From assembly GCA_023474215.1 (NCBI GenBank), contig JAMCYI010000006.1, positions 1,452 to 65,451 of the forward strand: a stretch of DNA of 64,000 bases. The letters run 5' to 3'. Numbering within the stretch: the stretch's first letter is position 1; each line of letters starts with the position of its first letter. This DNA comes from Patescibacteria group bacterium. Lineage in GTDB: Bacteria > Patescibacteriota > Minisyncoccia > UBA6257 > GWB1-50-10. The position numbers were made by a program, and so were the translations under genes. Below the pieces are notes generated by a model that saw only the letters and a list, made by a program, of their open reading frames with translations, had not been told where the DNA came from and did not search any database. Positions 1 through 64,000 of the stretch are shown here, in pieces.

Positions 1-150
1 ATTCCCCAAATTCTATCACAAATTTCGGCCCCCCGCTCTCCTTCAAAAATTAAAGGCCCCCCGGAGGCCTTTAAGTCTGTGGATAATTGATTTTCCCCGA
101 AAAGGAAAAGGGCAGCCATAAAGACATGCCCTGTTTGTTACCACCTCCTT

Positions 151-435
151 TCATTGTTTACTGATTTGTTGTAGATATAGTTCCGGCGACACTAGCTTAT
201 CCAGTTCAGCTTGAAGTCTGCTTATTCTTCGGGAGGTATTCCCAAAAAGAAAAAGACCGAATAGGACAAGGCATAGGCATGCCACCAAACTTATTATCAT
301 CAAACCCAGGGTGGGTTTCATGATAATGTCGATGACGAAAAATATCGCCACCGCAAGAACAAACAGCAAGGTGGAAACATAATATAACTTGCTTATTTTG
401 TTCATGCGGGCGGTCAACTGTTGCGGTGTATTCAT
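151..435 (-). CDS. small two-TM membrane protein (hypothetical); likely start at the internal Met (MNTPQQ...)
   Basis: Hydrophobic helices in the translation. Paralogous to the 2510..2761 product, sharing the TLGLMI...VFG...N motif. Followed by a conserved 3' element. Confidence 0.5.
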   Translation of the reverse strand: MNTPQQLTARMNKISKLYYVSTLLFVLAVAIFFVIDIIMKPTLGLMIISLVACLCLVLFGLFLFGNTSRRISRLQAELDKLVSPELYLQQISKQ

Positions 436-546
436 AACACACTCCTTTTTTAATGAACAAAAAAACTCTCGGCTGACGCGATTTATTAAACTACGTTTGC
501 ATGTTGATGTCAATATCAGCCCCCGAATGTCAACTCCAAAAGGTTG

Positions 547-2373
547 CTACCAACTGCCGCCGCCTCCCCCGCCGAACCCGCCGCCGGAGAATCCGCCGGC
601 ACCAAAACCGCTCGATGCCGGCTGAGATGCAACATTGAACGTCCGATTGAACGAGCTATTAAACAGCATGATGTTCGCCATGAAGAGCGAACTATTGAAC
701 GCCGTTATGGTCGGATCCTCATACCACGTCGGCATTGCAGTCGTGATCCCTTCGAATTTTTTCGCCCATTCTTTTTCGACACCCAAAACCATCGCGTAGG
801 GCAGGTATTTTTCAAACTGTTCCGGCCTCAAGCTCGGCGCATTCATCATTTTCAAGCGATCCGTCTCGGTATAGCGGAGAAATTCGCGGAATCCGAGGAT
901 CTTCTGGAGTGCCGTCATACCCTTCGGCGTGAGCTTCGGTATCGGCGGTTTGCCGATCTCTCCGATAAGGAGCGCCACGGCGAACATAACCATAATGATA
1001 ACGAAGGAGGATCCTCCTCCCAGAGCCATACCGATAATGAAGAGGATAAGGAGGCCGAGCGCACTGAGGCCGAACAGAACCCTTTCTTTTTTGGTTTTCT
1101 CGCGGGATGCGGTATCGAAGTACCCTTCGGCATAAATGTTCTCGTCTGTTTTCTTCCCGACGCTCTTCAGGGTTTCGAAGAGAGCGGCACCTGAAGACTG
1201 GAGGTCACTCAAGGAAACGCTATCGCGGGCGGTGAAAAGCATGTTGAAAACGATCTGATATGCCGGGTGCCGGAGATCAGAACCGTCCTTCAGCTTCACA
1301 AGCTCAAAATCCTTCTTGTCCGGCCACAGCTTCATCTGCCGAACCGTGTAGCGGATCTTCAGGTACCCCTTGATCGCGAGATCCATGATGACCGACGAGA
1401 CATCGGCCATATCGACCTTCCGGTCGACGATCGTACCGACCTCAATCGGCAAAAGCCCGTCCGGCGGGTCATATTCGGCAACAAGCGGTATCTTCTTCAG
1501 TTCCCGCGGGATGATCGGGCGCGATCTCGTCCGCAAACTGATGCCCGAAAAGCCGCCGCGGCTTCTCAAAACGATGATCCGAAAGGCGGTCACTGCAAGG
1601 ATCAAGAAGAGAATGAACATAAGCGGAATGACTGACGGGATGCCGCCGGAGGATGAGAAGCCCGCCGGAGCGGATGCCGTGGGGGCGGCAGCAGCTGCCG
1701 GGAGCGCCAAGTGGCCGAACGGAATGCCGAGGACGACGGACAATCCCTCGCCGGAGCCCAAGGGGCGCGTTGTCGCATACGTCATTCCACTCCCCGACTC
1801 TGCAGAGGAACAATCTTTCGCGGTGCTTCCCGCGGCGCCTGTGTAACATGTCGCCGTGAGACCGGCGATCTGCCCCGGAAGAACAATTGATGCCGTGACA
1901 TTATTCAGGGGAACGCCCCAGCTGTTCCCCGTCACATTCCAATACACCTCGTCATGATCGCTGAATTCTCGAACGGCGTTTTTGACGATATAATCCACGA
2001 CATAGGTTTTGACGCCGCTGACCAAAACGTTTGGGTCGCCGATTCGTATGTCGAGGGTATTGTCCGATACGGACGCCGTATACGGATATGTCCCCCCTGC
2101 CCCATTCCCGACGCCCGTCACTGTGACTTGCAGCCCCGGGCCGTTCGGCGACGAAAGCGGGATATCGCGGAAGATGCCGTGTCTCTGGTCCGATCCGAAG
2201 TCGTAGACAATGGTCTCCGCAACGGAAAGCGTGCCATTCTGTGCGACCGCGATCTGCGAATTGAAACTCTGAACCGCTTCGGCGGAGGCGCGGGCCACAT
2301 GCCCGAAGCCGAAAGTCGCGACCGCAAAGGCGGCGAAAACGGTGAATCCCCAAGCGTATTTTTTCAATAACAT
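547..2373 (-). CDS. DUF2207-family membrane protein with a Gly-rich C-terminus
   Basis: 608-aa ORF. N-terminal signal/TM segment, internal TM helices, and a C-terminal GFGAGGFSGGGFGGGGGGSW tail, which are typical of DUF2207 proteins. Confidence 0.7.
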   Translation of the reverse strand: MLLKKYAWGFTVFAAFAVATFGFGHVARASAEAVQSFNSQIAVAQNGTLSVAETIVYDFGSDQRHGIFRDIPLSSPNGPGLQVTVTGVGNGAGGTYPYTASVSDNTLDIRIGDPNVLVSGVKTYVVDYIVKNAVREFSDHDEVYWNVTGNSWGVPLNNVTASIVLPGQIAGLTATCYTGAAGSTAKDCSSAESGSGMTYATTRPLGSGEGLSVVLGIPFGHLALPAAAAAPTASAPAGFSSSGGIPSVIPLMFILFLILAVTAFRIIVLRSRGGFSGISLRTRSRPIIPRELKKIPLVAEYDPPDGLLPIEVGTIVDRKVDMADVSSVIMDLAIKGYLKIRYTVRQMKLWPDKKDFELVKLKDGSDLRHPAYQIVFNMLFTARDSVSLSDLQSSGAALFETLKSVGKKTDENIYAEGYFDTASREKTKKERVLFGLSALGLLILFIIGMALGGGSSFVIIMVMFAVALLIGEIGKPPIPKLTPKGMTALQKILGFREFLRYTETDRLKMMNAPSLRPEQFEKYLPYAMVLGVEKEWAKKFEGITTAMPTWYEDPTITAFNSSLFMANIMLFNSSFNRTFNVASQPASSGFGAGGFSGGGFGGGGGGSW

Positions 2374-2403
2374 GTTCCCTTCAATTTTAACACAAATCGC
2401 TGG

Positions 2404-2432
2404 CCTCCGGGGCGCCTTCAGGGCCCCGGAGG
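2404..2432. repeat. GC hairpin 'cctccggggcgccttcagggccccggagg' (terminator-like), identical copy at 2847..2875
   Basis: Perfect inverted repeat seen directly in the sequence. Lies 3' of the minus gene 2510..2761. Confidence 0.6.
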
Positions 2433-2509
2433 AATCAGCCAGTTGCCAAGAAACCCAAAAGGGAAAAAGGGCAGTCGCAAAGACATGCCCCGTTTTTTAT
2501 CGTCTCCTT

Positions 2510-2761
2510 TTACCCTTCCTTTGATTCATTAAAGAATTCTTTATCTTCCCGATTTGCCGAAACCCGGGCGATCACACCAAACACCAGGAACCAGAATGCG
2601 ATCATAAGACCGAGGGTCCTGACATCGAACGTCAAGGATCCGCCGACGATCATCATGAAGATGATCACCGCTCCGATCGCGAAGAGGACGACGGATACCT
2701 TCTGCAGCCGGTTCGCCTTCTCGATGTGCCCAAGGATTTTCTCAAGTTTTTTACCTTTCAT
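2510..2761 (-). CDS. small two-TM membrane protein (hypothetical), paralog of 151..435
   Basis: Hydrophobic segments. Shares the TLGLMIAFWFLVFG motif with the 151..435 product. Followed by the same conserved 3' element as that gene (2456..2497 here, 100..137 there). Confidence 0.5.
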   Translation of the reverse strand: MKGKKLEKILGHIEKANRLQKVSVVLFAIGAVIIFMMIVGGSLTFDVRTLGLMIAFWFLVFGVIARVSANREDKEFFNESKEG

Positions 2762-2846
2762 GCTTCCTCCGAAATTGAGTAAAAATTATTTGAAAATAGA
2801 CTTGCTGTCGCCTATTTTGACATATTTTTCATATTTACGTCAATGG

Positions 2847-2875
2847 CCTCCGGGGCGCCTTCAGGGCCCCGGAGG
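2847..2875. repeat. GC hairpin identical to 2404..2432, followed by a second hairpin and an A-rich tract
   Basis: Exact 29-nt match to 2404..2432. Inverted repeat. Confidence 0.6.
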
Positions 2876-2946
2876 ACTAATACGGGGACTCCCGGGGGCT
2901 TCGCATCAGGAGTCCACTCAAAAAAGAAAAAAGACGGCCGCAAGGA

Positions 2947-3117
2947 TTATGCTTCCGGCGCATCTTTTACGGCATGCTCGATGATTTCGAGGTTGCAGCT
3001 TTTATGTTCCGCGCACCACGCTTGGCATTTTCCCGCCGTTTTTCGGTCCGTGTACCATAAACCGCACTCCTCGCATTGGTAGTACTTTTTGTCTCCCTTC
3101 ACGAGTTCTTTCGGCAT
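2947..3117 (-). CDS. small Cys-rich protein (56 aa; C15/C18/C31/C35/C41), zinc-ribbon-like. Not in the ORF track because it is under 60 aa.
   Basis: Manual translation gives MPKELVKGDKKYYQCEECGLWYTDRKTAGKCQAWCAEHKSCNLEIIEHAVKDAPEA. Lies immediately downstream of the permease in the arsR operon. Confidence 0.35.
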   Translation of the reverse strand: MPKELVKGDKKYYQCEECGLWYTDRKTAGKCQAWCAEHKSCNLEIIEHAVKDAPEA

Positions 3118-3140
3118 ACTTTCATTTTACCAAAATCCCG

Positions 3141-4100
3141 TTAAAGAATCGCGTTAAACAAGTACCCTATGAATATAATGCCGATCCCGACGATACCCGC
3201 GAAGATCAGGATGAGTTTCGGCTTCATCACTTTTTTCAGGATCATGAATTCCGGAAGCGAAAGCGCCGTGACTGACATCATGAAGGCCAAGGTCGTGCCC
3301 ATCGCGACTCCCTTCTCCGTCAAAGCCGACACAAGCGGGATCACGCCGGCGGCATTCGAATAGAGCGGGATGCCGATCAAAACCGCCAAGGGCACCGCGT
3401 ACCACTTGCCGGGGCCGGCATAGCGGGCGAGAAAGTCCATCGGCACATAGCCGTGGATCCAGGCGCCGACGCCGACGCCGATCAAAACGTACAGCCACAC
3501 TTTCTTCAAGATATCGGCGGTGTACCGTAACGCGTATTGTCTTCTGTCACGCCATGTCATCGTCACGCCCTCATACGAGGCTGAAAGCGTATGTTCAAAG
3601 ACAAACGGCTCCACGAGTTTCTCCGGTTTCAGTTTGCCGATCGCGATGCCGGATACGACAGCGATCACGAGCCCGCTCCCGATGTAAATGAGCGCGATGC
3701 TCCAGCCGAAAAGCCCCAAAAGCATCACGAGCGCGACCTCGTTTATCATCGGCGAAGCGACAAGGAACGAGAAGGTTACGCCCAAGGGGACCCCGGCTTC
3801 CACGAACCCGAGAAAGAGCGGGATCGCCGAACAGGAACAAAAGGGCGTCACGATGCCGAGGAGCGAGGCGAGGATGTTCCCCACATATACCCGCTTGCGC
3901 GCAAGAATCTTCCGCACCTTCTCGGCAGGCAGGAAGGAACGGATGAGTGAAACCGCGAAAATGATGACGGCCAAAAGAACGAAGATCTTCGTTGTATCGA
4001 AGATAAAAAAGTTGACCGCGCTTGCAAGGAGCGTCTGGGGCGCGATGCGAAAGACGCCATAGGTCAACCAGTCGGCCAATGCCTGGAGGGGGGCGAACAT
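3141..4100 (-). CDS. permease, COG0701/DUF318-type (arsenical-resistance-associated permease family) with a 'TPFCSCSAIP' motif
   Basis: Multi-TM 319-aa product with a CSCS motif. Operon context with ArsR and a thioredoxin-like protein. Confidence 0.7.
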   Translation of the reverse strand: MFAPLQALADWLTYGVFRIAPQTLLASAVNFFIFDTTKIFVLLAVIIFAVSLIRSFLPAEKVRKILARKRVYVGNILASLLGIVTPFCSCSAIPLFLGFVEAGVPLGVTFSFLVASPMINEVALVMLLGLFGWSIALIYIGSGLVIAVVSGIAIGKLKPEKLVEPFVFEHTLSASYEGVTMTWRDRRQYALRYTADILKKVWLYVLIGVGVGAWIHGYVPMDFLARYAGPGKWYAVPLAVLIGIPLYSNAAGVIPLVSALTEKGVAMGTTLAFMMSVTALSLPEFMILKKVMKPKLILIFAGIVGIGIIFIGYLFNAIL

Positions 4101-4101
4101 A

Positions 4102-4344
4102 TTACGGGATATTCTTAATAATCGTCTCTTTCACCTTTTTGACGTCGGGAACGAAACCTACGAGTGCGGGCTTCCCGTCGATCGCAAGGACGGGGCTCTG
4201 CATGAGGCCCATTGCGACGATCTTCCGGACATCCGTCACGTATTCCACCTCCGTGTCGAGTTTCAATTCCTCGACCGCCTGTTTCGTCAGTTTGAAAAGT
4301 TTTTCGCACGTCGGACATCCCGACCCCAAAACTTGAATGATCAT
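4102..4344 (-). CDS. thioredoxin-family redox-active disulfide protein (CPTC motif)
   Basis: 80 aa. The N-terminal 'IQVLGSGCPTCEKL' is typical of small thioredoxin-fold proteins found in arsR/permease operons. Confidence 0.65.
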   Translation of the reverse strand: MIIQVLGSGCPTCEKLFKLTKQAVEELKLDTEVEYVTDVRKIVAMGLMQSPVLAIDGKPALVGFVPDVKKVKETIIKNIP

Positions 4345-4346
4345 GG

Positions 4347-4685
4347 TTATAATAGTTGCTTGGCGCTTTCCACAAGTTTCCGGCCTTTGTCAGTTAAACG
4401 GTATTCGATGAATGTCCCCCGCCGCTCGGCTGCCACGAGCTTCTGGTTTGAAAAAGAGGTCAAGTGGTGAGAAATGAGCGTCTGGGAAAGGCCGGTGTGC
4501 TTTTCGAGATCGCACACGCAGTGGGGCGCTTTCCGGAGCGTGAAGAGAATGGCGAGCTTCGAGGGCACCGAGATGGCCTTCAGTTTCCTGAAATAATCGG
4601 AGGTTGGAGAAAAATCCTTCTGATTCAGCTCCGGCACTTTGCAAGAGCAGCCGATCGTCTTGTTGTTATATGAACGCATGTTCAT
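4347..4685 (-). CDS. arsR: ArsR/SmtB-family metalloregulatory transcriptional repressor
   Basis: HTH region plus a 'CVCDL' metal-binding motif. First gene of a three-gene operon. Confidence 0.75.
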   Translation of the reverse strand: MNMRSYNNKTIGCSCKVPELNQKDFSPTSDYFRKLKAISVPSKLAILFTLRKAPHCVCDLEKHTGLSQTLISHHLTSFSNQKLVAAERRGTFIEYRLTDKGRKLVESAKQLL

Positions 4686-4781
4686 ATAATACCCCGCCGG
4701 CGCGGAAAGTCAAATGTCGGCTTTTGGGGAATAACCAAAAAACAAGCAAGGGAGACATAAATGCCTCCCTTGAATCATTTC

Positions 4782-5456
4782 TCACTGCTGGAACATCACC
4801 GGGTGGTGATGCTCGCTGTGATTGCCGTCTTTCATCTGTTCGATCCTCTGCCGCCGATATTCCTTGGGATTCTCCTCTAACCAATCCTCCGGAATGTGGC
4901 GAATGTACCACAACCCAGAGCAGGGATCGTCCATTTCGACGATAACGACGAGCATGAGCGTCAAAACAAAAACAACCACGTATACGATTATCACGCCGGC
5001 AACGACACTCGGGTACTCAATAATGAGGAACCCGAAGAGCACCGTGAGTGACAGGACAACGATCAGAACATAGACCAAGGGCGAGAGATCCTCGTCGCGC
5101 AGGTCCATAAAAAGATCTTTATCGTACCTTTTTACCGCCGCCCGGAGCTGTTTGTATTCGCTCCAAACCGTGTTCATGGCAACCGTTGCCAGCAAACTGT
5201 ACCAGATGCCGAACATTGAGAGCCATGCGGTCGTCACGACGCCTTCTGCTTCTGCGGCAAAGTGTATCTCATTCCGGTAGAAGATCGCGTACCAGCCGTA
5301 CGTTACGACGATGCCGACAACAACCGGCCAGATGAGCATGAGAAAAATCTTTATTCCCAGCTCAACCCTTTTTCTGAACCGCTCCGCCGGCTTTTCGTGC
5401 CTGATCTTCTTTCTGAATATTTTCGCCCTACCTTCCTTTTCATTCGTGCTTTTCAT
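4782..5456 (-). CDS. hypothetical integral membrane protein
   Basis: Several hydrophobic helices. No recognisable catalytic motif. Confidence 0.45.
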   Translation of the reverse strand: MKSTNEKEGRAKIFRKKIRHEKPAERFRKRVELGIKIFLMLIWPVVVGIVVTYGWYAIFYRNEIHFAAEAEGVVTTAWLSMFGIWYSLLATVAMNTVWSEYKQLRAAVKRYDKDLFMDLRDEDLSPLVYVLIVVLSLTVLFGFLIIEYPSVVAGVIIVYVVVFVLTLMLVVIVEMDDPCSGLWYIRHIPEDWLEENPKEYRRQRIEQMKDGNHSEHHHPVMFQQ

Positions 5457-5595
5457 CCATACCTCCAGTTTTCAAAGATGTGAATAATATAACATCTTTT
5501 TATCTATCAGTCAATTACCCTCAAAAAGCTGGACAAGAAAACGGAAAAAGTGATACAACTATCCCTACAGCACATAAATAAATATAGGAGTACAT

Positions 5596-6030
5596 ATGGG
5601 CATAGGGTTATCCCCCAGTCACTACCAAGGCATGGCCATTGGTATGAAATATATCCTCGACGGAGAGGGTAAAATGAGGTCAAACGTTCTTGCCGAAGCG
5701 AAATATTTCTTCATTGCAGTTCGCCGCGGGAACAAGAGCGAACGACAAACAGCAGCGTTCATTCTCGCCGGCAAGACCCACCTTTCCCGGGAAACACGGG
5801 CAAAGATCGAAACATACATCGCTTTCATGGATGTCTTGGGCAAGCGCCGAGAGCTTCAAGAAGAAGAACTCACCGTCATCCGAGATCTCCGAACCTTTTT
5901 TGCCAAGCTTCAAGAGATCGGACATGAAATAAAAACGAGGGAGGTCCGGGAGTACGGATACTGGGATAAACGCCAGAACCGGAAGGAGTTCTGGCGAGAA
6001 AAAACGAGGTCGCGCTTTACGAAAGCGTGA
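5596..6030 (+). CDS. hypothetical protein (start uncertain)
   Basis: ORF with basic/charged composition. Its stop lies inside the first copy of a tandem hairpin repeat. Confidence 0.35.
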   Translation: MGIGLSPSHYQGMAIGMKYILDGEGKMRSNVLAEAKYFFIAVRRGNKSERQTAAFILAGKTHLSRETRAKIETYIAFMDVLGKRRELQEEELTVIRDLRTFFAKLQEIGHEIKTREVREYGYWDKRQNRKEFWREKTRSRFTKA

Positions 6031-6071
6031 CTTAAAAAATACGAGGTCGCGCTTTACGAAAGCGCGACTTA
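6004..6071. terminator. tandem duplicated 31-bp unit, each with a 10-bp-stem, 3-nt-loop hairpin (gtcgcgcttt-acg-aaagcgcgac). Bidirectional terminator between convergent genes.
   Basis: Direct repeat 'acgaggtcgcgctttacgaaagcg[t/c]gactta' x2 seen in the sequence. Copy 1 has one G·U wobble pair. Confidence 0.55.
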
Positions 6072-6076
6072 CTCGT

Positions 6077-6319
6077 TTAGGACTTCTTTTTCATTTCTTC
6101 GATCTTCGCGATCATTTCCTCGAAAACGATGCCGTTGCCGTTCGCGAAGAACGCGGCGAGCCAGTAGACGTCATTGATGTTGTCCTCGAGGTCATCTTTC
6201 AAAATCTCCATATCTTCTTCCAGCTTCACGGCATTCTTGAGCTCGCCGATCTCCCCCACGATGCTGCGGAGAATGTCCTTGGAATTGCGCGGCTGTTCTT
6301 CCTTGGAAAATGTATTCAT
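6077..6319 (-). CDS. hypothetical small acidic protein
   Basis: 80-aa ORF, convergent with 5596..6030. Confidence 0.35.
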   Translation of the reverse strand: MNTFSKEEQPRNSKDILRSIVGEIGELKNAVKLEEDMEILKDDLEDNINDVYWLAAFFANGNGIVFEEMIAKIEEMKKKS

Positions 6320-6323
6320 AAGG

Positions 6324-6671
6324 TCAAAGCTCCGTGTATTTTTTATGGCTCCCCTTCGATTTTTTCACCGGGTACTTCTTGTCGTTCTTCCTCATTTTCG
6401 CCATAAACGCCTTTGTAACGTCGATGCCGAGATCGTAGCTTAAGAGAAGCGTCCAATAGAGAACGTCCATCAGCTCTTCGCCGATGTGCTCCTTGTTCGC
6501 CTTTGAATAGTTTTCCATCTCTTCCCCGTTCTTCCACTGAAAGTGCTCCAAAACCTCCGACGCCTCAAGGGACAATGAAATGGCTAGATCCTTCGGGTTG
6601 TGGAATTGCTTCCAATTCCTCCGTTCCCTGAATTTCAGGATCTCGTCCGTCAGTTTCTTGATGTCCGACAT
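6324..6671 (-). CDS. MazG-type nucleoside triphosphate pyrophosphohydrolase (small all-alpha NTP-PPase)
   Basis: 115 aa with EASEVLEHF...EELMDVLYWTLLL EExxE/D-type motifs. Confidence 0.65.
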   Translation of the reverse strand: MSDIKKLTDEILKFRERRNWKQFHNPKDLAISLSLEASEVLEHFQWKNGEEMENYSKANKEHIGEELMDVLYWTLLLSYDLGIDVTKAFMAKMRKNDKKYPVKKSKGSHKKYTEL

Positions 6672-6777
6672 AATACTTGAATTTTAGCACAAACAGCTCG
6701 CCTCCGGGGCGCTTTTGCACCGGGAGGTTAAAAACAGAAACCTCCCGAGCGACAGAAACAAACCCGGGAGGCATCTT

Positions 6778-7155
6778 TTACGCGAAAAAGCCGGCGTAGC
6801 AAAGAAAAAGGCCGATAACGACCATAACAATGCCGCCGATCGTCGAACATTTCGCCTTGAACTCGCGGTAGAGCGAGACGGTGGATTCGGGGAAAACGAG
6901 AATGAAGAACCCCTTCAAAAGCGACAGCCAGCCGATGACCGAAATGACGATCCGCCAGTCCGAAAACCAAAAGCCGCCGAGCGACACGATGACCGCGCCG
7001 AAGACCGCAGCAATGAGGCCGCCGAGCCACGAGAACCCTCTCTGCCGTTCCATTTCATCGAGAAGAACCGCAACGGTCTTCCGATTGAAAAGGGAGATAC
7101 CGAGAATGAGGAACAAGATGCCTAAAATTCTCGCAAGCACGAGAGAAACATCCAT
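6778..7155 (-). CDS. hypothetical integral membrane protein
   Basis: 125 aa, about 4 predicted hydrophobic helices. Confidence 0.45.
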   Translation of the reverse strand: MDVSLVLARILGILFLILGISLFNRKTVAVLLDEMERQRGFSWLGGLIAAVFGAVIVSLGGFWFSDWRIVISVIGWLSLLKGFFILVFPESTVSLYREFKAKCSTIGGIVMVVIGLFLCYAGFFA

Positions 7156-7222
7156 ATGTGCAATGAGATACGATTTGCGACCTTTCCTTTATTATACAAA
7201 TCTCAGAGAAAAAATGATCCAT

Positions 7223-7251
7223 TTGACAAAATTTTTAAAACGTTATATTAT
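7223..7251 (+). promoter_or_regulatory. sigma70-like promoter TTGACA-N17-TATTAT upstream of the 3D-domain gene
   Basis: Motif spacing read directly. AT-rich intergenic region. RBS 'aaaggag' at about 7297. Confidence 0.4.
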
Positions 7252-7311
7252 GATAATCCTTAACGGGGCTGAAAGCAGTAATTTTTACAACCACATAAAG
7301 GAGAAACACTC

Positions 7312-7752
7312 TTGAAAACAAAAATCATATTTTTTTCATTGATCATGGTAGGCCTCCTTATTCTCTCTCTTCCGGTCAACACCGAAGAGTGCGGGAGCCG
7401 CCTTCCCCTACCGACCAAAAGCGTCGAACTTCAAAAGATCAGCAAAATCGGAAGCAACCAAAACGTCGAGATCATCGAAAACGTAGCGGTAACTGCCTAT
7501 ACGGACTCGGGACTCACGGCGAGCGGTATTCCCGCCAGCGACGGTATCGTTGCCTGTAACTTCAGGAAACTGGGAACGGTCATCCAAATACCGCATCTCT
7601 TTGGAACCAGAAAGTTCGTCATCCTCGACCGGATGAACAAGGATTACCGCACCTATCCGCGAAACCGAAGGGGTATCGACATTTGGATGCGCGACCACGA
7701 TTCAGCGATCGCGCTCGGGGTAAGGAGAACGACCATTCTTGTGATAAAATAA
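7312..7752 (+). CDS. 3D-domain (MltA-like) cell-wall-associated protein, TTG start, N-terminal signal peptide
   Basis: VAVTAYT..GLTASG...VACN...LGT.IQIP...DR...IDIW pattern of the 3D domain (YocH/YuiC-like). Confidence 0.65.
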   Translation: MKTKIIFFSLIMVGLLILSLPVNTEECGSRLPLPTKSVELQKISKIGSNQNVEIIENVAVTAYTDSGLTASGIPASDGIVACNFRKLGTVIQIPHLFGTRKFVILDRMNKDYRTYPRNRRGIDIWMRDHDSAIALGVRRTTILVIK

Positions 7753-7759
7753 AAAGATG

Positions 7760-7792
7760 GAGGAGCGCACTGCGCTCCTTTTCCCTTTTTTG
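7760..7792 (+). terminator. rho-independent terminator (ggagcgc-act-gcgctcc followed by a T-run)
   Basis: Hairpin and 'ttttcccttttttgg' seen directly after the stop of 7312..7752. Confidence 0.6.
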
Positions 7793-7800
7793 GATACGGC

Positions 7801-8274
7801 CTACAAGAGGCCCAAGGATCCGGCAAGGATCACGCCCGTGACGCTCCCCCCGAACCCAAACGTCAAATCACCCATCGTGTCGGCATTGGTCGGCTGCAGG
7901 AGCATATTTTCCTGCACCAAGTTCTCGTGAAAAACGTCCACCCTCACGTGATCATAGGTAAACTCCCACGCTTCCCACGACACGCTCACGAAAACGCAAA
8001 TGGCGACGATGACGAAGGCTTTTTTCCAAAATCCGTCGGGCAACACGTGAAAACGCGGGTGCGCTTCCATAAACCATAGGAGCGCCGAAGCGAACATAAT
8101 GCCGGCGAAGAAATGGACGACGGCATCATAGCCGAAAAAGCCGGCATTGCACCCCAAGTATTTGAAGCACTGGTAGTTCTTCGAGAGATCAAAAAGATCC
8201 CCTCCCACGAATTGCAGAAGAGAAAAGACGATAAAGGCAACAATGAAGAATGTAAGACGTTTTTTTGGCAGCAT
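7801..8274 (-). CDS. hypothetical integral membrane protein
   Basis: 157 aa, multiple hydrophobic segments. Confidence 0.45.
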   Translation of the reverse strand: MLPKKRLTFFIVAFIVFSLLQFVGGDLFDLSKNYQCFKYLGCNAGFFGYDAVVHFFAGIMFASALLWFMEAHPRFHVLPDGFWKKAFVIVAICVFVSVSWEAWEFTYDHVRVDVFHENLVQENMLLQPTNADTMGDLTFGFGGSVTGVILAGSLGLL

Positions 8275-8369
8275 TTACAATAGTCCCCTTTCGGTATTAG
8301 AATCAGGCTAAGTTCAGCAGGACATTTATAATTATACATCAACTAAACCAGAAAGGAGTACGAGACAGA

Positions 8370-9029
8370 ATGAATTATGATCATCGAGAGATGATGAACG
8401 AGCGAACGCTCGTTCTCATCAAACCGGAGACCGTCCAGCGCGGCTATATCGGGGAGATCATCACCATCTTCGAGAAAGCCGGACTGAAGATCGTTGCAGC
8501 AAAGTTCCTGGTAGCTACAAAAAAACAACTCGACGGCCATTTTCATGGCGGCGATGAGTGGCTCCGCGGCATTGGAAGGAAAACAACCGAAGGGTGCCGC
8601 GAAGACGGCTTGAGGGTCGAAGATGTCATGGGGACATCGGATCCCTTGGAGATCGGCAGAAAGATCAAGGAGCAGCTGTATCACTATCTTTCTTCCGGAC
8701 CCATGATGGCTCTTGTCCTTGAGGGCATCCATGCCGTCAAGGTCGTTCGAAAGCTCACTGGACACACCATTCCGGCAAAAGCGGAAACGGGGACCATACG
8801 CGCAATGTATTCCATCGCTTCCGCCGATCTCGCAAGCGTCGTGGGAAGCCCCGCGAGAAACGTCATCCACGCATCATCGAGCGTGGACGAAGCGAAAATC
8901 GAAATTCGCCATTGGTTCAAGGACAGTGAAGTCATCGAATGGAAAAAGATCGACGAAGACGTCCTGTTCACCGATGGAGATTATACCAAAATCTCAGACA
9001 AGACAGACAAGAAAGGAAACCAGTCATGA
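8370..9029 (+). CDS. ndk: nucleoside diphosphate kinase, long form with a ~35-aa insertion
   Basis: ERTLVLIKPE...RG.IGEII..FEKAG.KIV and NVIHAS(S) catalytic-His region. RBS 'aaaggag' upstream. Confidence 0.8.
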   Translation: MNYDHREMMNERTLVLIKPETVQRGYIGEIITIFEKAGLKIVAAKFLVATKKQLDGHFHGGDEWLRGIGRKTTEGCREDGLRVEDVMGTSDPLEIGRKIKEQLYHYLSSGPMMALVLEGIHAVKVVRKLTGHTIPAKAETGTIRAMYSIASADLASVVGSPARNVIHASSSVDEAKIEIRHWFKDSEVIEWKKIDEDVLFTDGDYTKISDKTDKKGNQS

Positions 9030-9328
9030 AAAAGACAAACACGGAAATTCTCGAAAAACAATTCCGGTCGCTGAAGCTCTCCAACCGACACGACGACCGC
9101 CGCAATGCAGCGGAACATGCTTACGCCTTGGCCGTTATCTTCAAAAACCAAGGCAAGATGCAGAAAGCCCGCCAGTTTGCAAAAGCGTCGATCGATCTCT
9201 TCGACGAAAATCAGGGGAAAAATCCGAACGACTACGCTCCCCAAAATGTCACAATCGGTGACGTTCCCATGCCGAGCTCGTACATTCACAGCGGTGTCGT
9301 CAAAGACCGCCTGAAAGCCCTCTTCTAA
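9026..9328 (+). CDS. hypothetical protein (start at internal MKKTNTE, overlapping the ndk stop)
   Basis: ORF with an ATGA-type overlap with ndk. Confidence 0.4.
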   Translation: MKKTNTEILEKQFRSLKLSNRHDDRRNAAEHAYALAVIFKNQGKMQKARQFAKASIDLFDENQGKNPNDYAPQNVTIGDVPMPSSYIHSGVVKDRLKALF

Positions 9329-9335
9329 ACGATAT

Positions 9336-9384
9336 AAAGGCCCCCGTGGCCGGCCACTTCTTCGGAAGTGGCTTTCTCTTTTTC
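9336..9384 (+). terminator. rho-independent terminator (gccacttc-ttcg-gaagtggc followed by tttctcttttt)
   Basis: Hairpin and T-run seen directly. Confidence 0.65.
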
Positions 9385-9402
9385 AGCTCCCTCTTTACTT
9401 TG

Positions 9403-9474
9403 GCCCCCCGTTCTCCTCGAATTTTCGAAGGAGAGCGGGGGGCCTGCAATTTTTGAAGGAGAGCGGGGGGCGGA
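9403..9474. repeat. tandem ~29-nt repeat element 'aattttYgaaggagagcggggggcc' x2 preceded by a complementary arm. Other copies at 29054..29124 and, in reverse orientation, 28..51.
   Basis: Near-identical sequence at three loci. Forms an imperfect hairpin. The ORFs 9368..9625 and 28922..29233 in the track are artefacts of this repeat. Confidence 0.6.
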
Positions 9475-9629
9475 AACTTTGGGGATAAATGAAAACGCCG
9501 GGCATAAAGCCCGACGTTATAAGAAAAAGAGGGGGTGTGGCCCTTTTAGGACCCCTAGGACCCGGCCACGGGGTTTCTTTTCCCAGGGGACATTACAGTA
9601 TACGTTAAATCCGCCCAAAATGTAACAGG

Positions 9630-10979
9630 CTAGTTATCCCCACCTCCGCTATTGTCGCCTCCCCTGTTATTCATCATGTTTTGGAGCTGCGGCAAGATGC
9701 CGTTCAGCGAGGATGTTGCCGGCATCATGGGAGCATTATCGCCTCCCGGCCGAACCGGCATGCCTGCCGGCCCTTGCCCCTGCCCTTCTCCTTCACCCGA
9801 TTGCGTGCTCGTCCCGAATGCCTGCACACAACTTGCAATGATCTGGCCGAGATTCGTGCTCGACGGATTTGCAAGAAGGTACGGCTGGACGCAGCTCTTC
9901 ACCCGGTCCGGCAAATTCATGCCGTCAAGCTGGTTTTGTATCGATTCCCGGTTCCGCTCTTGATTCTGAGTATCCCCTTGGTTTTGCTCTTGATTCTGAT
10001 TTTGCTCTTGAGTGCTCGTCTGACTTTGTTCCCCTTCCGGAGCTTGGCTTTCCGGACCCTTCAAGCATTCCTTGATCCGCTCCCCCATATCGGGGGCAAT
10101 CGCGCCGAAATTCCCTTCTTGTAGGTCGGGGATCGTCGACGTTCCGATATTTTGAAGACAGCCCTGCACCGTCGTCGAAGCGTTTTGGATCAAATTCTGG
10201 AATCTGTTTTGGATCTGGTTCTTGTAAGCATTGAAGCACGAGGCGACGGCGGCGCTCGTCGAAGCGTTCGGCGTGATGTTCCCGCTTTCAAGTTCGCCGA
10301 CCGCATTGTCGCCGAGTTCGCCCTTCAAGCAGGAGACCACCTGCCCCGGGAATGCGGTAAGGCCGATTTTCAAGCCCGTCGCGCTTTGCTGGATGTTTTT
10401 CGCCTGCACTTCAGAGATCAAGCCGTTCTGCTTTGCGAAGTTCAAACATACGCTTTGATTCTGCGGATTATTGCAGAATGCGGTGCACGATTGTTCCGAA
10501 TCGCAGCCGCCGGGCCCTTTGCCTGCATTTTGCTGGATCGCCTGCACTTGCGCTTGACTTACGAATCCCTCCCGTTCGGCAAAGGCCAAACATTCGCTCG
10601 CATGGCTTGAATCCGAACAGTATGTGCGGCATTCGCCCGCCGAAGAACAATTTCCCGGCGTTCCCCCGCTTTGGATCAAGGAAAGGAACGACTGCGCCCG
10701 ACGGACCTGCTCTTGCGTCATCAAATGATTTTGTTCGGCAAAAGCAAGGCAAGCATTTTCATTCGCCGGATTATTGCAATAGGTCCGGCAATCGTTGACG
10801 CTCCCGCAATTCCCGAGCGCTGCGATCGGATATTGCAAAGACGACGGCGAAACGATCGTACTCGACGCCGACGTCGTGACCGTCGTCGTTTGAGCGTTTG
10901 TCACGAGAACGTGCGACACAAAAAGCCCCATCCCGAGAATGACCACCGACAAAGCGATGGAAAAAGTTTTGTTTTTCAT
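9630..10979 (-). CDS. secreted Cys-rich repeat protein: four ~45-aa repeats with CxxxxCxxxCx8C spacing plus a Q/N/E-rich linker
   Basis: N-terminal signal peptide. Repeats 'NCGSVNDCRTYCNNPANENACLAFAEQNHL..', 'NCSSAGECRTYCSDSSHASECLAFAEREGF..', 'GCDSEQSCTAFCNNPQNQSVCLNFAKQNGL..' and a degenerate fourth. Confidence 0.6.
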   Translation of the reverse strand: MKNKTFSIALSVVILGMGLFVSHVLVTNAQTTTVTTSASSTIVSPSSLQYPIAALGNCGSVNDCRTYCNNPANENACLAFAEQNHLMTQEQVRRAQSFLSLIQSGGTPGNCSSAGECRTYCSDSSHASECLAFAEREGFVSQAQVQAIQQNAGKGPGGCDSEQSCTAFCNNPQNQSVCLNFAKQNGLISEVQAKNIQQSATGLKIGLTAFPGQVVSCLKGELGDNAVGELESGNITPNASTSAAVASCFNAYKNQIQNRFQNLIQNASTTVQGCLQNIGTSTIPDLQEGNFGAIAPDMGERIKECLKGPESQAPEGEQSQTSTQEQNQNQEQNQGDTQNQERNRESIQNQLDGMNLPDRVKSCVQPYLLANPSSTNLGQIIASCVQAFGTSTQSGEGEGQGQGPAGMPVRPGGDNAPMMPATSSLNGILPQLQNMMNNRGGDNSGGGDN

Positions 10980-10980
10980 G

Positions 10981-11220
10981 TTATTGGCCGAATGGATTGG
11001 TTTGCGGCAAGCTCTGCGGTACCGCAGCTTGGGGAGCGACGTTCGAGTAGATCTGAGCTCCCAAGCTCTGCGTGCTGCTGGTGGTGGCAGGAGCAGCCGG
11101 CGCCGAGTTCGCGTTCGAGGCAGGAGTTTGAGGCTTCGCTCCCACGAAAACGAAGAACACGACGAGGGCGACCACTAAAACCACTATAGCTACAACGAGC
11201 CAGGTTATTTGAGGTTTCAT
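10981..11220 (-). CDS. small membrane-anchored protein with a Pro/Ala/Ser-rich tail (hypothetical)
   Basis: A TM helix followed by a low-complexity segment. Confidence 0.35.
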   Translation of the reverse strand: MKPQITWLVVAIVVLVVALVVFFVFVGAKPQTPASNANSAPAAPATTSSTQSLGAQIYSNVAPQAAVPQSLPQTNPFGQ

Positions 11221-11242
11221 ACTTTTATTATACCAAAAAGCG

Positions 11243-12442
11243 CTACGCAATTCTCACGAGCTCGTTGAATTTGAAAATCCGCTCCCGGGCGGGGGCGCCG
11301 ATCTTCACGCCGTATGCGCCTGCAGCCTTCGCTACATGGATGATAAATGCGTCGTCGGTCTCTCCCGATCGGTGGGAAACGATGGTCCGTATCCCCCTCT
11401 CGTGGGCGCCTTGTACGGCCTCGATCGCTTCGGTCACCGTCCCCGCCTGGTTCGGCTTTATGATAACGCCCCCGATCAACCCCTTTTCCGCACATTCTTC
11501 GATGAGTCGGCGGTTGGTCACCGTAAGATCGTCGCCCACCACTATCCTCCCTTCGAGTTTCTTTGAAAGCAAAGCAAAGCCCGCCGTGTCGCGTTCCGAA
11601 AATGGATCTTCGATGGAATACAAAGCCGGGACTTTCTTGCAATACCCTTCGTAAATCCCGGCAAGCTTCGGAGCGGTCACTTTTTTGCCGCCGAAGGAAT
11701 ACGCACCGCCGGAGAAGAATCCATTCGCCGCGGCATCCATTCCCAAGCGGAAGGTTCCGGACAAACCCTTCTTCCGTACGAGGTCCGAGAGGATGGCCAA
11801 CGGCTCAAAGTTATTTTTGAAATCCAAAGAATACCCGCCCTCGTCGCCGATCGGAATGTTCGAAACGCGTTTCATCGTGCCGAGTTTTTCGCCGAGGTCG
11901 CGGTAAAACGAAATGAGCCTTTTGACCGCGCTCTTCACGTCGCCCTGCGTCTTGACGAGCACCATATACTCCTGGATATCGAGATCGTTCCGGGCGTGCT
12001 CGCCGCCGTTTATGAGATTCGAAAATATCACGGGCTTCCACGTCCTCTGTGCCGCCTTTCCAAAGAATTCCTTTTGCAAGGATTCCCACAGTTCCATTTT
12101 TCGGTTTGCCGACAGGGCGCGCGCAAAGGCCATGGAAAGCCCCAGCATCACGTTGCCGCCGATCATGCGCTTGTCCTCCGTTCCGTCGAGTTTGATCAAA
12201 AATTCGTCGAACGATCGCTGATTCGGAAAATCCTTCCCTTTCAGCGCAGCAAGTCTTCTTAAATTCTTCGCACTCGATGCTTCGGTAAAGCCTACGACCG
12301 CGGCTTCGCGCGATCCCCGGCTCTTGCCGGCCGGAACCGATGCGTAAAAGGCAAAGCCGTTACCGACCGCAATGCCCGCTTCGATCGTGGAATTTCCCCG
12401 CGAGTCGAAGATCTCGTCGATTGCAAAATCTTTTACCCTCAT
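11243..12442 (-). CDS. eno: enolase (phosphopyruvate hydratase)
   Basis: 399 aa with the SHRSGETED-type motif (SHRSGETDD) and overall enolase-like sequence. Confidence 0.9.
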   Translation of the reverse strand: MRVKDFAIDEIFDSRGNSTIEAGIAVGNGFAFYASVPAGKSRGSREAAVVGFTEASSAKNLRRLAALKGKDFPNQRSFDEFLIKLDGTEDKRMIGGNVMLGLSMAFARALSANRKMELWESLQKEFFGKAAQRTWKPVIFSNLINGGEHARNDLDIQEYMVLVKTQGDVKSAVKRLISFYRDLGEKLGTMKRVSNIPIGDEGGYSLDFKNNFEPLAILSDLVRKKGLSGTFRLGMDAAANGFFSGGAYSFGGKKVTAPKLAGIYEGYCKKVPALYSIEDPFSERDTAGFALLSKKLEGRIVVGDDLTVTNRRLIEECAEKGLIGGVIIKPNQAGTVTEAIEAVQGAHERGIRTIVSHRSGETDDAFIIHVAKAAGAYGVKIGAPARERIFKFNELVRIA

Positions 12443-12446
12443 TCTC

Positions 12447-13454
12447 TTACTCTTTCACCACGTTCGTCGGCGTGCCGGATGCGAACGCTTTGATATTTCC
12501 GATTGTCGTTGCAAGGATCCGCTGGAGCGCCTCTTTGGTGTTGAATGCATTGTGCGGAGTGATGAGAACTTTCGGATGCTTCATCAACATATCATTCTCG
12601 AGCACGGTCTTCAAACCTCCCCCCGCTGCCGCCGAACCCGACAAAAACTCGAACTCGTTCTTCGTGCCGCCTTCTTCCTCCAAAACATCCAACGCGACAC
12701 CGCCGAAAATATCCTCTTTGAGCCCCTGGATCACCGCATCGGTCTCAACCACCGCACCGCGGGACGTGTTCACGAGATATACCCCCTTCTTGAGAAGCGA
12801 TACGTTCTTCGTATTGATCAAATGTTCCGTTTGGGGCGTCAGCGGGCAATGCAGCGAGATCGCATCCGCGCTCTTCAAAAGCTCCTCGAGCGTGACATAC
12901 TTGACGTCGAACGCTTTTGCAAAATCATAGTCGGGATAAAGATCGTACGCATAGACCGTCATGCCGAATCCTTTTGCGATCCGAATCGCTTCCTTTCCAA
13001 TGCGGCCGGTCCCCACGATGCCCATGATCTTTCCCTTCAAATCGATCCCTTCAAGGCCCTCCAGCGAGAACGATTCCGTTTCTTTGACTTGATCGATCGC
13101 CCAATAAATCCGGCGCGTGAGGTTCAACAGGAGGCCGAACGCATACTCGGCGACGGTATTGTCGCCGTACCCCGGCACAGAGCTCACCGTGATCCCTTTC
13201 GCCCGGCACGCCGCAAGGTCGATGTGGTCGAAACCGGTCGAGCGCGTCGTGATGAGCTTGACGTTCGGGAAATTCCCCACGATCGAGGCGTCGATCTTTG
13301 TACCGATGAAAGTCGAAATGACGTCGAAATCCTTCTCTGGAGGCAGATTTTCCGCCGTAAGCTTTTCCTTCGAATAATAGACCTCATCCGTCGGGAAGGA
13401 TTGTTTGATCGTTTCGTTTTCCCACCCCTCTAATTCAAAGAATGCAATTTTCAT
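12447..13454 (-). CDS. D-isomer-specific 2-hydroxyacid dehydrogenase (NAD-binding GxGxxG 'GIVGTGRIG')
   Basis: Rossmann motif, a catalytic-region 'SLHCPLT..TEHLIN', and a conserved C-terminal region. Confidence 0.8.
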   Translation of the reverse strand: MKIAFFELEGWENETIKQSFPTDEVYYSKEKLTAENLPPEKDFDVISTFIGTKIDASIVGNFPNVKLITTRSTGFDHIDLAACRAKGITVSSVPGYGDNTVAEYAFGLLLNLTRRIYWAIDQVKETESFSLEGLEGIDLKGKIMGIVGTGRIGKEAIRIAKGFGMTVYAYDLYPDYDFAKAFDVKYVTLEELLKSADAISLHCPLTPQTEHLINTKNVSLLKKGVYLVNTSRGAVVETDAVIQGLKEDIFGGVALDVLEEEGGTKNEFEFLSGSAAAGGGLKTVLENDMLMKHPKVLITPHNAFNTKEALQRILATTIGNIKAFASGTPTNVVKE

Positions 13455-13519
13455 AATTTGATTATAGCACGGGCGACCCGTATTGAGCACCCGGCATTCG
13501 GCGAATTATAATAGAACAT

Positions 13520-14212
13520 ATGAATACTTACCAATCAAAATTATTGAAGAAAGAGGAGGTCGCACGAGGCACGACGGCCTTCCACTTCGAAAAACCGAAA
13601 GGGTTCACGTTCGTGGCCGGTCAGTACGCCGACCTCACCATCCTCGATCCCGCAGAAACCGACCAAGAAGGCAACATCCGGACATTCTCGATCGCGAGCG
13701 CTCCCTTCGACCCCGATCTCGTCTTCGCGACCCGCATGCGCGATACCGCATTCAAGCGGCAACTCGGAAAGATGCCCGAAGGCACGGCGCTTCAGATCGA
13801 CGGGCCGTACGGATCGTTCACGCTCCACGCGAAAAAGGAACGCCCAGCCGTCTTCATCGCCGGCGGCATCGGCATCACACCCTTCATGAGCATCCTTAGA
13901 ACCGCGGGGAAGGAAAAACCCGACCGGAAATTCTATCTTTTTTATTCCAATCATGCCAAAAATGACGCCGCATTTCTCGACGAGCTTTCGCGCTTGACCG
14001 AAGAAATACCGGATTTCACGTTCGTCCCCGTCATGTCGGATACGGAAGGGCATATCACCGACCAAACCGTCAGGAAGCACATTCAGCGCATCGACGGCCC
14101 CGTTTATTATCTTGCAGGACCCCCGGCGATGGTCGCCGCCATGCGGGAAATGCTTGCTGGTATGGGCATTTCCGAAGATGACATTCGATTCGAGGAATTC
14201 AGCGGCTACTAG
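13520..14212 (+). CDS. FAD/NAD(P)-binding oxidoreductase (ferredoxin-NADP reductase-like fold)
   Basis: 'RTFSIAS' FAD-binding and 'FIAGGIGITP' NAD-binding motifs. Confidence 0.65.
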   Translation: MNTYQSKLLKKEEVARGTTAFHFEKPKGFTFVAGQYADLTILDPAETDQEGNIRTFSIASAPFDPDLVFATRMRDTAFKRQLGKMPEGTALQIDGPYGSFTLHAKKERPAVFIAGGIGITPFMSILRTAGKEKPDRKFYLFYSNHAKNDAAFLDELSRLTEEIPDFTFVPVMSDTEGHITDQTVRKHIQRIDGPVYYLAGPPAMVAAMREMLAGMGISEDDIRFEEFSGY

Positions 14213-14224
14213 AGTTAACAAAAT

Positions 14225-14356
14225 TTTAATTTCAAAATCTTAAATTCTAAATAAATTCCAATGTTCCAAATTCAAAATACTAAACCCGCGCGTTTCGGTC
14301 ATTATGATTTTTGATTTCGGTATTGTTTAGGATTTAGTGCTTAGGATTTAGAGTTT
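14225..14356. repeat. ~130-150-bp AT-rich element with imperfect terminal inverted repeats (ctaaatcctaa / ttaggatttag). Second copy at 59590..59743.
   Basis: The two loci align at roughly 80% identity over more than 100 nt. Palindromic arms visible. Confidence 0.55.
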
Positions 14357-14367
14357 CGACTAAATTT

Positions 14368-15033
14368 ATGACTTCAGAGCAACTAAAAATAAGAAAAGCT
14401 CGCGCGAGGAAAATTGTTGCTACTTTGAAAAAGCTTTTCCCGAAAGCCTCGATCGCCCTCACATACCGCACCAACTGGGAACTTTTGGTTGCCGTCGAAC
14501 TCTCGGCCCAGTGCACGGACAAGAAAGTAAACGAAGTGACAAAGGAGCTTTTCAAGAAATACTGGAAATTGGATGACTACGTGCATGCCAAGCAAAGCGA
14601 ATTCGAACAAGATATTCGGGCGACCGGCTTTTACCGCAATAAAGCGAGGAACATCCTCGCGGCGGCGAAGATCGTGAAAGAAAAATTCCACGGGAAGATC
14701 CCGCGGACCATGGAAGAAATCCTCACCATTCCCGGCGTCGCGCGGAAGACGGCGAACGTCGTCCTCGGGAACGCGTACGGCGTCGTGGAAGGGATCGCCG
14801 TCGACACCCACGTGCGGCGGCTCGCCTTGAAGCTCGGCCTCACCGACCACGACGATCCCGTGAAGATCGAACGGGATCTCATGGAGATCTTCCCGAAGAA
14901 AGACTGGTTCAAGCTCACGTACTGGCTCATTGAATACGGACGGCACGTGTGCCCCGCGCGCCCGCACGATTGCATAAATCATCCATTGACGAAAATTTAT
15001 CCGCCGGCCGCAAACATCTGGCCGAAGCACTAG
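14368..15033 (+). CDS. nth: endonuclease III (HhH-GPD DNA glycosylase)
   Basis: HhH-GPD region 'LTIPGVARKTANVVL' and a C-terminal Cys cluster. Confidence 0.8.
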   Translation: MTSEQLKIRKARARKIVATLKKLFPKASIALTYRTNWELLVAVELSAQCTDKKVNEVTKELFKKYWKLDDYVHAKQSEFEQDIRATGFYRNKARNILAAAKIVKEKFHGKIPRTMEEILTIPGVARKTANVVLGNAYGVVEGIAVDTHVRRLALKLGLTDHDDPVKIERDLMEIFPKKDWFKLTYWLIEYGRHVCPARPHDCINHPLTKIYPPAANIWPKH

Positions 15034-15040
15034 GGGCCCA

Positions 15041-15109
15041 CTGATTACCTCTTTCTCAGGCTGTCTCCGGGGCGACGCCCAAGTCTTAGCCTTCGTAAGA
15101 GGTAATCAG
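15041..15109 (+). terminator. terminator-like element: a conserved 41-nt core 'tctcaggctgtctccggggcgacgcccaagtcttagccttcg' enclosed by a 13-bp helix, then 'gctcgcttttg'
   Basis: Perfect arms ctgattacctctt/aagaggtaatcag. The core recurs at 21688..21729 and, reverse-complemented, at 40534..40574. Confidence 0.55.
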
Positions 15110-15190
15110 CTCGCTTTTGAGAGATTGAAGATAGGGTTTAGGGATCAGGAGCTTTTTACTATACCCCATACCCTATTCCCTGTACCCTCG

Positions 15191-15532
15191 CTAATAGGCT
15201 TTTTGGGTGACGTTCTCGCATCCCGGAGGGATGATGCACCGCGTTCCGACGTCCGGCCCCGGCATGCAGTTCACCCACTCCGGGCAGCTCGAAAGCGCCT
15301 TCGTGCTCGATTCATCGATGGGTGCAGCGGCGGTCGACGTCGCTGCAGGTGCCGCGGACTCGCCGCATTCCGATACCGGCATCGGCGCCGATGGATGTCC
15401 GTGCTCAACCCACTGACCATTGACGCAAAGCCATGCGTCTTCGCCACTCCCAATGAGCCTTCCGACGGCCGCCACGACGGCAATGAGAAACAAAATGCTC
15501 CCGAAAAGCAAGACCCCCTTTTTCTTTTGCAT
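15191..15532 (-). CDS. hypothetical secreted or membrane-anchored Cys-containing protein
   Basis: N-terminal hydrophobic helix. 113 aa. Confidence 0.35.
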   Translation of the reverse strand: MQKKKGVLLFGSILFLIAVVAAVGRLIGSGEDAWLCVNGQWVEHGHPSAPMPVSECGESAAPAATSTAAAPIDESSTKALSSCPEWVNCMPGPDVGTRCIIPPGCENVTQKAY

Positions 15533-15539
15533 ATTTCAA

Positions 15540-17459
15540 CTATACCACAGTCGCCTTGAGCTTCGTCTTCAAAAAATAGATCTGAAAAACGTTCACGACG
15601 GGGAAAAAGTCCGTCACGAAGTTGTAGGCAGCGGCGCCCGTCGGACCCAAGACGCCGCCGAAAACCAAGACCAAGCCGAGCGCGTTCGTGACCCCCCAAA
15701 TCCAGAAATTGTTGTTGATGATCCGCATCGATTTTTTGCTCAAAAACATGAGCTCGGGGATCTTTTTCACGCTGTCGTGCATCAAGGCGATGTCGGCCGC
15801 TTCGATCGCCGCATCCGACCCGATCGCGCCCATCGCGATCGACACATCCGCAAGCGCGAGCGATGCTGCGTCGTTCACGCCATCCCCCATCATGGCGAGA
15901 TCGCCGGGATATTTTTTCTTGATCTCTTTCAGGATCCGAAGCTTATCTTCCGGCTTCAAATTGGCGTGGTACTCGTCGAGGCCGACCTCGTCGGAAACTT
16001 TCTTCGCCACCCGCTCATTGTCACCGGTAAGCATAATCCAATGTTCGGCACCAAGCTTTCTTGTTTCGGCAACGCTCGACTTCGCGAGTGGCCGCAGTTC
16101 ATCCTCCATAACCATGAGACCGACGAGGCGCCCGTCGGATCCGAAAGCGGTCAAACTGTATCCCTTCTCCTCCAGTTCGGCTATTTTTTTCTTTTCCTCT
16201 TCGGTGAATTTTATTCCGTTTGATTCCAAAAACGATATCTTCCCGGCATAGTAGCTTTTCTTTTCCTTGGTAACGGCAATACCGTCTCCCGGCGTTTCGT
16301 GGAACTCGTCCGGCGACGGGAACGATATGCCTTTTTCTTTCAAGAACTTCAGCATCGCGAGGCTCACCGGATGGCGGGAATTCACCTGGCAGGTCCCCAC
16401 GAGTTTCAGAAAATCGTTTTCGGCGATGTCGCCGAACCGGACGATGTCGACGACATGCGCCATCCCTTTCGTGAGTGTGCCGGTCTTGTCGGTCACGAAC
16501 GTCTTAAGCTTCCGGATCCTCTCGAAGATGGCCGCACCTTTCACGATGACACCTTCTTTGCCCGCCTTTGCGATCGCGATCGTGAACCCGAGAGGCACCG
16601 CAACCGCAATATCGTCGGCACACGTCACGAGAAGAACGGAAAGAACGAGATTCAAGTCGCCGGAAGCAACATACAAAATGAATGAACCTACAAGGGAAAG
16701 GATGATGTAATACGTACTGAACCGGTCGGCGATCCGCTCGATCGACGTCTTCGCGCGCGAGGCCTCATCGACGAGCGCGATCATCTTCGCGAGCGTCGTG
16801 TCGGCGCCGACCTTCTCCGCCCGCACGAGAAGCGAGCCGGAATCGTTCAAGGTGGAACTCCAAACTTTGTCTCCCTCTTTCTTCGTCACATGCTCGCTCT
16901 CACCCGTCAAGGATGACTCATCGATGCTTGCTTGACCCTGAACAATCGCCCCGTCGACCGGGACCCGTTCGCCCGATTCAACGACGACGAGGTCGCCGAT
17001 TTTCACTCGGTCAATTGGGATCTCTTCCAATTTGTCACCCACTTTGATTTTCACCCGGTCCGGTCGGAGTTTCATGAGGTGCTCAATCACATGCTTCGTC
17101 CGGACTTCCGTGAAATTGTCGAAAAGGCGGGCGGAAGCGAGCATCAAGTTGATAAAGGCGGCCGAAAGCCACTCGCCTTTGATGAACGTGAAGGCGAGCG
17201 CGATCGAAGCCAAAAGATCTATCGTGATCTTCCGGCGCCAGATCGCTTTTGCTGCGCTCCATGCGACCGGCAGAACGCCCGCGATGGAAACGATGACCAA
17301 GATGTTGTTTTCAAGGGCCGGAGAAAAGAATTTCAGCCATGCCGAAAGAAGCGCTACAACCAAAACGGCGATGAGCGCTTCGTTGAAGGCGATGTTCCAG
17401 CGAAGATCCCCTTTTTCCTGTTCCTTATTTTTTTCTTTATCTTTTCTTTCCTGCAACAA
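15540..17459 (-). CDS. cation-transporting P-type ATPase (P1B-like, no N-terminal metal-binding domain; TM motif 'TCADD' rather than CPC)
   Basis: DKTGTLT phosphorylation site and the GDGVNDAASLALADVSIAMG hinge. Actuator-domain TGES motif present ('SLTGESEH'). Confidence 0.8.
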   Translation of the reverse strand: MLQERKDKEKNKEQEKGDLRWNIAFNEALIAVLVVALLSAWLKFFSPALENNILVIVSIAGVLPVAWSAAKAIWRRKITIDLLASIALAFTFIKGEWLSAAFINLMLASARLFDNFTEVRTKHVIEHLMKLRPDRVKIKVGDKLEEIPIDRVKIGDLVVVESGERVPVDGAIVQGQASIDESSLTGESEHVTKKEGDKVWSSTLNDSGSLLVRAEKVGADTTLAKMIALVDEASRAKTSIERIADRFSTYYIILSLVGSFILYVASGDLNLVLSVLLVTCADDIAVAVPLGFTIAIAKAGKEGVIVKGAAIFERIRKLKTFVTDKTGTLTKGMAHVVDIVRFGDIAENDFLKLVGTCQVNSRHPVSLAMLKFLKEKGISFPSPDEFHETPGDGIAVTKEKKSYYAGKISFLESNGIKFTEEEKKKIAELEEKGYSLTAFGSDGRLVGLMVMEDELRPLAKSSVAETRKLGAEHWIMLTGDNERVAKKVSDEVGLDEYHANLKPEDKLRILKEIKKKYPGDLAMMGDGVNDAASLALADVSIAMGAIGSDAAIEAADIALMHDSVKKIPELMFLSKKSMRIINNNFWIWGVTNALGLVLVFGGVLGPTGAAAYNFVTDFFPVVNVFQIYFLKTKLKATVV

Positions 17460-17471
17460 TCAAATTCTACC

Positions 17472-17512
17472 ATACCAAAAGGAAAACGGCTGTCATCGCG
17501 CGTATGACAGCC
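17472..17512 (-). terminator. rho-independent terminator for 17532..17819 (ggctgtcat-cgcgcgt-atgacagcc, then on the minus strand GTTTTCCTTTTGG)
   Basis: Perfect 9-bp stem and T-run seen directly. Confidence 0.6.
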
Positions 17513-17531
17513 GCAGGTTTTGGGGGAAATC

Positions 17532-17819
17532 CTATCCCCCGAGGTTTCCGAGATTCCAGAGCTCGTCCGAATCCATCGATCCGATTGGAATGCCAACCGG
17601 GTAACAATCTCCGACGCCGGCCGTTACAGGGATGGTAACTCCCTTAAAAATGAGAATTTCTCCCTTCTGGAGCGAGCCATGGTACTTGCTCATGCACACA
17701 CCGCAAAGAACTCCGATCTTTTCATTGTTCTTCTGAAGAACATACACCGTTTCCCCATTCTTAACGAGACCACGGTGTGCAACGCAATGCACGAGCGTTT
17801 CCATCTCAACTTGATCCAT
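17532..17819 (-). CDS. hypothetical protein (start at internal MDQVEM)
   Basis: ORF only. Lies between a terminator and ppsA. Confidence 0.3.
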   Translation of the reverse strand: MDQVEMETLVHCVAHRGLVKNGETVYVLQKNNEKIGVLCGVCMSKYHGSLQKGEILIFKGVTIPVTAGVGDCYPVGIPIGSMDSDELWNLGNLGG

Positions 17820-17926
17820 ATTGATGCCTCTCTTTTTTGAGTGATCAGATAATGGAAGATAGCAAAAAGAACAAACTCTATGGTTTTCAATATACCAGAA
17901 AATTGACAAAATGTCAATCCTCCAGC

Positions 17927-20326
17927 TTATTTGCTGAGCTTCAAGATTGTTTTCACCACCGTGTCAGGATTCAACGAAATACTCTCGATCCCCTCCTTCA
18001 TGAGGAACGCGGCGAACTCCGGATAGTCGGACGGCGCTTGGCCGCAAATGCCGATGTACTTTCCGCGTTTTTTGCACGTCCGGATGACGCTTCGGATCAA
18101 GGTTTTCACCGATTCATCGTTCTCGTTCGTGATGCTCCGGATCCGATCGTTCCCGTCGCGGTCGATGCCGACCGTGAGCTGCGTCAAATCGTTCGATCCG
18201 ATCGACATGCCGTCGAAAACGTCGAGGAATTTGTCCGCGAGGACCACGTTCGACGGGATCTCGCACATGACGTAGATCCGCAAGGCCTTGTCCTTTTTCC
18301 TCGAGAGGCCGTTCTTTTCCATGACCTCCACCACCTTCTTCCCTTCGTCGGCGGTCCGGCAGAACGGGATCATCGGCACGACGTTCGTGAGCCCCATTTC
18401 TTCGCGCACTTTTTTCATCGCCTTCACTTCGAGCGCAAAGGCGGGCGCGAACGCCGGATGATAGTACCGCGAAGCGCCGCGCCATCCGATCATCGGATTT
18501 TCTTCCTTCGGTTCATACGCATCGCCCCCGAGAAGCGCCCGATATTCGTTCGTTTTGAAATCGGAAAAGCGGACGATCACGTCCAGCGGATGGAATGCCG
18601 CGGCAATCTTTGCAATGCCGTAAGCCAATTTATCAACGTAAAATTGCTCTTTATTACTCCAACCGCGCGTCTTTTCGTCGATCGCCCGGGCAAGTTTTTT
18701 GTCCTTCTTCGCGATCTTCCCGTATTCGATCAAGGCCATCGGATGGACGCCGACGTCACCCGCAATGATGAATTCTTCGCGCGCAAGGCCGACGCCCTTC
18801 GTCGGCAGGAACGATTTTTCGAACGCCGAATCGGGCGTTGCAATGTTCACCATGATCTTCACCTTCGGCTTTGGCAATCTCCGAACGTCCCGCTCTTCCA
18901 CCTTGAATTTCAACTGGCCCGCAAGAACCAAACCTTCCGTGCCCGTCGTGTCGACGGTTATCACATCTCCCGTTTTCAAAACGCGCGTCGCGTTTTCCGT
19001 CCCCACGACGCACGGGATGCCGAGTTCGCGCGAAACGATCGCGGCATGGCTCGTTCGTCCGCCTTTATTCGTCACGATCGCCGAGGCGATCTTCATGATC
19101 GGCTCCCAATCCGGATCGGTCATATCGGTCACGAGAACCTCGCCCGCTTTGAAACTTCCGATGTTTTTCGCGTTCAAAATGATCCGCGCAGTGCCCGTCG
19201 CGATCTTCGAGCCGACCGAATACCCTTTCGCGAGCACTTTGCCGTTTCCGATCCGTTCGTATTCCTTGAGCTTTGAAAAATCACGGCTTGCCTGCACGGT
19301 CTCGGGGCGCGATTGGACAATAAAGAGCTCACCGCTCCGGCCGTCTTTGGCCCATTCCATATCCATCGGCGTCCATTTGCGGTCCTTCTTCGAATAATGC
19401 TCCTCGATCAAAACGCCCCAGCGGGCGAGTTCCAATACCTCCTTTTCCGAAAGGACGAAGGTTTCTTTTTCTTTTTCGCTCGTCGGAACGATCTTCGTCG
19501 TCTTGATGCCCCGGCCGACCGAATAGATCATCTTCCGGTTTTTCACGCCGAGCTTCCGGTCGATGATCGCCTTTTTTCCCGTCCGAAGGGACGGTTTGAA
19601 AACCAAAAATTCGTCCGGCGTCACCTCCCCTTGCACGATCATTTCCCCAAGCCCCCACGAGCCGTTGATCAAAACGACATTCTTGAACCCCGACTCGGTA
19701 TCGATGCTGAACATGACGCCCGAGCAGCCGAGGTCCGACCGCACCATTTTTTGAACGCCCGCCGAGAGCGCCACTTTCATGTGATCGAATCCCTTGTCCG
19801 CCCGGTACGAGATCGCCCGGTCGGTGAAGAGCGATGCAAAATCCGCTTGGACCGCTTCCAAGAGTTCATCGACGCCCCGGATATTCAAATATGTTTCATG
19901 TTCGCCGGCAAAGCTCGCCCCCGGCAAGTCCTCCGCCGTCGCCGATGACCGAACTGCAACATCCGCATTCCGGCCGTATATCTTTTCAAGCTGGATATAA
20001 TTTTTCACGATCGCCTGCTTCAAGTCGGAAGGCATTTTCGCCGCCCGGATCACTTTCCGAATTTCCTCGCCGCGCTTCGCGAGATCTTTCAGGTTTTTCG
20101 TATCGAGGCCTTTCAGGGCCTTCTTGATGAACTTGTCGAGGCCGGTCTTCTTCATGAAGTGGCGGTAGGCCTCCGCTGTAACAACGAAACCATTCGGTAC
20201 CCGGACCCCCTGCGGTTCGAGATACTTGATCATTTCGCCCAAAGAGGCGTTCTTGCCGCCGACGAGCGGTACATCTTTGATGGTGATGTCCTTGTACCAG
20301 AGGACGAGTTTTTTATTTTTATTCAT
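17927..20326 (-). CDS. ppsA: phosphoenolpyruvate synthase (pyruvate, water dikinase)
   Basis: 800 aa. N-terminal ATP-grasp region 'VPLVGGKNASLGEM', a phospho-His domain 'GGRTSHAAIVSRELGIPCVVG', and a C-terminal PEP-utilising TIM domain. Start trimmed to MNKNKK. Confidence 0.9.
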   Translation of the reverse strand: MNKNKKLVLWYKDITIKDVPLVGGKNASLGEMIKYLEPQGVRVPNGFVVTAEAYRHFMKKTGLDKFIKKALKGLDTKNLKDLAKRGEEIRKVIRAAKMPSDLKQAIVKNYIQLEKIYGRNADVAVRSSATAEDLPGASFAGEHETYLNIRGVDELLEAVQADFASLFTDRAISYRADKGFDHMKVALSAGVQKMVRSDLGCSGVMFSIDTESGFKNVVLINGSWGLGEMIVQGEVTPDEFLVFKPSLRTGKKAIIDRKLGVKNRKMIYSVGRGIKTTKIVPTSEKEKETFVLSEKEVLELARWGVLIEEHYSKKDRKWTPMDMEWAKDGRSGELFIVQSRPETVQASRDFSKLKEYERIGNGKVLAKGYSVGSKIATGTARIILNAKNIGSFKAGEVLVTDMTDPDWEPIMKIASAIVTNKGGRTSHAAIVSRELGIPCVVGTENATRVLKTGDVITVDTTGTEGLVLAGQLKFKVEERDVRRLPKPKVKIMVNIATPDSAFEKSFLPTKGVGLAREEFIIAGDVGVHPMALIEYGKIAKKDKKLARAIDEKTRGWSNKEQFYVDKLAYGIAKIAAAFHPLDVIVRFSDFKTNEYRALLGGDAYEPKEENPMIGWRGASRYYHPAFAPAFALEVKAMKKVREEMGLTNVVPMIPFCRTADEGKKVVEVMEKNGLSRKKDKALRIYVMCEIPSNVVLADKFLDVFDGMSIGSNDLTQLTVGIDRDGNDRIRSITNENDESVKTLIRSVIRTCKKRGKYIGICGQAPSDYPEFAAFLMKEGIESISLNPDTVVKTILKLSK

Positions 20327-21611
20327 AACGCAATGCAATGACGAGGTCCGATACATTCGAACCCGTATCTCCCGTCTCGATGTAATCCCCCACTTTCTCA
20401 AAAAACGCCGCCGAGTCGTTGTTCTCCAAAAATTCACCCGCTTCCAAACCGAGCCCTTCGGTTTTTTCCTTCGTCATTATATCACAGAACGCACCTGCGT
20501 ATCTCCCTTGGTTGTCGTGCCCGTCCGAATCGAATGAAAGGACAAGTGTTTTTTCCGAAATTCCGCCAAGAGCCCCGAGGACCAACTCCTGATTTCTGCC
20601 GCCTCTTCCCGATTTCCTGACGGTCACCGTCGTTTCGCCGCCGTAGAGGCGCGCCGTTTTGGGGGGTAACCCCGCGGTATCGCCTGCTATTTTCCGTCCG
20701 ACATCACGCGCTTCACCGGAGAGTGTCGCCGTTACAACCTCCGCCTTGAAACCGAGAGTATCCGCCTTTTCTTTCATCGCCCCGAGGGCGGTTGCATTGG
20801 AGATAAAAAGGATGTTTTTCACTTTCTCGAAATATTTGTCTTCCTTCGGAGTTTTCAACGGCTCTATTTTCAAACCGGTGCTCTTCTCGAGATCGTACTT
20901 CGCGACGATCGTCTTCGCCTCATCGACCGTCGTCGCGTCTTTCACCGTCGGGCCCGAAGCGATGAACCCGAGATTGTCCCCCGGCACATCCGAAAAAATC
21001 AGGGCGACGGACGATGCCGGATATGCGTATTCCGCCAAACGGCCGCCGCGCGCCAATGACAAATGCTTCCGGAGCGTATTGATCTCCTCGATCGTCGCCC
21101 CTTTCTCGAAGAGAACCTTCAATATCTCAGCCTCCTCGGCACATACCATGTTCTGCGGCTGACACAGGAGCGTCGAACCGCCGCCGGAAATAACGAAAGT
21201 AACGAAATCCTTCTCGGTAAGGGATGACAAGAGCCGGATGATGTCGCTTGTCGCATCGACATTCGCTTCCGTCGGGAAAGGATGCGTGCCGGAATACGCC
21301 TTGATCTTCTTCAAAACCCCCCGGTGCACGTCCAAAACAATGCCGCCGGAGAGCCGATCGCCGAGGACGTTTTCAAGCGCCCTTCCGGCCTCAAGCGAAC
21401 ATTTGCCAACGCCCACGACGAAAATCCGATCGAAATTCCCGACATCGAACGAACGATCGTCGATTTTCAACGTATCGTCTTTCAGCGACACCCGCGACTG
21501 GATCGCTTGCTCGGTATCGATTGCGAACAATCCCGCCTCGACAATTTCCAAGGCGGCTTTCCTCGCCGGCGTCACGGCAATCGCATCAAAATTTTTTATC
21601 TTGCCCCTCAT
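20319..21611 (-). CDS. glycerate 2-kinase, MOFRL family (GckA/TM1585-like)
   Basis: 430 aa, MOFRL-type sequence. Overlaps the ppsA start by 8 nt. Confidence 0.75.
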   Translation of the reverse strand: MRGKIKNFDAIAVTPARKAALEIVEAGLFAIDTEQAIQSRVSLKDDTLKIDDRSFDVGNFDRIFVVGVGKCSLEAGRALENVLGDRLSGGIVLDVHRGVLKKIKAYSGTHPFPTEANVDATSDIIRLLSSLTEKDFVTFVISGGGSTLLCQPQNMVCAEEAEILKVLFEKGATIEEINTLRKHLSLARGGRLAEYAYPASSVALIFSDVPGDNLGFIASGPTVKDATTVDEAKTIVAKYDLEKSTGLKIEPLKTPKEDKYFEKVKNILFISNATALGAMKEKADTLGFKAEVVTATLSGEARDVGRKIAGDTAGLPPKTARLYGGETTVTVRKSGRGGRNQELVLGALGGISEKTLVLSFDSDGHDNQGRYAGAFCDIMTKEKTEGLGLEAGEFLENNDSAAFFEKVGDYIETGDTGSNVSDLVIALRYE

Positions 21612-21673
21612 CGTTCACCATTATAAGACTCGCCGGGCAGAGTGTTAAATCGACCGGTGGATAACCCTCGCTC

Positions 21674-21756
21674 GCCCAAGCACCCCGCTCAGGCTGTCTC
21701 CGGGGCGACGCCCAAGTCTTAGCCTTCGCCGGGGTGCTTGGCTCGCTTTTTTTATT
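21674..21756 (+). terminator. second copy of the conserved-core hairpin element (arms gcccaagcaccccg/cggggtgcttggc) followed by 'tcgctttttttatttt'
   Basis: Core identical to 15053..15093. Arms differ but remain complementary. T-run on the + strand. Confidence 0.55.
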
Positions 21757-21758
21757 TT

Positions 21759-22142
21759 TCATTCCGGAAGCCTGCAGCCGCTCGCCGTACTCAAAGTTTC
21801 GAGCGTTTGCGTCCCCACAAGACGAGCACCGCTCGGTTCGATCCACGTCGGCACCGCATCAACGCCGTCGGCCGTACATTTCTGCGCATTTTCCGAACAT
21901 TCAATATAGTCCACATATTTGAAGGAGTCGCCGAAAAGCTGTTTTTCTGCCTGACAGTGCGGGCAGGAATACAATCCGTACATCGTAAAACCCTTACTCG
22001 CAAGGCATTTTGCGAACGAATCGAGCGAATGCACCGATGAATTACCCGCATTCGGCTTGAGCGCGAAGTATCCCGCGACGCCTACGACGACAACAAGTAC
22101 AACAAAGACAAGTGCATATGATTTTGATTTGTTGAGTTTCAT
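21759..22142 (-). CDS. membrane-anchored thioredoxin-fold protein (CPHC active site)
   Basis: N-terminal TM helix and a 'YSCPHCQ' motif. Adjacent region encodes CcdA. Confidence 0.6.
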   Translation of the reverse strand: MKLNKSKSYALVFVVLVVVVGVAGYFALKPNAGNSSVHSLDSFAKCLASKGFTMYGLYSCPHCQAEKQLFGDSFKYVDYIECSENAQKCTADGVDAVPTWIEPSGARLVGTQTLETLSTASGCRLPE

Positions 22143-22149
22143 ATTTTTT

Positions 22150-22245
22150 CCTTTTACATCAATTTTGGGCCCTCGGGAGCCCTCTGGCTTCCCGAGGGCC
22201 AGTAACGACGCAGGTGTCCAAGGACACCCTCGTCGTTACTCTTCG
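22150..22245 (-). terminator. two consecutive GC-rich hairpins (ggccctcgggagcc..gcttcccgagggcc; agtaacgacg..cgtcgttact) 3' of 22236..22739
   Basis: Inverted repeats seen directly, including a perfect 10-bp outer stem. Confidence 0.5.
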
Positions 22246-22739
22246 CAACAGTTGATAAGCTCCGTCATAATGCTCTCGAAATCGAGCGGCTTTCCCTCTT
22301 CTTTCGCTTTCTTGATGTTCGAAGCATCGACAAGTTTCAAGCGGAGCGCCCAAAAGAGCGAGTAGAGCTTGAAGGCCGAATCGTATGCTTGCTTCGCTTC
22401 TTCCCGGCGATCAGAAGCATCGAGTTTGGTTCCCACTTCGATCAAGCGCATCGTGGAAGCCAAAAGGTGCTTTGAAATGCACCACGTTTCGCCTTCGTTC
22501 ACAGGCATCAGTTTCGCGAGCAAGTCCTTCCGGACGCTTCGTACTTCCTCCAAAAGATCGAGATAGCCGTCTTCCTTGGTCTTTTCGGCCGTGAAGAAGA
22601 AGTGCTCTTCCAAACTCACCAGATTCATGACGCCGATCGAAAGATCTTCGTCCGTCGAAAGATCAAGCTTGTGCTCGAGGTGAGCTTTTTTGATCTTCTC
22701 CAAAAGCTCTTCCCATTTTTTCCTTTTTGATTCATCCAT
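22236..22739 (-). CDS. hypothetical acidic cytoplasmic protein
   Basis: 167-aa ORF, no recognised motifs. Confidence 0.4.
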   Translation of the reverse strand: MDESKRKKWEELLEKIKKAHLEHKLDLSTDEDLSIGVMNLVSLEEHFFFTAEKTKEDGYLDLLEEVRSVRKDLLAKLMPVNEGETWCISKHLLASTMRLIEVGTKLDASDRREEAKQAYDSAFKLYSLFWALRLKLVDASNIKKAKEEGKPLDFESIMTELINCCEE

Positions 22740-22879
22740 AGTAATAACAACCTATCTTAAATTTGTACCATTCGCATAACCTCATCCGCAATTTTCGCAT
22801 TATATTGGGGAACTTGAGCAGAATGCGAAACAACGAATACTCTATACGAATGCCACGAATGATAATTTCAAGAAAGGCT

Positions 22880-23623
22880 CTAAAAGAAGATGACAACGGC
22901 AGCGAGCGCGATCATGATCGTTCCCACGACGATCCGCGTCGCGCGGCCGTTTTCCCTTCTTGCTTTATCGACCTTTTCCAAAACTTCTTTCTTGCTCGCA
23001 ACGGCCAAAACCACCGCGAGCGGCACAATAAAGATCAGGTTATAAAGGATCAAGTATCCAAGGCCCGCAAACTCTGTCGCCCGATCGTGCAAGAGCCCCA
23101 GAACGAAAAGATACGGGCCTCCGACACATGGGAACTCAAAAAGGCCGACCAGAATGCCAAGTACAAAGGATGCGACAAGCGATCCCCTTTCGATGAAACG
23201 GGCAAGCGTCCGATGCGTCGACTCCGGCATCTTGAGGCGGATGGGGAACTTCGGGAACATGCCGTCTGCGATCTCGATCGCACCGAACGCGACGAGGATA
23301 ACGGCAACGATCTTCGACAAGAAATCCGGAATGCCAAAGAGCGTCAAGGCGCCGAGGACGCCGAGTCCTATCAATACATACGTCAAGAATATTCCGAATA
23401 TGTAAAGACCGCCTGCCGCAAGAACATCAACGCGCTCGCGTCCCAAACCGAAGAGAAAAGTGATCGTAAGAAAGAGAACCGAGAAGGCGCACGGATTCAA
23501 ACTGTCGACGAACGCGGAACCCACGAGAAGCGGCACAAAACTGCCCGTCCAAAAGAAAGACCCCACGAGGAGCGCGCACGCAACGACTAAAAACACCAAT
23601 AACCCTTTTTTCATTGAATCCAC
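22880..23623 (-). CDS. ccdA: cytochrome c-type biogenesis / disulfide-reductant transporter CcdA (DsbD transmembrane-domain family)
   Basis: Two conserved Cys in TM helices ('NPCAFSVL', 'FPCVGGPYL'). Confidence 0.75.
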   Translation of the reverse strand: MDSMKKGLLVFLVVACALLVGSFFWTGSFVPLLVGSAFVDSLNPCAFSVLFLTITFLFGLGRERVDVLAAGGLYIFGIFLTYVLIGLGVLGALTLFGIPDFLSKIVAVILVAFGAIEIADGMFPKFPIRLKMPESTHRTLARFIERGSLVASFVLGILVGLFEFPCVGGPYLFVLGLLHDRATEFAGLGYLILYNLIFIVPLAVVLAVASKKEVLEKVDKARRENGRATRIVVGTIMIALAAVVIFF

Positions 23624-23659
23624 AAAAAATAAACCGACCTTGAACTACAAGAATCCGAT

Positions 23660-24013
23660 CTATTTTGTGGGGCTCGCTTCGTGAAGCGAAAACCAGAACG
23701 TTATTTTTTTGAAGACGAGATTGGAAAGTTCCTCGATTTCAGCAGCCGTGGAAACCGCCGCCGATCTGTCCCCAACCGGCAATCCGATAATAAGCGCTAT
23801 CCCGAACGCAAGGAGAAGGATGACAATGACCGCAAATGCGGAACCGGCAAGCGTTCCATTCCCCGAAGACGCGGACGATGCAAAAACGCCGTTCGTCAAA
23901 GGACAAGCGAAACCGCAGGAAGAGCTCTCGCCGAGCATCTTGAAATTCAAAAATCCAAAGACCGCCGATCCGAGGAACAGCACCGAAAGGATTATGGCGG
24001 CTGTTTTGAACAT
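23660..24013 (-). CDS. hypothetical membrane protein (start at internal MFKTAAII)
   Basis: Two hydrophobic helices and a Cys pair. Confidence 0.35.
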   Translation of the reverse strand: MFKTAAIILSVLFLGSAVFGFLNFKMLGESSSCGFACPLTNGVFASSASSGNGTLAGSAFAVIVILLLAFGIALIIGLPVGDRSAAVSTAAEIEELSNLVFKKITFWFSLHEASPTK

Positions 24014-24192
24014 AGTTTCAAACAAAAATCCCGTTCTTGGAATTATTCCCGGTTCATACCAGGTGGGTCTTCTAAGTTCGACCCTTAAGAAAATTTTGAA
24101 AATTCTCTGTCGAGCCGAATCAAGTTGAAGTCCCAATGTAATTGAATAATCCGGAATTCACATTGAACGGGACATTCATATTATACCACGAT

Positions 24193-25269
24193 CTAGAGAT
24201 CGAGCACCTTGACTACTTGATGTAAGAATGACACAACGACGGGGGCCGGAAGCAAGCTCACGGAAGGCTTGCCGTTATCGTCCGGAACCACCCATGGCTC
24301 CTCGATAACATTCACTTCTTTCTTCGCGGGATCCCATTCGTAGCGGTAGCCGGGCGTTACCTCGTAATCATCGACATATCCCTTTGCAACGTCCGCCGGG
24401 ATCGAATTCCGGAGGTAAATCTTCGGCACGCCTTCAAGCTTCAAAAGCGTCCGCATAACGGCATCGTCCACCTCGATACGGTCTCGGATCGCTTCGATGC
24501 CGAGCTCATCCCCTTCTTTCGGGACCATGCGCTTCCCGCCGCACGCCGGGTTATCGCAAATGAGATAAAACTTCTTTTCAGCTTCGTCATATTCCACCTT
24601 CTTTGTTCTTAAGAGCCGCAGGTTCCTCGGCGTATGGCACACGGGACAAACGACGCGGTACTTCATCCGCTCGTCGATGATCGGCTCCGGCAGATCGATG
24701 AACGCCAAAAAGTCCGGATCGTCGCGGTATCCCATCAGTTCGCGGAAGTATAGGGAGTACGAAACTTGATCCAAGCTCCGGGGAAAACCATCCACGAAGA
24801 TCGCTTTGTGTTCGCTCTTTGCAATCTCCCGCTCCACAAGAGCAAGGATGAATTCGGTCGGTAAAAGCGAGGAAGTCGATCGTCCCGACAAAGCGTTGAA
24901 CGCTTCATCGAGCGACATCGTTCCCCGATACTTTTCTTTCAAATAATCCGCCAATTCCTCTTTTTTCGCCGGGTCTTCAATATCCTCGTGTGCGGCACGC
25001 ACGATGTCGCCGACCGACACGTGGCGCAAATGCTCGGAACCAACGGCTTCCATAAAAAGCTTCGAGTAGGTCCCCTTTCCCGAGTTTTTCTTCCCGAGAA
25101 GAATGCCGAGGAATGAATTTCCCCCGTCCAAGTATTCCTTGATCTTTTCGATTTGCGGACCTGCCTTCAGCGCGAAATATTTTTTCCGTTCGACCGGATC
25201 ATCCAGCGCGAACGTTTGGCTTGCTCCTTCGACTTTCGTCTTGAACAATGGGAACTCGAAATCTTTCAT
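24193..25269 (-). CDS. adenylate-kinase-family NMP kinase with a Zn-binding LID (CPVC...CDNPAC), plus N- and C-terminal extensions
   Basis: P-loop 'GKKNSGKGT', 'IFVDGFPRSLDQ', and LID cysteines. Confidence 0.5.
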   Translation of the reverse strand: MKDFEFPLFKTKVEGASQTFALDDPVERKKYFALKAGPQIEKIKEYLDGGNSFLGILLGKKNSGKGTYSKLFMEAVGSEHLRHVSVGDIVRAAHEDIEDPAKKEELADYLKEKYRGTMSLDEAFNALSGRSTSSLLPTEFILALVEREIAKSEHKAIFVDGFPRSLDQVSYSLYFRELMGYRDDPDFLAFIDLPEPIIDERMKYRVVCPVCHTPRNLRLLRTKKVEYDEAEKKFYLICDNPACGGKRMVPKEGDELGIEAIRDRIEVDDAVMRTLLKLEGVPKIYLRNSIPADVAKGYVDDYEVTPGYRYEWDPAKKEVNVIEEPWVVPDDNGKPSVSLLPAPVVVSFLHQVVKVLDL

Positions 25270-25281
25270 GGTTTTGTTTTT

Positions 25282-26697
25282 TTATTTCTTTTTATTTTTT
25301 TCTTCGACGCTTATGTGCAGTTCTTTCAATTGCTCTTTTGAAACTTCCGACGGCGCATCCATCATAAGGTCTTTGCCGTCGCCGGTCTTCGGGAACGCGA
25401 TGACCTCGCGGATGTTCGGCTCATTTTCCAAGATCATCATGAACCGGTCAATACCCGGCGCGATCCCCCCGTGAGGGGGAACGCCGTATGCGAAAGCTTC
25501 GAGCATGTGCCCGAATTTCTCCTGGATATCCTTTGGATCGTTGCCCATTGCTTCGAAAACGGCTGCCAAGAGTTTCGGATCGTGGATCCTGATGGATCCG
25601 CCGCCGATCTCATAGCCGTTCAAAACGAAATCGTATTGGAAGGCCGGGATGGAAGCGGGATCTTTCTTGAATTTTGCCCAGAAATCATCGGTATCCTTGA
25701 CCTGGGGCATGGTGAACGGGTGATGAACCGCATCCCATCGCTTCTCCGTCTCCTTCCACTCGAACATCGGGAAATTGACGACAAAAGCGAAGGCTAATTC
25801 GTTCGGATCGTTCTTGTCGTCCCTCAAGTCCGGCTTATCGGAATGATATTTCGCCATCACATCCGCATAGTTCAGGCGCGGAAACGGAGACCATTTTATC
25901 TTCTTTTCGGGATACAGCTCTTTCACCATCTTCGCGTAAAGCTCCTCGATGAGCGCCAAAACTTCATCCTGGGATGTGAAGCTCATTTCGATGTCGAGCT
26001 GCGTGAATTCCGGCTGGCGGTCGCCCCGCGTGTCCTCGTCGCGGAAGCACCGCACGATTTGGAAATATCTCTCCATCCCCGCAACCATCAAAAGCTGCTT
26101 GTATTGCTGGGGCGACTGCGGGAGTGCGTAGAATTTCCCGGGATAAAGCCGGCTCGGTATCAAATAGTCGCGCGCGCCTTCGGGCGTGGATTTCCCGATA
26201 TCCGGCGTTTCAATTTCAACAAAATCCCTTTCCGTCAAAAAGTCGCGGATGAATTTATTCACCTTCGCGCGCATGCGGAGGTTTTTCTGCATCCGGGGGC
26301 GCCGCAAATCCAAGTAGCGGTACTTCATTCTGATTTCTTCCCCGATCTCCCGCCCGTCGCCCGTAACGTCGATTGGCGGGGTTTTGGCTTCCGTGATGAT
26401 TTCCAAACCGGTTGCCTGCAGTTCGTGATAGCCGCTCGGTATTTTGGGGTTTTCCATCCCGGCCGGACGCTTGCCGATGGTTCCCTTGATTTTTATCACC
26501 CATTCCGGTCTCAGTTTCTCGGCGAGAGCGTGCAATTCCTTGTTTTTCGGAATAAAAACAACCTGTGTGACGCCGGTGCGGTCCCGGAGGTCGATGAAAA
26601 TCAACTTCCCGTGGTCACGCCGTGTATCAACCCAGCCGACGAGCTCGGCTTCCTTTCCCTCATGGTCTTTGATATCTCTCGATAAAACCCTATCCAT
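25282..26697 (-). CDS. aspS: aspartyl-tRNA synthetase, short form lacking the GAD insertion
   Basis: OB anticodon-binding N-terminus plus class II motifs ('FRDEDTRGDRQPEFTQLDIEMSF', 'GGGSIRIHD'). Confidence 0.9.
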   Translation of the reverse strand: MDRVLSRDIKDHEGKEAELVGWVDTRRDHGKLIFIDLRDRTGVTQVVFIPKNKELHALAEKLRPEWVIKIKGTIGKRPAGMENPKIPSGYHELQATGLEIITEAKTPPIDVTGDGREIGEEIRMKYRYLDLRRPRMQKNLRMRAKVNKFIRDFLTERDFVEIETPDIGKSTPEGARDYLIPSRLYPGKFYALPQSPQQYKQLLMVAGMERYFQIVRCFRDEDTRGDRQPEFTQLDIEMSFTSQDEVLALIEELYAKMVKELYPEKKIKWSPFPRLNYADVMAKYHSDKPDLRDDKNDPNELAFAFVVNFPMFEWKETEKRWDAVHHPFTMPQVKDTDDFWAKFKKDPASIPAFQYDFVLNGYEIGGGSIRIHDPKLLAAVFEAMGNDPKDIQEKFGHMLEAFAYGVPPHGGIAPGIDRFMMILENEPNIREVIAFPKTGDGKDLMMDAPSEVSKEQLKELHISVEEKNKKK

Positions 26698-26720
26698 TGA
26701 GAGAAATTGTACCCGAAAAT

Positions 26721-27620
26721 CTACTGCACCGCAAACACGCCGATGTTTCCGGCCGCTGTTTTTTCCACTTTAACAATCCCCTCTTCGTCGGTCCGAAAAA
26801 CCCGTACACCGACCGCACCGAGTGCGGATACCGTCTCCGCCGACGGATGTCCGTAGGAATTTTTTCCGACTTCGATCACTGCAATGCTCGGAGAAACTAT
26901 ACTGAAGAATCTTTTCGACAACGACCCCTTCGAGCCGTGATGAGCAACCTTCAAAACATCTACACGACCGATGCGGACGGCAAGCGTTTCTTCGATCTTC
27001 AAACTCGCATCGCTCATAAAGGCCGATTTTATATCTTCCGCATCGACCTTAATAACGATCGCCGAATCGTTCAAATCGTCTCCGGCAAGAAGCGTCTCAT
27101 TGGGCGAAAGAATGCGAATTTCCGTTTTACCGATCATTATCCGGTCGCCTTCCGCAACGACGAGCGAAGCGACATTCTCTTCGTTTAAAATTTTTTTGAA
27201 AGCTTCGAACGTTTCCGTCCCGCCGCCGATGCCGTTCCATAGAAATAAACCGACGTGATAGTTCTTTACGACATCCATAAGCCCGCCGAAGTGGTCGATC
27301 TGAGCATGCGTCATAATGACGATGTCGATGGAACGATCAAAAGGGGGAAGGATCGCATCCAGCGATTCCAAAACCGCGGAGTTCGCCGGACCGCCGTCGA
27401 TCAAAATCTTCGCTCCGCTCGCCGTCACAATAAGCTCGCTGTCCCCTTCGCCGACCGGCAGGAAATATTCGGCAAACGAATTTTTCCCGCCGGCTGCACC
27501 GAGAGAAAGGACGCTGATCACAACGACAACCAAAAGAAACGGCAAGAATTCTTTGAAATGTCTTTCAACGAAGTCAACGACAATCTTTAATTCCTTTGTG
27601 CAACCCTTTTCTTCCTCCAT
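26721..27620 (-). CDS. ComEC C-terminal-type metallo-beta-lactamase-fold domain protein (HAQIDHFGG)
   Basis: MBL motif 'MTHAQIDHFGG', a later 'HHGS'. One TM helix at the N-terminus. Overlaps the upstream ComEC membrane-domain ORF. Confidence 0.6.
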   Translation of the reverse strand: MEEEKGCTKELKIVVDFVERHFKEFLPFLLVVVVISVLSLGAAGGKNSFAEYFLPVGEGDSELIVTASGAKILIDGGPANSAVLESLDAILPPFDRSIDIVIMTHAQIDHFGGLMDVVKNYHVGLFLWNGIGGGTETFEAFKKILNEENVASLVVAEGDRIMIGKTEIRILSPNETLLAGDDLNDSAIVIKVDAEDIKSAFMSDASLKIEETLAVRIGRVDVLKVAHHGSKGSLSKRFFSIVSPSIAVIEVGKNSYGHPSAETVSALGAVGVRVFRTDEEGIVKVEKTAAGNIGVFAVQ

Positions 27621-29002
27621 ACGATAAGCGCAATAAGGCAACCGTAATACGCCGCCGTAAGCCACGAGCTGAACGGCAGTTGAACCGTGGCATGCAGTCC
27701 CCCGAAAAATTCGATGGTTGCCGTTTCGAATTTAAGGAACGGGAATGCGAGAAATGCTGCACCGAGAGCCGCTGTCCGCGACACGAATCCGAGGAGCGCT
27801 TCCGCAAATCCAAATGCCATGGTTGCAGGTATGAAGATCAAAACAAGAACGTTCGAAACAAGGGACACCGGTGAAATCGACCCGAAATGTGCCGCAATAA
27901 TCGGAAGGACCGCCGCTTGGGCGGCGAACGTCGACGACAAATTGTCTTTCCAATTCATGAAACTCTCGTTGAAGGACGGCTTCAAATACACGATGCCGAG
28001 GAAAGCCGCGAACGACAATTCAAAGCCGACGTCGAAAACGAGGAGTTTCGGATTCGCGATCAACATAAAAAATGCGGCAAGCACAATGACGTTCCGCGAA
28101 TCAAAGAAGCGGCCGCTCTCGGTTGCAAAGAGAACGAGGAATCCCATAATGGCTGCACGAACGACCGATGCTTCGGCGCCGGTCATGACAACGAAGAGGA
28201 AAATGGCGAATGAGGTAATGCCGAACGCCCATACCCGCGGCAAAAAGAGCGAAAAGGCGGCCATCGCTCCGATCACGACGAGTGATATGTTATAACCCGA
28301 GAGCGCCACGAGGTGCGTCGTGCCGCTCGACTGCATGGCGGCAGCGAAATCTTCCGAAAAACCTCCACGGTAGCCGAGGAGGAGGCCGGACATAAACGCA
28401 CCTTCTTTTTCCGGCAGCGTTCTTTTAAAAGTATCGACCACCTCCTCTCTTACCCCAAACAAGAAATGCCGCAATCCGCCGCCGGCAGATACCGAAACGA
28501 TCTCCGGAAAATTCGACGTCCCAATAATTTTTTCTTTCGCGAGATAATCGGCGTACCCGCCCGACGGCGGACGCTCCACCGTCCCTTTCAGCGTCAAAAC
28601 GTCGCCGACGGAGACCGATACATATCTCCGGAGCGTTATGAGTATTTTTCCGCCGCAGTCGAGATCGATCACGGCTTTCGTTGATGAATAATCCGATGTT
28701 TCCACGTCGACAACCTTTCCTCCAAAGGTGCTACCCGCGCCGCATGCAACGGCCGCTGTCGTTCTCAGATTCATGTCGAACGCTTCCGCATAAAACGCCC
28801 CGCCGAAGACAACGGGAGAAAGAAAAAGAAAAACCAGGTATTTCTTTTCTCGTCTCCAAAAGAAAAGTGCAGCGGATGTGATGGCTGAAAAAATGATGAC
28901 GGCCAAAATAACCCAGCCGGCATGGATACTTGCAAGGAAAATGCCGAAAATAAAAAACGCGATCCCGAAGAAAAGGACGTTGTATGCCGGCATTTCCCTC
29001 AT
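27587..29002 (-). CDS. comEC: ComEC/Rec2 competence membrane channel domain (DUF4131 + competence domain)
   Basis: N-terminal TM helices, a periplasmic OB-like segment, then a multi-TM 'competence' region. Confidence 0.7.
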   Translation of the reverse strand: MREMPAYNVLFFGIAFFIFGIFLASIHAGWVILAVIIFSAITSAALFFWRREKKYLVFLFLSPVVFGGAFYAEAFDMNLRTTAAVACGAGSTFGGKVVDVETSDYSSTKAVIDLDCGGKILITLRRYVSVSVGDVLTLKGTVERPPSGGYADYLAKEKIIGTSNFPEIVSVSAGGGLRHFLFGVREEVVDTFKRTLPEKEGAFMSGLLLGYRGGFSEDFAAAMQSSGTTHLVALSGYNISLVVIGAMAAFSLFLPRVWAFGITSFAIFLFVVMTGAEASVVRAAIMGFLVLFATESGRFFDSRNVIVLAAFFMLIANPKLLVFDVGFELSFAAFLGIVYLKPSFNESFMNWKDNLSSTFAAQAAVLPIIAAHFGSISPVSLVSNVLVLIFIPATMAFGFAEALLGFVSRTAALGAAFLAFPFLKFETATIEFFGGLHATVQLPFSSWLTAAYYGCLIALIVWRKKRVAQRN

Positions 29003-29053
29003 TATAGAGTTAAAAAGCCCTTTTCCTTTCCGTACTTATCCCCCAAAATCTTG

Positions 29054-29124
29054 CCCCCCGTTCTCCTCGAATTTTTGAAGGAGAGCGGGGGGCCTTCAAT
29101 TTTTGAAGGAGAGCGGGGGGCGGA
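29054..29124. repeat. tandem ~29-nt repeat element (same family as 9403..9474)
   Basis: Near-identical sequence. Confidence 0.6.
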
Positions 29125-29141
29125 AGTCGGGGACAGAAAAC

Positions 29142-30362
29142 TCAGGCGATCACGCCGCCGCCGAGGAGTTCACCCTTTTTCGAATAGAAGACGGCCGATT
29201 GGCCCGGCGCGACAAACTTTTGTGGATCATTGAACAAAAGTTTGTAGTATCCGGTATCTGGTATTTTGTATACAGTAGCTGACGACAAAGGCTGTCGGTA
29301 ACGGACACGGGCAAAAACCGGTAGTTGATATTTTGTATTGAGTATTTGGCGAACCTCCGGCGACATGAAATTCACCTGGCGGAGATTCATCTCTTTTTTG
29401 AAAAGTGCCGGATTGTCGTCCCCTTCCGCGACGATGAGCGTGTTCGTTTTCAAATCCTTTCCCGCAACGTAGTACGGTTTATGATCGGGATTTTTTACCT
29501 TCAAATCGACGCCAAGGTGCCGCTGGCCGATGGTATAAAAATAAATCCCTTCGTGCTGACCCACGACATCACCTTCAGTCGTTATGATATCGCCCGGCTT
29601 TTCCGGTAAATACTGTTTTAAAAAATCCTCCAAGTCCACCTGACCCAAGAAACAAATTCCCTGCGAGTCTTTTTTCTCCGCCGTCGGGAGCCCCGCCTTC
29701 CGCGCAATTTCACGCACCTCGGGTTTTGTATGCCCGCCGATCGGAAACAAACAATATTTGAGCTGCTCCGGCGTCAGTGTCCACAAAAAATATGACTGAT
29801 CCTTGTTTTTATCCTTCGCTTCCATCAGAGAATAATTTACGAGCTTCCCCCCGCGTTCCGAGCGGAACGTCTCGGAGGCGCGGGCGGCTTGGTCTCCGGA
29901 GGAGCGAACGCGCCGAGAGTCGAGGCTGCTTTTTTCCGCCGGAGAAAAAAGACGGCCGGTTCCTCGAGAAATGCGGCGGGAAGCGAGTCGTACGTAGTGT
30001 CCGGTTGCGATGTAATCCGCCCCCGCCGCGAGCGCTTTCTCGAGGAACAAGCCGAATTTGATGTCCTTGTTGCACATGACGTCAGGGTTCGGCGTAATGC
30101 CGTCGCGATAGGCGGAAATCATGTAATCCACGACGTTTTCTTTGTATTCCCGCTCCATGTCGAACACATAGAACGGGATACCGAGATGTTCGGCAGCCCG
30201 CCGGGCGTCTTCCGCATCGCGTTCCGCGCAACCATCCACGTTGTACCCGCGGATATAGACACCTGTCACTTCGCAGCCTTGCCTTTTCAGCAAATACGCG
30301 GCAACCGACGAATCCACTCCGCCGGACATTCCAACAAATACTTTATTCTTTGACTTGGCCAT
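29142..30362 (-). CDS. mnmA: tRNA-specific 2-thiouridylase MnmA, with a ~44-aa Arg/Ser-rich insertion
   Basis: PP-loop 'FVGMSGGVDSSV', 'ATGHY', 'KDQSYFL', and a C-terminal barrel. Confidence 0.85.
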   Translation of the reverse strand: MAKSKNKVFVGMSGGVDSSVAAYLLKRQGCEVTGVYIRGYNVDGCAERDAEDARRAAEHLGIPFYVFDMEREYKENVVDYMISAYRDGITPNPDVMCNKDIKFGLFLEKALAAGADYIATGHYVRLASRRISRGTGRLFSPAEKSSLDSRRVRSSGDQAARASETFRSERGGKLVNYSLMEAKDKNKDQSYFLWTLTPEQLKYCLFPIGGHTKPEVREIARKAGLPTAEKKDSQGICFLGQVDLEDFLKQYLPEKPGDIITTEGDVVGQHEGIYFYTIGQRHLGVDLKVKNPDHKPYYVAGKDLKTNTLIVAEGDDNPALFKKEMNLRQVNFMSPEVRQILNTKYQLPVFARVRYRQPLSSATVYKIPDTGYYKLLFNDPQKFVAPGQSAVFYSKKGELLGGGVIA

Positions 30363-30389
30363 GAAATTGGTCTAAAATGTGTTTCTGTT

Positions 30390-30956
30390 ATGGCACGGTT
30401 ATCCTACAACGAACTCAAAGTCGGCACAATCTTCGTGAAAGATGGGGCTCCGTACAAGGTCCTCGATTCGGCATTCGTCCGCATGCAACAGCGGAAACCC
30501 GTCATGCAACTCAAGATCGAAAACCTCGTGAGCGGCAAGGTGCAGGAATATGCAGCTCACCAAAACGAGGAATTCGAAGAAGCGGAGATCGAAGTGATGC
30601 CGGTCGTTTTTATTTATCAAAACCGTGGCGAATACTGGTTCAATGAAAAGGGTAATCCGAAAAACCGATTTCAACTGAAGGACGACATTTTGGGACGGGC
30701 GGCCCAATTCTTGAAAGCAAATACGGAACTCACCGCTTATAAATTCGACGGAAAGATCATCAACATCGAACTGCCGATCAAAATGGATCTCAAAGTGACC
30801 GAAGCGCCACCCGCCATCAAGGGCAATACCGCGCAAGGCGGCACCAAAACGGTAACCCTTGAAACCGGCGCAAAAGTGAACGTTCCCCTCTTCGTGGAGG
30901 AAGACGACACCGTGAAGGTCAACACGCAAACCGGCGAGTATATCGAACGGCTTTAA
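30390..30956 (+). CDS. efp: elongation factor P
   Basis: 188 aa with the KPGKG-like region 'RMQQRKPVMQLKIEN' and overall EF-P sequence. Confidence 0.9.
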   Translation: MARLSYNELKVGTIFVKDGAPYKVLDSAFVRMQQRKPVMQLKIENLVSGKVQEYAAHQNEEFEEAEIEVMPVVFIYQNRGEYWFNEKGNPKNRFQLKDDILGRAAQFLKANTELTAYKFDGKIINIELPIKMDLKVTEAPPAIKGNTAQGGTKTVTLETGAKVNVPLFVEEDDTVKVNTQTGEYIERL

Positions 30957-32689
30957 GAACCGAGGTTCTTTAAGGACTCTTTAAGCGACTCGCGGAGCGA
31001 TTCGATGTCGTGATTCCCCTCTTTGGGTCCTTTTGCCGATTTTGTCTCTTCTTTTAAATCCGCAAGTGAAATGGTTCCGGTATCCGGAGGTGTTTCCGGT
31101 GCCTCATCCCCGCCCACAATGGTTTGTTTTCTGGTATTCACGGGTTTTTGCACCGGCGATTGTCGCCTAAAATTATTCAAAAAAGGACGCCTTCGCTCGT
31201 AGTGACCATTATGACTCGCGTGACTCGGCGCAGAAGTCCGTCCGGCAGGATGCATTCCCGACGCTCCTCCTCCCTGATTTTCCTGAAATTCTATGCCGAG
31301 CTTCGCGAGGTCGGAAAATCTCGAGGCGGTCTCCTTTTCTTCGTGCCGATGCTCGAACCTCCGTTCCGTCATCCCTTCCTCCTTGGGAGCCATAACACCA
31401 CTCCATCGGTTTATTTCTTCCTCCACGGCCCACCGCGGACGGGCGTAGATTCTCCGCGACGTTTCGATGATTTTCTCCGCGATTGCCGGGGATGATTCCA
31501 AATTGAACGGCGGCAAGGTTGTCGCCGAGAAAGGACGTGACGTGACGCCATCCACCAAAAGTTTCAAATAGACATGGTAGTTGGGTAGGTTGACGAGATC
31601 TTGCGCCATGAACTCGGGCTCGAATTCTTTTTCCAAAAATTCCGCATCGGCCGCTCCAACCCGAAACGAGACCATGGTGCCGACGTTGCCGAACACGGCA
31701 TCGCGCACCTTCGTCGAAACGTCCGTCACAAGCTGCCCGACGTACTGGTGAGCAAGAATCAAGTCGAGGCGATATTTTCGCGCCTCGGACAAGATGTTCG
31801 CAAACGAGTCGGTGGCAAAATTTTGGAACTCGTCGACATAAAGATAGAAGTCGACGCGTTCGTCTTCCGGGATCCTCACCCGCTCCATGGCCGCAAGCTG
31901 CATCTTCGTGATGAGCATGGATCCCAAGAGTGCCGAGTTGTCTTCCCCAATCCTCCCTTTCGATACGTTCACGAGGAAAATCTTCCCCGTGTTCATAATG
32001 TCGAAGATATCGACGGTACTCTTCGATTGGCCAACGATGTTCCGTACGAGCGCAGTCGAAAGGAATTGGCCGACCTTGTTTTGAATCGGCGCGATGGCTT
32101 CATTCCGGAACTGGTCGCGCCATTCTTCGAACTCGTTCACCCAAAACGCCTTGACGACCGGATCTTTGATGTTGTCCACGATCTTTTGCCGATATTCCTT
32201 GTCGACTAAAATACGCGTGATGCCGAGCAAGGTCGTCCCGGGCGTATCGAGGAGCGCGAGGATGGCGTTGTTCAAAATGTATTCCATTCTCGCCGACCAA
32301 ACGTTCGACCAAATCTTCGTGAAAATGCCCATGAGGCCTGACGCGACCAAGTGCTTGTATTTCGGATCGGGCAGTTCCAAAACATTGAAGCCGATGTGAA
32401 AATCGGTATCGGCCGGATTGAAGTAAATGACGTCCTGCAACCGTTCCTCGGGAATTTTCTCGAGAAGTCCTTCGACGAGTTCGCCGTGAGGGTCGACGAC
32501 GCACAATCCTTCACCGTTCGCGATGTCCTGCACAATCAAGTTATTGAGCATCGCCGTCTTTCCGGTGCCCGTTTTTCCGATGACGTACATGTGCTGACGC
32601 CGGTCGCGGCGCTTGATGCCGAAAAGCTTGTTCGAGTTCCGGAAATCAACTCTCCCGAAGTATGCTACGTCTTTGTCGTTCTCGGCCAT
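30953..32689 (-). CDS. VirD4/TraD/TrwB-like type IV coupling-protein-family P-loop ATPase (paralog of 59733..61190)
   Basis: Walker A 'VIGKTGTGKT', Walker B 'LYVDEFQNF', 'LAHQYVGQL'. The C-terminal region is basic and low-complexity. Confidence 0.6.
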   Translation of the reverse strand: MAENDKDVAYFGRVDFRNSNKLFGIKRRDRRQHMYVIGKTGTGKTAMLNNLIVQDIANGEGLCVVDPHGELVEGLLEKIPEERLQDVIYFNPADTDFHIGFNVLELPDPKYKHLVASGLMGIFTKIWSNVWSARMEYILNNAILALLDTPGTTLLGITRILVDKEYRQKIVDNIKDPVVKAFWVNEFEEWRDQFRNEAIAPIQNKVGQFLSTALVRNIVGQSKSTVDIFDIMNTGKIFLVNVSKGRIGEDNSALLGSMLITKMQLAAMERVRIPEDERVDFYLYVDEFQNFATDSFANILSEARKYRLDLILAHQYVGQLVTDVSTKVRDAVFGNVGTMVSFRVGAADAEFLEKEFEPEFMAQDLVNLPNYHVYLKLLVDGVTSRPFSATTLPPFNLESSPAIAEKIIETSRRIYARPRWAVEEEINRWSGVMAPKEEGMTERRFEHRHEEKETASRFSDLAKLGIEFQENQGGGASGMHPAGRTSAPSHASHNGHYERRRPFLNNFRRQSPVQKPVNTRKQTIVGGDEAPETPPDTGTISLADLKEETKSAKGPKEGNHDIESLRESLKESLKNLGS

Positions 32690-32701
32690 GATGATTACAT
32701 T

Positions 32702-33958
32702 TTACAGCAAATTTTTGTACCGTTCCACCAGTTCTTCCGTCACGCCGTTTCGGAGACAAATGTCGCGGTAGAGGTGCGCCGACGGTCGCATCTTACGCTC
32801 GAGCGTTCGGTAATCAATTTCGATAAGGCCGAATCGCGGCCAAAAACCTTCCCCCCACTCGAAATTATCCAAAAGAGACCAGTGAAGGTACCCTCTCACA
32901 TCCACCCCGTTTTCGATCGCCCGATGAACCTGTTTCAAAGTTTCCACGATGAACCACGGCCGTTTTATGTCGCCCGCGTCCGCCAAGCCGTTTTCGGTGA
33001 TATAAATCGGTTTGCCGAAACGCCGCAGATCCATGAGGACGTGGTACATCGATTCAGGATGAAGTCGCCACCCCATATCCGAAAAAATTTCTTTTTCTTT
33101 CTTGCTCCACCAATGATCCATTTTTTTATGAAAATAGTGATTGAGACCGATAAAATCCTGGTAATCGCTAATCCTCCCCAAAAAATAGAAATTCCACCAC
33201 CAATCGGCAGCCGCCTTAAAAATGTGTCCCGTTAAACTCCTCCGGGAAGCATCAAAGTGCATATTATGCGAAGCTATGCCGATTTGCGCCGCCGGATGCT
33301 TTTTCTTGATGATCTTATATGCTGCGATATGCGCTTTTATGAGATTATGAAAGACTTTTAAATAAGAAAAAGGATTAATTTTTTGCGGTGGCCACTCACC
33401 GAGTAAAAACGATTCGGCGGTATAAACCTGCGGCTCATTTAACGTTATCCAAAATTTCACATCACCCCCCAACACCCCAATAACGCGCTCTGCGTATCGT
33501 GCAAAGTACTTTGGCGCATCTTTCGAATTCCATCCTCCCTTGTCACGGAGCCAGAGCGGGATCGGCCAGTGCCAGATCGTGACGAACGGTTCGAGACCGT
33601 TCCGGCGAGCAGAACGAATGACGTCGTGGTAATGTTCCAGTTCTTTCTCATTGAATTTTCCTTCTTCGGGCTCGATACGGGACCATTCAAGTGAAAACCG
33701 CGTGGCGTTGTGGCCCATTTCTTTCGCCATCTTGAAATCACCGTCAAACCTCGTGTAATGGCCCGTTCCCATGCCGGAGATGAAATTGTCCTCACCGTAT
33801 TGTTCTATCAGCTTCAGTTTCTTCAAATGCTTGAGTCGCTTCTCCGATTTTTCCCACTCACTCCAATCGTTCGTCGTGCCGCCTTCAACCTGATGCGCAG
33901 CGGTCGATGCGCCCCAGAAAAATCTCCTCGGAAAAATGAATTCCTTTCGATTGTTCAT
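32702..33958 (-). CDS. glycoside hydrolase family 1 beta-glucosidase
   Basis: 'FFWGASTAAHQVEGG', acid/base 'LNEP', nucleophile 'YITENG'. Confidence 0.85.
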   Translation of the reverse strand: MNNRKEFIFPRRFFWGASTAAHQVEGGTTNDWSEWEKSEKRLKHLKKLKLIEQYGEDNFISGMGTGHYTRFDGDFKMAKEMGHNATRFSLEWSRIEPEEGKFNEKELEHYHDVIRSARRNGLEPFVTIWHWPIPLWLRDKGGWNSKDAPKYFARYAERVIGVLGGDVKFWITLNEPQVYTAESFLLGEWPPQKINPFSYLKVFHNLIKAHIAAYKIIKKKHPAAQIGIASHNMHFDASRRSLTGHIFKAAADWWWNFYFLGRISDYQDFIGLNHYFHKKMDHWWSKKEKEIFSDMGWRLHPESMYHVLMDLRRFGKPIYITENGLADAGDIKRPWFIVETLKQVHRAIENGVDVRGYLHWSLLDNFEWGEGFWPRFGLIEIDYRTLERKMRPSAHLYRDICLRNGVTEELVERYKNLL

Positions 33959-34956
33959 TGACTTAACAACTCCTTCCCCACATTCCAGAAACTCGGGTCG
34001 CCGTGGATCTTCCTCCAATACCACCATTCGGACCCCCACAAATAGATGGGCGAGAGGCCGGTCTGTTCGGCAAACTGGAAATTATCGCGGAGCGTCGTCG
34101 TCGAGAAATCCGACGTTTGCGCATTCATGCTCTCATAGGCCAAAGGTGCGCCGTTCAAGGACCATGGTTCGGCTTGCAGTTCCGAAATGAAGACGTTCGA
34201 AACGCCCGTCAATTCCTTCACCAAAGCTGCCTTCAGAGCGTAAAAAGCCGGCGGAATGAAGAAGTAGTGGAACGCGCCGATCGTCGGCGCTGAAACGACG
34301 CGGTACAGCGTCGTCCCGAAGACGTTCACGTGCGATGCCGGGGCGAACCACCACCCCAATTCCCCGCTGTCGGTCGTTAAAACCGGCCGCGTCGGATCGA
34401 GCTTATGAACGAGTGCAATTTCCTCGTTAAAAAGATTTTGACTGAACGGCGGACAGTTGCCGAACACTCCAAGATACGGTTCGTTCTCGATCTGCCATGC
34501 TTTGATCGCCGAATACGACTTGTAATGTTCAATCACGTGCGTGAGGTACGAAAGAAGCGCTTGATCATAGCCGTTCGAACCGGGTGCCGGGGCCCAATTC
34601 GGAATGTGGCACTCTGGCCATCGCGGCACGCGCTCCCCAACCGCAAGGATAACGTTTTTCCCTTTCGCTTCCGCAAGATTCATTTCCCAATCCAAATCGG
34701 AAAAGTCATACGAGCCCTCGCGCGGTTCGAGGTACTGCCAATATGCCATAAGAAGAAGGTTTTGCGGATTCAAATCATTCACGATCGATTCATAGGCGGC
34801 TTTCCAATCGAGCCCCAGCCCTTCTTTTGCGTAGAGCTCACTGAACGAAAGGCCCGTTTCGGGATGACCGTTCCCAAAGCTCAAGAGAAAACTCCCGAGA
34901 TACAGGGAAAAAAGAACGGCAACGATCGCCCCGGCGACTCTCAAAAACTTCTTCAT
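33955..34956 (-). CDS. membrane-anchored glycoside hydrolase, clan GH-A TIM barrel (QIENEP motif); family uncertain
   Basis: Signal/TM N-terminus and an 'WQIENEPYLG' acid/base motif. 4-nt overlap with the GH1 gene. Confidence 0.45.
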   Translation of the reverse strand: MKKFLRVAGAIVAVLFSLYLGSFLLSFGNGHPETGLSFSELYAKEGLGLDWKAAYESIVNDLNPQNLLLMAYWQYLEPREGSYDFSDLDWEMNLAEAKGKNVILAVGERVPRWPECHIPNWAPAPGSNGYDQALLSYLTHVIEHYKSYSAIKAWQIENEPYLGVFGNCPPFSQNLFNEEIALVHKLDPTRPVLTTDSGELGWWFAPASHVNVFGTTLYRVVSAPTIGAFHYFFIPPAFYALKAALVKELTGVSNVFISELQAEPWSLNGAPLAYESMNAQTSDFSTTTLRDNFQFAEQTGLSPIYLWGSEWWYWRKIHGDPSFWNVGKELLSQ

Positions 34957-34957
34957 A

Positions 34958-35860
34958 CTACACAAAAAGCACGGCAACGCCAGCCGTTATCAGGACGATC
35001 GAAATGACCTTTTGACGCACGATTCCCGGCCTTAAGGGCTCCTTGAGAAGTTTTGGATATTTTTTCGAAAGGAAAACAATGAATCCGAAAAGGAACGCAT
35101 ACTGGATCCCCGAGAGCGCGTTCACCAGGGACACCGGCCCCAGGGAAAACGCATAGTTCACCAAAATGAACGAAAGAAGCGCTGCGATTTGGCCGACAAT
35201 GAAAATGGAGTCGGTCTTCACGTTCGATTTTTTGAACGATTTGAAAATATTCCGTCGCGGGACTTTCGGGAAAAGTAAGAATGCCGCACCGAGGACGGCA
35301 CCGAACCCCCGCCACATGAAACCGTTGATAAAGGTGTCGTTATTGAAAACGAATTTCATCAAAACCTGCGACGCGCCGAAGAGGACCGCCGCAAGGATCG
35401 AACCCAAAAAGAGCCTTGCGCCCATGTGCGCCAAGCGTTCTTTCAAGGACTCTTCGTGGGACACGATGAATCCGCCGATGACGATGAGAGCGAAGCCGAT
35501 CAATTGATCCGTGTTCAGAAATTCGCCGAGCGCGAAGAAAGCCATCAAAAAGACGAAGATCGGCGTCATGCCCCCCGTCAAAGGAACCACTTGAGACGCT
35601 TCTTCGCGCGCAAGCAGCTTATAGAGAATGAGGAGCGCATAGACATATGTCACGCCCGATGCGAGAGCTGCGAGGACAACGGCGACCGACGGCGCGAAAA
35701 AACTGAACGGTAAAAGAACGACGGTTAAGGCGCCGAGGACGTTCACAAAAAATGTGTAAACCCACGGATCAGGGATGAGATCTTTCAGCATCACCTTCGA
35801 AACCACGAACGATATGGCATTCAAAAAATACGCGACGAGACCGATGTAAAGCCAGTTCAT
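34958..35860 (-). CDS. EamA/DMT-superfamily transporter
   Basis: About 10 TM helices and a duplicated EamA-like organisation. Confidence 0.65.
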   Translation of the reverse strand: MNWLYIGLVAYFLNAISFVVSKVMLKDLIPDPWVYTFFVNVLGALTVVLLPFSFFAPSVAVVLAALASGVTYVYALLILYKLLAREEASQVVPLTGGMTPIFVFLMAFFALGEFLNTDQLIGFALIVIGGFIVSHEESLKERLAHMGARLFLGSILAAVLFGASQVLMKFVFNNDTFINGFMWRGFGAVLGAAFLLFPKVPRRNIFKSFKKSNVKTDSIFIVGQIAALLSFILVNYAFSLGPVSLVNALSGIQYAFLFGFIVFLSKKYPKLLKEPLRPGIVRQKVISIVLITAGVAVLFV

Positions 35861-37164
35861 CCTTTTTTCTTTTCGATCAACTTTTCGATGTTATACGCTC
35901 CCATTTTTTCCGCTTCCAAAAATCCATGCATGGCAGCTTCCGCGAACCATCCGTCCTTCAAGTAATCAAAGAGCCACTCGTGGGTATATTCCGGATCGTA
36001 TTGGTCCATGCCGGCGCCGACTTTAAAAAGCCATTCCCGATTGAAATCTTCCTGCGAACCGATGGGCGGCGCAATGATGATCGGCAATCCCAAGCCGCAA
36101 TAAAACGAAAGTTCCGACGGCTTCGTCCAAAGAATATCCGTTACGCGGAGCATTTTATTGAATTTCTCGAAGTAATCGGGAATGCCGATGGCCCACAGGA
36201 TCTCAGCCCCGTCGTCGAACGGCTCCCTGAATCCGAGTTTTTTGAGCTCGTCCGCAAAATAATTCATCGCCGTTCGGTGAGTGCCGGCAGAAAGGACGAC
36301 CTTCACTTTCTTTGCCCTGATATCATCCTGCAAACTTTTTACGATCGCGATACCGATCTCTTTTTGTGCCCCCGCTCCACCGATCGAAAACATGAGTGTG
36401 AGCGGGCGTCCAGCTTCCTTCGGCAGTGCACCGAAGTTTTCCTTGATAACGGGGCCGTATTCACTTGCATACCGCCCCCTCGGGTCGAGATTCACGAGCC
36501 GCGGGCCCATATCTTTCCGCAACGTTTTCATTCCCGGTCCGCCGATGTTTTCTTTTGGAAGCGGATACCCGGTCAAATGGATGTTTTCTTCTTTGATACC
36601 GTAGAGTTTCAACCGCTCAAAGACCCGATCGGTCGAAGCACAGTAATGGATCCTTGTCTTTTCAGGATTCAAAGGAGCCCAACTCCGAGCGACGTCAGCA
36701 TCGGCTGTCACACAGTAAATGTCGCCGGGATAATGCCATTCTTCGGCCATGAACGCCGTCGTAAAGAATGTGGTGATGAGTGGGATCTTCCCCTTGGATA
36801 ACCGCTCAACGATGTCTCTCCCCCATCCGCGCCGAATGAGGCGGTATTCTTGCCGCAAAGTCCCGGTCGGGCGCGAAAGATCGCGTTTCGGGTAAAAGTT
36901 CAAAATGCGCTGAAAGCGATCGTATAAATAGAAAACGGCAGATCCTACGAGCGGCACCCGCTTGAAGCGGGAAATAAATTCATAAAAATGCGACGTACTG
37001 GACCAAATCTCCCGGTCGTCCGTCGGGATCCCTTCATAATCGTTTGCATTGATCACTTTCCCGTCGGGAGAGAGATCCTTCAACGGGAAGGCCGTCCGCT
37101 GATGGCCGTATCCCATGGAAACCGCGATGACCCATGCCTTCCCCTTCGGAGCATCTTTCGCCAT
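35857..37164 (-). CDS. GT-B-fold glycosyltransferase (MGDG-synthase/MurG-like); assignment tentative
   Basis: N-terminal 'SMGYGHQRTA' resembles the MGDG-synthase N-domain. The C-terminal domain is nucleotide-sugar-binding-like. Confidence 0.4.
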   Translation of the reverse strand: MAKDAPKGKAWVIAVSMGYGHQRTAFPLKDLSPDGKVINANDYEGIPTDDREIWSSTSHFYEFISRFKRVPLVGSAVFYLYDRFQRILNFYPKRDLSRPTGTLRQEYRLIRRGWGRDIVERLSKGKIPLITTFFTTAFMAEEWHYPGDIYCVTADADVARSWAPLNPEKTRIHYCASTDRVFERLKLYGIKEENIHLTGYPLPKENIGGPGMKTLRKDMGPRLVNLDPRGRYASEYGPVIKENFGALPKEAGRPLTLMFSIGGAGAQKEIGIAIVKSLQDDIRAKKVKVVLSAGTHRTAMNYFADELKKLGFREPFDDGAEILWAIGIPDYFEKFNKMLRVTDILWTKPSELSFYCGLGLPIIIAPPIGSQEDFNREWLFKVGAGMDQYDPEYTHEWLFDYLKDGWFAEAAMHGFLEAEKMGAYNIEKLIEKKKG

Positions 37165-37180
37165 ATGAAGTTATTATAAA

Positions 37181-38632
37181 TCACTGACGCAAAAACTGAA
37201 GGAGAAGCGGAACCGGAGATCCGGTTGCGCCTTTTGATAGATAGTCGCCGTCGATGGATGTCATCCGCGGCGCCATGTCGATATGCACCCACGAGACTCC
37301 TTTGGCGAATTGCCACAGGAAGGCGGCGGCAGTGATCGCCCCGCCGTAACGGGTTTTTGCATCGTTCGCCACATCGCCGAACGTTCCCTTGATATCGTCT
37401 TCATATTCTTCCCAGAGCGGGAACGGCCATACATAATCGCCTGACAATTCTCCACTCTCGATGATCTGTTCTTGCGTTTTCTCGTCCGTCGCAAAAATCG
37501 CCGATGCACGCTGGCCGAGTGCAACCATCGCGGCGCCGGTCAAGGTTGCAATATCAACGACGAGTTCGGGATCATACCGCTTTGCATAATGGAGCGCGTC
37601 CGAAAGGATCACCCGGCCCTCCGCATCGGTATTCAAAACTTCGATGGTCTTCCCCGACATCGTTTTCAAAAGATCGCCCGGCCGATAGCTCGAACCGGAC
37701 GGCATGTTTTCCACGGACGGCACGAGGCCTACGATATTCTTTTTAAGCTTCAACCGCGCCGCCGCCGCGATCGTATGGATCACTGCCGCACCGCCCGACA
37801 TATCCATGTGCATCTCATAAATGCCGCTCGAAGGCTTCAGGTTCAATCCACCGCTGTCGAACGTCACGCCTTTTCCGATCAAAACGATCGGCTTCCCTTT
37901 CCCGCCTTTCAAATACTCCATGATGATGAATTTCGGTTTCTCGGACGAACCGCGCGCGACACCGAGAACGCCGCCCATCTTCAATCTCTTGATCTCGCTC
38001 TCCTGGAGCACTTTTACCTTGAAACCGGATCTCCTTCCTGCAGCGATCGCGGCTTGGGCTAAGACCGTCGGCGTCATATCGCCGCCCGGTGTGTTTGAGA
38101 GCTCCCTCGTTCCGTTCGTCTCTTCCCCGATGATCGTTCCTTCCTTCAACTGCTTCTCAATATCCGCTACGATCCGCCCCTTATCCGCGTATATCAGTAT
38201 CTCACGAACGAAGTTCCATCCGCCCTTCGGCTGCGTTTTGTATTTTACGAATTCGAAATTCGCCATCTCAAATTCCATGGCGGCAACCCGCGGTATGACG
38301 GCATCGAATTCCTTTTCACCCGTCCGGAAATCATCGATATTTATGACTATGCTCTTCAACCTATTCGCTTTGGCGATCGCAACAATCTTCCGCATAAGAA
38401 GCATCGATTTCCGGTGGTTGAATTTTTCCGGAACCTTGGCGAAGAGCATCTTTCTGCCCCCCGGCAGCGGGACAACGCGTTCCCCCTCTTTCAAGTTCTT
38501 TTCAATGTTCCTCACATACTCTTTTTCCTTAGCGCTCAACATGCCGAAAAACGGATGTTTTTCGACGTCTTGGCGTATCGCAAAAACCACATCGACGTTC
38601 TGCGGAATTTTTCCAGTTTGTTTGATAAGCAT
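37181..38632 (-). CDS. pepA: leucyl aminopeptidase, M17 family
   Basis: 'NTDAEGRVILSDAL' signature and overall M17 sequence. Confidence 0.85.
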   Translation of the reverse strand: MLIKQTGKIPQNVDVVFAIRQDVEKHPFFGMLSAKEKEYVRNIEKNLKEGERVVPLPGGRKMLFAKVPEKFNHRKSMLLMRKIVAIAKANRLKSIVINIDDFRTGEKEFDAVIPRVAAMEFEMANFEFVKYKTQPKGGWNFVREILIYADKGRIVADIEKQLKEGTIIGEETNGTRELSNTPGGDMTPTVLAQAAIAAGRRSGFKVKVLQESEIKRLKMGGVLGVARGSSEKPKFIIMEYLKGGKGKPIVLIGKGVTFDSGGLNLKPSSGIYEMHMDMSGGAAVIHTIAAAARLKLKKNIVGLVPSVENMPSGSSYRPGDLLKTMSGKTIEVLNTDAEGRVILSDALHYAKRYDPELVVDIATLTGAAMVALGQRASAIFATDEKTQEQIIESGELSGDYVWPFPLWEEYEDDIKGTFGDVANDAKTRYGGAITAAAFLWQFAKGVSWVHIDMAPRMTSIDGDYLSKGATGSPVPLLLQFLRQ

Positions 38633-38697
38633 ACATCAATTCTATCACTCTTTTTGATTAGAGTAATTAGATTAATTAGAAATTAGAATAATTTTTA

Positions 38698-40473
38698 CTA
38701 AGATACTTCCTTCTGGTAGCATTCCTCGCAGTATACGATCTCGGGGCGGTCGGGGGCGTAGGTCGATTCGAACTCGTTCGGACAATGGCCGTCGCCATGC
38801 GCGTGGGACACGGTATTTTGATACACGCCGTTCTCAGATCTCGTTCCGGCGCATTGGCACTTCCGATGCCAAAGATCCAACGGATTCCTCTTCCGCAGCC
38901 GGTCGAAATGCCGGCAGTTGGGGCAGAGGCGCGGCAAGGCGACGCCCATTTTTTGATAGAGCGACAGCTCTTCGGCCGTCATACGGAAAGCCGTCGTGCA
39001 CTGCTCCGTGCACTTGCCGGCATGAGCGCACTCAATGATATTTTTCAGGATGTTTTCATCCGCCGCTTTTATGTCGTCCGGGATATCGGCGTTCTTCATC
39101 GTTACCTGATAGTTCCTCCCTTCGGGGTCCTTCCATGCGTATCCTTTCGCGAGCGCTTCTTCTTTCGCGAGCGGGAAATATTCGATCGCAACCGTTTCGT
39201 TGTACGCGAAGGGCGAGAGGTCCGGCGGGAAGAACTCGCCATAGCCGTATGTTCTCCCCTTCTGGTCCACATACGGCATATCCTTCATATGCTGAATAAG
39301 CTTCGGAACCAGAGCTTCGTACTCTTCCTTGGCATATTGCTTGTTCAAAATGCAGTAGTGTTTATCCTTCATACCGACGCATCCGAAGAGATTCGAAGAA
39401 CGTTCGCAATTAATGGAATGGTAAATATCATTTCCATTAATGACGATCCATGATCCCACAATGCGGCTTCCGGGATAAATGCTCATCGAATTGTAGACCA
39501 GCTCGCTCTTCAGACCCATGTGGCTCGACGAATGGCTGTCCTTCGCGCCCGCCGCAACGAGGAACATGTCGCGGCAATCCTCCGTGCCGTCGAAGACCTC
39601 GAACGACCGGTGCACGTTCTTCGAATTGAAGATGTTGTCGCCGGTGCAATTGAGCGAATTGATGATGCGGTACGGCCGCACGATGTTTTTCAGGCGCTCT
39701 TTCGCGAACCGCTCTTTCGTTTCCGTAAGCGTCCGGTAGCTTCCGAGATTCATTTCGCCGACGAGCTTCTTGTATTCTTCCGGCGTCTTCCGCTCGCCGA
39801 AATAGTAATATTTCTGATTCCGCAGGTTCACCGATCCGAAGCAATCCGTGCAGCCGTTCAAATCGAATCCGAATTTCACGTCGACACAGTTGTTGAGGAA
39901 TCCGCCGAACGCCGATCGGGAACAATTCTCCGAATCGGTCAGCTCGTAGGAGAGCTCGGCCCGCGTCACCCAGTAGAGCTCCATCGCATTCTTGCAGTGG
40001 AAATTGAACGTCGCATGGAGGCAATCCTCGTTGAAATCGCCGCCGAAAACCATATAGCAATTCTTGTTGCTCTCGGTGAAATTGCAATATTCACTGTTGA
40101 CGCCGTTCCAGTTGTTGAGCGAAGCGAATGGCACGTCGTGCATTAGTTCCTTGATCTGCTGGAACAAGGGCCGCGAAAAATCAACGTCGCGTCCGTATTC
40201 GGTCGGGTCCCACGAATCGCCGTGCCAGACGCTCTGTTCGTATACCTTGAAATCCTTTTCCGGAGAATAAATGGAAAGGATGTCCTTGCCGGTCTTGGAA
40301 TCCTTCCGCCGGTAGAGGTTCCGCTCGTTGCGGAACGCCAAGCGCTGCTGAAGCCGGCAGTCGGGACAAAGCGTCTCTGCCGGCACCTTCATCATCTCGA
40401 AAAAGCTGAAATCGTCCGCTTCGAGCGTGAAATCTTGCTTGCAGTTTTGGCATTGCCGAATTTCCGAAGTCAT
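38698..40473 (-). CDS. Cys-rich multi-zinc-ribbon paralog family, member 1 of 10 (591 aa). Family not recognised.
   Basis: N-terminal CQNC..F.LE..DF.F...KVP..T.CPDCR.QQR.AFRNER.LY. Duplicated internal module '..CFGC..LR.K.YCILNKQYAKEEYEALVPKL'. C-terminal LCPNCRH..RL..RNP..LWHRKCQC...CPNEFE..YAPDRPE.VYCEECY. Confidence 0.6.
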   Translation of the reverse strand: MTSEIRQCQNCKQDFTLEADDFSFFEMMKVPAETLCPDCRLQQRLAFRNERNLYRRKDSKTGKDILSIYSPEKDFKVYEQSVWHGDSWDPTEYGRDVDFSRPLFQQIKELMHDVPFASLNNWNGVNSEYCNFTESNKNCYMVFGGDFNEDCLHATFNFHCKNAMELYWVTRAELSYELTDSENCSRSAFGGFLNNCVDVKFGFDLNGCTDCFGSVNLRNQKYYYFGERKTPEEYKKLVGEMNLGSYRTLTETKERFAKERLKNIVRPYRIINSLNCTGDNIFNSKNVHRSFEVFDGTEDCRDMFLVAAGAKDSHSSSHMGLKSELVYNSMSIYPGSRIVGSWIVINGNDIYHSINCERSSNLFGCVGMKDKHYCILNKQYAKEEYEALVPKLIQHMKDMPYVDQKGRTYGYGEFFPPDLSPFAYNETVAIEYFPLAKEEALAKGYAWKDPEGRNYQVTMKNADIPDDIKAADENILKNIIECAHAGKCTEQCTTAFRMTAEELSLYQKMGVALPRLCPNCRHFDRLRKRNPLDLWHRKCQCAGTRSENGVYQNTVSHAHGDGHCPNEFESTYAPDRPEIVYCEECYQKEVS

Positions 40474-40514
40474 ACGTTTATTTTACACTAAATCACCACT
40501 CCGGCCTAAAAGGA

Positions 40515-40598
40515 GCGAGCCAGATGCCTCCGCGAAGGCTAAGACTTGGGCGTCGCCCCGGAGACAGCCTGAGCGGAGGTATCCGGCGAGCGACAAAG
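40515..40598 (-). terminator. third copy of the conserved-core hairpin element (arms cctccgc/gcggagg), reverse orientation, 3' of array member 2, with a 'gctcgctccttttagg' tail on the minus strand
   Basis: Core is an exact reverse complement of the 15053..15093 core. Alternative pairing partner 'gcggagg' lies within the last codons of member 2. Confidence 0.55.
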
Positions 40599-42341
40599 TT
40601 ACACTACCTCCGCGTTATAGCACTCTTCGCAGTAGACCGTTTCTGGCCGGTCGGGAGCGAACGCCGTCTCAAATTCGTTCGGACACTTTCCCGAATGGCC
40701 GTGATTGGACTTATCGCACATGCAAGAGCGACGCCAGAGCTTGAGGGGCGTTCCCTGCTTCAGGCGCTCGTAGTGCCGGCAGTTCGGACAGAGATGCGGA
40801 AGCGGCAAATCCATCCTCCTCAAGAACTGCAACTCCGGAGCGATGATCCTGAACGCGCCCGTGCATTGCTCGCCGCATTTTCCTCCGTGAGGGCATTCAA
40901 TGATCTGATCCAGAATATCGTCTTCTACACCCTTAATATCGTCAGGCAATTCGCTCGCTTTCATTGAAACCGCATAATCTTTCGCCGCCGCGTTTTCCCA
41001 CTGATATTTCTCTTCCGCCGCTCCTTCCGCCGTCAGCGGGAAATACTCCTCAGCGATCGTCTCGTTGTACGCGAAGGGCGAGATCTCGATCGGGAAGAAC
41101 TCTCCGTATTTATATATTCTCCCCTTCTCGTCTGCATACGGCATCTCGTCCATGTGTTTTTTGATCTTCGGGATCAGGGCCTCGTATTCCTCCTTGGAGT
41201 ACTGCTTGTTCAGGATGCAAAAATCCTTTTTCCGCACGCCGACGCACCCGAAAAGATTGGACCCTCCCCGGCAGTAATCCGAATACTCCACGTTCACGAT
41301 ATTCTCGTAGGTATTCGAGGAGAAGAAATTGCGGGAATCGTGATAAGCGACATTGACCCCCTCGTAACTCAGTTCCCCGCCGTCCCCCGCGCCGTGGAGG
41401 TCCATGCAGTCCTTGATCTTGAGTGCCTGCGTGCAATACCGCAGGTTTTCGCATTCATCGATGTTGAACGATTTGAAAATGTTTTTGGAATTGATGATAT
41501 GGTTGCCGCTCACGTTCACAACCTTATTCGTGAACGCAAACCTCTGGATGGAATTCTTCTTCAGTTCGGCATACTCGCCCTTGAGCGACTCGATGGTTTT
41601 CGCACTCCCCAATCCTATCCTTTTCAGCCTTTCTTCGTAATCCTCTTTGGTAAGCTGTTCGCCCCGGAATACATATGATTTGTTTCTCAAATTGGACCCC
41701 ATGAAACAGCTCTTGCAGCCCGCGCAGTTGTACAGAAAATAAGAATCCATGCAGTCGCGGCAATTCTGGAGGTAGGCGGAATGGACCGCATGGTTGGTAT
41801 CCATAGATTCATAGCAAAATTCCGAATCGGTAACGACATTCGAGTCAAAGACGTCGCGATCGTGGAATGCTTTATGGCTGTAAGCGATATTTTCGGAATA
41901 AAAAGTCGAAGGCGCCATATAGACATCTTTCGAAAGCCACGTGAAATTGGAGTAGGGCGCATTCTGATTTTGAAGGCTTTCCAAGGCCAGACGGGGAACC
42001 TCCGCTAAAAGCTCCCGGAATTGCTCGAAGAACGGCTTCGAGAAATCGTAGTCGCGGCCGTACGACATGACGTCCCATTTATCGGAAAACCAGCAGTCGT
42101 AGCAGTGAACTTTAAACGGCCGGTCTCCGGAGTACATCGAGATGATGGATTTGCCGCAAAGATCGCACGTATCCTTGTACAAACTGCGTTCGTTCCGGAA
42201 CGCCATTCGCCGCTGCCGCCGGCATTCCGGGCACCAGGTTGGCGGAGGAACTTCGATCTTCTCGTAGAATGCGAAATCCTCCGGCTCAACCGTGAACTCT
42301 TTTTTGCAATTCTGGCAGGTTCTGGTTTCGGCTTTGGTCAT
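40599..42341 (-). CDS. Cys-rich multi-zinc-ribbon paralog family, member 2 (580 aa)
   Basis: Same architecture. The N-terminus MTKAETRTCQNCKKEF and the 5' flank are shared with member 7. Confidence 0.6.
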   Translation of the reverse strand: MTKAETRTCQNCKKEFTVEPEDFAFYEKIEVPPPTWCPECRRQRRMAFRNERSLYKDTCDLCGKSIISMYSGDRPFKVHCYDCWFSDKWDVMSYGRDYDFSKPFFEQFRELLAEVPRLALESLQNQNAPYSNFTWLSKDVYMAPSTFYSENIAYSHKAFHDRDVFDSNVVTDSEFCYESMDTNHAVHSAYLQNCRDCMDSYFLYNCAGCKSCFMGSNLRNKSYVFRGEQLTKEDYEERLKRIGLGSAKTIESLKGEYAELKKNSIQRFAFTNKVVNVSGNHIINSKNIFKSFNIDECENLRYCTQALKIKDCMDLHGAGDGGELSYEGVNVAYHDSRNFFSSNTYENIVNVEYSDYCRGGSNLFGCVGVRKKDFCILNKQYSKEEYEALIPKIKKHMDEMPYADEKGRIYKYGEFFPIEISPFAYNETIAEEYFPLTAEGAAEEKYQWENAAAKDYAVSMKASELPDDIKGVEDDILDQIIECPHGGKCGEQCTGAFRIIAPELQFLRRMDLPLPHLCPNCRHYERLKQGTPLKLWRRSCMCDKSNHGHSGKCPNEFETAFAPDRPETVYCEECYNAEVV

Positions 42342-42390
42342 TTGATCATTCGTATATTGAAAATTAAAAATTGTAAATTGAAAATTTTAA

Positions 42391-44133
42391 CTACACGACT
42401 TCGGCGTTGAAGCATTGTTCGCAATAGATGACCTCCTTCCTCTCGGGCGCGTAGCTCGTCTCGAACTCGTTCGGGCACGGTTTGCCTCCGTGGAAATGAG
42501 TTTTCAAATCACACATGCACGTACGGTGCCACAATTTCATGGGATTCCGCTGTTTCAAGCGTTCGTAGTGCCGGCAGTTCGGGCATAACCGAGGCAGGGA
42601 CAGATTCATCCGCTTATAGAATTGAAGTTCCTGGGGAGCAATCTTAAAGGCGCCGACACACTGATGGAGACATTTCCCCTCGTGCGCACACCCGATAACC
42701 TCGTTCACGATGGAGTCGGTGACGTCTTTGATATTGTCCGGAAGATCCCGAGAAAGAATGGTTGTTTTGTATTCCTTTATGTCTAGATCTTTCCACCGAT
42801 ATCCTCGGCTTATCGCTTCTTCCTTCATAAGGGGGAAATATTCCTGCGCGATGGTTTCGTTATAGGCGAAAGGAGAAATTTCCGGCGGAAAGAATTCACC
42901 GTAGCGGTATACTCTCCCCTTCTTGTCGATGTAAGGAACATCATTCATCTGTTTTATGATTTCCGGGATCAACTCCTCGTATTCTTCCTTCGCGTACTGC
43001 TTATTCAGGATGCAGTATTGCTTGCTTCGGAGACCGATACAGCCGAAACAATCATTACATCCGTGGCAGTTGTAACTGTAGAGAATATTCTTTCCGCCCC
43101 AAACGACAATGTCATTCACCAAACGATGAGCCTTCAGCCCAGAATCGATGATCTCGTAGCCCAATTCGAGGTCGCCCGGGCCATAACTGTCATAAATGTC
43201 ACTCATGACGACGCCGCCGTTCATGGTATATTTGCAATCTTTTGCGTTATCGAAAAGGTCGAAGCAAGACTTGCAGTTTTTTACGTTCGTCAAATTGTCG
43301 CCCGTCGAATCCGGCGCGTTTACCAAAAAAGCGAATTTGCGGATCGCTTTCAACTTAAGGGCATCAAAATCGCGCTTGAGCCGTTCGAGTTCTTGGTAAC
43401 TCCCCAGATTGAATTTTTTCAGTTCCCTTGCGTACCCCTCCGAAGAGTACTGCTTATTGAACATGCAATAACTCTTATTCCTCAAATTCGAACACCCGAA
43501 GCAGTTCGAGCATCCTTTGCAGTTATAGAGAAAATACGAATTGTTGCATGAATCGCAATTATCGGAAAAAAAAGTGCGGTACAATTTCATACCCGTGATG
43601 GTCTCGTAGCAAAGTTCGAGATAGGAGGACGACAAAACATCAAGGGAGTCCTTCGACATCCACGCTTTATTCGCATACATCACCCGCTCGTTCATCCACG
43701 AGCCGAACACCAGGTAGCAATCCTTGGAACGCCCGCTATGATTGGTGTATTCGCAGTTCTCGGACTGGGCATTGAAGATCGCCGGCATTGGCGCGCGTTC
43801 GAGAAGCAACCGGAATTGATCAAAGAACGTCTCCTTGAAATCATAGGGGCGGCCGGAACCAAGCGGGTCCCACTGATCGCTCCACCAAACATCACGATCA
43901 TACACCGTCACCTTGGCATCCGGCGAAAAGATAGAAATGACCCGTTTCCCCGTCAGGTCACAATTCCTCTGATAGAGCGAACGTTCATTCCGCCACGTCA
44001 TCTTGCGCATCAGGCGGCAATCCGGGCAGAAGGTCGGCGGCGGAACCTTGATCTTTTCATAGAAAGAAAGGTCCTCGGCTTCGATCGTGAACTCCCGGTG
44101 GCAATTCTGGCACGTCTTTTTCCTCGATTCCAT
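42391..44133 (-). CDS. Cys-rich multi-zinc-ribbon paralog family, member 3 (580 aa)
   Basis: Same architecture. Confidence 0.6.
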   Translation of the reverse strand: MESRKKTCQNCHREFTIEAEDLSFYEKIKVPPPTFCPDCRLMRKMTWRNERSLYQRNCDLTGKRVISIFSPDAKVTVYDRDVWWSDQWDPLGSGRPYDFKETFFDQFRLLLERAPMPAIFNAQSENCEYTNHSGRSKDCYLVFGSWMNERVMYANKAWMSKDSLDVLSSSYLELCYETITGMKLYRTFFSDNCDSCNNSYFLYNCKGCSNCFGCSNLRNKSYCMFNKQYSSEGYARELKKFNLGSYQELERLKRDFDALKLKAIRKFAFLVNAPDSTGDNLTNVKNCKSCFDLFDNAKDCKYTMNGGVVMSDIYDSYGPGDLELGYEIIDSGLKAHRLVNDIVVWGGKNILYSYNCHGCNDCFGCIGLRSKQYCILNKQYAKEEYEELIPEIIKQMNDVPYIDKKGRVYRYGEFFPPEISPFAYNETIAQEYFPLMKEEAISRGYRWKDLDIKEYKTTILSRDLPDNIKDVTDSIVNEVIGCAHEGKCLHQCVGAFKIAPQELQFYKRMNLSLPRLCPNCRHYERLKQRNPMKLWHRTCMCDLKTHFHGGKPCPNEFETSYAPERKEVIYCEQCFNAEVV

Positions 44134-44182
44134 ATTTTGTCTTAGGGTAATTAGGTTAATCAGAAATTAGAATAATTCGCCT

Positions 44183-45985
44183 TTATACTTTCTCCTTCTG
44201 GTAGCATTCGGCGCAATAAACAATATCGGGCCTCTCCGGTGCGAAGCTCGTCTCGAACTCATTCGAACAATGCCCATCGCCGTGTGCATGCTTCGAGAGA
44301 TTTGTATAGACGTAACTTGTTTCCTGCCCTGAGCCTGTCGAAGGGTCGCTTGCTGCTCCCCCACACTGGCATTTCCGATGCCACAGCTTGAACGGATTCC
44401 TTAATGCCAGGCGCTCGTAGTGCCGGCAGTTCGGACAGAGGCGCGGGAGGGGCAGGTTGAATTTGCGGTAGAAATCCAATTCTCCGGGAATGATTTTGAA
44501 GGCCTCGGTGCACTGATGGGTGCACTCACCCTTATGCGCACAGCCGATCACTTCTTTCAGAATATCGTCCGACACATCTTTGATGTGGTCGGGAAGATCT
44601 TCCGCTTCCACCGTGACGGCGTATTCCTTTTTTCCGAGATTCTTCCATACATACTTCTTCGAGAGTGCCTCTTCCTTTTTTAACGGGAAATATTCCTGCG
44701 CGAGGGTCTCGTTGTACGCGAAGGGTGATATTTCATGCGGGAAAAATTCGCCGTACGCGTATTTCCTTCCGGCTGCGTCCACGTACAGCGTTGCGTTCAT
44801 CTGTGCGATAATCTTCGGGACCAATGCTTCATATTCATTCTTGGAGTACTGTTTGTTCAAAATGCAGTATTCTCTGCTTCGCAAACCAACGCAGCCGAAG
44901 AGATGCGAGGAGGTGTGACAGCAATAGACGTATTGGACGTCATGGCAGCCGTGCGTATAAACGGTGAATTTGTAGTTCGACCCATTGATGCCTGAGTCGA
45001 CGCCTTCATACAGCAGTTCGCCGTTCGCCCCGAATCCGTACCCGTCGTATGAATCCTTGAGATCGATGGCGTGGATGGCGTATTTGGAATCCTCCGTTCC
45101 GCCGTAGCCGTCAAAACACTCTTTGCAGTTCTTGGCATCGCCGACATGGTCCCCCGTCGTACCAGCGCATCGGAGGAACGCCGCAAATTCCCGCGGAAAT
45201 TTGCGGTGGAATTCCTCGAACTCTTTCTTGAACGCTTCGAGATTCTGATAGCTTCCGAAATCGTATTTGGCCCGTTCTTTTTGGTATTCTTCTTTTGAGT
45301 ATTGCTCGTTGAAGATGCAGTATTGCTTGTTCCTCAAGTTGACGCATCCGAGCGAATTGTTCGTGTTGGTGCAATGCCGGAGGAACATCGAATCCATACT
45401 TTGTCCCGCATCGTACGAGAAAAACACCCGATTCAAGTTGTCAGAGAGCGTATCCTCATAGCAAAGCTCGGCCTTCAAATCATTGTAGAGATCCATCGAG
45501 TCCTTCCCTTCCACGATGCCACTCGAGAACGAAACGTTATCGCACTCATAGGAGGCATAGAGAAGATAGCAATCCTTCGAATCGGCATTGTGGTTCCCGT
45601 AATCGCTCCGTGTGACGTTGGTATTCGCGAGATTGGGAAGCGGCGCTTGGTGCAGGAGTTCTCTATACTGCTCAAAAAACGGACGCGAGAAATCATAGTC
45701 GCGGCCCGACTGGAGATTATCCCATTTGTCGCTCCACCAATAATCCCGATCGTAGACGACCATGTTGCTCTCAGGTGAGAACATCGTGAGAAATTCCTTT
45801 CCCGTCGCTGCACACTTCCCCTTGTAGAGCGTCCGCTCATTTCGCCACGTGAACCTCCTTTGCATCCGGCAATCCGGACAAAACGTGGGTGGTGGTACTT
45901 GAATCCTTTCATAGAAACTGAAATCCTCGGGTTCGATAACGAACTCTTTCTTGCAGTTTTGGCAGGTTTTCGATTCGGCAGCCAT
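44183..45985 (-). CDS. Cys-rich multi-zinc-ribbon paralog family, member 4 (600 aa)
   Basis: Same architecture. The C-terminus 'HAHGDGHCSNEFETSFAPERPDIVYCAECYQKEKV' and the 3' flank are shared with member 1. Confidence 0.6.
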   Translation of the reverse strand: MAAESKTCQNCKKEFVIEPEDFSFYERIQVPPPTFCPDCRMQRRFTWRNERTLYKGKCAATGKEFLTMFSPESNMVVYDRDYWWSDKWDNLQSGRDYDFSRPFFEQYRELLHQAPLPNLANTNVTRSDYGNHNADSKDCYLLYASYECDNVSFSSGIVEGKDSMDLYNDLKAELCYEDTLSDNLNRVFFSYDAGQSMDSMFLRHCTNTNNSLGCVNLRNKQYCIFNEQYSKEEYQKERAKYDFGSYQNLEAFKKEFEEFHRKFPREFAAFLRCAGTTGDHVGDAKNCKECFDGYGGTEDSKYAIHAIDLKDSYDGYGFGANGELLYEGVDSGINGSNYKFTVYTHGCHDVQYVYCCHTSSHLFGCVGLRSREYCILNKQYSKNEYEALVPKIIAQMNATLYVDAAGRKYAYGEFFPHEISPFAYNETLAQEYFPLKKEEALSKKYVWKNLGKKEYAVTVEAEDLPDHIKDVSDDILKEVIGCAHKGECTHQCTEAFKIIPGELDFYRKFNLPLPRLCPNCRHYERLALRNPFKLWHRKCQCGGAASDPSTGSGQETSYVYTNLSKHAHGDGHCSNEFETSFAPERPDIVYCAECYQKEKV

Positions 45986-46009
45986 ACTAAATACTATATA
46001 CCAAATACC

Positions 46010-47752
46010 TTATACTATCTCTTTCTGGTAGCACTCCTCACAGTAAACCCTCAAGTGCAATTCAGGGTCATAAGCCGTCTTGATATCTTTCCCGCAGTTG
46101 GAGCAATGAGATCCAAAAAGATCATACGGGCTTCTTTTTCTGAAGCGGTTCAGCAATCTGGTTCGGGGATGCAAGAGCGGCACCGGGATTGAATGTTTCC
46201 GGTAGAAGTCGAATTCCTGCTTGGTTATCTTGAAAGGTTTTCTCGAGACCTCACAAATAATGGTTGAATCCAGTATCGAATCAGCGACATTCTTTATGTT
46301 ATCCGGTATGTTATTAGCGGCCGGAGACGCTTCAGGCGCTTTCTCGTTCTTGAGGCGGGGTTTCATTGTGCTGTACCTATTTTCATCAAGAGGACACAGG
46401 GCTCCGGCATAACTGTCTTCATAAAAGAAGAACGCGTTACCAAGCGGCAAGAATTCGCCGTAACCACCTCCCTGAACCATGCTTGTTTTTATTTCATCAA
46501 CCAGTTTCCAATATTCGTCTTCGGAGTACTGTTTATTCAAAATACAGTATTTCTTTTTGCTGAGTCCGCTGCAACCAAAACAATACTGGCAATCGGAACA
46601 CTCGAATGAGTACTCGGTCTCCAGGCAGTTTTCCACGAAGTAAGAAGCTATTACCCTGTTGACGGATAAGGCCTCAATGACGTTATAGCATTCTTGCCCC
46701 GGCCCGAAGATCGTGACATCCATGCAATCCGTAGCGCCGATGAAGTCCTGCCCATAGCGGATGTTTTCGTTTTTATAAAAAGTTAAAAGGAATTTGGCGC
46801 TGGTACCCCAGAAGGACTGAACACAATTCTTGCAGTCTCTCAAGTGGTCACCCAAAGAGCCGGGGGAATTCTTTGCCCAGAGGGCCTTAAAAATGCCGTT
46901 GGTACGCAGGAATTCATCGAACTTCTTCTTGTACTCTTCGCGTATTTTTCTGCTCCCCAAATCAATCTCCGCCATCCTCTTTTCATAGTCCTCTTTCGAA
47001 AGCTGCTCGTTGAAGAAGCAGAATTTTTTATTCCTTAAGTTACTGCACCCGAAGCAGTTCTGGCAGTTATGGCAGTCAAAGAGGAAATACGAATTGATGC
47101 AGTCGCTGGAATTTTGAATATGCTGGGAATTGTGGATGCGGTCCGAGTCGATGATTTCGTAAGAATCCTGGACGTGGTCTGCAGACGACAAATCAAGCGA
47201 ATTCTGTGAATAAATCACCCAAAAGCCGTACGAAACGTCTTGAGCCATGCCGATGATCGAGGAAAGATAACAGTTTTTGACATCGAAACTCTGAACGGTG
47301 TATTCGCTGTTCACAATATCTTTGTTGTACCTTGCGAGAGCCCGGTGAGGCACCGCTCTTAAGAGATCAATGAACTGGCTCGAAAAATCGCGGTTCGCAT
47401 CATAATTTTGCCCGAAGGTGAGCGGATCCCACGCGTCCGACCACCAAAATTTATTGTCGTAGATCCGGTATTCGTTCTCCTCGGACATTTGAGACAATGC
47501 TTTTTCTTCCGGATGGGCAAAACAGGTCTTCTTGTAGAACTGGAAAATGCTTCCCGACATCGCGGTCCTTTTTATCATCCTGCACTTCGGACATTCTCTC
47601 GGCGGTAAAACGTTCAACTTGCGGCAGAAATCGATGTCCTCCGAAAAAATCTCAAAGCCTGAACCGCACATCGTGCATATGCGCGAGCCCGGTTTCGCTT
47701 CATTCAAAACCTTCCCAATCACCGCATCAAATTTTGGTGTTTTATCCTTCAT
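46010..47752 (-). CDS. Cys-rich multi-zinc-ribbon paralog family, member 5 (580 aa), the most divergent copy
   Basis: Retains the WWSDAWDP, '..CFGCS.LR.K.FCF.NEQLSKEDYE', 'KKYCILNKQYSEDEY' and terminal CxxC pairs, but has a different N-terminus. Confidence 0.55.
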   Translation of the reverse strand: MKDKTPKFDAVIGKVLNEAKPGSRICTMCGSGFEIFSEDIDFCRKLNVLPPRECPKCRMIKRTAMSGSIFQFYKKTCFAHPEEKALSQMSEENEYRIYDNKFWWSDAWDPLTFGQNYDANRDFSSQFIDLLRAVPHRALARYNKDIVNSEYTVQSFDVKNCYLSSIIGMAQDVSYGFWVIYSQNSLDLSSADHVQDSYEIIDSDRIHNSQHIQNSSDCINSYFLFDCHNCQNCFGCSNLRNKKFCFFNEQLSKEDYEKRMAEIDLGSRKIREEYKKKFDEFLRTNGIFKALWAKNSPGSLGDHLRDCKNCVQSFWGTSAKFLLTFYKNENIRYGQDFIGATDCMDVTIFGPGQECYNVIEALSVNRVIASYFVENCLETEYSFECSDCQYCFGCSGLSKKKYCILNKQYSEDEYWKLVDEIKTSMVQGGGYGEFLPLGNAFFFYEDSYAGALCPLDENRYSTMKPRLKNEKAPEASPAANNIPDNIKNVADSILDSTIICEVSRKPFKITKQEFDFYRKHSIPVPLLHPRTRLLNRFRKRSPYDLFGSHCSNCGKDIKTAYDPELHLRVYCEECYQKEIV

Positions 47753-48074
47753 CCAAAAGTTCCCTCGCTATCCGTTTCTCAAGTCGGTCCATCGCTTTTG
47801 GAAAAGAAGTCTCCATATTAACGTCGAACTTCTTCGAGAGAACGAGGATTGACCACAAGCAATCCATGAGTTCGTGTTCCAGTTTTTCGTTTAGTGCTTC
47901 TGCGGTTCGTACTCCTTCTCTCGCCATGACGAGTTTCATGAGATCCCCCACATCACCCACGAATCCTTCCATGATCTGGGCTTCTGTCCACTCCTTCCCG
48001 TATTTCTTCTTTTCGAGCTCCGCGTACTTTTCCCGTACCTCCACAGCACGGGAGATTAAGTCTTTAATTTCCAT
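47742..48074 (-). CDS. MazG-like nucleotide pyrophosphohydrolase (YpjD-type all-alpha NTP-PPase) embedded in the paralog array
   Basis: 110 aa. 'EGFVGDVGDLMKLV...EHELMDCLWSILVL' EExxE/D motifs. Overlaps the member-5 start by 11 nt. Confidence 0.65.
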   Translation of the reverse strand: MEIKDLISRAVEVREKYAELEKKKYGKEWTEAQIMEGFVGDVGDLMKLVMAREGVRTAEALNEKLEHELMDCLWSILVLSKKFDVNMETSFPKAMDRLEKRIARELLDEG

Positions 48075-48092
48075 AGATTCATTATAAGCGAA

Positions 48093-49784
48093 CTATCCAA
48101 CCTCCGCATTATAACAGCTTTCACAATACACAATCTCCGGACGTTCGGGGGCGTACGAGGTTTCAAATCCATTTTGACACGAGCTGGAATGATTGTGATT
48201 TTGCTTATCACACATACAACTCCTGTGCCAAAGCTTCACGGGGTTTTTGAGCTTCAACCGATCCTTGAGCCGGCAGAAAAAGCACCTTCGCGGCACCGGG
48301 ATGCCATTCTTTTTGTAGAACGCCAGCTCTTCGGCGATGACTTTGTAATTTCTCCCGCATTCCATACAAGCGAGAATTTCATCCACGATTGAATCGGGTA
48401 CGTCACTGATCGCGTCGGGGATTTCTCGCATTGTCTCTTTTCCCGTCGTGAATTGGAGCTTGTCTTGCCATCGATACCCTTTCGCGAGCGCTTCGTCTTT
48501 CGTAAGCGGATAGCTGTCCTGCGCGAGAGTTTCGTTGTATCCGAAAGTGGAAAGCGGCACCGGGAAAAACTCGCCCCATTCCCCTCTTTTTTTCATATTC
48601 TCTATGATTTCCGCCTTGAGCTTCTCATACGATCCTTTGTCGTACTGTTTGTTCAAGATGCAGTACTTGGCGCTCTTCAAGCCCACACATCCAAAAAGTT
48701 CTTCCGACGATTGGCAACTGTCTGCATAGAGAACGTTCCGATCCTTATGGCAGTACGACGTGAAATGCGTACCGTACGAATTATCCGGATTGATTCCTTC
48801 GTAGCAAAGCTCCTGCTCGCCCCCGCTTGCGCAGTCGTAACTGTCTTTGATCGTGTCGCCATTCTCGAAGAATTTCGAATCCTCGACGCGGACAGCATTC
48901 CAGCAATTCAGAGCATTTTTCGAATTCACAAGATAATTTCCCGTGCAATTTACGCAATTCATGAAATTCGCCGGTCTTCGCGGGAATTTCAGTATGAAAC
49001 CGAAAAACTCCTTTTTAGCCCGTTCCGATCCGCTCCACGTGTCGAGCCGGTAACCGGCCACTATTTTTCCATACTCCTCTTTCGAGTACTGCTCGTTCTT
49101 CACACAGTACTTTTTGTGGCGGAGGCCGATCGACATAAAGCAGTCGGTGCAATCCTTGCAGTCGTAGCAGAAAGCGCAATCGATGAGCGATTCCGAATTG
49201 AAGATGAATCGGCACGAATTACTCTCTCCCACGTAAATCGACTCGTAGATATTCCGGGCATTCGAGAAAACCGTCATCACGTCCACCATATCCTTCGCGT
49301 TCACCATATGGTAGCAATACATGCAATTCTCCACTTTCCATGAGTTCATCGTGAGGTAACAGTTTTTGCCGAGGGCGAAGTAGTTCGTGTATTCGCACCC
49401 GACGCTCGCGATGTTGTTGTCGTTCAGAATCGCGAGAGCCGGCACGGTATCAAGAAGTTCCCGATACTGTTCGAAGAACGGCCGCGAGGGATCGTAATCC
49501 CGCCCGTACTGTCCAGGATCCCAGCCATCGCTCCACCAGCACTTATTGCAGTAGATCGGAACGAGCTTCTCCGGCGAGTAGATAGAAATGATTTTTCGGC
49601 CGCAGAGCCCGCACTCGCGATTATAGAAATTGTAGTCGTTCCGCCAGGCAAGCCGCCGCTGCCTCCGGCAGTCGGGGCATTGGGTCGCCGCCGGTACGCC
49701 GATGCGGTTATAAAAAGAAAAGTCATCAGGTTCGATGACGAACTCCTGACGGCAGTTTTGGCAGCTTTTTGTTTCCGGACTCAT
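48093..49784 (-). CDS. Cys-rich multi-zinc-ribbon paralog family, member 6 (563 aa)
   Basis: Same architecture. ATGA overlap with member 7. Confidence 0.6.
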   Translation of the reverse strand: MSPETKSCQNCRQEFVIEPDDFSFYNRIGVPAATQCPDCRRQRRLAWRNDYNFYNRECGLCGRKIISIYSPEKLVPIYCNKCWWSDGWDPGQYGRDYDPSRPFFEQYRELLDTVPALAILNDNNIASVGCEYTNYFALGKNCYLTMNSWKVENCMYCYHMVNAKDMVDVMTVFSNARNIYESIYVGESNSCRFIFNSESLIDCAFCYDCKDCTDCFMSIGLRHKKYCVKNEQYSKEEYGKIVAGYRLDTWSGSERAKKEFFGFILKFPRRPANFMNCVNCTGNYLVNSKNALNCWNAVRVEDSKFFENGDTIKDSYDCASGGEQELCYEGINPDNSYGTHFTSYCHKDRNVLYADSCQSSEELFGCVGLKSAKYCILNKQYDKGSYEKLKAEIIENMKKRGEWGEFFPVPLSTFGYNETLAQDSYPLTKDEALAKGYRWQDKLQFTTGKETMREIPDAISDVPDSIVDEILACMECGRNYKVIAEELAFYKKNGIPVPRRCFFCRLKDRLKLKNPVKLWHRSCMCDKQNHNHSSSCQNGFETSYAPERPEIVYCESCYNAEVG

Positions 49785-51550
49785 GCGACTTCACTGTTAT
49801 AACATTGCTCGCAGTAGATGATTTCCTTCCCCTCGGGAGCATATGGCGTCTCGAACTCGTTCGGACACCGGCCGGAATGATCATGGTCAGGTTTCTCACA
49901 CATACATTGCCGATGCCAGAGCTTCATGGGCGTGCGCCCCTTGAGGCGTCCGTAATGCCGGCAATTCGGGCAAAGTGTCGGGAGCGGAATGTTCATCTTT
50001 TTATAGAACGCGAGTTCTTCCGGCGTGATGCGGAATGCTTCCGTGCATTGCTCGTCGCATTTCCCCTCATGTGCGCATCCGATAACCTCTTTCACCATAT
50101 CGTCCGAAACGATGCGAATGGCGTCGGGCAAGTCGGCCGGCTTCAGGGTTATTTCGTAATTTCTCGCCTCCGGATCACGCCACTGGTATCCCATTGCCGT
50201 CGCTTTTTCTTTCGTCGAAGGGAAATACTCCTCGGCCACCGTCTCGTTGTATGAAAAAAGGGCGATTTCCGGCGGGAAAAACTCGCCGAAACCGTACCGC
50301 ACTCCCCTTTTATCGACATACGGCATCTCGTCCATGTGTTTTTTAATTTTCGGGAGAAGTTCTTCATATTCCTCCTTCGAGTATTGCTTGTTCAAAATGC
50401 AATACTCCTTGTTCCGCATGCCGTAACATCCGAACATATGGTGCGACCCGTGCGTGTGGACACTCCACCACACGTCGCTCGAATCATAGACTACGACACC
50501 GCCCACGATCCTCGATGAGCTGTTGATATCGACGCCTTCGTAGAGGAGTTCCGACTTCCAGCCGGCCCCCGGCCCGCAATCGTATATTCCCTTGCTTCCG
50601 AATCCGCTCCAGTTTACATACCGGCAATCTTCCGTGTCGTCGCCCACGAAATCGAAGCAATCCCGGCAGTTCTTCGTATTCTGCAAATGATCGCCCGTCG
50701 AACCGACCGAATTCACGATGTCCGCATATTTATGGATCGCTTTCACATACACCTCGTCCTGGAATTTCCGTCGGACTTCTTCGAGGACCTTCCGGCTTCC
50801 GAGGTTCAGTTCCTTGACCCTCTTTTCGTATTCGTCCTTCGATATCTGCTCGTTGAAAATACAATATTGCTTATTTCTCAAATTCGCACATCCAATGCAG
50901 TCCCGGCAGTTCTTGCAGTTGTAAAGGAACCAGGAATCGCTGCAACCCTCGCAGTTCGAGGAATACAAGAGCCGGTACGAACCGCTGACGTACGAACCAT
51001 CGTAGCAAAGCTCGCTGCCGTCGACGATATAGAGATCGAGCGAATCCTTATCCTTCACCATCCGGTTCGCGTACATCACGTTCTCGTTCCATCCGCCGGC
51101 GGAAACGAGGTGACAGTTCTTGTTCCACGCGGCGGAGCTGCAATATTCGCTATTCACCGAATTCGTGTTCGAAAGCGTGATTAAGGGCACGCGGCTGAGA
51201 AGCTCCGCGTACTGTTCAAAGAACGGCCTCGAGAAATCATAGTCCTTCCCGTACTGCATCGGATCCCACGCGTCACTCCACCAGTATTTCTGATCGTAGA
51301 CGGTGTACGGCGCGTTCGCCGGATGGAGGCTGATAATGTCTTCCGAATGTCCCGGTACACCGCACTTCCGCTTATAGTAGGTACGTTCGTTCCGCCACAC
51401 CATTCGCCGCGCGGCGCGGCATGCCGGGCACCACGTCGGGACCGGCACGCCGATCTGTTGGTAAAAATCAAAATCTGCAGAATCGATAACGAACTCTTCT
51501 TTGCAATTTTGGCAAGTTCTGGTTTCAGTTTTGGTCATTTGATCATTCAT
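49781..51550 (-). CDS. Cys-rich multi-zinc-ribbon paralog family, member 7 (589 aa; true start probably MTKTETR at about 51538)
   Basis: Same architecture. 5' UTR contains AT-rich direct repeats shared with member 2. Confidence 0.6.
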   Translation of the reverse strand: MNDQMTKTETRTCQNCKEEFVIDSADFDFYQQIGVPVPTWCPACRAARRMVWRNERTYYKRKCGVPGHSEDIISLHPANAPYTVYDQKYWWSDAWDPMQYGKDYDFSRPFFEQYAELLSRVPLITLSNTNSVNSEYCSSAAWNKNCHLVSAGGWNENVMYANRMVKDKDSLDLYIVDGSELCYDGSYVSGSYRLLYSSNCEGCSDSWFLYNCKNCRDCIGCANLRNKQYCIFNEQISKDEYEKRVKELNLGSRKVLEEVRRKFQDEVYVKAIHKYADIVNSVGSTGDHLQNTKNCRDCFDFVGDDTEDCRYVNWSGFGSKGIYDCGPGAGWKSELLYEGVDINSSSRIVGGVVVYDSSDVWWSVHTHGSHHMFGCYGMRNKEYCILNKQYSKEEYEELLPKIKKHMDEMPYVDKRGVRYGFGEFFPPEIALFSYNETVAEEYFPSTKEKATAMGYQWRDPEARNYEITLKPADLPDAIRIVSDDMVKEVIGCAHEGKCDEQCTEAFRITPEELAFYKKMNIPLPTLCPNCRHYGRLKGRTPMKLWHRQCMCEKPDHDHSGRCPNEFETPYAPEGKEIIYCEQCYNSEVA

Positions 51551-51662
51551 TGGAAATTGATTGAAAATTAAAAATTGGAAATTGAAAATTCCACCTTGAA
51601 TTCATTATAAAACAAATGCTCCACGGTTAGCCGCAGAGCATTAAAACAGTCAACAAGGGGGG

Positions 51663-52103
51663 TTATATCGTGGGGCTGACGACGATGATCCCGCCGAGGA
51701 TCGGATCTTCTTTTTCCTCGGACTTGAAAGAAACGATCTTCCAGTCCGGTCGCAAGCTCAAGTCGTCATATTCGACATCGCCGAGTTCGGCGTGCACCGA
51801 CGACCAGAACACCTTGCGAAGGATGTCCGCCTTGTCCATGAGGTTGCGGTAATCGCGGAAAACTTTTTCGCACTCTTTTTCCATGCCGTCGCCGCCGAAG
51901 AGGAACCGAGCGTGCTTTTGCTCGTGATCTTTCTTCATCTTACTTGCTTCTTTGGCAAGTTTGGCATGGAGAGAATAGATCCGCTTCAAGTTATCATTGA
52001 CCTCGATTACCACACGACCTTCCGGATAGGGACCTTCCGCTACCGGCTTCACGATCGTAGTACTGTCGATCTCCTTTTGGAGATCTTCGAGAAATGTGGC
52101 CAT
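51663..52103 (-). CDS. hypothetical protein (146 aa) within the array interruption
   Basis: ORF only. No recognised motif. Confidence 0.4.
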   Translation of the reverse strand: MATFLEDLQKEIDSTTIVKPVAEGPYPEGRVVIEVNDNLKRIYSLHAKLAKEASKMKKDHEQKHARFLFGGDGMEKECEKVFRDYRNLMDKADILRKVFWSSVHAELGDVEYDDLSLRPDWKIVSFKSEEKEDPILGGIIVVSPTI

Positions 52104-52169
52104 AAACCACCTCCTGTATTAGTGAGAAATATGTTTAGTTACAGGACTATACTATAAACTATTTTCATA

Positions 52170-53303
52170 TTATTTGTCAATCTCTGTTCGCCTCTTGCCG
52201 AAAAAGCGGACATAGAGATACATATTTGCGGCCATAACGGCGCCATACGCAAAAAACGGGACATCGAGGAGCGCTGCATCCATGAGGTATCCGGCGAGCC
52301 CCGTGCCGGCCGAGGAAGCCGCAAGACGCGCGACTTGGTTCACGCCGAGCGCGCGGCCCATTTCATCGCCATCCACCCGGCGCGTAAGTTCCGCCTGCTG
52401 GATCGGAAGCGCCATGATGCGGAGCGCCGGTCCAAAAACGTACACGAAAACGGCAAAAGGCAGGAAACGAATGATCGGGAAAGCGACGAAGAGAGCCGTT
52501 CCGATCCCCCTGCTCCACACCATGCTTTTTACGAATCCGAGATGTTTTTCGAGGAGCGGCGCTGCGAGAATGGCAACGGACCCTACAACACCCGAAAGAA
52601 AAGCGTATTCCGCCATTTGTGATTTTGGAATGTTATAAACCAAAAGAAAGAATGGGATGAGGAACGGAACGATGAGGCCTTGCGAAAATCCGTTCAAAAT
52701 GCCGGTCAAGGTGAATTTTCCGATGGTCGTTTTCGTCTTCAAAACGCGGAGCTTGCCCTTGGATTCCGTAACTTCGATGAATGGCAATGCAACGACACCC
52801 AATGCCGCGACAACGGTCGCAATGAGAAAAATATCTTGGACCGAGAAAACTTTCGCAAAGAGCGCGCCGATGGCCGCCACGATGCCCGAGAGGAAGGTAA
52901 AGAAGGAAAAGTATTTCGTCCGTTTTTCGCTCGGCGTGAGTTCCGTGATGACGGTGTTTTGGATCGGTTGGACTGCACCGCCAATGCCGCCGCCGGCCAA
53001 GGATCCGGTTGCGGAGTACCCCCCCACCATCGCTGCAAGGAATACCACCCACAAACTCGACGAAAAATATACCAAAGCGGAACTCACCGGCAGGAGCGCG
53101 CTTGCAATGAAAAGCGTCCCCCGCTTCCCCCACACGTCGGTCGTGATGCCGGCAAAGAAACTCAAGACCGCCGTCGCAATCGTCGCTGCGACGTAAATAA
53201 GGCCGATCATCCCGGCGCTTTGATGAAGGTCGACCAACACGTAGTACGGAAATGCGATATTGATCATCCCGGCCGCAATGCTCCGGGTGATCCTTGAAAC
53301 CAT
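52170..53303 (-). CDS. MFS transporter (start at internal MVSRITRS)
   Basis: About 12 TM helices and an MFS-type 'G..TDVWGKRG' loop motif. Confidence 0.7.
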   Translation of the reverse strand: MVSRITRSIAAGMINIAFPYYVLVDLHQSAGMIGLIYVAATIATAVLSFFAGITTDVWGKRGTLFIASALLPVSSALVYFSSSLWVVFLAAMVGGYSATGSLAGGGIGGAVQPIQNTVITELTPSEKRTKYFSFFTFLSGIVAAIGALFAKVFSVQDIFLIATVVAALGVVALPFIEVTESKGKLRVLKTKTTIGKFTLTGILNGFSQGLIVPFLIPFFLLVYNIPKSQMAEYAFLSGVVGSVAILAAPLLEKHLGFVKSMVWSRGIGTALFVAFPIIRFLPFAVFVYVFGPALRIMALPIQQAELTRRVDGDEMGRALGVNQVARLAASSAGTGLAGYLMDAALLDVPFFAYGAVMAANMYLYVRFFGKRRTEIDK

Positions 53304-53373
53304 AATGAGGTAAATGCCTTTTTTCTTGGGCCTTAGTTCAATTTCCACAGTAAGAACGATTATATCACACTGA

Positions 53374-53613
53374 ATGAAACCAGGTGGTATAATAAGAGTG
53401 ATGAAAAGCCGCGAGAATGCCATGTACGACACCACGAAACTCGCCAAATTCTTCGGCGTGACCGAACGAACCGTTCTCGAATGGTGCCGGAAGGGCAAAT
53501 TGCCGGCTTTCAAAATCGGCAGAAAGTGGAAAATCAGGGTCGTCGACCTCCAGAAAATGATCGACCGCAAAATACACACTTCCAAGGGAAATACTCCCCC
53601 ACACTTACTGTAA
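53374..53613 (+). CDS. excisionase/Xis-family helix-turn-helix DNA-binding protein (HTH_17-like)
   Basis: 'TTKLAKFFGVTERTVLEWCRKGKLPAFKIGRKWKI' matches the excisionase-type HTH pattern. It is the only + strand gene within the array. Confidence 0.55.
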   Translation: MKPGGIIRVMKSRENAMYDTTKLAKFFGVTERTVLEWCRKGKLPAFKIGRKWKIRVVDLQKMIDRKIHTSKGNTPPHLL

Positions 53614-53732
53614 TGATTTAATTACCGAAGGTCGGCGGCGGGACTTTAATCCGTTCGTAGAAACTAAAATCCTCCGGCTCGATAGCGAACTCCCGGTGGC
53701 AATTCTGGCATTGCCTCGTTTCAGAGTTCATG

Positions 53733-55442
53733 TCAGTTGAAGATATCCCTCAAGTAGCATTCCGTGCAGTAGACGACGGGGGCTTCATCCTCGCGGTAGT
53801 GCGTCCGGAGCTCTTTCCCGCACTTCGTGCATGTCCGTTCGATGAGAGACATCTGCTTGGCCCATTGCCGCACTTTTTCCTCAATACGACAGAAGGGACA
53901 TCGCCGCGGGAGGGGGAAGTTGTACTGCCGCAGGAACTGCAACTCATAGGGCGTGATTTTGTATCCCCGCGGGCACGCCGTGCACTTGATCACTTCTTTC
54001 AAAATATCATCCTTCGCATCCCGGATATGATCGGGGAGATCGGCGGCATCCATAGTCGATGCGTGTTCGGAGGGCGAGATCTCTACCCATGAAAGCCCTT
54101 CTCGCTGCGCTTCACCCTCTTCCAAGGGATGGAAGAGGTAGGCAAACGTGTCATTATAATCATGCGGCGAAAGCGTCGCCGGGAAGAACTCTCCGTAGCG
54201 GTACGTCCGCCCGGCGGGATCCACATACGGCGTCGAATTCATCTGCCCGATGATCTTTTCCCGCATCGCGTGGTATTCTTCCTTCGTATACGGCTTATTG
54301 AAGATGTAATACTGTTTGTTCCGAAGACCCGAGCATCCAAAAAGATAGGAACATCCCATGCAGCTTTTCGAATATTCCACGTGGTGGCTCGCGTGAATGT
54401 CCTGGCTGAATTTGACGTCGGCGACCTGGTTTCCCACCGTGATGCTGTCGTAGATGCGCTCCGCGCCCTCCCCCCAGTCGGTATAATCATAGCTGTCTTT
54501 CACGGTCGGCGCCTTGATGAGCATCATATACTTCGAATCTTCGCAGTAGCCGGAGTCGTAGCATTCCTTGCAGTTCTTGGAATAGAAAACGTAGCTCCCC
54601 GTGCAGTTGTCGTTGAACATATAGTCGTAGCAGGGATTCGGGATCGAATTTTTCCACACTTCCGCCGAACGCTTTTTCATTTCCTGGTACGTTTTGTAGG
54701 AACCGAGGTCGATCCCGTCCATCTTTTTCTCATACTCTTCCTTGGTCAACTGCTCGTTGAGGAACACGTACTTCTTATTGTGGACGTTCGCGGATCCGAA
54801 GCAATGCTCCGCATTCCGGGCATCCCGCAGGAAATAGGAGTCGAGCGAGCTGTGGACGTTCCCCCGCGAACCGTGGACGCGGTTGTTCCGGAAACCGTTC
54901 ATGCCGTCGTAGCATTCGGTACACTCCCAATAGACGCTGCAGTCGAGGAGCGCTTTGTCTTTCGTCAGATAAAAGCCGTACTCGCAGTCGTCGCTGTTGT
55001 CGGAATAAAAGATGAGATAGGAATTCTTCGAGCTCGCGCAATGGTTGGTGTAGGGAGAAAGTTCCTGCACGTCCTTCGTCACGGCGAGTCCCCGAATCGG
55101 AACTCGGTGGAAATGCTCGTTCAGTTGTTCGAAAAACGGCCGCGAGAAATCATAATCACGTGCATAGTCCTCGGTATTCCATCCATCACCCCACCAGCAG
55201 TCGGGGCAGTAAACCCGATAGGGCGAATTCGGCCGGTACATCGATATTTTCTCTTTCCCGCAAAGATCGCACTTCCGCTTATACAAACGGAAGCCCTTGA
55301 GCCACATGAGCCGCCTTTCGAGCCGGCATGCAGGACAGAAGGTCGGCGGCGGGACCTGGATCTTCTCGTAAAAGATGAAATCATCGGGTTCGATAATGAA
55401 TCCTTGATGACAATTCTGGCAAATTCTTGATTCGGAACTCAT
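53733..55442 (-). CDS. Cys-rich multi-zinc-ribbon paralog family, member 8 (start at MSSESRICQNC)
   Basis: Same architecture. ATGA overlap with member 9. Confidence 0.6.
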   Translation of the reverse strand: MSSESRICQNCHQGFIIEPDDFIFYEKIQVPPPTFCPACRLERRLMWLKGFRLYKRKCDLCGKEKISMYRPNSPYRVYCPDCWWGDGWNTEDYARDYDFSRPFFEQLNEHFHRVPIRGLAVTKDVQELSPYTNHCASSKNSYLIFYSDNSDDCEYGFYLTKDKALLDCSVYWECTECYDGMNGFRNNRVHGSRGNVHSSLDSYFLRDARNAEHCFGSANVHNKKYVFLNEQLTKEEYEKKMDGIDLGSYKTYQEMKKRSAEVWKNSIPNPCYDYMFNDNCTGSYVFYSKNCKECYDSGYCEDSKYMMLIKAPTVKDSYDYTDWGEGAERIYDSITVGNQVADVKFSQDIHASHHVEYSKSCMGCSYLFGCSGLRNKQYYIFNKPYTKEEYHAMREKIIGQMNSTPYVDPAGRTYRYGEFFPATLSPHDYNDTFAYLFHPLEEGEAQREGLSWVEISPSEHASTMDAADLPDHIRDAKDDILKEVIKCTACPRGYKITPYELQFLRQYNFPLPRRCPFCRIEEKVRQWAKQMSLIERTCTKCGKELRTHYREDEAPVVYCTECYLRDIFN

Positions 55443-57136
55443 ATGATTTCTTTCTGATAACATTCTTCACAATAAATGATTTCCTTGCTTTCCGGAGAAA
55501 AACTCGTCTCGAACTCGTTCGGGCACCGGCCGGAATGATCATGATCCGGTTTCTCGCACATGCAATTGCGGTGCCACGTTTTGTTCGGCCCGCGCGCCGC
55601 GAACCGCCGTTCGTGTCGGCAATCCGGGCACTCGCGCGGGAGCGAAATCTCCAGGTGTTTGTAAAACTCGAATTCGCTCGGGATGATGCGGAAATTTTTC
55701 TTGCATTTCACGCAAACGAAGATCTCCTTCGGCACGTCGATACTCCCGACGTCGCGAATCGAATCGGGTATTTTGTCCCATGGTATCGTTTCCTTGCCGT
55801 AGGTCCCCCGCGGATGGTCCTCCCACTTGAACCCCTGCCGCAACGCTTCTTCTTTCGTGAGAGGAAACTGGCCCTCTGCGGCCGTCTCGTTGTATCCGAA
55901 GGCACTGACGGATGCCGGGAAGAATTCTCCGTAGATCCCCTCCTCCCTCATTTTCGCGATGATCTCCTTCCGCAATGTTCTGTACTCTTCGGGCGAATAT
56001 TGCTTATTCAGGATGCAGTAATTCTGCTTTCGGAGGCCCGTGCATCCGAAGCAGTTCGTGCAGTTGAAGCAGTAGGAAGAATAGTCCATGAAACTCGATG
56101 ACCAGCAGACGGCGGTGGCAACATAATGCGAGACGTCGATGCCGGCATTGATCGAATTGTAGACCAGCTCCGCGCTTCTGCCCGCCGTGTCGGCATCGAC
56201 GCAATCTTTCGCGTTCCGCCAGATATGGACGCCGTATTTACTGTCCTCGGAATCGTAGCAGTGGAAGCATGACTTGCAATTCTTCGCGTCTTCGATGTAG
56301 TTCCCCGAAGAGCCGGGCGAGTTGTAGACCTGAGCGAACCGGCGCGGCTCCGTCATCGCGAAATCCTCGAATTTCTTTTTAAATTCCTCGAGACCGGTCC
56401 ACGTATCGAACCGCGCTTCTTCGAGGAACTTTTCGTAATCTTCTTTCGAGACCGGTTTGTTGAAAATGTGGTACTGCTTATTGAACAGATTGACGCAACC
56501 CACGCAATTCGAGCAGCCGCGGCAATCAAGGAGAAAATACCCGTCGTGCGAATCGTGGCATCCCTTGCTCCAAAACAAACGGTACGAGTTATAGCAGTCG
56601 TCGCTCTCGTACGAAAGTTCCGTCTTGCTCGCGAAGGACGTATCGACGCAATCCTTGCACTCTTGGATCCAGTAGCAGTGGGTACATCCCTCGTTGTTCG
56701 ACGACTCCACGAGCATATAACAATTCTTGTTGTCGGCCGATATGTTCACATACTCGGAGTTGACGCTCCGCTCGTGCATCAGACCGACCTTCGGCACTTT
56801 GTTCCAAAGTTCGGCGAACTGATCTAAGAACGGCTTTGCGAGGTCGTACTCAATACCGAGATCGCGACCATCCCAGCCGTCGGAAAACCAGCAATCGTGG
56901 CACCACACCGCGTACGGTTTATTCGGACTGTACATCGAGATGCCATCCTTGCCGCATTTGTCGCACTTCCGGGAATAGAATGAGCGTTCATTTCTGAACG
57001 CCAATCTTCTTTGTGCGCGGCACGCCGGGCACAGCCTAGGCGAAAGAACGTCCATCTTTTCGTAAAAACCAAAATCCTCCGGTTCGATGGCAAATTCCTC
57101 ATGGCAATTCTGACAAATTTTCTTCTCGGGAGACAT
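55439..57136 (-). CDS. Cys-rich multi-zinc-ribbon paralog family, member 9 (565 aa)
   Basis: Same architecture. Confidence 0.6.
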   Translation of the reverse strand: MSPEKKICQNCHEEFAIEPEDFGFYEKMDVLSPRLCPACRAQRRLAFRNERSFYSRKCDKCGKDGISMYSPNKPYAVWCHDCWFSDGWDGRDLGIEYDLAKPFLDQFAELWNKVPKVGLMHERSVNSEYVNISADNKNCYMLVESSNNEGCTHCYWIQECKDCVDTSFASKTELSYESDDCYNSYRLFWSKGCHDSHDGYFLLDCRGCSNCVGCVNLFNKQYHIFNKPVSKEDYEKFLEEARFDTWTGLEEFKKKFEDFAMTEPRRFAQVYNSPGSSGNYIEDAKNCKSCFHCYDSEDSKYGVHIWRNAKDCVDADTAGRSAELVYNSINAGIDVSHYVATAVCWSSSFMDYSSYCFNCTNCFGCTGLRKQNYCILNKQYSPEEYRTLRKEIIAKMREEGIYGEFFPASVSAFGYNETAAEGQFPLTKEEALRQGFKWEDHPRGTYGKETIPWDKIPDSIRDVGSIDVPKEIFVCVKCKKNFRIIPSEFEFYKHLEISLPRECPDCRHERRFAARGPNKTWHRNCMCEKPDHDHSGRCPNEFETSFSPESKEIIYCEECYQKEII

Positions 57137-57139
57137 GTA

Positions 57140-57262
57140 GAAATTTTACATCAAATATAGGGCTCTCGGCAGTCCTCCGGATTCCCGAGGACCAAAAAAA
57201 GCGAGCGGGGCGCCCATGGTGCCCCGCCCGCGATACCCCCGAGCTGCCTTCGGTGTTCGGGG
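57140..57262 (-). terminator. cluster of three GC hairpins between array members 10 and 9
   Basis: Inverted repeats gcggggc/gccccgc and cccccga/tcggggg seen directly. Confidence 0.4.
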
Positions 57263-57265
57263 GGG

Positions 57266-58972
57266 TTAGGCCGTCAGTTCACTGTAGCATTTCTTGCAAA
57301 GGATGTTTTGGGCATCGTGATTACTGATCGATGTCATAAATTCGGCCCCACACTTCGAACACGCTCTCTTTTCCATCTTCAAGTTATCGACCCACTGGTC
57401 GATCTTCTCATCGATCCTGCAGAAAGGACATTCACGGGGCAAGGGGTAGTTCATCTTCCGCAGGAACTCCAATTCGTCTCGTATCAACCGGAACCCCCTG
57501 CCACACTTGGCACAGCCGATAATTTCATTCAAAAGATCATCCGGCGCGTCTTTAATGTGATCCGGCAGATCGGCTGCTTTTTTCGTTACCTCGTATTCCT
57601 TTTTTTCGATATTTCGCCATCCGTATCCTTCGGCGCGAGCGGCATCTTCGGTCAGTGGAAAAAAATTCTGGGCCAGAGTTTCATTGTAGGAAAACGTGCT
57701 CATTTCGACGGGGAAGAACTCCCCGTATGTATACACCCTCCCCTTCTGGTCCGTATAGGGCATCTCGTCCATATGGCTCTTGATTTTCGGGATCAGAACT
57801 TCATATTCCTCTTTGGTGTATTGTTTGTTCAGAATACAATATTCTTTCTTCTTCAGGGAAACACATCCGAAAACGTGCGCTCCACCGTAAATCAGGAACG
57901 AATATTCGGAATCCATCAAATTCAAACCCGAGCCGTAGTTGAACTTCACCTCGCTCGCGTTTTCGCCCACGTTCGGCGAATCGTAGGAAAGCGTGAGATT
58001 GTTCCCCCAGCTCGTGATGTCGTAGGAATCTCTCGTCCCTGGAAGATACAGCATCGAAAGATATTTTGAATTCTCGGCGCCTAAAACTTCGTAGCATTCC
58101 TTGCAGTTCCGCGATTGGAAAACGTTGTTCCCCGTGCAATTCTCCGTGAATTCGTCGAAAACCGGTTTCGGCGGGAATTTTTTCCAGTGCTCTTCGGCGA
58201 GTTTTTGGATTTCCCGATACTCACGGTATGACCCCAAATCCCACTTTTTAATTTCTTTGAAATAATCTTCTTTCGCATACGGCTTATTGAAGATGTAATA
58301 CTTCTTGTTCCTCAAATTGATCGAGGCGAAGCAGTTCTGGCATCCCCAGCAATATTTGAGGAAATACGAATCAATCGACTCCGTCACCTGCCCCCGGAGA
58401 CCGGCACACCGGTTGCATCGGTAGGCGTGCATCGAGTCGTAGCAAAGCTCGGAATTCATGATGAGTGATGAGTCAAAGACCGATTTACTGTTCGTTGCAT
58501 AAAAACCGTAGGCGGAGTCTTCGTCGAAATCGGCATGGAAGAGCATATACACGTTTTTGTTATTACCGCTCAGGTGCGTGTAGGGTGACGTTTTGAGGGT
58601 CATGAAATCAGTCGAGAGCGCCGGAAGCGGCGCCTCGCTCAGAAACTCACGGAATTGTTCGAAAAACGGACGGGAGAAATCGTAATCGCGGCCGTATGCG
58701 AGCGGATCCCACCGGTCGCTGAACCAGCACGGAACACAGAAGACCCGATACGGAGCATCGGGGGCATAAACCGAAATGGTTTCTTTCCCGCAAAGGTCGC
58801 ACTTCCGCTTATAGAGATTCACGACGTTCATAAACGACAAGCGCCGCCTGAAGCGGCACTCGGGACAAAACGTCGGCGGAGGGACTTTTATCCTTTCATA
58901 AAAAGCGAGATCCTCAGGCTCAATGATAAATTCGCGGCGGCAGTTCTGGCAAACTTCTTTCCGGGAACTCAT
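57266..58972 (-). CDS. Cys-rich multi-zinc-ribbon paralog family, member 10 (568 aa), first gene of the array
   Basis: Same architecture. Confidence 0.6.
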   Translation of the reverse strand: MSSRKEVCQNCRREFIIEPEDLAFYERIKVPPPTFCPECRFRRRLSFMNVVNLYKRKCDLCGKETISVYAPDAPYRVFCVPCWFSDRWDPLAYGRDYDFSRPFFEQFREFLSEAPLPALSTDFMTLKTSPYTHLSGNNKNVYMLFHADFDEDSAYGFYATNSKSVFDSSLIMNSELCYDSMHAYRCNRCAGLRGQVTESIDSYFLKYCWGCQNCFASINLRNKKYYIFNKPYAKEDYFKEIKKWDLGSYREYREIQKLAEEHWKKFPPKPVFDEFTENCTGNNVFQSRNCKECYEVLGAENSKYLSMLYLPGTRDSYDITSWGNNLTLSYDSPNVGENASEVKFNYGSGLNLMDSEYSFLIYGGAHVFGCVSLKKKEYCILNKQYTKEEYEVLIPKIKSHMDEMPYTDQKGRVYTYGEFFPVEMSTFSYNETLAQNFFPLTEDAARAEGYGWRNIEKKEYEVTKKAADLPDHIKDAPDDLLNEIIGCAKCGRGFRLIRDELEFLRKMNYPLPRECPFCRIDEKIDQWVDNLKMEKRACSKCGAEFMTSISNHDAQNILCKKCYSELTA

Positions 58973-58974
58973 AA

Positions 58975-59163
58975 CTACTCCGCGTCATCGCCTTCCTCTT
59001 CCACATTAATATGATTCTCGGTAAGGAACCCGGCTTCCTTCAGTTTTTTCTGCTGCATTTTGAAAATCCTCTTGCATCGAGCGGTTAAAATCAAACCCCT
59101 CACGATCTTGTACGCGAGAAAAAGAATGACTAATCCTATTACGATGTACCAAAAAACATTCAT
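58975..59163 (-). CDS. small single-TM protein (62 aa) immediately upstream of array member 10
   Basis: One hydrophobic helix and an acidic tail. 2-nt gap to the next gene. Confidence 0.4.
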   Translation of the reverse strand: MNVFWYIVIGLVILFLAYKIVRGLILTARCKRIFKMQQKKLKEAGFLTENHINVEEEGDDAE

Positions 59164-59172
59164 CGTAAGAGT

Positions 59173-59201
59173 ATTATATCACAAATATGATGAAAAATCA
59201 A
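59173..59201 (-). promoter_or_regulatory. near-consensus sigma70 promoter TTGATT-N17-TATAAT on the minus strand, about 10 nt upstream of the 58975..59163 start (near-leaderless)
   Basis: Motif and spacing read directly from the reverse complement of 59166..59212. Confidence 0.5.
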
Positions 59202-59212
59202 GATTTCTTTTT

Positions 59213-59518
59213 CTATCCCACAACCGTCGTCATCCATTCCTTGTATGCCCTATTGACGCGTCGAACATCCACGACCGCAACAAGCGGCGTTGAATAGGAA
59301 TGGTTTTGGTGAATGAGATCTTCGACATCCTGCACTTTCGATTCATTGGTCTTAATGAGAAGCGCATACTCGTTCTCACACTTCATTTTCCCCTCCCAGG
59401 TATAGCACGATTCAATCGGCCATGTGTTGACGCACGCGGCGATCTTCCGCTCGACGATGAGCTTTGCAAGCTTTCTGGCTTCCTCAACGCCTTCACAGGT
59501 TGAATAAATAAAAACCAT
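59213..59518 (-). CDS. cutA: divalent-cation tolerance protein CutA
   Basis: 101-aa CutA1-like sequence ('..KLAACVN...SIYTWEG...E..LL.KT'). Confidence 0.7.
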   Translation of the reverse strand: MVFIYSTCEGVEEARKLAKLIVERKIAACVNTWPIESCYTWEGKMKCENEYALLIKTNESKVQDVEDLIHQNHSYSTPLVAVVDVRRVNRAYKEWMTTVVG

Positions 59519-59589
59519 ACTTCAATTTATTTACTTTTTACTCGACCTTTGGAGAAAAAATGAAGAAATCCAAATTCCAAATGTCAAAT

Positions 59590-59743
59590 CAATGCTCAAA
59601 ATCCTAATTTCAAAATCCTAAATCCTAAATAAACCCCCCAATACTCTAAATTCAAAATTCTAAACGCATGTTTTGGTCATTAAAATTTGTATTTCGATAT
59701 TGTTCAGGATTTGGTGCTTAGGATTTAGAATTTTAAACCAGGG
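59590..59743. repeat. second copy of the ~150-bp inverted-repeat AT-rich element (see 14225..14356)
   Basis: Aligns with the first copy at roughly 80% identity. Same orientation on the + strand although the flanking genes are on the opposite strand. Confidence 0.55.
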
Positions 59744-61190
59744 GCTCCGGTGTTTGATCGTTCGCGTCGGCGGGCTTCCCCGTGATAGCTGCCTTTTCTT
59801 GAGCGCTCCGCCAAATGCCGGCTTCTTCCTCGGCGATAAGTTTTTTCGCGGCATCCGCCGAAATGGAATATTTTTCGCGCGAACGTTTGATAATCTCGTC
59901 CTTGAACGAGGGATGGGTCGGCGGCAAAACGCGCAACGTTTCCGCCGAGAATGGATCGTAGGTTTCGCCGTCAATCGTCATTTTGATGTAAATTTGGCCC
60001 ATGCCGAGATTGATCATATCCTTCACGTCAAAAACCGGCGCCATTTCCGGCTTCAGCTTTACCGCATCTTCACCGCCGACACGGAAAATAATGATAGTTC
60101 CGGTATTCCCCAAAACGGCGGCTTGCACCTTCGGCAGCAGCTGTCCGACGTACTGGTGGGCAACGGTAAGGCAAAGGCCGTACTTCCTGGCTTCCGACAA
60201 AAGGTTTTCGAACGTATCGGTCACGAGATTCTGAAACTCATCGACATACAGATAAAAGTCGTTCCGCTCGGCTTGCGGCAAGGTTGCCCGCGCCATACCC
60301 GCTTGCTTAATCTTCGTAATGAACATCGATCCGAAGAAGCTTGAATTTTCTTCGCCGATCTTCCCCTTCGAGAGATTGATAAGGATGATCTTTTTGTCGT
60401 TCATTAATTTCTCGAGGTCGATTTTGTTCTCCTTTTGGCCGAAGATGTTCCGGAGCATCGGATTCGAAAGGAATTGGCCGAGTTTGTTCACCAAAGGAAT
60501 GATGGCTTCCGTATCGAATTTCTCCGACCAGTCGGCGAACTCGATAGCCCAAAAGCGTTTCACCATGTCGTCTTCGATGTACTCCACAACCTTTTGGCGG
60601 TAGTTTCGGTCGGAAAGCATCGAAATCATGCCGCGCATCGTAGCATGTGGATAATCGAGGAGTGCAAGGCATGTGAACCGGAATACGTGCTCCAAGCGGG
60701 GCGTCCAGTTCGCGCCGAATTGTTTTTCCATAACCTCGATCAAACCTTGCGTCAGCTGATGTTTGAACGAAGGATCGATGTTTGCAAGCGGGTTGAATGA
60801 TGCCGGATATTCGATATCAGAGGGGTCGATGATGCACACATCGTCGATACGGTTTTCGGGAATGGACGGGAGGATGTCGTCGATGGTATCGCCGTGCGGA
60901 TCGATCAAGCAAAGACCGTACCCGTATTCAATATCCTGCCTGACCAAAAGTTCCATCAGCTTCGATTTGCCGACGCCGCTTTTGCCGATGATATAGGTAT
61001 GCCGGCGGCGATCGACCCGCTTCAGGCCGAAAATGAATTTTTTTTCCTCGAGCGAAGCGACATAGTTCGTCCGGCCGATGTACGATATCTCGGACGGTGA
61101 GATGTTGCCGTAAACCGGGAGTTGCGGCGGCGGCGGCGCATACTTGATGATCTGTAACCTGGTTTGTCTTTGTTGCGGTTGTTGTGCCAT
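59733..61190 (-). CDS. VirD4/TraD/TrwB-like coupling-protein-family P-loop ATPase (second paralog)
   Basis: Walker A 'IIGKSGVGKS', Walker B 'LYVDEFQNL', 'VAHQYVGQL'. Confidence 0.6.
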   Translation of the reverse strand: MAQQPQQRQTRLQIIKYAPPPPQLPVYGNISPSEISYIGRTNYVASLEEKKFIFGLKRVDRRRHTYIIGKSGVGKSKLMELLVRQDIEYGYGLCLIDPHGDTIDDILPSIPENRIDDVCIIDPSDIEYPASFNPLANIDPSFKHQLTQGLIEVMEKQFGANWTPRLEHVFRFTCLALLDYPHATMRGMISMLSDRNYRQKVVEYIEDDMVKRFWAIEFADWSEKFDTEAIIPLVNKLGQFLSNPMLRNIFGQKENKIDLEKLMNDKKIILINLSKGKIGEENSSFFGSMFITKIKQAGMARATLPQAERNDFYLYVDEFQNLVTDTFENLLSEARKYGLCLTVAHQYVGQLLPKVQAAVLGNTGTIIIFRVGGEDAVKLKPEMAPVFDVKDMINLGMGQIYIKMTIDGETYDPFSAETLRVLPPTHPSFKDEIIKRSREKYSISADAAKKLIAEEEAGIWRSAQEKAAITGKPADANDQTPEPLV

Positions 61191-61193
61191 GTT

Positions 61194-61733
61194 CTACTTT
61201 AAGGCCCGTAGGGTCCTTAGAAACGATTCATACACGCGAAGCATTTCCTCCGCCTCCTCCTTTTTTAACTCAAAGCCAGGCGTATGAACTAATTCGTTCC
61301 GGAGCTTGTGCGCCCGCCAGAGATCTTCGATCTGATTGAAGTCGTCGTAGGTGAAGTGTTGCAACCGATCGGCCATATGTTCTCCCGGGAGTCCCATTTG
61401 TTTCAATGCGGAATCGACGAGATTGTCGGCCGATATGACGGCGAGCATGAGCGATTGCGCTTTTCCTTCCCGCGCCTTTTCTTCGATGCCCGACCAATGC
61501 GCCGCAAAGTTCGCCGTATTGAAGGAAAAAGGTTTTGCTTCCATCCCTGACCCTTCCTTCTTGCCTTCAACCCCTTCTTCTTCGAACTCCCCTTCAATGG
61601 GCGGGCGGATCTCCCACCCCTTTGCAAAATAAATTATCGTCGCCACGAAAAGGATCACATCCAAAACGATGAACGCGATGCGGAAACCGCCATAGAGTCC
61701 TTCCCAATTGATCGCTTCAAAAAAATGGATCAT
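61194..61733 (-). CDS. membrane-anchored protein with a HEPN-like Rx4H motif (RNELVH) in the C-terminal helical domain
   Basis: N-terminal TM helix. Acidic linker. C-terminal helical domain with 'HKLRNELVHTPG'. Confidence 0.35.
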   Translation of the reverse strand: MIHFFEAINWEGLYGGFRIAFIVLDVILFVATIIYFAKGWEIRPPIEGEFEEEGVEGKKEGSGMEAKPFSFNTANFAAHWSGIEEKAREGKAQSLMLAVISADNLVDSALKQMGLPGEHMADRLQHFTYDDFNQIEDLWRAHKLRNELVHTPGFELKKEEAEEMLRVYESFLRTLRALK

Positions 61734-61737
61734 TTGA

Positions 61738-63165
61738 TTACTTATACCGCTCTATTTCTTCGTCGGCGCCGAAGATGGCGAGCCCTGCCGACGGGCCTGT
61801 CTTTCTGCTTTCGAGATGTCTCAAATGCGGTTCCGTGAGAACGATGGACGTTGGGATATGAAAGAGCGTCGCGATGCACTTTGTGTTCATAAGGAAATTT
61901 CTCGATGCGTTCCAGTTGAAGAAATATGAGGTCATGACGCGACCCACCAGGCTTTCGGGAGGAATTTCCCGCTCTTTATAATCAAAGAGGATGCGGGCTT
62001 TACGGTATTCGCCGCGCGTCTTGGGGAAAACGTACGGGCTGCTCCAAAGCTTCGTACGCGTCGAGACATTGTAGTTTTGCGTAAAACCGTTCATATCGAG
62101 CGCCGCATATTGACTGAAGGCGCCGATCAAACCTCGCCGCGGATAGCTGTCCGTAAAGGTGGCGCGCGGTGAAATGTACACGAAACGCGTCAACGTCTCG
62201 AAGGCCGGCTTCGAGAGATTTTCCTCGACGGCTTTCAAAATTTCCGTTTGTCGAGGGCTCCGCATCGTAAACATGCTGAATTCCCCTTCGCCGGGGTTTA
62301 TTTCCGTTTTCGTTCTTTTCGACTGCTGCCGCAATTCCTCCAATTCCACCTTCGAACCATCAAGCCACTTGTCGTAATCGGTCATCGGGTCCTTTCCGGT
62401 CGGCGCAATCAAAAGCTGGATCCCCACAAACTCGTCCTTCATAAGCTTTCCCATAACCTCGAGGAAAGATGAAATGGGATCGAATCTTTTTTCTTCGTCG
62501 GGGCTCGCTTCGAAATCGGCATACGTTTTAATTGGATACAATTCTTCCTTTTGGAGAAGCATTTCCGTCCCCCACAAATCGAATCCTTCTTCGTACATCG
62601 ACGTAACGCTCTTCGGAAGCCTGTCGATATAGTCGGGTACTTCGATAATATCGATATCCGGATAATACGAAAAGAACGACGCTTCAACCAGATTTTTCAA
62701 GCCAGCGTAAATGCGGATATAAAAATGGATTTCTCCTCCGAAACTCGCCATTTCGAGCGAAAACCACCGCGTCACTTCTCCTTCGATATATTTTTCTTTG
62801 AAATCGGACGGTGCGTTTCTGAGCGCATGGATCGCCGTCAAGACCTGCTCCATCGCTTGAGGGCTTTTTTGAATGTTCCGGGGAACCCGAAGCTCCAAAA
62901 GGACCCACTTCAAAGATTTTTTATACATCTCCCGCTTGTAATGGAGCCACAATTCCTTGAATAAATTGAAGAGAATGATGAAAACCCACAGCCACCACGT
63001 ATATTCGAGGAAATACAAAAAAGCCCTCCAAATGGACGCGGGGCCGGTGAAGGGCACCAAAAAAGATCCGATGAGTCCGGCAACAAAAATAGCAAGCCAG
63101 ATCTCCCACGTCGAGAAGAGATCCTTCAGGATATCGCCAAAACCACCAACAATATCTTTCAGCAT
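61738..63165 (-). CDS. large hypothetical membrane protein (3 N-terminal TM helices plus a ~380-aa soluble domain), operonic with the VirD4-like ATPase
   Basis: Hydrophobic N-terminus. Gaps of 3-5 nt to neighbouring genes. Confidence 0.4.
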   Translation of the reverse strand: MLKDIVGGFGDILKDLFSTWEIWLAIFVAGLIGSFLVPFTGPASIWRAFLYFLEYTWWLWVFIILFNLFKELWLHYKREMYKKSLKWVLLELRVPRNIQKSPQAMEQVLTAIHALRNAPSDFKEKYIEGEVTRWFSLEMASFGGEIHFYIRIYAGLKNLVEASFFSYYPDIDIIEVPDYIDRLPKSVTSMYEEGFDLWGTEMLLQKEELYPIKTYADFEASPDEEKRFDPISSFLEVMGKLMKDEFVGIQLLIAPTGKDPMTDYDKWLDGSKVELEELRQQSKRTKTEINPGEGEFSMFTMRSPRQTEILKAVEENLSKPAFETLTRFVYISPRATFTDSYPRRGLIGAFSQYAALDMNGFTQNYNVSTRTKLWSSPYVFPKTRGEYRKARILFDYKEREIPPESLVGRVMTSYFFNWNASRNFLMNTKCIATLFHIPTSIVLTEPHLRHLESRKTGPSAGLAIFGADEEIERYK

Positions 63166-63203
63166 TCCCTTACGGGAATTATACTACGTTCCGAGCCGGC
63201 TTT

Positions 63204-63962
63204 CTACGCCTCTCGAACGGAGAACCTGCCGTCATCGAGCTTCTTAAAATGATTCTTATTTTGCAGATTCAAGATGACGGTGTTTTCCTTCACCAACCGC
63301 TGAGCCTTCACAAGTTCAATGATCTTGTCCACCTTTTGAGGCCCATTCTTCTTCAAAAGATCCACCAGAACGTCTTTCACCGTTCCCGGCTCGAAGCCGT
63401 GCTCACGAAGCGCGTACATTCCCCTTCCAACCAAAACAAATCGATGATCTTTAATGAGTTCGTTGTGCACCGTTTGAACATGCGGAACTTTTTTGTCCAA
63501 TCCGTATTTATACGAGTACTTGGCAATGTCCGTGAAGTGGAGCGGCGCTCCGTGCTTCCTTAATACCAAGTAGACTCTGTCGCGGATCGTTTTCGGTTCT
63601 ATTTCCGGCCAGCTTTTAAGGCCGAAATCTCCGAAAATGTTCGTCCCGAAGTGCTTCGGGATCGAGAGGAAATGGCACGATGCAAGATCCTTGCACTGGC
63701 CGAGGTATGACTTACTCGTCAAGATCGCCGTTTTTTCTTTCGTGGTCAAAAACTTCGTCATACCGTTCACGAACTCGAGGAATTTCTTCCGCGCATCGTT
63801 CGTTGCATACCAGTAAGCGTTCATTTTGTCATCTTCCTTGGCATACATCGGTTCGTTGGAGACCAACAAAACGAAGCGCACTTTTTCTTTCGCGTTCTTC
63901 GTCTTTGCGTCGATCTTCAGACCGTAAAGGACGTCGTTTAAAAAATCTTCGTCCAGCTTCAC
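63204..63962 (-). CDS. hypothetical protein, GTG start as called. May extend beyond the window edge.
   Basis: 252-aa ORF. The C-terminal basic region could be nucleic-acid binding. Confidence 0.3.
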   Translation of the reverse strand: MKLDEDFLNDVLYGLKIDAKTKNAKEKVRFVLLVSNEPMYAKEDDKMNAYWYATNDARKKFLEFVNGMTKFLTTKEKTAILTSKSYLGQCKDLASCHFLSIPKHFGTNIFGDFGLKSWPEIEPKTIRDRVYLVLRKHGAPLHFTDIAKYSYKYGLDKKVPHVQTVHNELIKDHRFVLVGRGMYALREHGFEPGTVKDVLVDLLKKNGPQKVDKIIELVKAQRLVKENTVILNLQNKNHFKKLDDGRFSVREA

Positions 63963-64000
63963 GCCACCCGCCGACAGGAGGTGTTTTTTCGCAAAATCGA

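Follow-up and report, generated by a model that had tools for sequence, protein, structure and literature searches.

An array of zinc-ribbon paralogues from a Patescibacteria group bacterium is interrupted by a gene of another kind, a MazG-like NTP pyrophosphohydrolase, which raises the question of whether this enzyme works with the array proteins or has come to lie among them by accident. The initial annotation favored the first possibility, taking the position of the gene in the operon to be fixed and to suggest a functional link with the family. In the window, by which we mean the whole 64,000-nucleotide stretch of DNA that was analyzed, the 110-aa open reading frame (ORF) is present as described, between two array members on the same strand, here called the upstream member (member 6) and the downstream member (member 5). 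The geometry claimed for it is exact: the gene begins 18 nt past the upstream stop codon and overlaps the downstream start by 11 nt (Table 1). The TAG stop of the upstream member occupies 48095..48093, the MazG ATG 48074..48072, and the ATG of the downstream member 47752..47750. The part of the MazG gene that lies in the overlap is a four-codon extension (LDEG) relative to 106-aa relatives.

Table 1. Features of the window discussed in the text
Feature	Coordinates	Strand	Basis and remarks
MazG-like gene, 115 aa, unrelated to the MazG gene of the array	6324..6671	-	PF12643, 66.8 bits
Downstream array member ("member 5"), 580 aa	46010..47752	-	Divergent subfamily; identity matrix
MazG-like all-alpha NTP pyrophosphohydrolase gene	47742..48074	-	ATG start, 110 aa; acidic tetrad D41/D44/E68/D71
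Overlap of 11 nt, MazG 3' end and start of downstream member	47742..47752	-	GATGAAGGATAA, read in two frames
Spacer of 18 nt, stop of upstream member to MazG ATG	48075..48092	-	Sequence TTCGCTTATAATGAATCT
TATAAT (-10-like) box, its end 6 nt upstream of the MazG ATG	48081..48086	-	Sequence; predicted own promoter
Upstream array member ("member 6"), 563 aa	48093..49784	-	ORF list, identity matrix

The overlap depends on where the downstream member begins. On sequence comparison, the ATG at 47752 is its true start, as orthologues have the same N-terminus: 19 of them (53–65% identity) share it, with the consensus MxSKTPKFD, and residues Thr5, Phe8, Asp9, Cys26, and Cys29 are nearly invariant, with Asp39, Ile40, Cys54, and Cys57 also conserved. 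In the NCBI annotation this protein is truncated to 492 aa, and a spurious antisense ORF of 101 aa is called in its place. For the MazG gene itself, length alone is no proof, because the window contains 178 ORFs of at least 100 aa. The gene is real, given its 1150 database homologues, the 20 invariant columns of its family alignment, a pN of 0.11 against a pS of 0.77 between it and a paralogue, and an AF2 model with a pLDDT of 93. Homologues elsewhere are annotated as "nucleotide pyrophosphohydrolase." An identical protein is encoded on contig DAIBZB010000001.1 of GCA_027423645.1 (Patescibacteria group bacterium); roughly 165.6–229.6 kb of that contig, read as the reverse complement, make up the window, and identical copies of the protein sequence were obtained from several samples.

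The assignment to the MazG/YpjD-type all-alpha NTP pyrophosphohydrolases holds at the superfamily level, as judged by family profile, predicted fold, and acidic tetrad. The protein matches Pfam PF03819 with 17.9 bits (E 0.0037), below the gathering threshold of 22 bits; all 25 aligned relatives match the same profile at E ≤ 0.01 (best 6.1e-8), and the subthreshold score is a shortfall of sensitivity for a divergent subfamily. The MazG family is defined by four acidic metal ligands, with an EExx(E/D) motif and an ExxE...ExxD arrangement (PMC10014863). In the 25-sequence alignment, both D41-x-x-D44 and E68-x-x-D71 are invariant, and all 20 invariant columns, which also include Tyr17, Glu21, Trp29, Arg56, Lys64, Cys72, and Glu88, are kept in the window protein. 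Profile alignment places G-D41-V-G-D44 opposite G-E-V-G-E and E68-L-M-D71 opposite E-L-S-D of DCTPP1, such that the four ligand positions are acidic, with Asp in the first pair where Glu is canonical.

The AF2 model (pLDDT 93.2) is a four-helix bundle with helices at residues 3–25, 31–52, 61–82, and 87–108. Its best Foldseek matches in the PDB are YpjD (2gta), DCTPP1 (7mu5), Bacillus MazG (5ie9), and Escherichia coli MazG (3crc), with the top matches spanning probabilities of 0.99–1.0 and TM scores of 0.56–0.73. A search of the PDB with the family profile returned 5ie9, 2gta, DCTPP1/RS21-C6, and the integron protein iMazG at E values of 7e-4 to 7e-3; no solved or characterized protein was found to be closer than ~20% identity. 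The subfamily, which is common across Patescibacteria, falls into 372 clusters at 50% identity (E ≤ 1e-10), and relatives at ~50% identity occur beyond that phylum in Opitutaceae, Kribbella, Anaerolineae (Chloroflexota), and Phenylobacterium. With a mean column identity of 72%, it represents a compact and very conserved DxxD...ExxD variant that extends from Patescibacteria to Opitutaceae and Actinomycetes.

The association between this enzyme and the array is not maintained across genomes. Two arrays are syntenic with that of the window, lying between the same MFS and 146-aa genes on one side and the Peptidase_M17, DUF6938, and EamA genes on the other, and neither contains a MazG signal even at E < 10. 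In the first (L097, from GCA_027423705.1), where flanking proteins are 97–99% identical and the DNA is ~92% identical, a single divergent member of 551 aa replaces the upstream member, MazG, and the downstream member together. In the second (L099), where flanks are 78–85% identical, an orthologue of the upstream member (88/78% identical) is followed directly by an orthologue of the array gene at 42391..44133, with no MazG between them. The array is a structural hot spot, differing in gene content between relatives whose flanking proteins are 97–99% identical.

Wider surveys agree from both directions. This type of MazG is present in none of 85 loci of the array family, which span 1.02 Mb and carry 272 family ORFs in arrays of as many as 11 genes; 80 of these loci were collected by scanning metagenomes with the downstream member's subfamily as the seed. 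Conversely, a search by tblastn and family HMM found an array-family gene within 10 kb of none of 80 MazG loci (1.25 Mb), these being the best 80 from other species in species-representative genomes, taken with their flanks. When all neighbors within 4 kb were clustered, no family recurred in more than 6 of 85 MazG loci. Some homologues lie in glycosyltransferase/Wzy clusters, again with a downstream overlap of 8–11 nt, and others adjoin POR, rubrerythrin, and Zip genes or EamA and NUDIX genes. Across 80 or more species, the contexts are those of ordinary housekeeping (glycosyltransferases, POR, release factor). A literature search on MazG in Patescibacteria/CPR found nothing specific.

The sole MazG-type match in the 85 family loci is a PF12643-type gene ~5 kb from the nearest member (locus L102). 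That locus holds a close homologue of the 6324..6671 protein, whose gene lies ~41 kb from the array MazG. The window thus does hold a second MazG-superfamily gene, as noted earlier, but "classic" is the wrong word for it: it belongs to the "MazG-like" PF12643 family and does not have the two-domain form. Its product matches a PHROG pyrophosphatase (2.1e-17).

Likewise, no MazG accompanies the nearest orthologues of the downstream member. The downstream member itself is 28–35% identical to the other array members and has orthologues in other Patescibacteria at 52–65% identity; the nearest, P0243 (65%) and P0242 (62%), are singletons with no MazG nearby. Joint acquisition of MazG and the downstream member as a cassette was considered and rejected, as neither these two nor eight metagenome loci (53–59%) have MazG nearby. 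The initial annotation had proposed a comparison of gene neighborhoods and had stated beforehand that absence of MazG from homologous arrays in other genomes would point to incidental insertion; MazG is absent from them, and neither the fixed position nor the functional link drawn from it is supported. MazG is a lineage-specific extra copy in a fast-changing array and not a conserved partner of the zinc-ribbon genes. The result matters mainly as a negative one. The array family is very large (at least 8000 matches, all "hypothetical"), and because the association is not conserved, guilt by association with MazG tells nothing about what this uncharacterized zinc-ribbon family of Patescibacteria does.

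The only residual hint of linkage comes from adjacencies restricted to one clade. A second copy of the gene (P0002, locus L001) lies on the same contig, 114 kb away. It encodes 106 aa, is 78% identical to the window copy in both protein and DNA, follows a lone 580-aa family member after a gap of 128 nt, and overlaps a Peptidase_S66 gene. At the same chromosomal site in GCA_009712145.1 (L011), a family member of 593 aa and a 207-aa gene are followed by a third MazG (P0003), 72–73% identical to the other copies. The flanks of this site (GreA, aaRS, SerRS, GrpE, and DnaK) are 88–97% identical between the two genomes, and in its interior MazG is 72% and the family member 47% identical, with several other genes differing; the site is a variable island. 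MazG after a family member was seen only in these two genomes, twice in that of the window.

Had these three adjacencies arisen independently, chance would be unlikely to account for them. We regard them, however, as probably not independent, with one ancestral adjacency followed by recombination among paralogous genes that would have carried MazG along. The family members at the three loci are 41–47% identical, no closer than other paralogues. Duplication of an upstream member together with its MazG from L001 is unsupported: the upstream members are 43% identical, and the excess at the 3' end is marginal. In sliding-window and codon-level comparisons, the 3' end of the window's upstream member is closest to the L001 member by a small amount (74% aa and 69% nt, versus 68% and 66% for the next best). 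DNA homology between the MazG copies themselves begins 12 nt upstream of the ATG and weakens around codons 97–106. Because the comparisons of the family members give no clear trace of MazG having been carried along by recombination, we leave a small share of probability to a clade-specific functional link.

The copy in the array is old. Between it and its paralogue, synonymous sites are saturated at a pS of 0.77, while the flanks differ by ~8% nt from those of L097, which excludes a recent duplication and dates the event, whether a duplication or the import of an allele that had already diverged, to before the split from L097. The outgroup P0003 stands at the same distance from both copies (72.6% and 71.7%), and this equality together with the low nonsynonymous divergence indicates that the array copy has been maintained and is not decaying.

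The sequence upstream of the gene bears on how it may be expressed. No Shine-Dalgarno motif is found in the 18-nt spacer, and a scan for the σ70 consensus called no complete -35/-10 pair upstream of MazG, where the -10 box is present but a -35 element was not found. The TATAAT box is also found 6 nt before the ATG at the paralogous locus L001 and at L011 (TGATATAAT), and the TG of an extended -10, present in L011, is missing from the window copy. Among 32 low-GC homologue loci, a TATAAT-like hexamer lies exactly 6 nt from the start codon in 10 and 6–9 nt away in 16, with no other distance accounting for more than 3 cases. The box is probably the promoter of MazG itself and would give a leaderless mRNA. 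The same peak is seen before 13 of 57 window genes, among them the array genes 55439..57136, 44183..45985, and 38698..40473. From these sequences, the genome appears to use leaderless-type promoters widely, with TATAAT 6–7 nt before the ATG; a literature search on leaderless transcription in Patescibacteria found nothing specific.

Read in this way, the array would consist of several transcription units. MazG and the downstream member are probably cotranscribed as a two-gene unit, as suggested by the -10 box of MazG and by the position of the next box, before 44183..45985. The gene had been described as translationally coupled inside the array, and this description can be kept in part. It is plausible that the 11-nt overlap couples translation of the downstream member to that of MazG, but the start of MazG, with no Shine-Dalgarno motif and with a TATAAT box of its own, does not appear to be coupled to the upstream member.

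Taken together, we think it probable that the window MazG is a house-cleaning enzyme of a free-standing family that came to lie in a hypervariable array through a lineage-specific accident of array turnover. The 110-aa four-helix-bundle protein would most likely act as an oligomer, with Asp41, Asp44, Glu68, and Asp71 binding Mg2+ or Mn2+, and is predicted to convert noncanonical or surplus (d)NTPs to (d)NMP and pyrophosphate. Its family is a free-standing housekeeping gene with no fixed neighbors, and the window copy is an old paralogue or xenologue of the copy in the variable island 114 kb away. It could have arrived between two array members by the recombination that shuffles those members, and it would have kept its own -10 box, with probable expression as a leaderless mRNA to which translation of the downstream member may be coupled. 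Its presence in the array would then be an accident of turnover and no part of the function of the array family. The gene is of an ordinary, already annotated type; more interesting are the array itself and the leaderless-type promoters.

The three adjacencies could also be read as recruitment within the clade, with MazG working alongside the zinc-ribbon/β-solenoid family and forming a bicistronic module with the downstream member, in which its task might be to clear a nucleotide by-product or to keep a nucleotide substrate in check. Such a module would be consistent with the 11-nt overlap, which lets the downstream member couple translationally to MazG, with the two-gene unit suggested by the -10 boxes, and with purifying selection on both MazG copies. 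We nevertheless consider recruitment unlikely. No specific relationship links the family members of the three loci, orthologues of the downstream member elsewhere never adjoin MazG, and close relatives with syntenic arrays do without it. Nor does the array family carry any sign of nucleotide chemistry: its proteins have no Pfam catalytic domain, and Foldseek gave weak left-handed β-helix matches (TM ≤ 0.23), with no clue bearing on a link to nucleotides. It is similarly improbable that MazG was captured as a working partner, paired with the most divergent member in a leaderless, coupled unit of two genes; in that case, nucleotides would be substrates or regulators of at least some members of this large uncharacterized family.

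Alternatively, the array copy could be a redundant duplicate that is heading for loss or is kept mainly as a promoter donor, its -10 box driving the downstream array genes. The genome does hold a second copy, close relatives lack the array copy, a conserved -10 box stands directly upstream, and the box of the window copy is without the extended -10 TG. Set against these observations, no invariant residue has been lost, pN/pS falls well short of 1 (though synonymous sites are saturated), no rate acceleration relative to the other copy is apparent, and the identical protein recurs in several samples. We regard a redundant duplicate as quite unlikely and accidental placement of a maintained house-cleaning enzyme as the better reading.

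Because MazG-type enzymes occur in MazEF operons and phages, a role in a toxin-antitoxin system or in phage defense or counter-defense, as raised in the initial annotation, was also weighed. The array would then be a defense island, in which MazG modulated alarmones or depleted dNTPs. This role is very improbable: the array is hypervariable between close relatives, as defense islands often are, and 3crc and 7ody are among the Foldseek results, but neither this MazG nor any array protein tested has a match in PADLOC or PHROGs, the ORF list shows no MazE/MazF-like pair near the gene, the family occupies ordinary housekeeping contexts across 80 or more species, and in structure the protein comes closest to the house-cleaning types YpjD and DCTPP1.

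Comparison with known systems sets the window protein among several MazG-type enzymes. The integron protein iMazG (2q73/2q5z) is a mobile cassette that carries its own recombination site. Like the window protein, which matches it in the profile search (E 0.0035), it is a single-domain MazG found inside a variable gene array. Unlike iMazG, the window gene is chromosomal and flush with its neighbors, and these lie too close to it, with the 18-nt gap and the 11-nt overlap leaving no room for an attC-type site; an integron-type cassette was rejected on these grounds. With the MazG proteins of E. coli and Mycobacterium tuberculosis (3crc), the window protein shares the superfamily and an acidic EExx(E/D)-type motif (PMC10014863), but those enzymes are tandem two-domain proteins of about 260–330 aa, whereas the window protein has a single domain. 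E. coli MazG resides in the mazEFG operon, and no MazEF-like pair accompanies the window gene in the surrounding ORF list. A MazEF-associated MazG is ruled out by this absence, by the single 110-aa domain, and by the zinc-ribbon paralogues on either side.

Closer likenesses are found among the house-cleaning enzymes. The all-alpha dCTP pyrophosphatase DCTPP1/RS21-C6 (6sqw, 2oie, and 7mu5) shares the fold and four aligned acidic ligands, but it is eukaryotic, has 170 aa with extensions, and is ~20% identical. YpjD of Bacillus subtilis (2gta) and Bacillus MazG (5ie9) are, like the window protein, single-domain four-helix bundles of about 100–119 aa, and they give the best matches by both Foldseek (TM 0.65–0.73, probability 1.0) and profile (E about 7e-4). 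They differ from it in sequence, with identities of ~15–21% and with E-E-x-G-E as the first motif where the window protein has G-D-x-G-D, and they have in common with it the second metal motif, E-L-x-D. The additional invariant positions of the window protein's family (Tyr17, Glu21, Trp29, Arg56, Lys64, Cys72, and Glu88) also set it apart from them. By modeled fold and motif, the window protein belongs with YpjD, Bacillus MazG, and DCTPP1 as a single-domain MazG-like enzyme of the house-cleaning type.

The array of zinc-ribbon paralogues surrounding the gene for the MazG-like NTP pyrophosphohydrolase (MazG) is structurally hypervariable. The array, whose members are approximately 565–600 aa long, was compared with those of two close relatives, L097 (GCA_027423705.1) and L099, and with loci L007 and L010. 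The number of members varies among relatives, and some members are swapped for paralogues of only 33–53% identity. Array orthologues are 82–95% identical, whereas the flanking proteins of the same relatives are 97–99% identical (~92% at the nucleotide level). In other samples with an identical MazG, the gene preceding the MazG-upstream member differs. The orthologue of that upstream member in L099 is broken into ORFs of 426 and 143 aa (L099 positions 8296..10004); this is either a pseudogene created by a frameshift or an artefact of assembly.

The second MazG copy, at locus L001, lies in a variable island of its own (L001 ~7478..15600), with a counterpart in GCA_009712145.1 (L011 ~6722..14300). 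Conserved housekeeping blocks, one including SerRS and the other HrcA-GrpE-DnaK, frame the island. The flanks of the two loci are 88–97% identical; the island genes are replaced or strongly diverged, with MazG at 72% and the family member at 47% identity. The L011 island holds PNPOx, His_Phos, NUDIX, an RNase_T-like gene, and DNA_alkylation repair genes. Two further MAGs, CAYYQC01 (L025/L034) and JAXLVX01 (L083/L085), each contain a pair of genes of this MazG subfamily, located on separate contigs, and MazG duplication is therefore not confined to the window genome. The labels Gammaproteobacteria and Bdellovibrionales attached to several of the MAGs with this subfamily look inconsistent with their Patescibacteria-like sequences.

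Several junctions and boundaries were observed within and around the array. A remnant of the family N-terminus (34–35 aa, 65–74% identity) lies directly 3' of an array-member stop. It adjoins an opposite-strand HTH_17 (excisionase-like) gene as well as the MFS gene by which the array is interrupted, and resembles an array gene cut short at the junction of an insertion. Between a 146-aa gene and the start of the next array member sits a strong hairpin of terminator type, with 12 pairs and then a T-run, that is likely to mark a transcription boundary within the array region. Of the TrwB/TraG-like ATPases on either side, one is syntenic in L097.

Features of the array region (window positions)
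Feature	Position	Strand	Remark
TrwB/TraG-like type IV coupling-protein ATPase	30953..32689	-	one side of array region
Zinc-ribbon paralogue array	38698..58972	-	
MazG-downstream member	46010..47752	-	580 aa
Antisense ORF	47547..47852	+	101 aa
TATAAT-like box	48081..48086		
MazG-upstream member	48093..49784		
Array member after hairpin	49781..51550		
Terminator-like hairpin	51615..51642	-	
146-aa gene	51663..52103		
HTH_17 gene	53374..53613		
N-terminal remnant	~53630..53731	-	
Array member before remnant	53733..55463		
TrwB/TraG-like type IV coupling-protein ATPase	59733..61190	-	other side of array region

In the public annotation of GCA_027423645.1, which encodes an identical MazG, the MazG-downstream member is shortened to 492 aa, and an antisense ORF is called across the 3' end of MazG and the N-terminal part of this member. 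Conservation among orthologues of the member shows that the 580-aa form is correct and that the antisense ORF is probably spurious.

Of 57 putative window genes, 13 have a TATAAT-like box ending 6–9 nt 5' of the ATG, and the distances peak sharply at 6 nt; besides the tabulated example, such boxes lie upstream of 45985, 40473, and 57136. MazG homologues in other low-GC genomes show this pattern too. This spacing suggests that leaderless-type transcription may be widespread in this Patescibacteria genome; a literature search found no published description of it in Patescibacteria.

Relatives of the array family number at least 8000 in the database, every one annotated as hypothetical. Comparison of an AF2 model of the MazG-upstream member (pLDDT 85.6) with the PDB gave no convincing match and only weak left-handed β-helix matches (TM ≤ 0.23); the model itself predicts treble-clef zinc-ribbon modules at the N- and C-terminal ends and a β-solenoid core at approximately residues 280–376.

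Follow-up and report, generated by a model that had tools for sequence, protein, structure and literature searches.

The window, by which we mean the whole 64,000-nucleotide stretch of DNA that was analysed, carries three minus-strand open reading frames of 475, 179, and 485 aa (63165..61738, 61733..61194, and 61190..59733, respectively), separated by gaps of 4 nt (TAA tcaa ATG) and 3 nt (TAG aac ATG). These genes and the other features discussed below are as follows.

63204..64000, minus strand: protein with sigma-70 region 4 and HARE-HTH, truncated at the window end so that its C-terminal part remains (Pfam on an orthologue)
61738..63165, minus strand: DUF8128 (PF26449) protein, 475 aa (PF26449 annotation, AF2 model, hydropathy)
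61194..61733, minus strand: membrane-tethered HEPN protein, 179 aa (predicted model, Foldseek, Pfam on relatives)
59733..61190, minus strand: ATPase-A, a VirD4/TraD-type P-loop ATPase, 485 aa (Pfam, NCBIfam, BLASTP)
59519..59732, no strand: AT-rich spacer of 214 nt after ATPase-A (sequence, repeats I1-I6)
59213..59518, minus strand: cutA (CutA1, E 2e-30)
38698..58972, minus strand: array of 10 paralogous proteins of ~565-600 aa (ORFs, zinc-finger profiles)
30953..32689, minus strand: ATPase-B, the ATPase-A paralogue, 578 aa (46% identity)
27587..29002, minus strand: ComEC (Competence plus DUF4131; Pfam)

The first-pass annotation had described the three genes as tightly linked, by 3 to 5 nt, upstream of cutA and the paralogue array, and had made their co-occurrence elsewhere a test of the grouping. 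The gaps and the position are borne out, and 71 of the 74 close-clade loci with room downstream show the same DUF8128-HEPN-ATPase order, a recurrence beyond chance. In a distant clade (~30% identity), the ATPase directly follows DUF8128 in 33-35 of 44 loci. There the adjacent ATPase is the 578-type in 44 of 45 cases, and the HEPN gene is missing. The DUF8128 and ATPase genes thus adjoin each other in two deep clades, and the HEPN gene is a clade-specific gain outside the ancestral core. DUF8128 lacks an ATPase beside it in 3/74 close and ~9/44 distant loci, where the next gene encodes ComEC, a GT4 glycosyltransferase with DUF4012, or a GlxA-like protein. The operon, which belongs to ultra-small Patescibacteria, is near-universal within its clade and keeps the same housekeeping neighbours across genera (secDF upstream, cutA and pepA downstream), and no mobile-element or defence genes were found flanking the locus. 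The locus is chromosomal, vertically inherited, and set in a housekeeping context. A search for relaxase and T4SS components, as suggested in the first pass, found neither in the window, and VirB4, VirB6, and other T4SS genes were likewise missing from the window and from ~165 related loci.

ATPase-A scores above the Pfam gathering thresholds for DUF87 (32.8 versus 23.2), TrwB_AAD_bind (30.9 versus 20.5), TraG-D_C (26.4 versus 22), and T4SS-DNA_transf (24.0 versus 20.1), and it widely misses all NCBIfam equivalog cut-offs. It aligns with R388 TrwB (BLASTP E 3e-6, residues 63-351 against 124-391) and carries a Walker A motif (GKSGVGKS) and a Walker B motif (YLYVDEF), both of which are intact in 125 of 129 homologues. 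No transmembrane (TM) segment was found in ATPase-A, which is soluble. ATPase-B is 46% identical to it over 435 aa (E 7e-138), so the earlier call of two paralogous TrwB/VirD4-like ATPases stands. The 485-type is a clade-specific paralogue, and only close-clade loci have it beside the HEPN gene. In the distant clade, the ATPase immediately downstream of DUF8128 is orthologous to ATPase-B, which is the ancestral DUF8128 partner. ATPase-B immediately follows ATPase-A in 13 loci with tandem pairs and is relocated ~27 kb from the operon in the window. It has a long low-complexity C-terminal tail, which bears a treble-clef zinc finger in 19/43 distant-clade proteins, and it matches a Sulfitobacter plasmid T4SS DNA-binding protein (tblastn 2e-90).

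The 475-aa protein had been called a large membrane protein with three N-terminal TM helices. The membrane helices hold, but just two segments (residues 22-40 and 48-66) are strongly hydrophobic, residues 2-16 being an amphipathic helix; most family members have a single TM helix. A ~390-aa alpha/beta domain and a conserved C-terminal tail follow (AF2 model, pLDDT 80.6). Hydropathy analysis places a K/R-rich stretch after the second TM helix, and by the positive-inside rule the globular domain is predicted to be cytoplasmic. The term "DUF8128" appears in no paper of the literature searched.

What the first pass missed is the relationship of this protein to one half of certain coupling proteins, which emerged from Foldseek and hhalign. 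The proteins in question are single-chain ATPases of Bacillus plasmids (WP_229762801.1, 904 aa), an actinobacterial Embleya plasmid (the T4CP WP_331738717.1, 812 aa), and large Bacillus phages (G gp156, SPO1 gp27.4, CP-51, and JL), and both of their halves are homologous to the DUF8128 protein and ATPase of the window. Foldseek of the DUF8128 model retrieved phage G gp156 (825 aa, 5e-16), the phage JL protein (913 aa, 1e-15), and phage Slash (6e-14). With a 106-member DUF8128 profile, hhalign aligned residues 17-321 of gp156 (98.6%, E 1.4e-15) and residues 40-308 of the 904-aa Bacillus plasmid protein (98.8%, E 8e-17); values ranged from 90%, for SPO1 gp27.4, to 98.8% among the Bacillus plasmid and phage proteins and came to just 58% for the Embleya T4CP. 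The Walker A motif of the fused proteins lies downstream of the DUF8128 part, at residues 353-428. For this ATPase half, tblastn gave 1e-14 to 2e-39 with phages (ATPase-B against the C-terminal half of gp156, 2e-39; against the JL protein, 2e-17; against SPO1 gp27.4, 3e-14) and ~1e-36 to 2e-65 with the Bacillus and Embleya plasmids. Because the DUF8128 protein and the ATPase are homologous to the two halves of single-chain ATPases, the pair looks like a split coupling protein, and we read the DUF8128 protein as its detached membrane anchor and N-terminal half. N-terminal TM helices are missing from most fused plasmid and phage proteins, which suggests that membrane anchoring is Patescibacterial rather than ancestral. 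The fused genes are followed by a replication-relaxation gene and, on plasmids, by PrgI/VirB3-like, VirB4-like, and NlpC/P60 conjugation genes, neighbours that support a conjugation ancestry; they have neither a HEPN partner nor a zinc-finger array.

The N-terminal domain also recalls VirB4, in which (R388 TrwK; phage G gp155) an alpha/beta domain likewise precedes the P-loop domain. TrwK is the best PDB match of the DUF8128 model (Foldseek E 8e-5, prob 1.0), and gp155, which carries a TraG/AAA_10-type P-loop, is matched as well (9e-6), but TM-scores are just ~0.3. Since hhalign to TrwK gives 1%, this likeness is at the level of the fold, without sequence support; none of the 106 DUF8128 members matched CagE_TrbE_VirB, and the ATPase domain of the window is closer to VirD4 than to VirB4. 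Like the VirD4/TrwB/TraD T4CPs, the window ATPase has a P-loop nucleotide-binding domain, an all-alpha domain, and Walker A and B motifs. It differs from them in that its own chain has no N-terminal TM domain, its anchor is a separate protein with the extra ~390-aa domain, and its locus is chromosomal, vertically inherited, duplicated, and free of nearby relaxase and T4SS genes.

The 179-aa protein is modelled as a TM helix (residues 19-37), a disordered acidic linker (43-67), and a HEPN domain (73-174) of four Swt1/Abi2-like helices, with D103 in helix 2 and R145-N146-x3-H150 (here R145-N146-E-L-V-H150) at the end of helix 3. Foldseek returned HEPN structures among its matches (2hsb, prob 1.0, TMt 0.67), and no match of any kind reached E 1e-3. 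The window sequence itself matches only Hypoth_Ymh in Pfam (E 0.11), and the family, whose named homologues detected are all Patescibacteria, has no Pfam model. HEPN_Swt1, the closest Pfam family, is nevertheless matched by 22 of 63 relatives (best 6e-5), with further matches to Hypoth_Ymh, HEPN_Cthe2314, RiboL-PSP, and DUF4145. The topology is canonical when set against the description of HEPN domains in PMC3710099, and the motif, invariant among the first 24 homologues, is retained as RNxxxH in 77/83 orthologues. Profile, fold, and topology agree with the HEPN-like motif that had been noticed in the first pass. Because D103, R145, N146, and H150 are conserved, we infer that the protein would be a catalytically active RNase that needs no metal or, failing that, a subunit that binds RNA. 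In 6/83 orthologues, the His or the Arg of the motif has been lost, implying that catalysis is not required universally. Membrane-associated HEPN proteins of the Abi2/Swt1 family have a single TM helix, a cytoplasmic HEPN domain, and an intact Rx4-6H motif; their predicted RNA targets lie at the membrane's inner face (PMC3710099). The window protein shares this layout and motif; unlike those proteins (Anantharaman et al. 2013), it lacks an additional N-terminal sensor domain, whether extracytoplasmic or alpha-helical, and its gene is flanked by the two genes of the putative split T4CP, to which it is translationally coupled. Close relatives are located within gatCAB operons, a housekeeping RNA context.

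The sigma-70 region 4/HARE-HTH gene (full length ~338 aa) lies upstream of DUF8128 in most loci of both clades. A full-length orthologue (locus L004) matches Sigma70_r4 (1e-16) and HARE-HTH (5e-7), and the profile of the protein matches sigma region 4 structures at ~5e-19. It resembles a factor associated with RNA polymerase that carries sigma region 4, and as a conserved neighbour it is a candidate member of the system. A Replic_Relax relative was also considered for this protein and was rejected, as the comparison showed no relationship. On the other side of the operon, the spacer contains the repeats TAGGATTT/AAATCCTA, direct and inverted, with hairpin folding possible; terminator and promoter scans stayed at noise level, and the spacer may be an operon end or a regulatory element. 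The cutA gene follows the ATPase frequently rather than universally (~35/83 close-clade loci), and we treat it as synteny rather than as a system component.

The array, broken up by two small ORFs and a gene for an MFS transporter, encodes proteins with treble-clef zinc fingers at both ends (zf_Tbcl in 10/18 and zf_Tbcl_2 in 9/18 family members). Its synteny with the operon in many genomes went unnoticed in the first pass: in 35 of 54 loci, array homologues are encoded on the ATPase-A strand and start no more than 3 kb past that gene, at times just 3-14 nt away. The distant clade retains DUF8128 and the ATPase but has no array, and the same zinc-finger family is found at the C terminus of many of its ATPase-B proteins. 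The array may be an accessory or client set, its proteins probably serving this system as clients or adaptors. ComEC is encoded on the ATPase-B strand, ~2 kb further downstream. Elsewhere, it directly follows DUF8128 in two loci (L104 and L129) and shortly follows ATPase-B in four (L049, L059, L071, and L077). This adjacency, in 6/160 loci, amounts to ~three independent events and ~2x the chance expectation, a weak link that makes ComEC a candidate conduit partner.

On balance, we favour, with somewhat better than even confidence, the interpretation that the operon encodes a split T4CP that has been exapted as a translocation motor docked at the membrane, with nucleic acid as its probable substrate. 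The first-pass suggestion of a membrane DNA-translocation apparatus was right as to general class. In the mechanism we propose, DUF8128 would anchor a hexameric ATPase ring at the cytoplasmic face of the membrane, and ATP hydrolysis by the ring would push a polymer, most likely nucleic acid, into a membrane conduit, which may be ComEC or a T4SS encoded elsewhere in these bacteria; import would be slightly favoured over export. Hints of nucleic acid come from the zinc finger on the ATPase-B tail, the occasional ComEC adjacency, and the HEPN relatives in gatCAB operons. To this DUF8128-ATPase module, the clade of the window has added the duplicated ATPase-A and the HEPN protein, whose single TM helix would tether its cytoplasmic domain beside the motor, giving it access to RNA where translocation takes place.

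The proximity of the array to ATPase-A and the sharing of its zinc-finger family with ATPase-B tails could instead mean that the operon is a genuine coupling protein of a chromosomal T4SS encoded elsewhere, exporting proteins to the host cell, with the array as effectors or adaptors and the HEPN protein as an accessory or co-secreted toxin regulator. Full conjugative T4SS clusters do contain fused homologues, and Patescibacteria T4SS genes are, according to the main text of PMC12102498, widespread and essential in one member. We consider this unlikely. The lack of T4SS genes across ~165 related loci tells against it, as does the report in the same text that only 148 of 5,713 VirD4-type T4CP homologues, from 2,918 Patescibacteria genomes, lie near virB4. 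Moreover, the array proteins are Cys-rich, zinc-binding, and devoid of secretion signals, which would make them poor substrates for unfolding-dependent export, and the distant clade has DUF8128 and the ATPase without the array.

HEPN domains are typical defence effectors (PMC3710099), and the first pass had offered a conflict system as an alternative: the ATPase would sense invading DNA, the tethered HEPN RNase would be the suicide effector of an abortive-infection response, and the array, whose size suggests diversification, would supply variable sensors. Vertical inheritance, fixed housekeeping synteny, and near-universality without flanking mobile-element or defence genes disfavour this reading, which we regard as quite unlikely. 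The PADLOC matches of the ATPases to mad8 (1.7e-13) and HerA are weak and at P-loop level, and no PADLOC model was matched by the HEPN or DUF8128 protein. The core also occurs without HEPN in the deep sister clade, and the gatCAB setting of close HEPN relatives points to housekeeping.

Very improbable is an FtsK-like chromosome-segregation or division translocase with DUF8128 as the anchor, the ATPase as the DNA pump, and the upstream HTH protein as the sequence-recognition module: VirD4 and FtsK are both members of the FtsK-HerA superfamily, as reported by Iyer et al. 2004, and the locus is a core, syntenic, single-locus housekeeping feature with a DNA-binding HTH protein as its conserved neighbour, but the Pfam FtsK_SpoIIIE match is at P-loop level only (E 0.0014, 22 residues, below cut-off), the nearest relatives are conjugation-type T4CPs beside relaxase-like genes, and the upstream protein, with its sigma region 4, resembles a factor associated with RNA polymerase.

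The split, exapted coupling protein that we favour bears on a wider group of genes. The "orphan" T4CPs of Patescibacteria described in the main text of PMC12102498 belong to the same gene family as the window ATPases, with ~two copies per genome, far from virB4 and without a relaxase. In that text, Quinonero-Coronel et al. 2025 hold that exaptation of these homologues cannot be ruled out, and they describe them as stand-alone ATPase genes, with no report of the neighbouring DUF8128 half, of the HEPN subunit, or of the zinc-finger array. The one experimental result is negative: according to the same main text, Southlakia epibionticum does not need its t4cp homologue for epibiotic growth. The operon described here reveals the make-up of the many "orphan" Patescibacteria coupling-protein genes.

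The operon on the minus strand at 63165..59733 very probably encodes a type IV coupling protein (T4CP) split into separate chains, with a 475-aa protein, placed by public annotation in the Pfam family DUF8128 (PF26449), as its N-terminal half. The three open reading frames (ORFs) are separated by gaps of 4 nt (TAA-tcaa-ATG) and 3 nt (TAG-aac-ATG), in the following order:

63165..61738, minus strand: ORF of the DUF8128 protein, 475 aa
61733..61194, minus strand: ORF of the small HEPN protein, 179 aa
61190..59733, minus strand: ORF of ATPase-A, 485 aa

Downstream of ATPase-A come a 214-nt AT-rich spacer, cutA, and an array of ~570-aa paralogs. The spacer (59519..59732) contains several copies of TAGGATTT/AAATCCTA, direct and inverted; the arms measure 14-35 nt and are separated by 59-89 nt. 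It might fold into a long hairpin or act as a terminator or regulatory RNA. A promoter and terminator scan of 59000-64000 gave counts no higher than those for shuffled sequence; a TAGAAA-17-TATAAT site was seen at 63206..63178 but was not counted as evidence. A 62-aa minus-strand ORF with one transmembrane (TM) helix (58975..59163) separates cutA from the first array gene, and a 61-aa gene has the same relative position in one related locus (L001, 9918-10103).

By family profiles, ATPase-A shares with type IV coupling proteins (VirD4/TrwB/TraD) a P-loop nucleotide-binding domain, the Walker A and B motifs, and the all-alpha domain. It passes the Pfam gathering cut-offs for TrwB_AAD_bind (30.9 versus 20.5), T4SS-DNA_transf (24.0 versus 20.1), and TraG-D_C (26.4 versus 22), as well as that for DUF87. 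Its residues 63-351 align to R388 TrwB (VirD4) with an E-value of 3e-6, and its alignment to TrwK (VirB4) is confined to the P-loop. The NCBIfam equivalog and subfamily cut-offs were all missed by far (SXT_TraD, 50.1 bits versus 366; CD1115, 41.5 versus 250), and a PDB sequence search with the single ATPase-A sequence returned only noise. ATPase-B, a 578-aa paralog (30953..32689, minus strand), is 46% identical to ATPase-A, and both Walker motifs are intact in 125 of the 129 ATPase homologs collected. Neither ATPase contains a hydrophobic segment (maximum KD-19 score, 1.3), and ATPase-A therefore lacks the N-terminal TM domain of canonical coupling proteins. In contrast to those proteins, the TM helices here are on the separate DUF8128 protein and not on the ATPase chain.

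The DUF8128 family comprises at least 2,603 clusters at 50% identity (E <= 1e-3). By hydropathy, the window's member has two TM segments, at residues 22-40 and 48-66, with a K/R-rich stretch behind them; in most of the family there is one TM helix. The structural model of the window's protein (pLDDT 80.6) contains an alpha/beta domain of ~390 aa. Its sequence is 100% identical to that of a hypothetical protein from a Patescibacteria group bacterium, encoded on a 465-kb contig, and the window is therefore part of the chromosome of a CPR bacterium. Searches with this protein against Pfam (a set without PF26449), NCBIfam, and PADLOC gave no match, and a PDB sequence search with the family profile gave noise only. 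When the model was compared with PDB structures using Foldseek, TrwK/VirB4 came out on top (E 8e-5, prob 1.0) but with a TM score of ~0.3 and an RMSD of ~9.6 A, and the next matches were unrelated BBE-like oxidases (1.6e-3). Identity with the VirB4 N-terminal domain (CagE_TrbE_VirB) was rejected: hhalign to R388 TrwK gave a probability of 1%, and no Pfam family recurred among 106 members scanned singly. VirB4 membership was therefore dropped, and the fold-level resemblance alone was kept.

The argument for a split protein comes from plasmids and phages. Among the best 150 DUF8128 representatives (152-588 aa) there are no fusions to an ATPase; these surfaced only through a viral fold library, in which the DUF8128 model matched phage G gp156 (825 aa; 5e-16), an "MsbA-like" protein of phage JL (913 aa; 1e-15), a phage Slash protein (6e-14), and phage G gp155 (9e-6). 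An independent tblastn search of phage genomes with ATPase-B found gp156 at 2e-39, with query residues 36-393 corresponding to gp156 ~381-751, followed by CP-51, JL, and Shanette at ~1e-17 to 1e-19 and SPO1 gp27.4 at 3e-14. The phage proteins matched by fold and by tblastn are the same, each being one gene by annotation, and 40 of the 45 phage matches are to Bacillus phages. When a profile of 106 DUF8128 proteins was aligned by hhalign to single sequences, it matched gp156 residues 17-321 (98.6%, E 1.4e-15), SPO1 gp27.4 residues 79-358 (90%, E 1.5e-6), residues 40-308 of a 904-aa "DUF87" protein from a 28-kb Bacillus plasmid (98.8%, E 8e-17), and an 812-aa Embleya plasmid T4CP (58%). All these fused proteins have a Walker A motif downstream of the DUF8128-matching part, at residues 353-428. 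The homology together with the downstream Walker A therefore indicates that what is one protein in plasmids and phages is two in the window; the DUF8128-homologous N-terminal domain is common to both, but in the window each half is a gene of its own, and the HEPN gene separates the two.

The neighbors of the fused genes are those of conjugation modules. On the Bacillus plasmid, the fused gene precedes a replication-relaxation gene together with several "conjugal transfer" genes and one for a VirB4-like ATPase. The Embleya gene is flanked by PrgI/VirB3-like and VirB4-like genes and, on its other side, by replication-relaxation and NlpC/P60 genes. Just upstream of gp156, phage G gp155 has a TraG/AAA_10-type P-loop (VirB4/TraG-like ATPase), and right after gp27.4, SPO1 gp27.3 is a Replic_Relax (PF13814) protein at 3e-12:

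SPO1 92636..95356: gp27.4, fused DUF8128-T4CP-like ATPase
SPO1 91819..92643: gp27.3, replication-relaxation protein

SPO1-like and other large Bacillus phages thus contain a conjugation-type module in lytic phage genomes, to which the records assign no function. Because the fused genes occur in conjugation contexts, we place the family as a T4CP lineage of monoderm conjugation modules, which, judging from the modeled fold, would carry a VirB4-like N-terminal domain. The last residues of the DUF8128 protein (455-475, window 61738..61800) form a tail, …GPSAGLAIFGADEEIERYK, of low model confidence with invariant P458, G461, I464, and G466. The tail resembles the P..GI.FG stretch ahead of the ATPase domain in gp156 and may be a docking peptide left at the split point.

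The first-pass annotation had treated the three genes as one set, and their order is indeed conserved across CPR genomes. The close clade, whose operons include the HEPN gene, was sampled in 83 loci from Jorgensen-, Lipton-, Brenner-, and Wolfebacteria, Paceibacterota, and related metagenome-assembled genomes, with DUF8128 proteins 46-98% identical; the HEPN gene lies directly 3' of DUF8128 in 74/74 loci with room downstream, and an ATPase gene is next in 71/74. A distant clade of 80 more loci was collected by a metagenome scan seeded with a DUF8128 subgroup ~30% identical to the window's protein. Among its 44 loci with room, an ATPase gene follows DUF8128 within 1.5 kb in 35, in 33 of these at less than 300 nt with no HEPN gene detected between, and a HEPN gene at the DUF8128-ATPase position was found in none. 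The distant-clade ATPase after DUF8128 is of the 578-aa type, like ATPase-B, in 44 of 45 cases, whereas the gene following HEPN in the close clade is of the 485-aa type, like ATPase-A; both types lie downstream of DUF8128 in 13 loci and are directly adjacent in ~6. Because of this partnering, the ancestral core is taken to be DUF8128 plus ATPase-B. The HEPN protein and ATPase-A are additions of the window's clade, and in the window's genome ATPase-B has been displaced 27 kb from the operon. In a few loci without the ATPase at this place other genes follow: ComEC comes next after DUF8128, at a gap of 12-22 nt, in L104 (2997-4493) and L129 (5429-6958), a GT4 glycosyltransferase and a DUF4012 protein do so in L117 and L119, and in L022 and L076 the HEPN gene precedes not an ATPase but a protein of 510-532 aa whose match to a GlxA beta-barrel is weak.

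The AlphaFold model of the small protein (pLDDT 78) comprises a TM helix, a disordered acidic linker (43-67), and four helices (73-89, 92-112, 135-150, and 158-174), with a loop and a short helix between the second and third (113-134). Residues A102, D103, L110, G117, R123, W139, A141, H142, R145, N146, H150, and L165 are invariant in the alignment of the first 24 homologs; D103 falls in helix 2 of the model, and helix 3 closes with R145-N146-E-L-V-H150. In HEPN domains, helix 3 ends with an Rx4-6H motif, helix 2 contains an acidic residue, and an insert separates these two helices (PMC3710099); the small protein matches that description in the position of its motif, the polar residue after the Arg, the helix-2 acid, and the insert. 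The motif W.AH..RNxxxH is retained in 77/83 orthologs; those without it include L057, L062, L069, L074, L081, and L082, in which the His or Arg is replaced. Foldseek against the PDB gave no E-value below 0.1, yet the compact matches were HEPN structures: 2hsb (prob 1.0, TMt 0.67, RMSD 2.9 A, E-value not significant) and, likewise at nonsignificant E-values, 1wol, 2q00, the HepT toxin 7ae6, Csm6, and the sacsin HEPN domain. Direct Pfam, NCBIfam, and PADLOC searches with the small protein were empty, and a PDB sequence search with its profile gave only noise. When 63 diverse C-terminal domains of its relatives were scanned singly against Pfam, the HEPN assignment, first suggested by the Rx4H motif, gained profile support from HEPN_Swt1 matches in 22/63 (best, 6e-5), the window's own protein matching only Hypoth_Ymh (E 0.11). 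The other matches among these domains were to Hypoth_Ymh (8), HEPN_Cthe2314 (3), RiboL-PSP (2), DUF4145 (1), and HepT-like_2 (1).

Many members of the small-protein family have a K/R-rich flank after the TM helix, and the HEPN domain should therefore be cytoplasmic. The combination of a TM helix with an Abi2/Swt1-type HEPN domain is a class noted by Anantharaman et al. (PMC3710099). In other Patescibacteria, HEPN relatives interrupt the Glu-tRNA(Gln) amidotransferase operon, separating its gatA and gatB genes (loci L165:7001-7345 and L167:1245-1667; motif AHKLRNRLVH or AHKLRNRIAH):

gatA-gatB insertion: P0022, short HEPN relative of 114 aa without a TM helix
gatA-gatB insertion: P0023, short HEPN relative of 140 aa with one TM helix

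This location indicates a housekeeping, RNA-associated role for the subfamily rather than a toxin role.

Beyond cutA lies the paralog array:

38698..58972, minus strand: ten Cys-rich paralogs of ~570 aa, with homologs also in L024, L028, L044, L168, and L170

The array proteins have treble-clef zinc fingers at both ends (zf_Tbcl in 10/18 members and zf_Tbcl_2 in 9/18), and their core of ~450 aa has no Pfam family or PDB sequence match beyond these fingers. The array is not peculiar to the window's genome: in 35/54 loci with room, its homologs begin on the same strand less than 3 kb past ATPase-A, some only 3-14 nt after the stop codon, and they occur in 1/80 distant-clade loci, the one that also has a 485-type ATPase. 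Of the distant-clade ATPase-B proteins, 19/43 end in a zinc finger (PF23477, zf_Tbcl_2, 1e-10; motif CxxCG..F.PD..RPVYC..C) whose family also includes the finger at the C-terminus of the array proteins:

L085:7567-9552: ATPase-B gene with the zinc-finger end, as in 18 other distant-clade genes
L170:20983-21365: a further location

The window's own ATPase-B has lost this tail.

The array proteins could also be read as cargo, the operon then encoding a coupling protein for protein export via a type IV secretion system (T4SS), which we consider unlikely. A membrane DNA-translocation apparatus had been suggested in the first-pass annotation, and the search for relaxase and T4SS components over the window and ~165 related loci found none. 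The window's other large ORFs that were scanned against Pfam are housekeeping genes, including those for PPDK, a P-type ATPase, an M17 peptidase, an MFS transporter, ComEC, a glycosidase, and an HhH-GPD glycosylase, with no relaxase or T4SS gene among them, and single-sequence phmmer, a method of limited sensitivity here, found no VirB4 or Replic_Relax homolog in the window or the related loci. The operon differs in this respect from type IV coupling proteins, and the result agrees with the portions of a 2025 survey that deal with Patescibacteria coupling proteins (PMC12102498).

The stable neighbors are housekeeping genes. On the downstream side these are cutA, pepA, or ribosomal genes; upstream lie secD-secF and a gene for a sigma-r4/HARE-HTH protein:

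63204..64000 (truncated at the window end): sigma-r4/HARE-HTH gene, full length at L004:4946-5962 (338 aa)

Its product is an unusual chimera in which two modules associated with RNA polymerase are joined, a sigma-70 region 4 at the N-terminus (profile E ~5e-19 against primary sigma factors) and a HARE-HTH domain at the C-terminus, and the gene adjoins DUF8128 in both deep clades. The possibility that it is a diverged replication-relaxation protein was rejected (hhalign, 0.1-0.7%). ComEC closely follows ATPase-B in four loci, including Liptonbacteria L049 and L059 (within ~600 nt), and comes directly after DUF8128 in the two already mentioned; in the window it comes 2 kb after ATPase-B, and ATPase-B, efp, mnmA, and ComEC, all but efp on the minus strand, fall within 5 kb (27587..32689). 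Such adjacency, in 6/160 loci and ~three independent events, is only ~2x the chance expectation and is therefore kept as a lead and not as evidence.

A HEPN domain next to an ATPase could also belong to a defense or abortive-infection system. Vertical inheritance and fixed synteny speak against this, as do the HEPN-less core in the sister clade and the absence of PADLOC support, since neither the small protein nor the DUF8128 protein has a match there and the ATPases match mad8/HerA only partially, at the P-loop level; we regard defense as improbable. An FtsK-like segregation motor is considered a very unlikely alternative.

For the split T4CP, the basis of a mechanism is the homology of both halves to fused T4CP-like proteins, their stable adjacency, and the intact ATPase motifs; TM helices are limited to DUF8128 and the small protein, and the HEPN catalytic residues are conserved. 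DUF8128 would dock an ATPase hexamer on the cytoplasmic side of the membrane, and this motor would move a polymer into a conduit, either a T4SS encoded elsewhere or ComEC. T4CP ancestry, zinc-finger tails, the HEPN partner, and the HTH neighbor point to nucleic acid as the polymer, a substrate to which we give somewhat less than an even chance. The tethered HEPN domain, a predicted RNase, would cleave or hold RNA at the translocation site, and the array proteins may be adaptors or clients. More speculatively, and with little expectation that it is right, the whole cluster (sigma-r4/HARE-HTH, DUF8128, TM-HEPN, ATPase-A, zinc-finger array, ATPase-B, and perhaps ComEC, in that order) could be one undescribed machine importing and processing host nucleic acid in Paceibacteria-type ultra-small bacteria. 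T4CP-derived motors would then draw in RNA or DNA by way of ComEC or a channel derived from a T4SS, the membrane-tethered HEPN RNase would cut it at entry, and the zinc-finger proteins would serve as substrate adaptors.

Patescibacteria account for a large share of bacterial diversity and are unable to synthesize nucleotides, and it is an open question how host macromolecules reach them. In thousands of their genomes there are ~two "orphan" coupling-protein genes each, and the sections of the 2025 survey devoted to these genes raise exaptation and describe no partner genes (PMC12102498). Published work already covers this ATPase family and how oddly isolated its genes are in Patescibacteria genomes, and HEPN domains on TM helices were known as a class; the literature searched yielded no mention of DUF8128 or zf_Tbcl. 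What appears undescribed so far is the split architecture with DUF8128 as the N-terminal half, the link to fused plasmid and phage forms with relaxase-like neighbors, the insertion, in one clade, of HEPN together with a second ATPase, and the syntenic zinc-finger array. The "orphan" genes would then be halves of a split protein whose partner is an uncharacterized Pfam family, the fused ancestor type would reside in monoderm conjugative plasmids and large Bacillus phages, and one large clade would have gained a membrane-tethered HEPN protein, a second motor, and an array of zinc-finger proteins. Together, these points would turn isolated genes into a concrete, testable multi-subunit complex and give DUF8128 its first functional assignment, and a T4CP lineage with a VirB4-like two-domain layout would bear on the divergence of the two T4SS ATPases.
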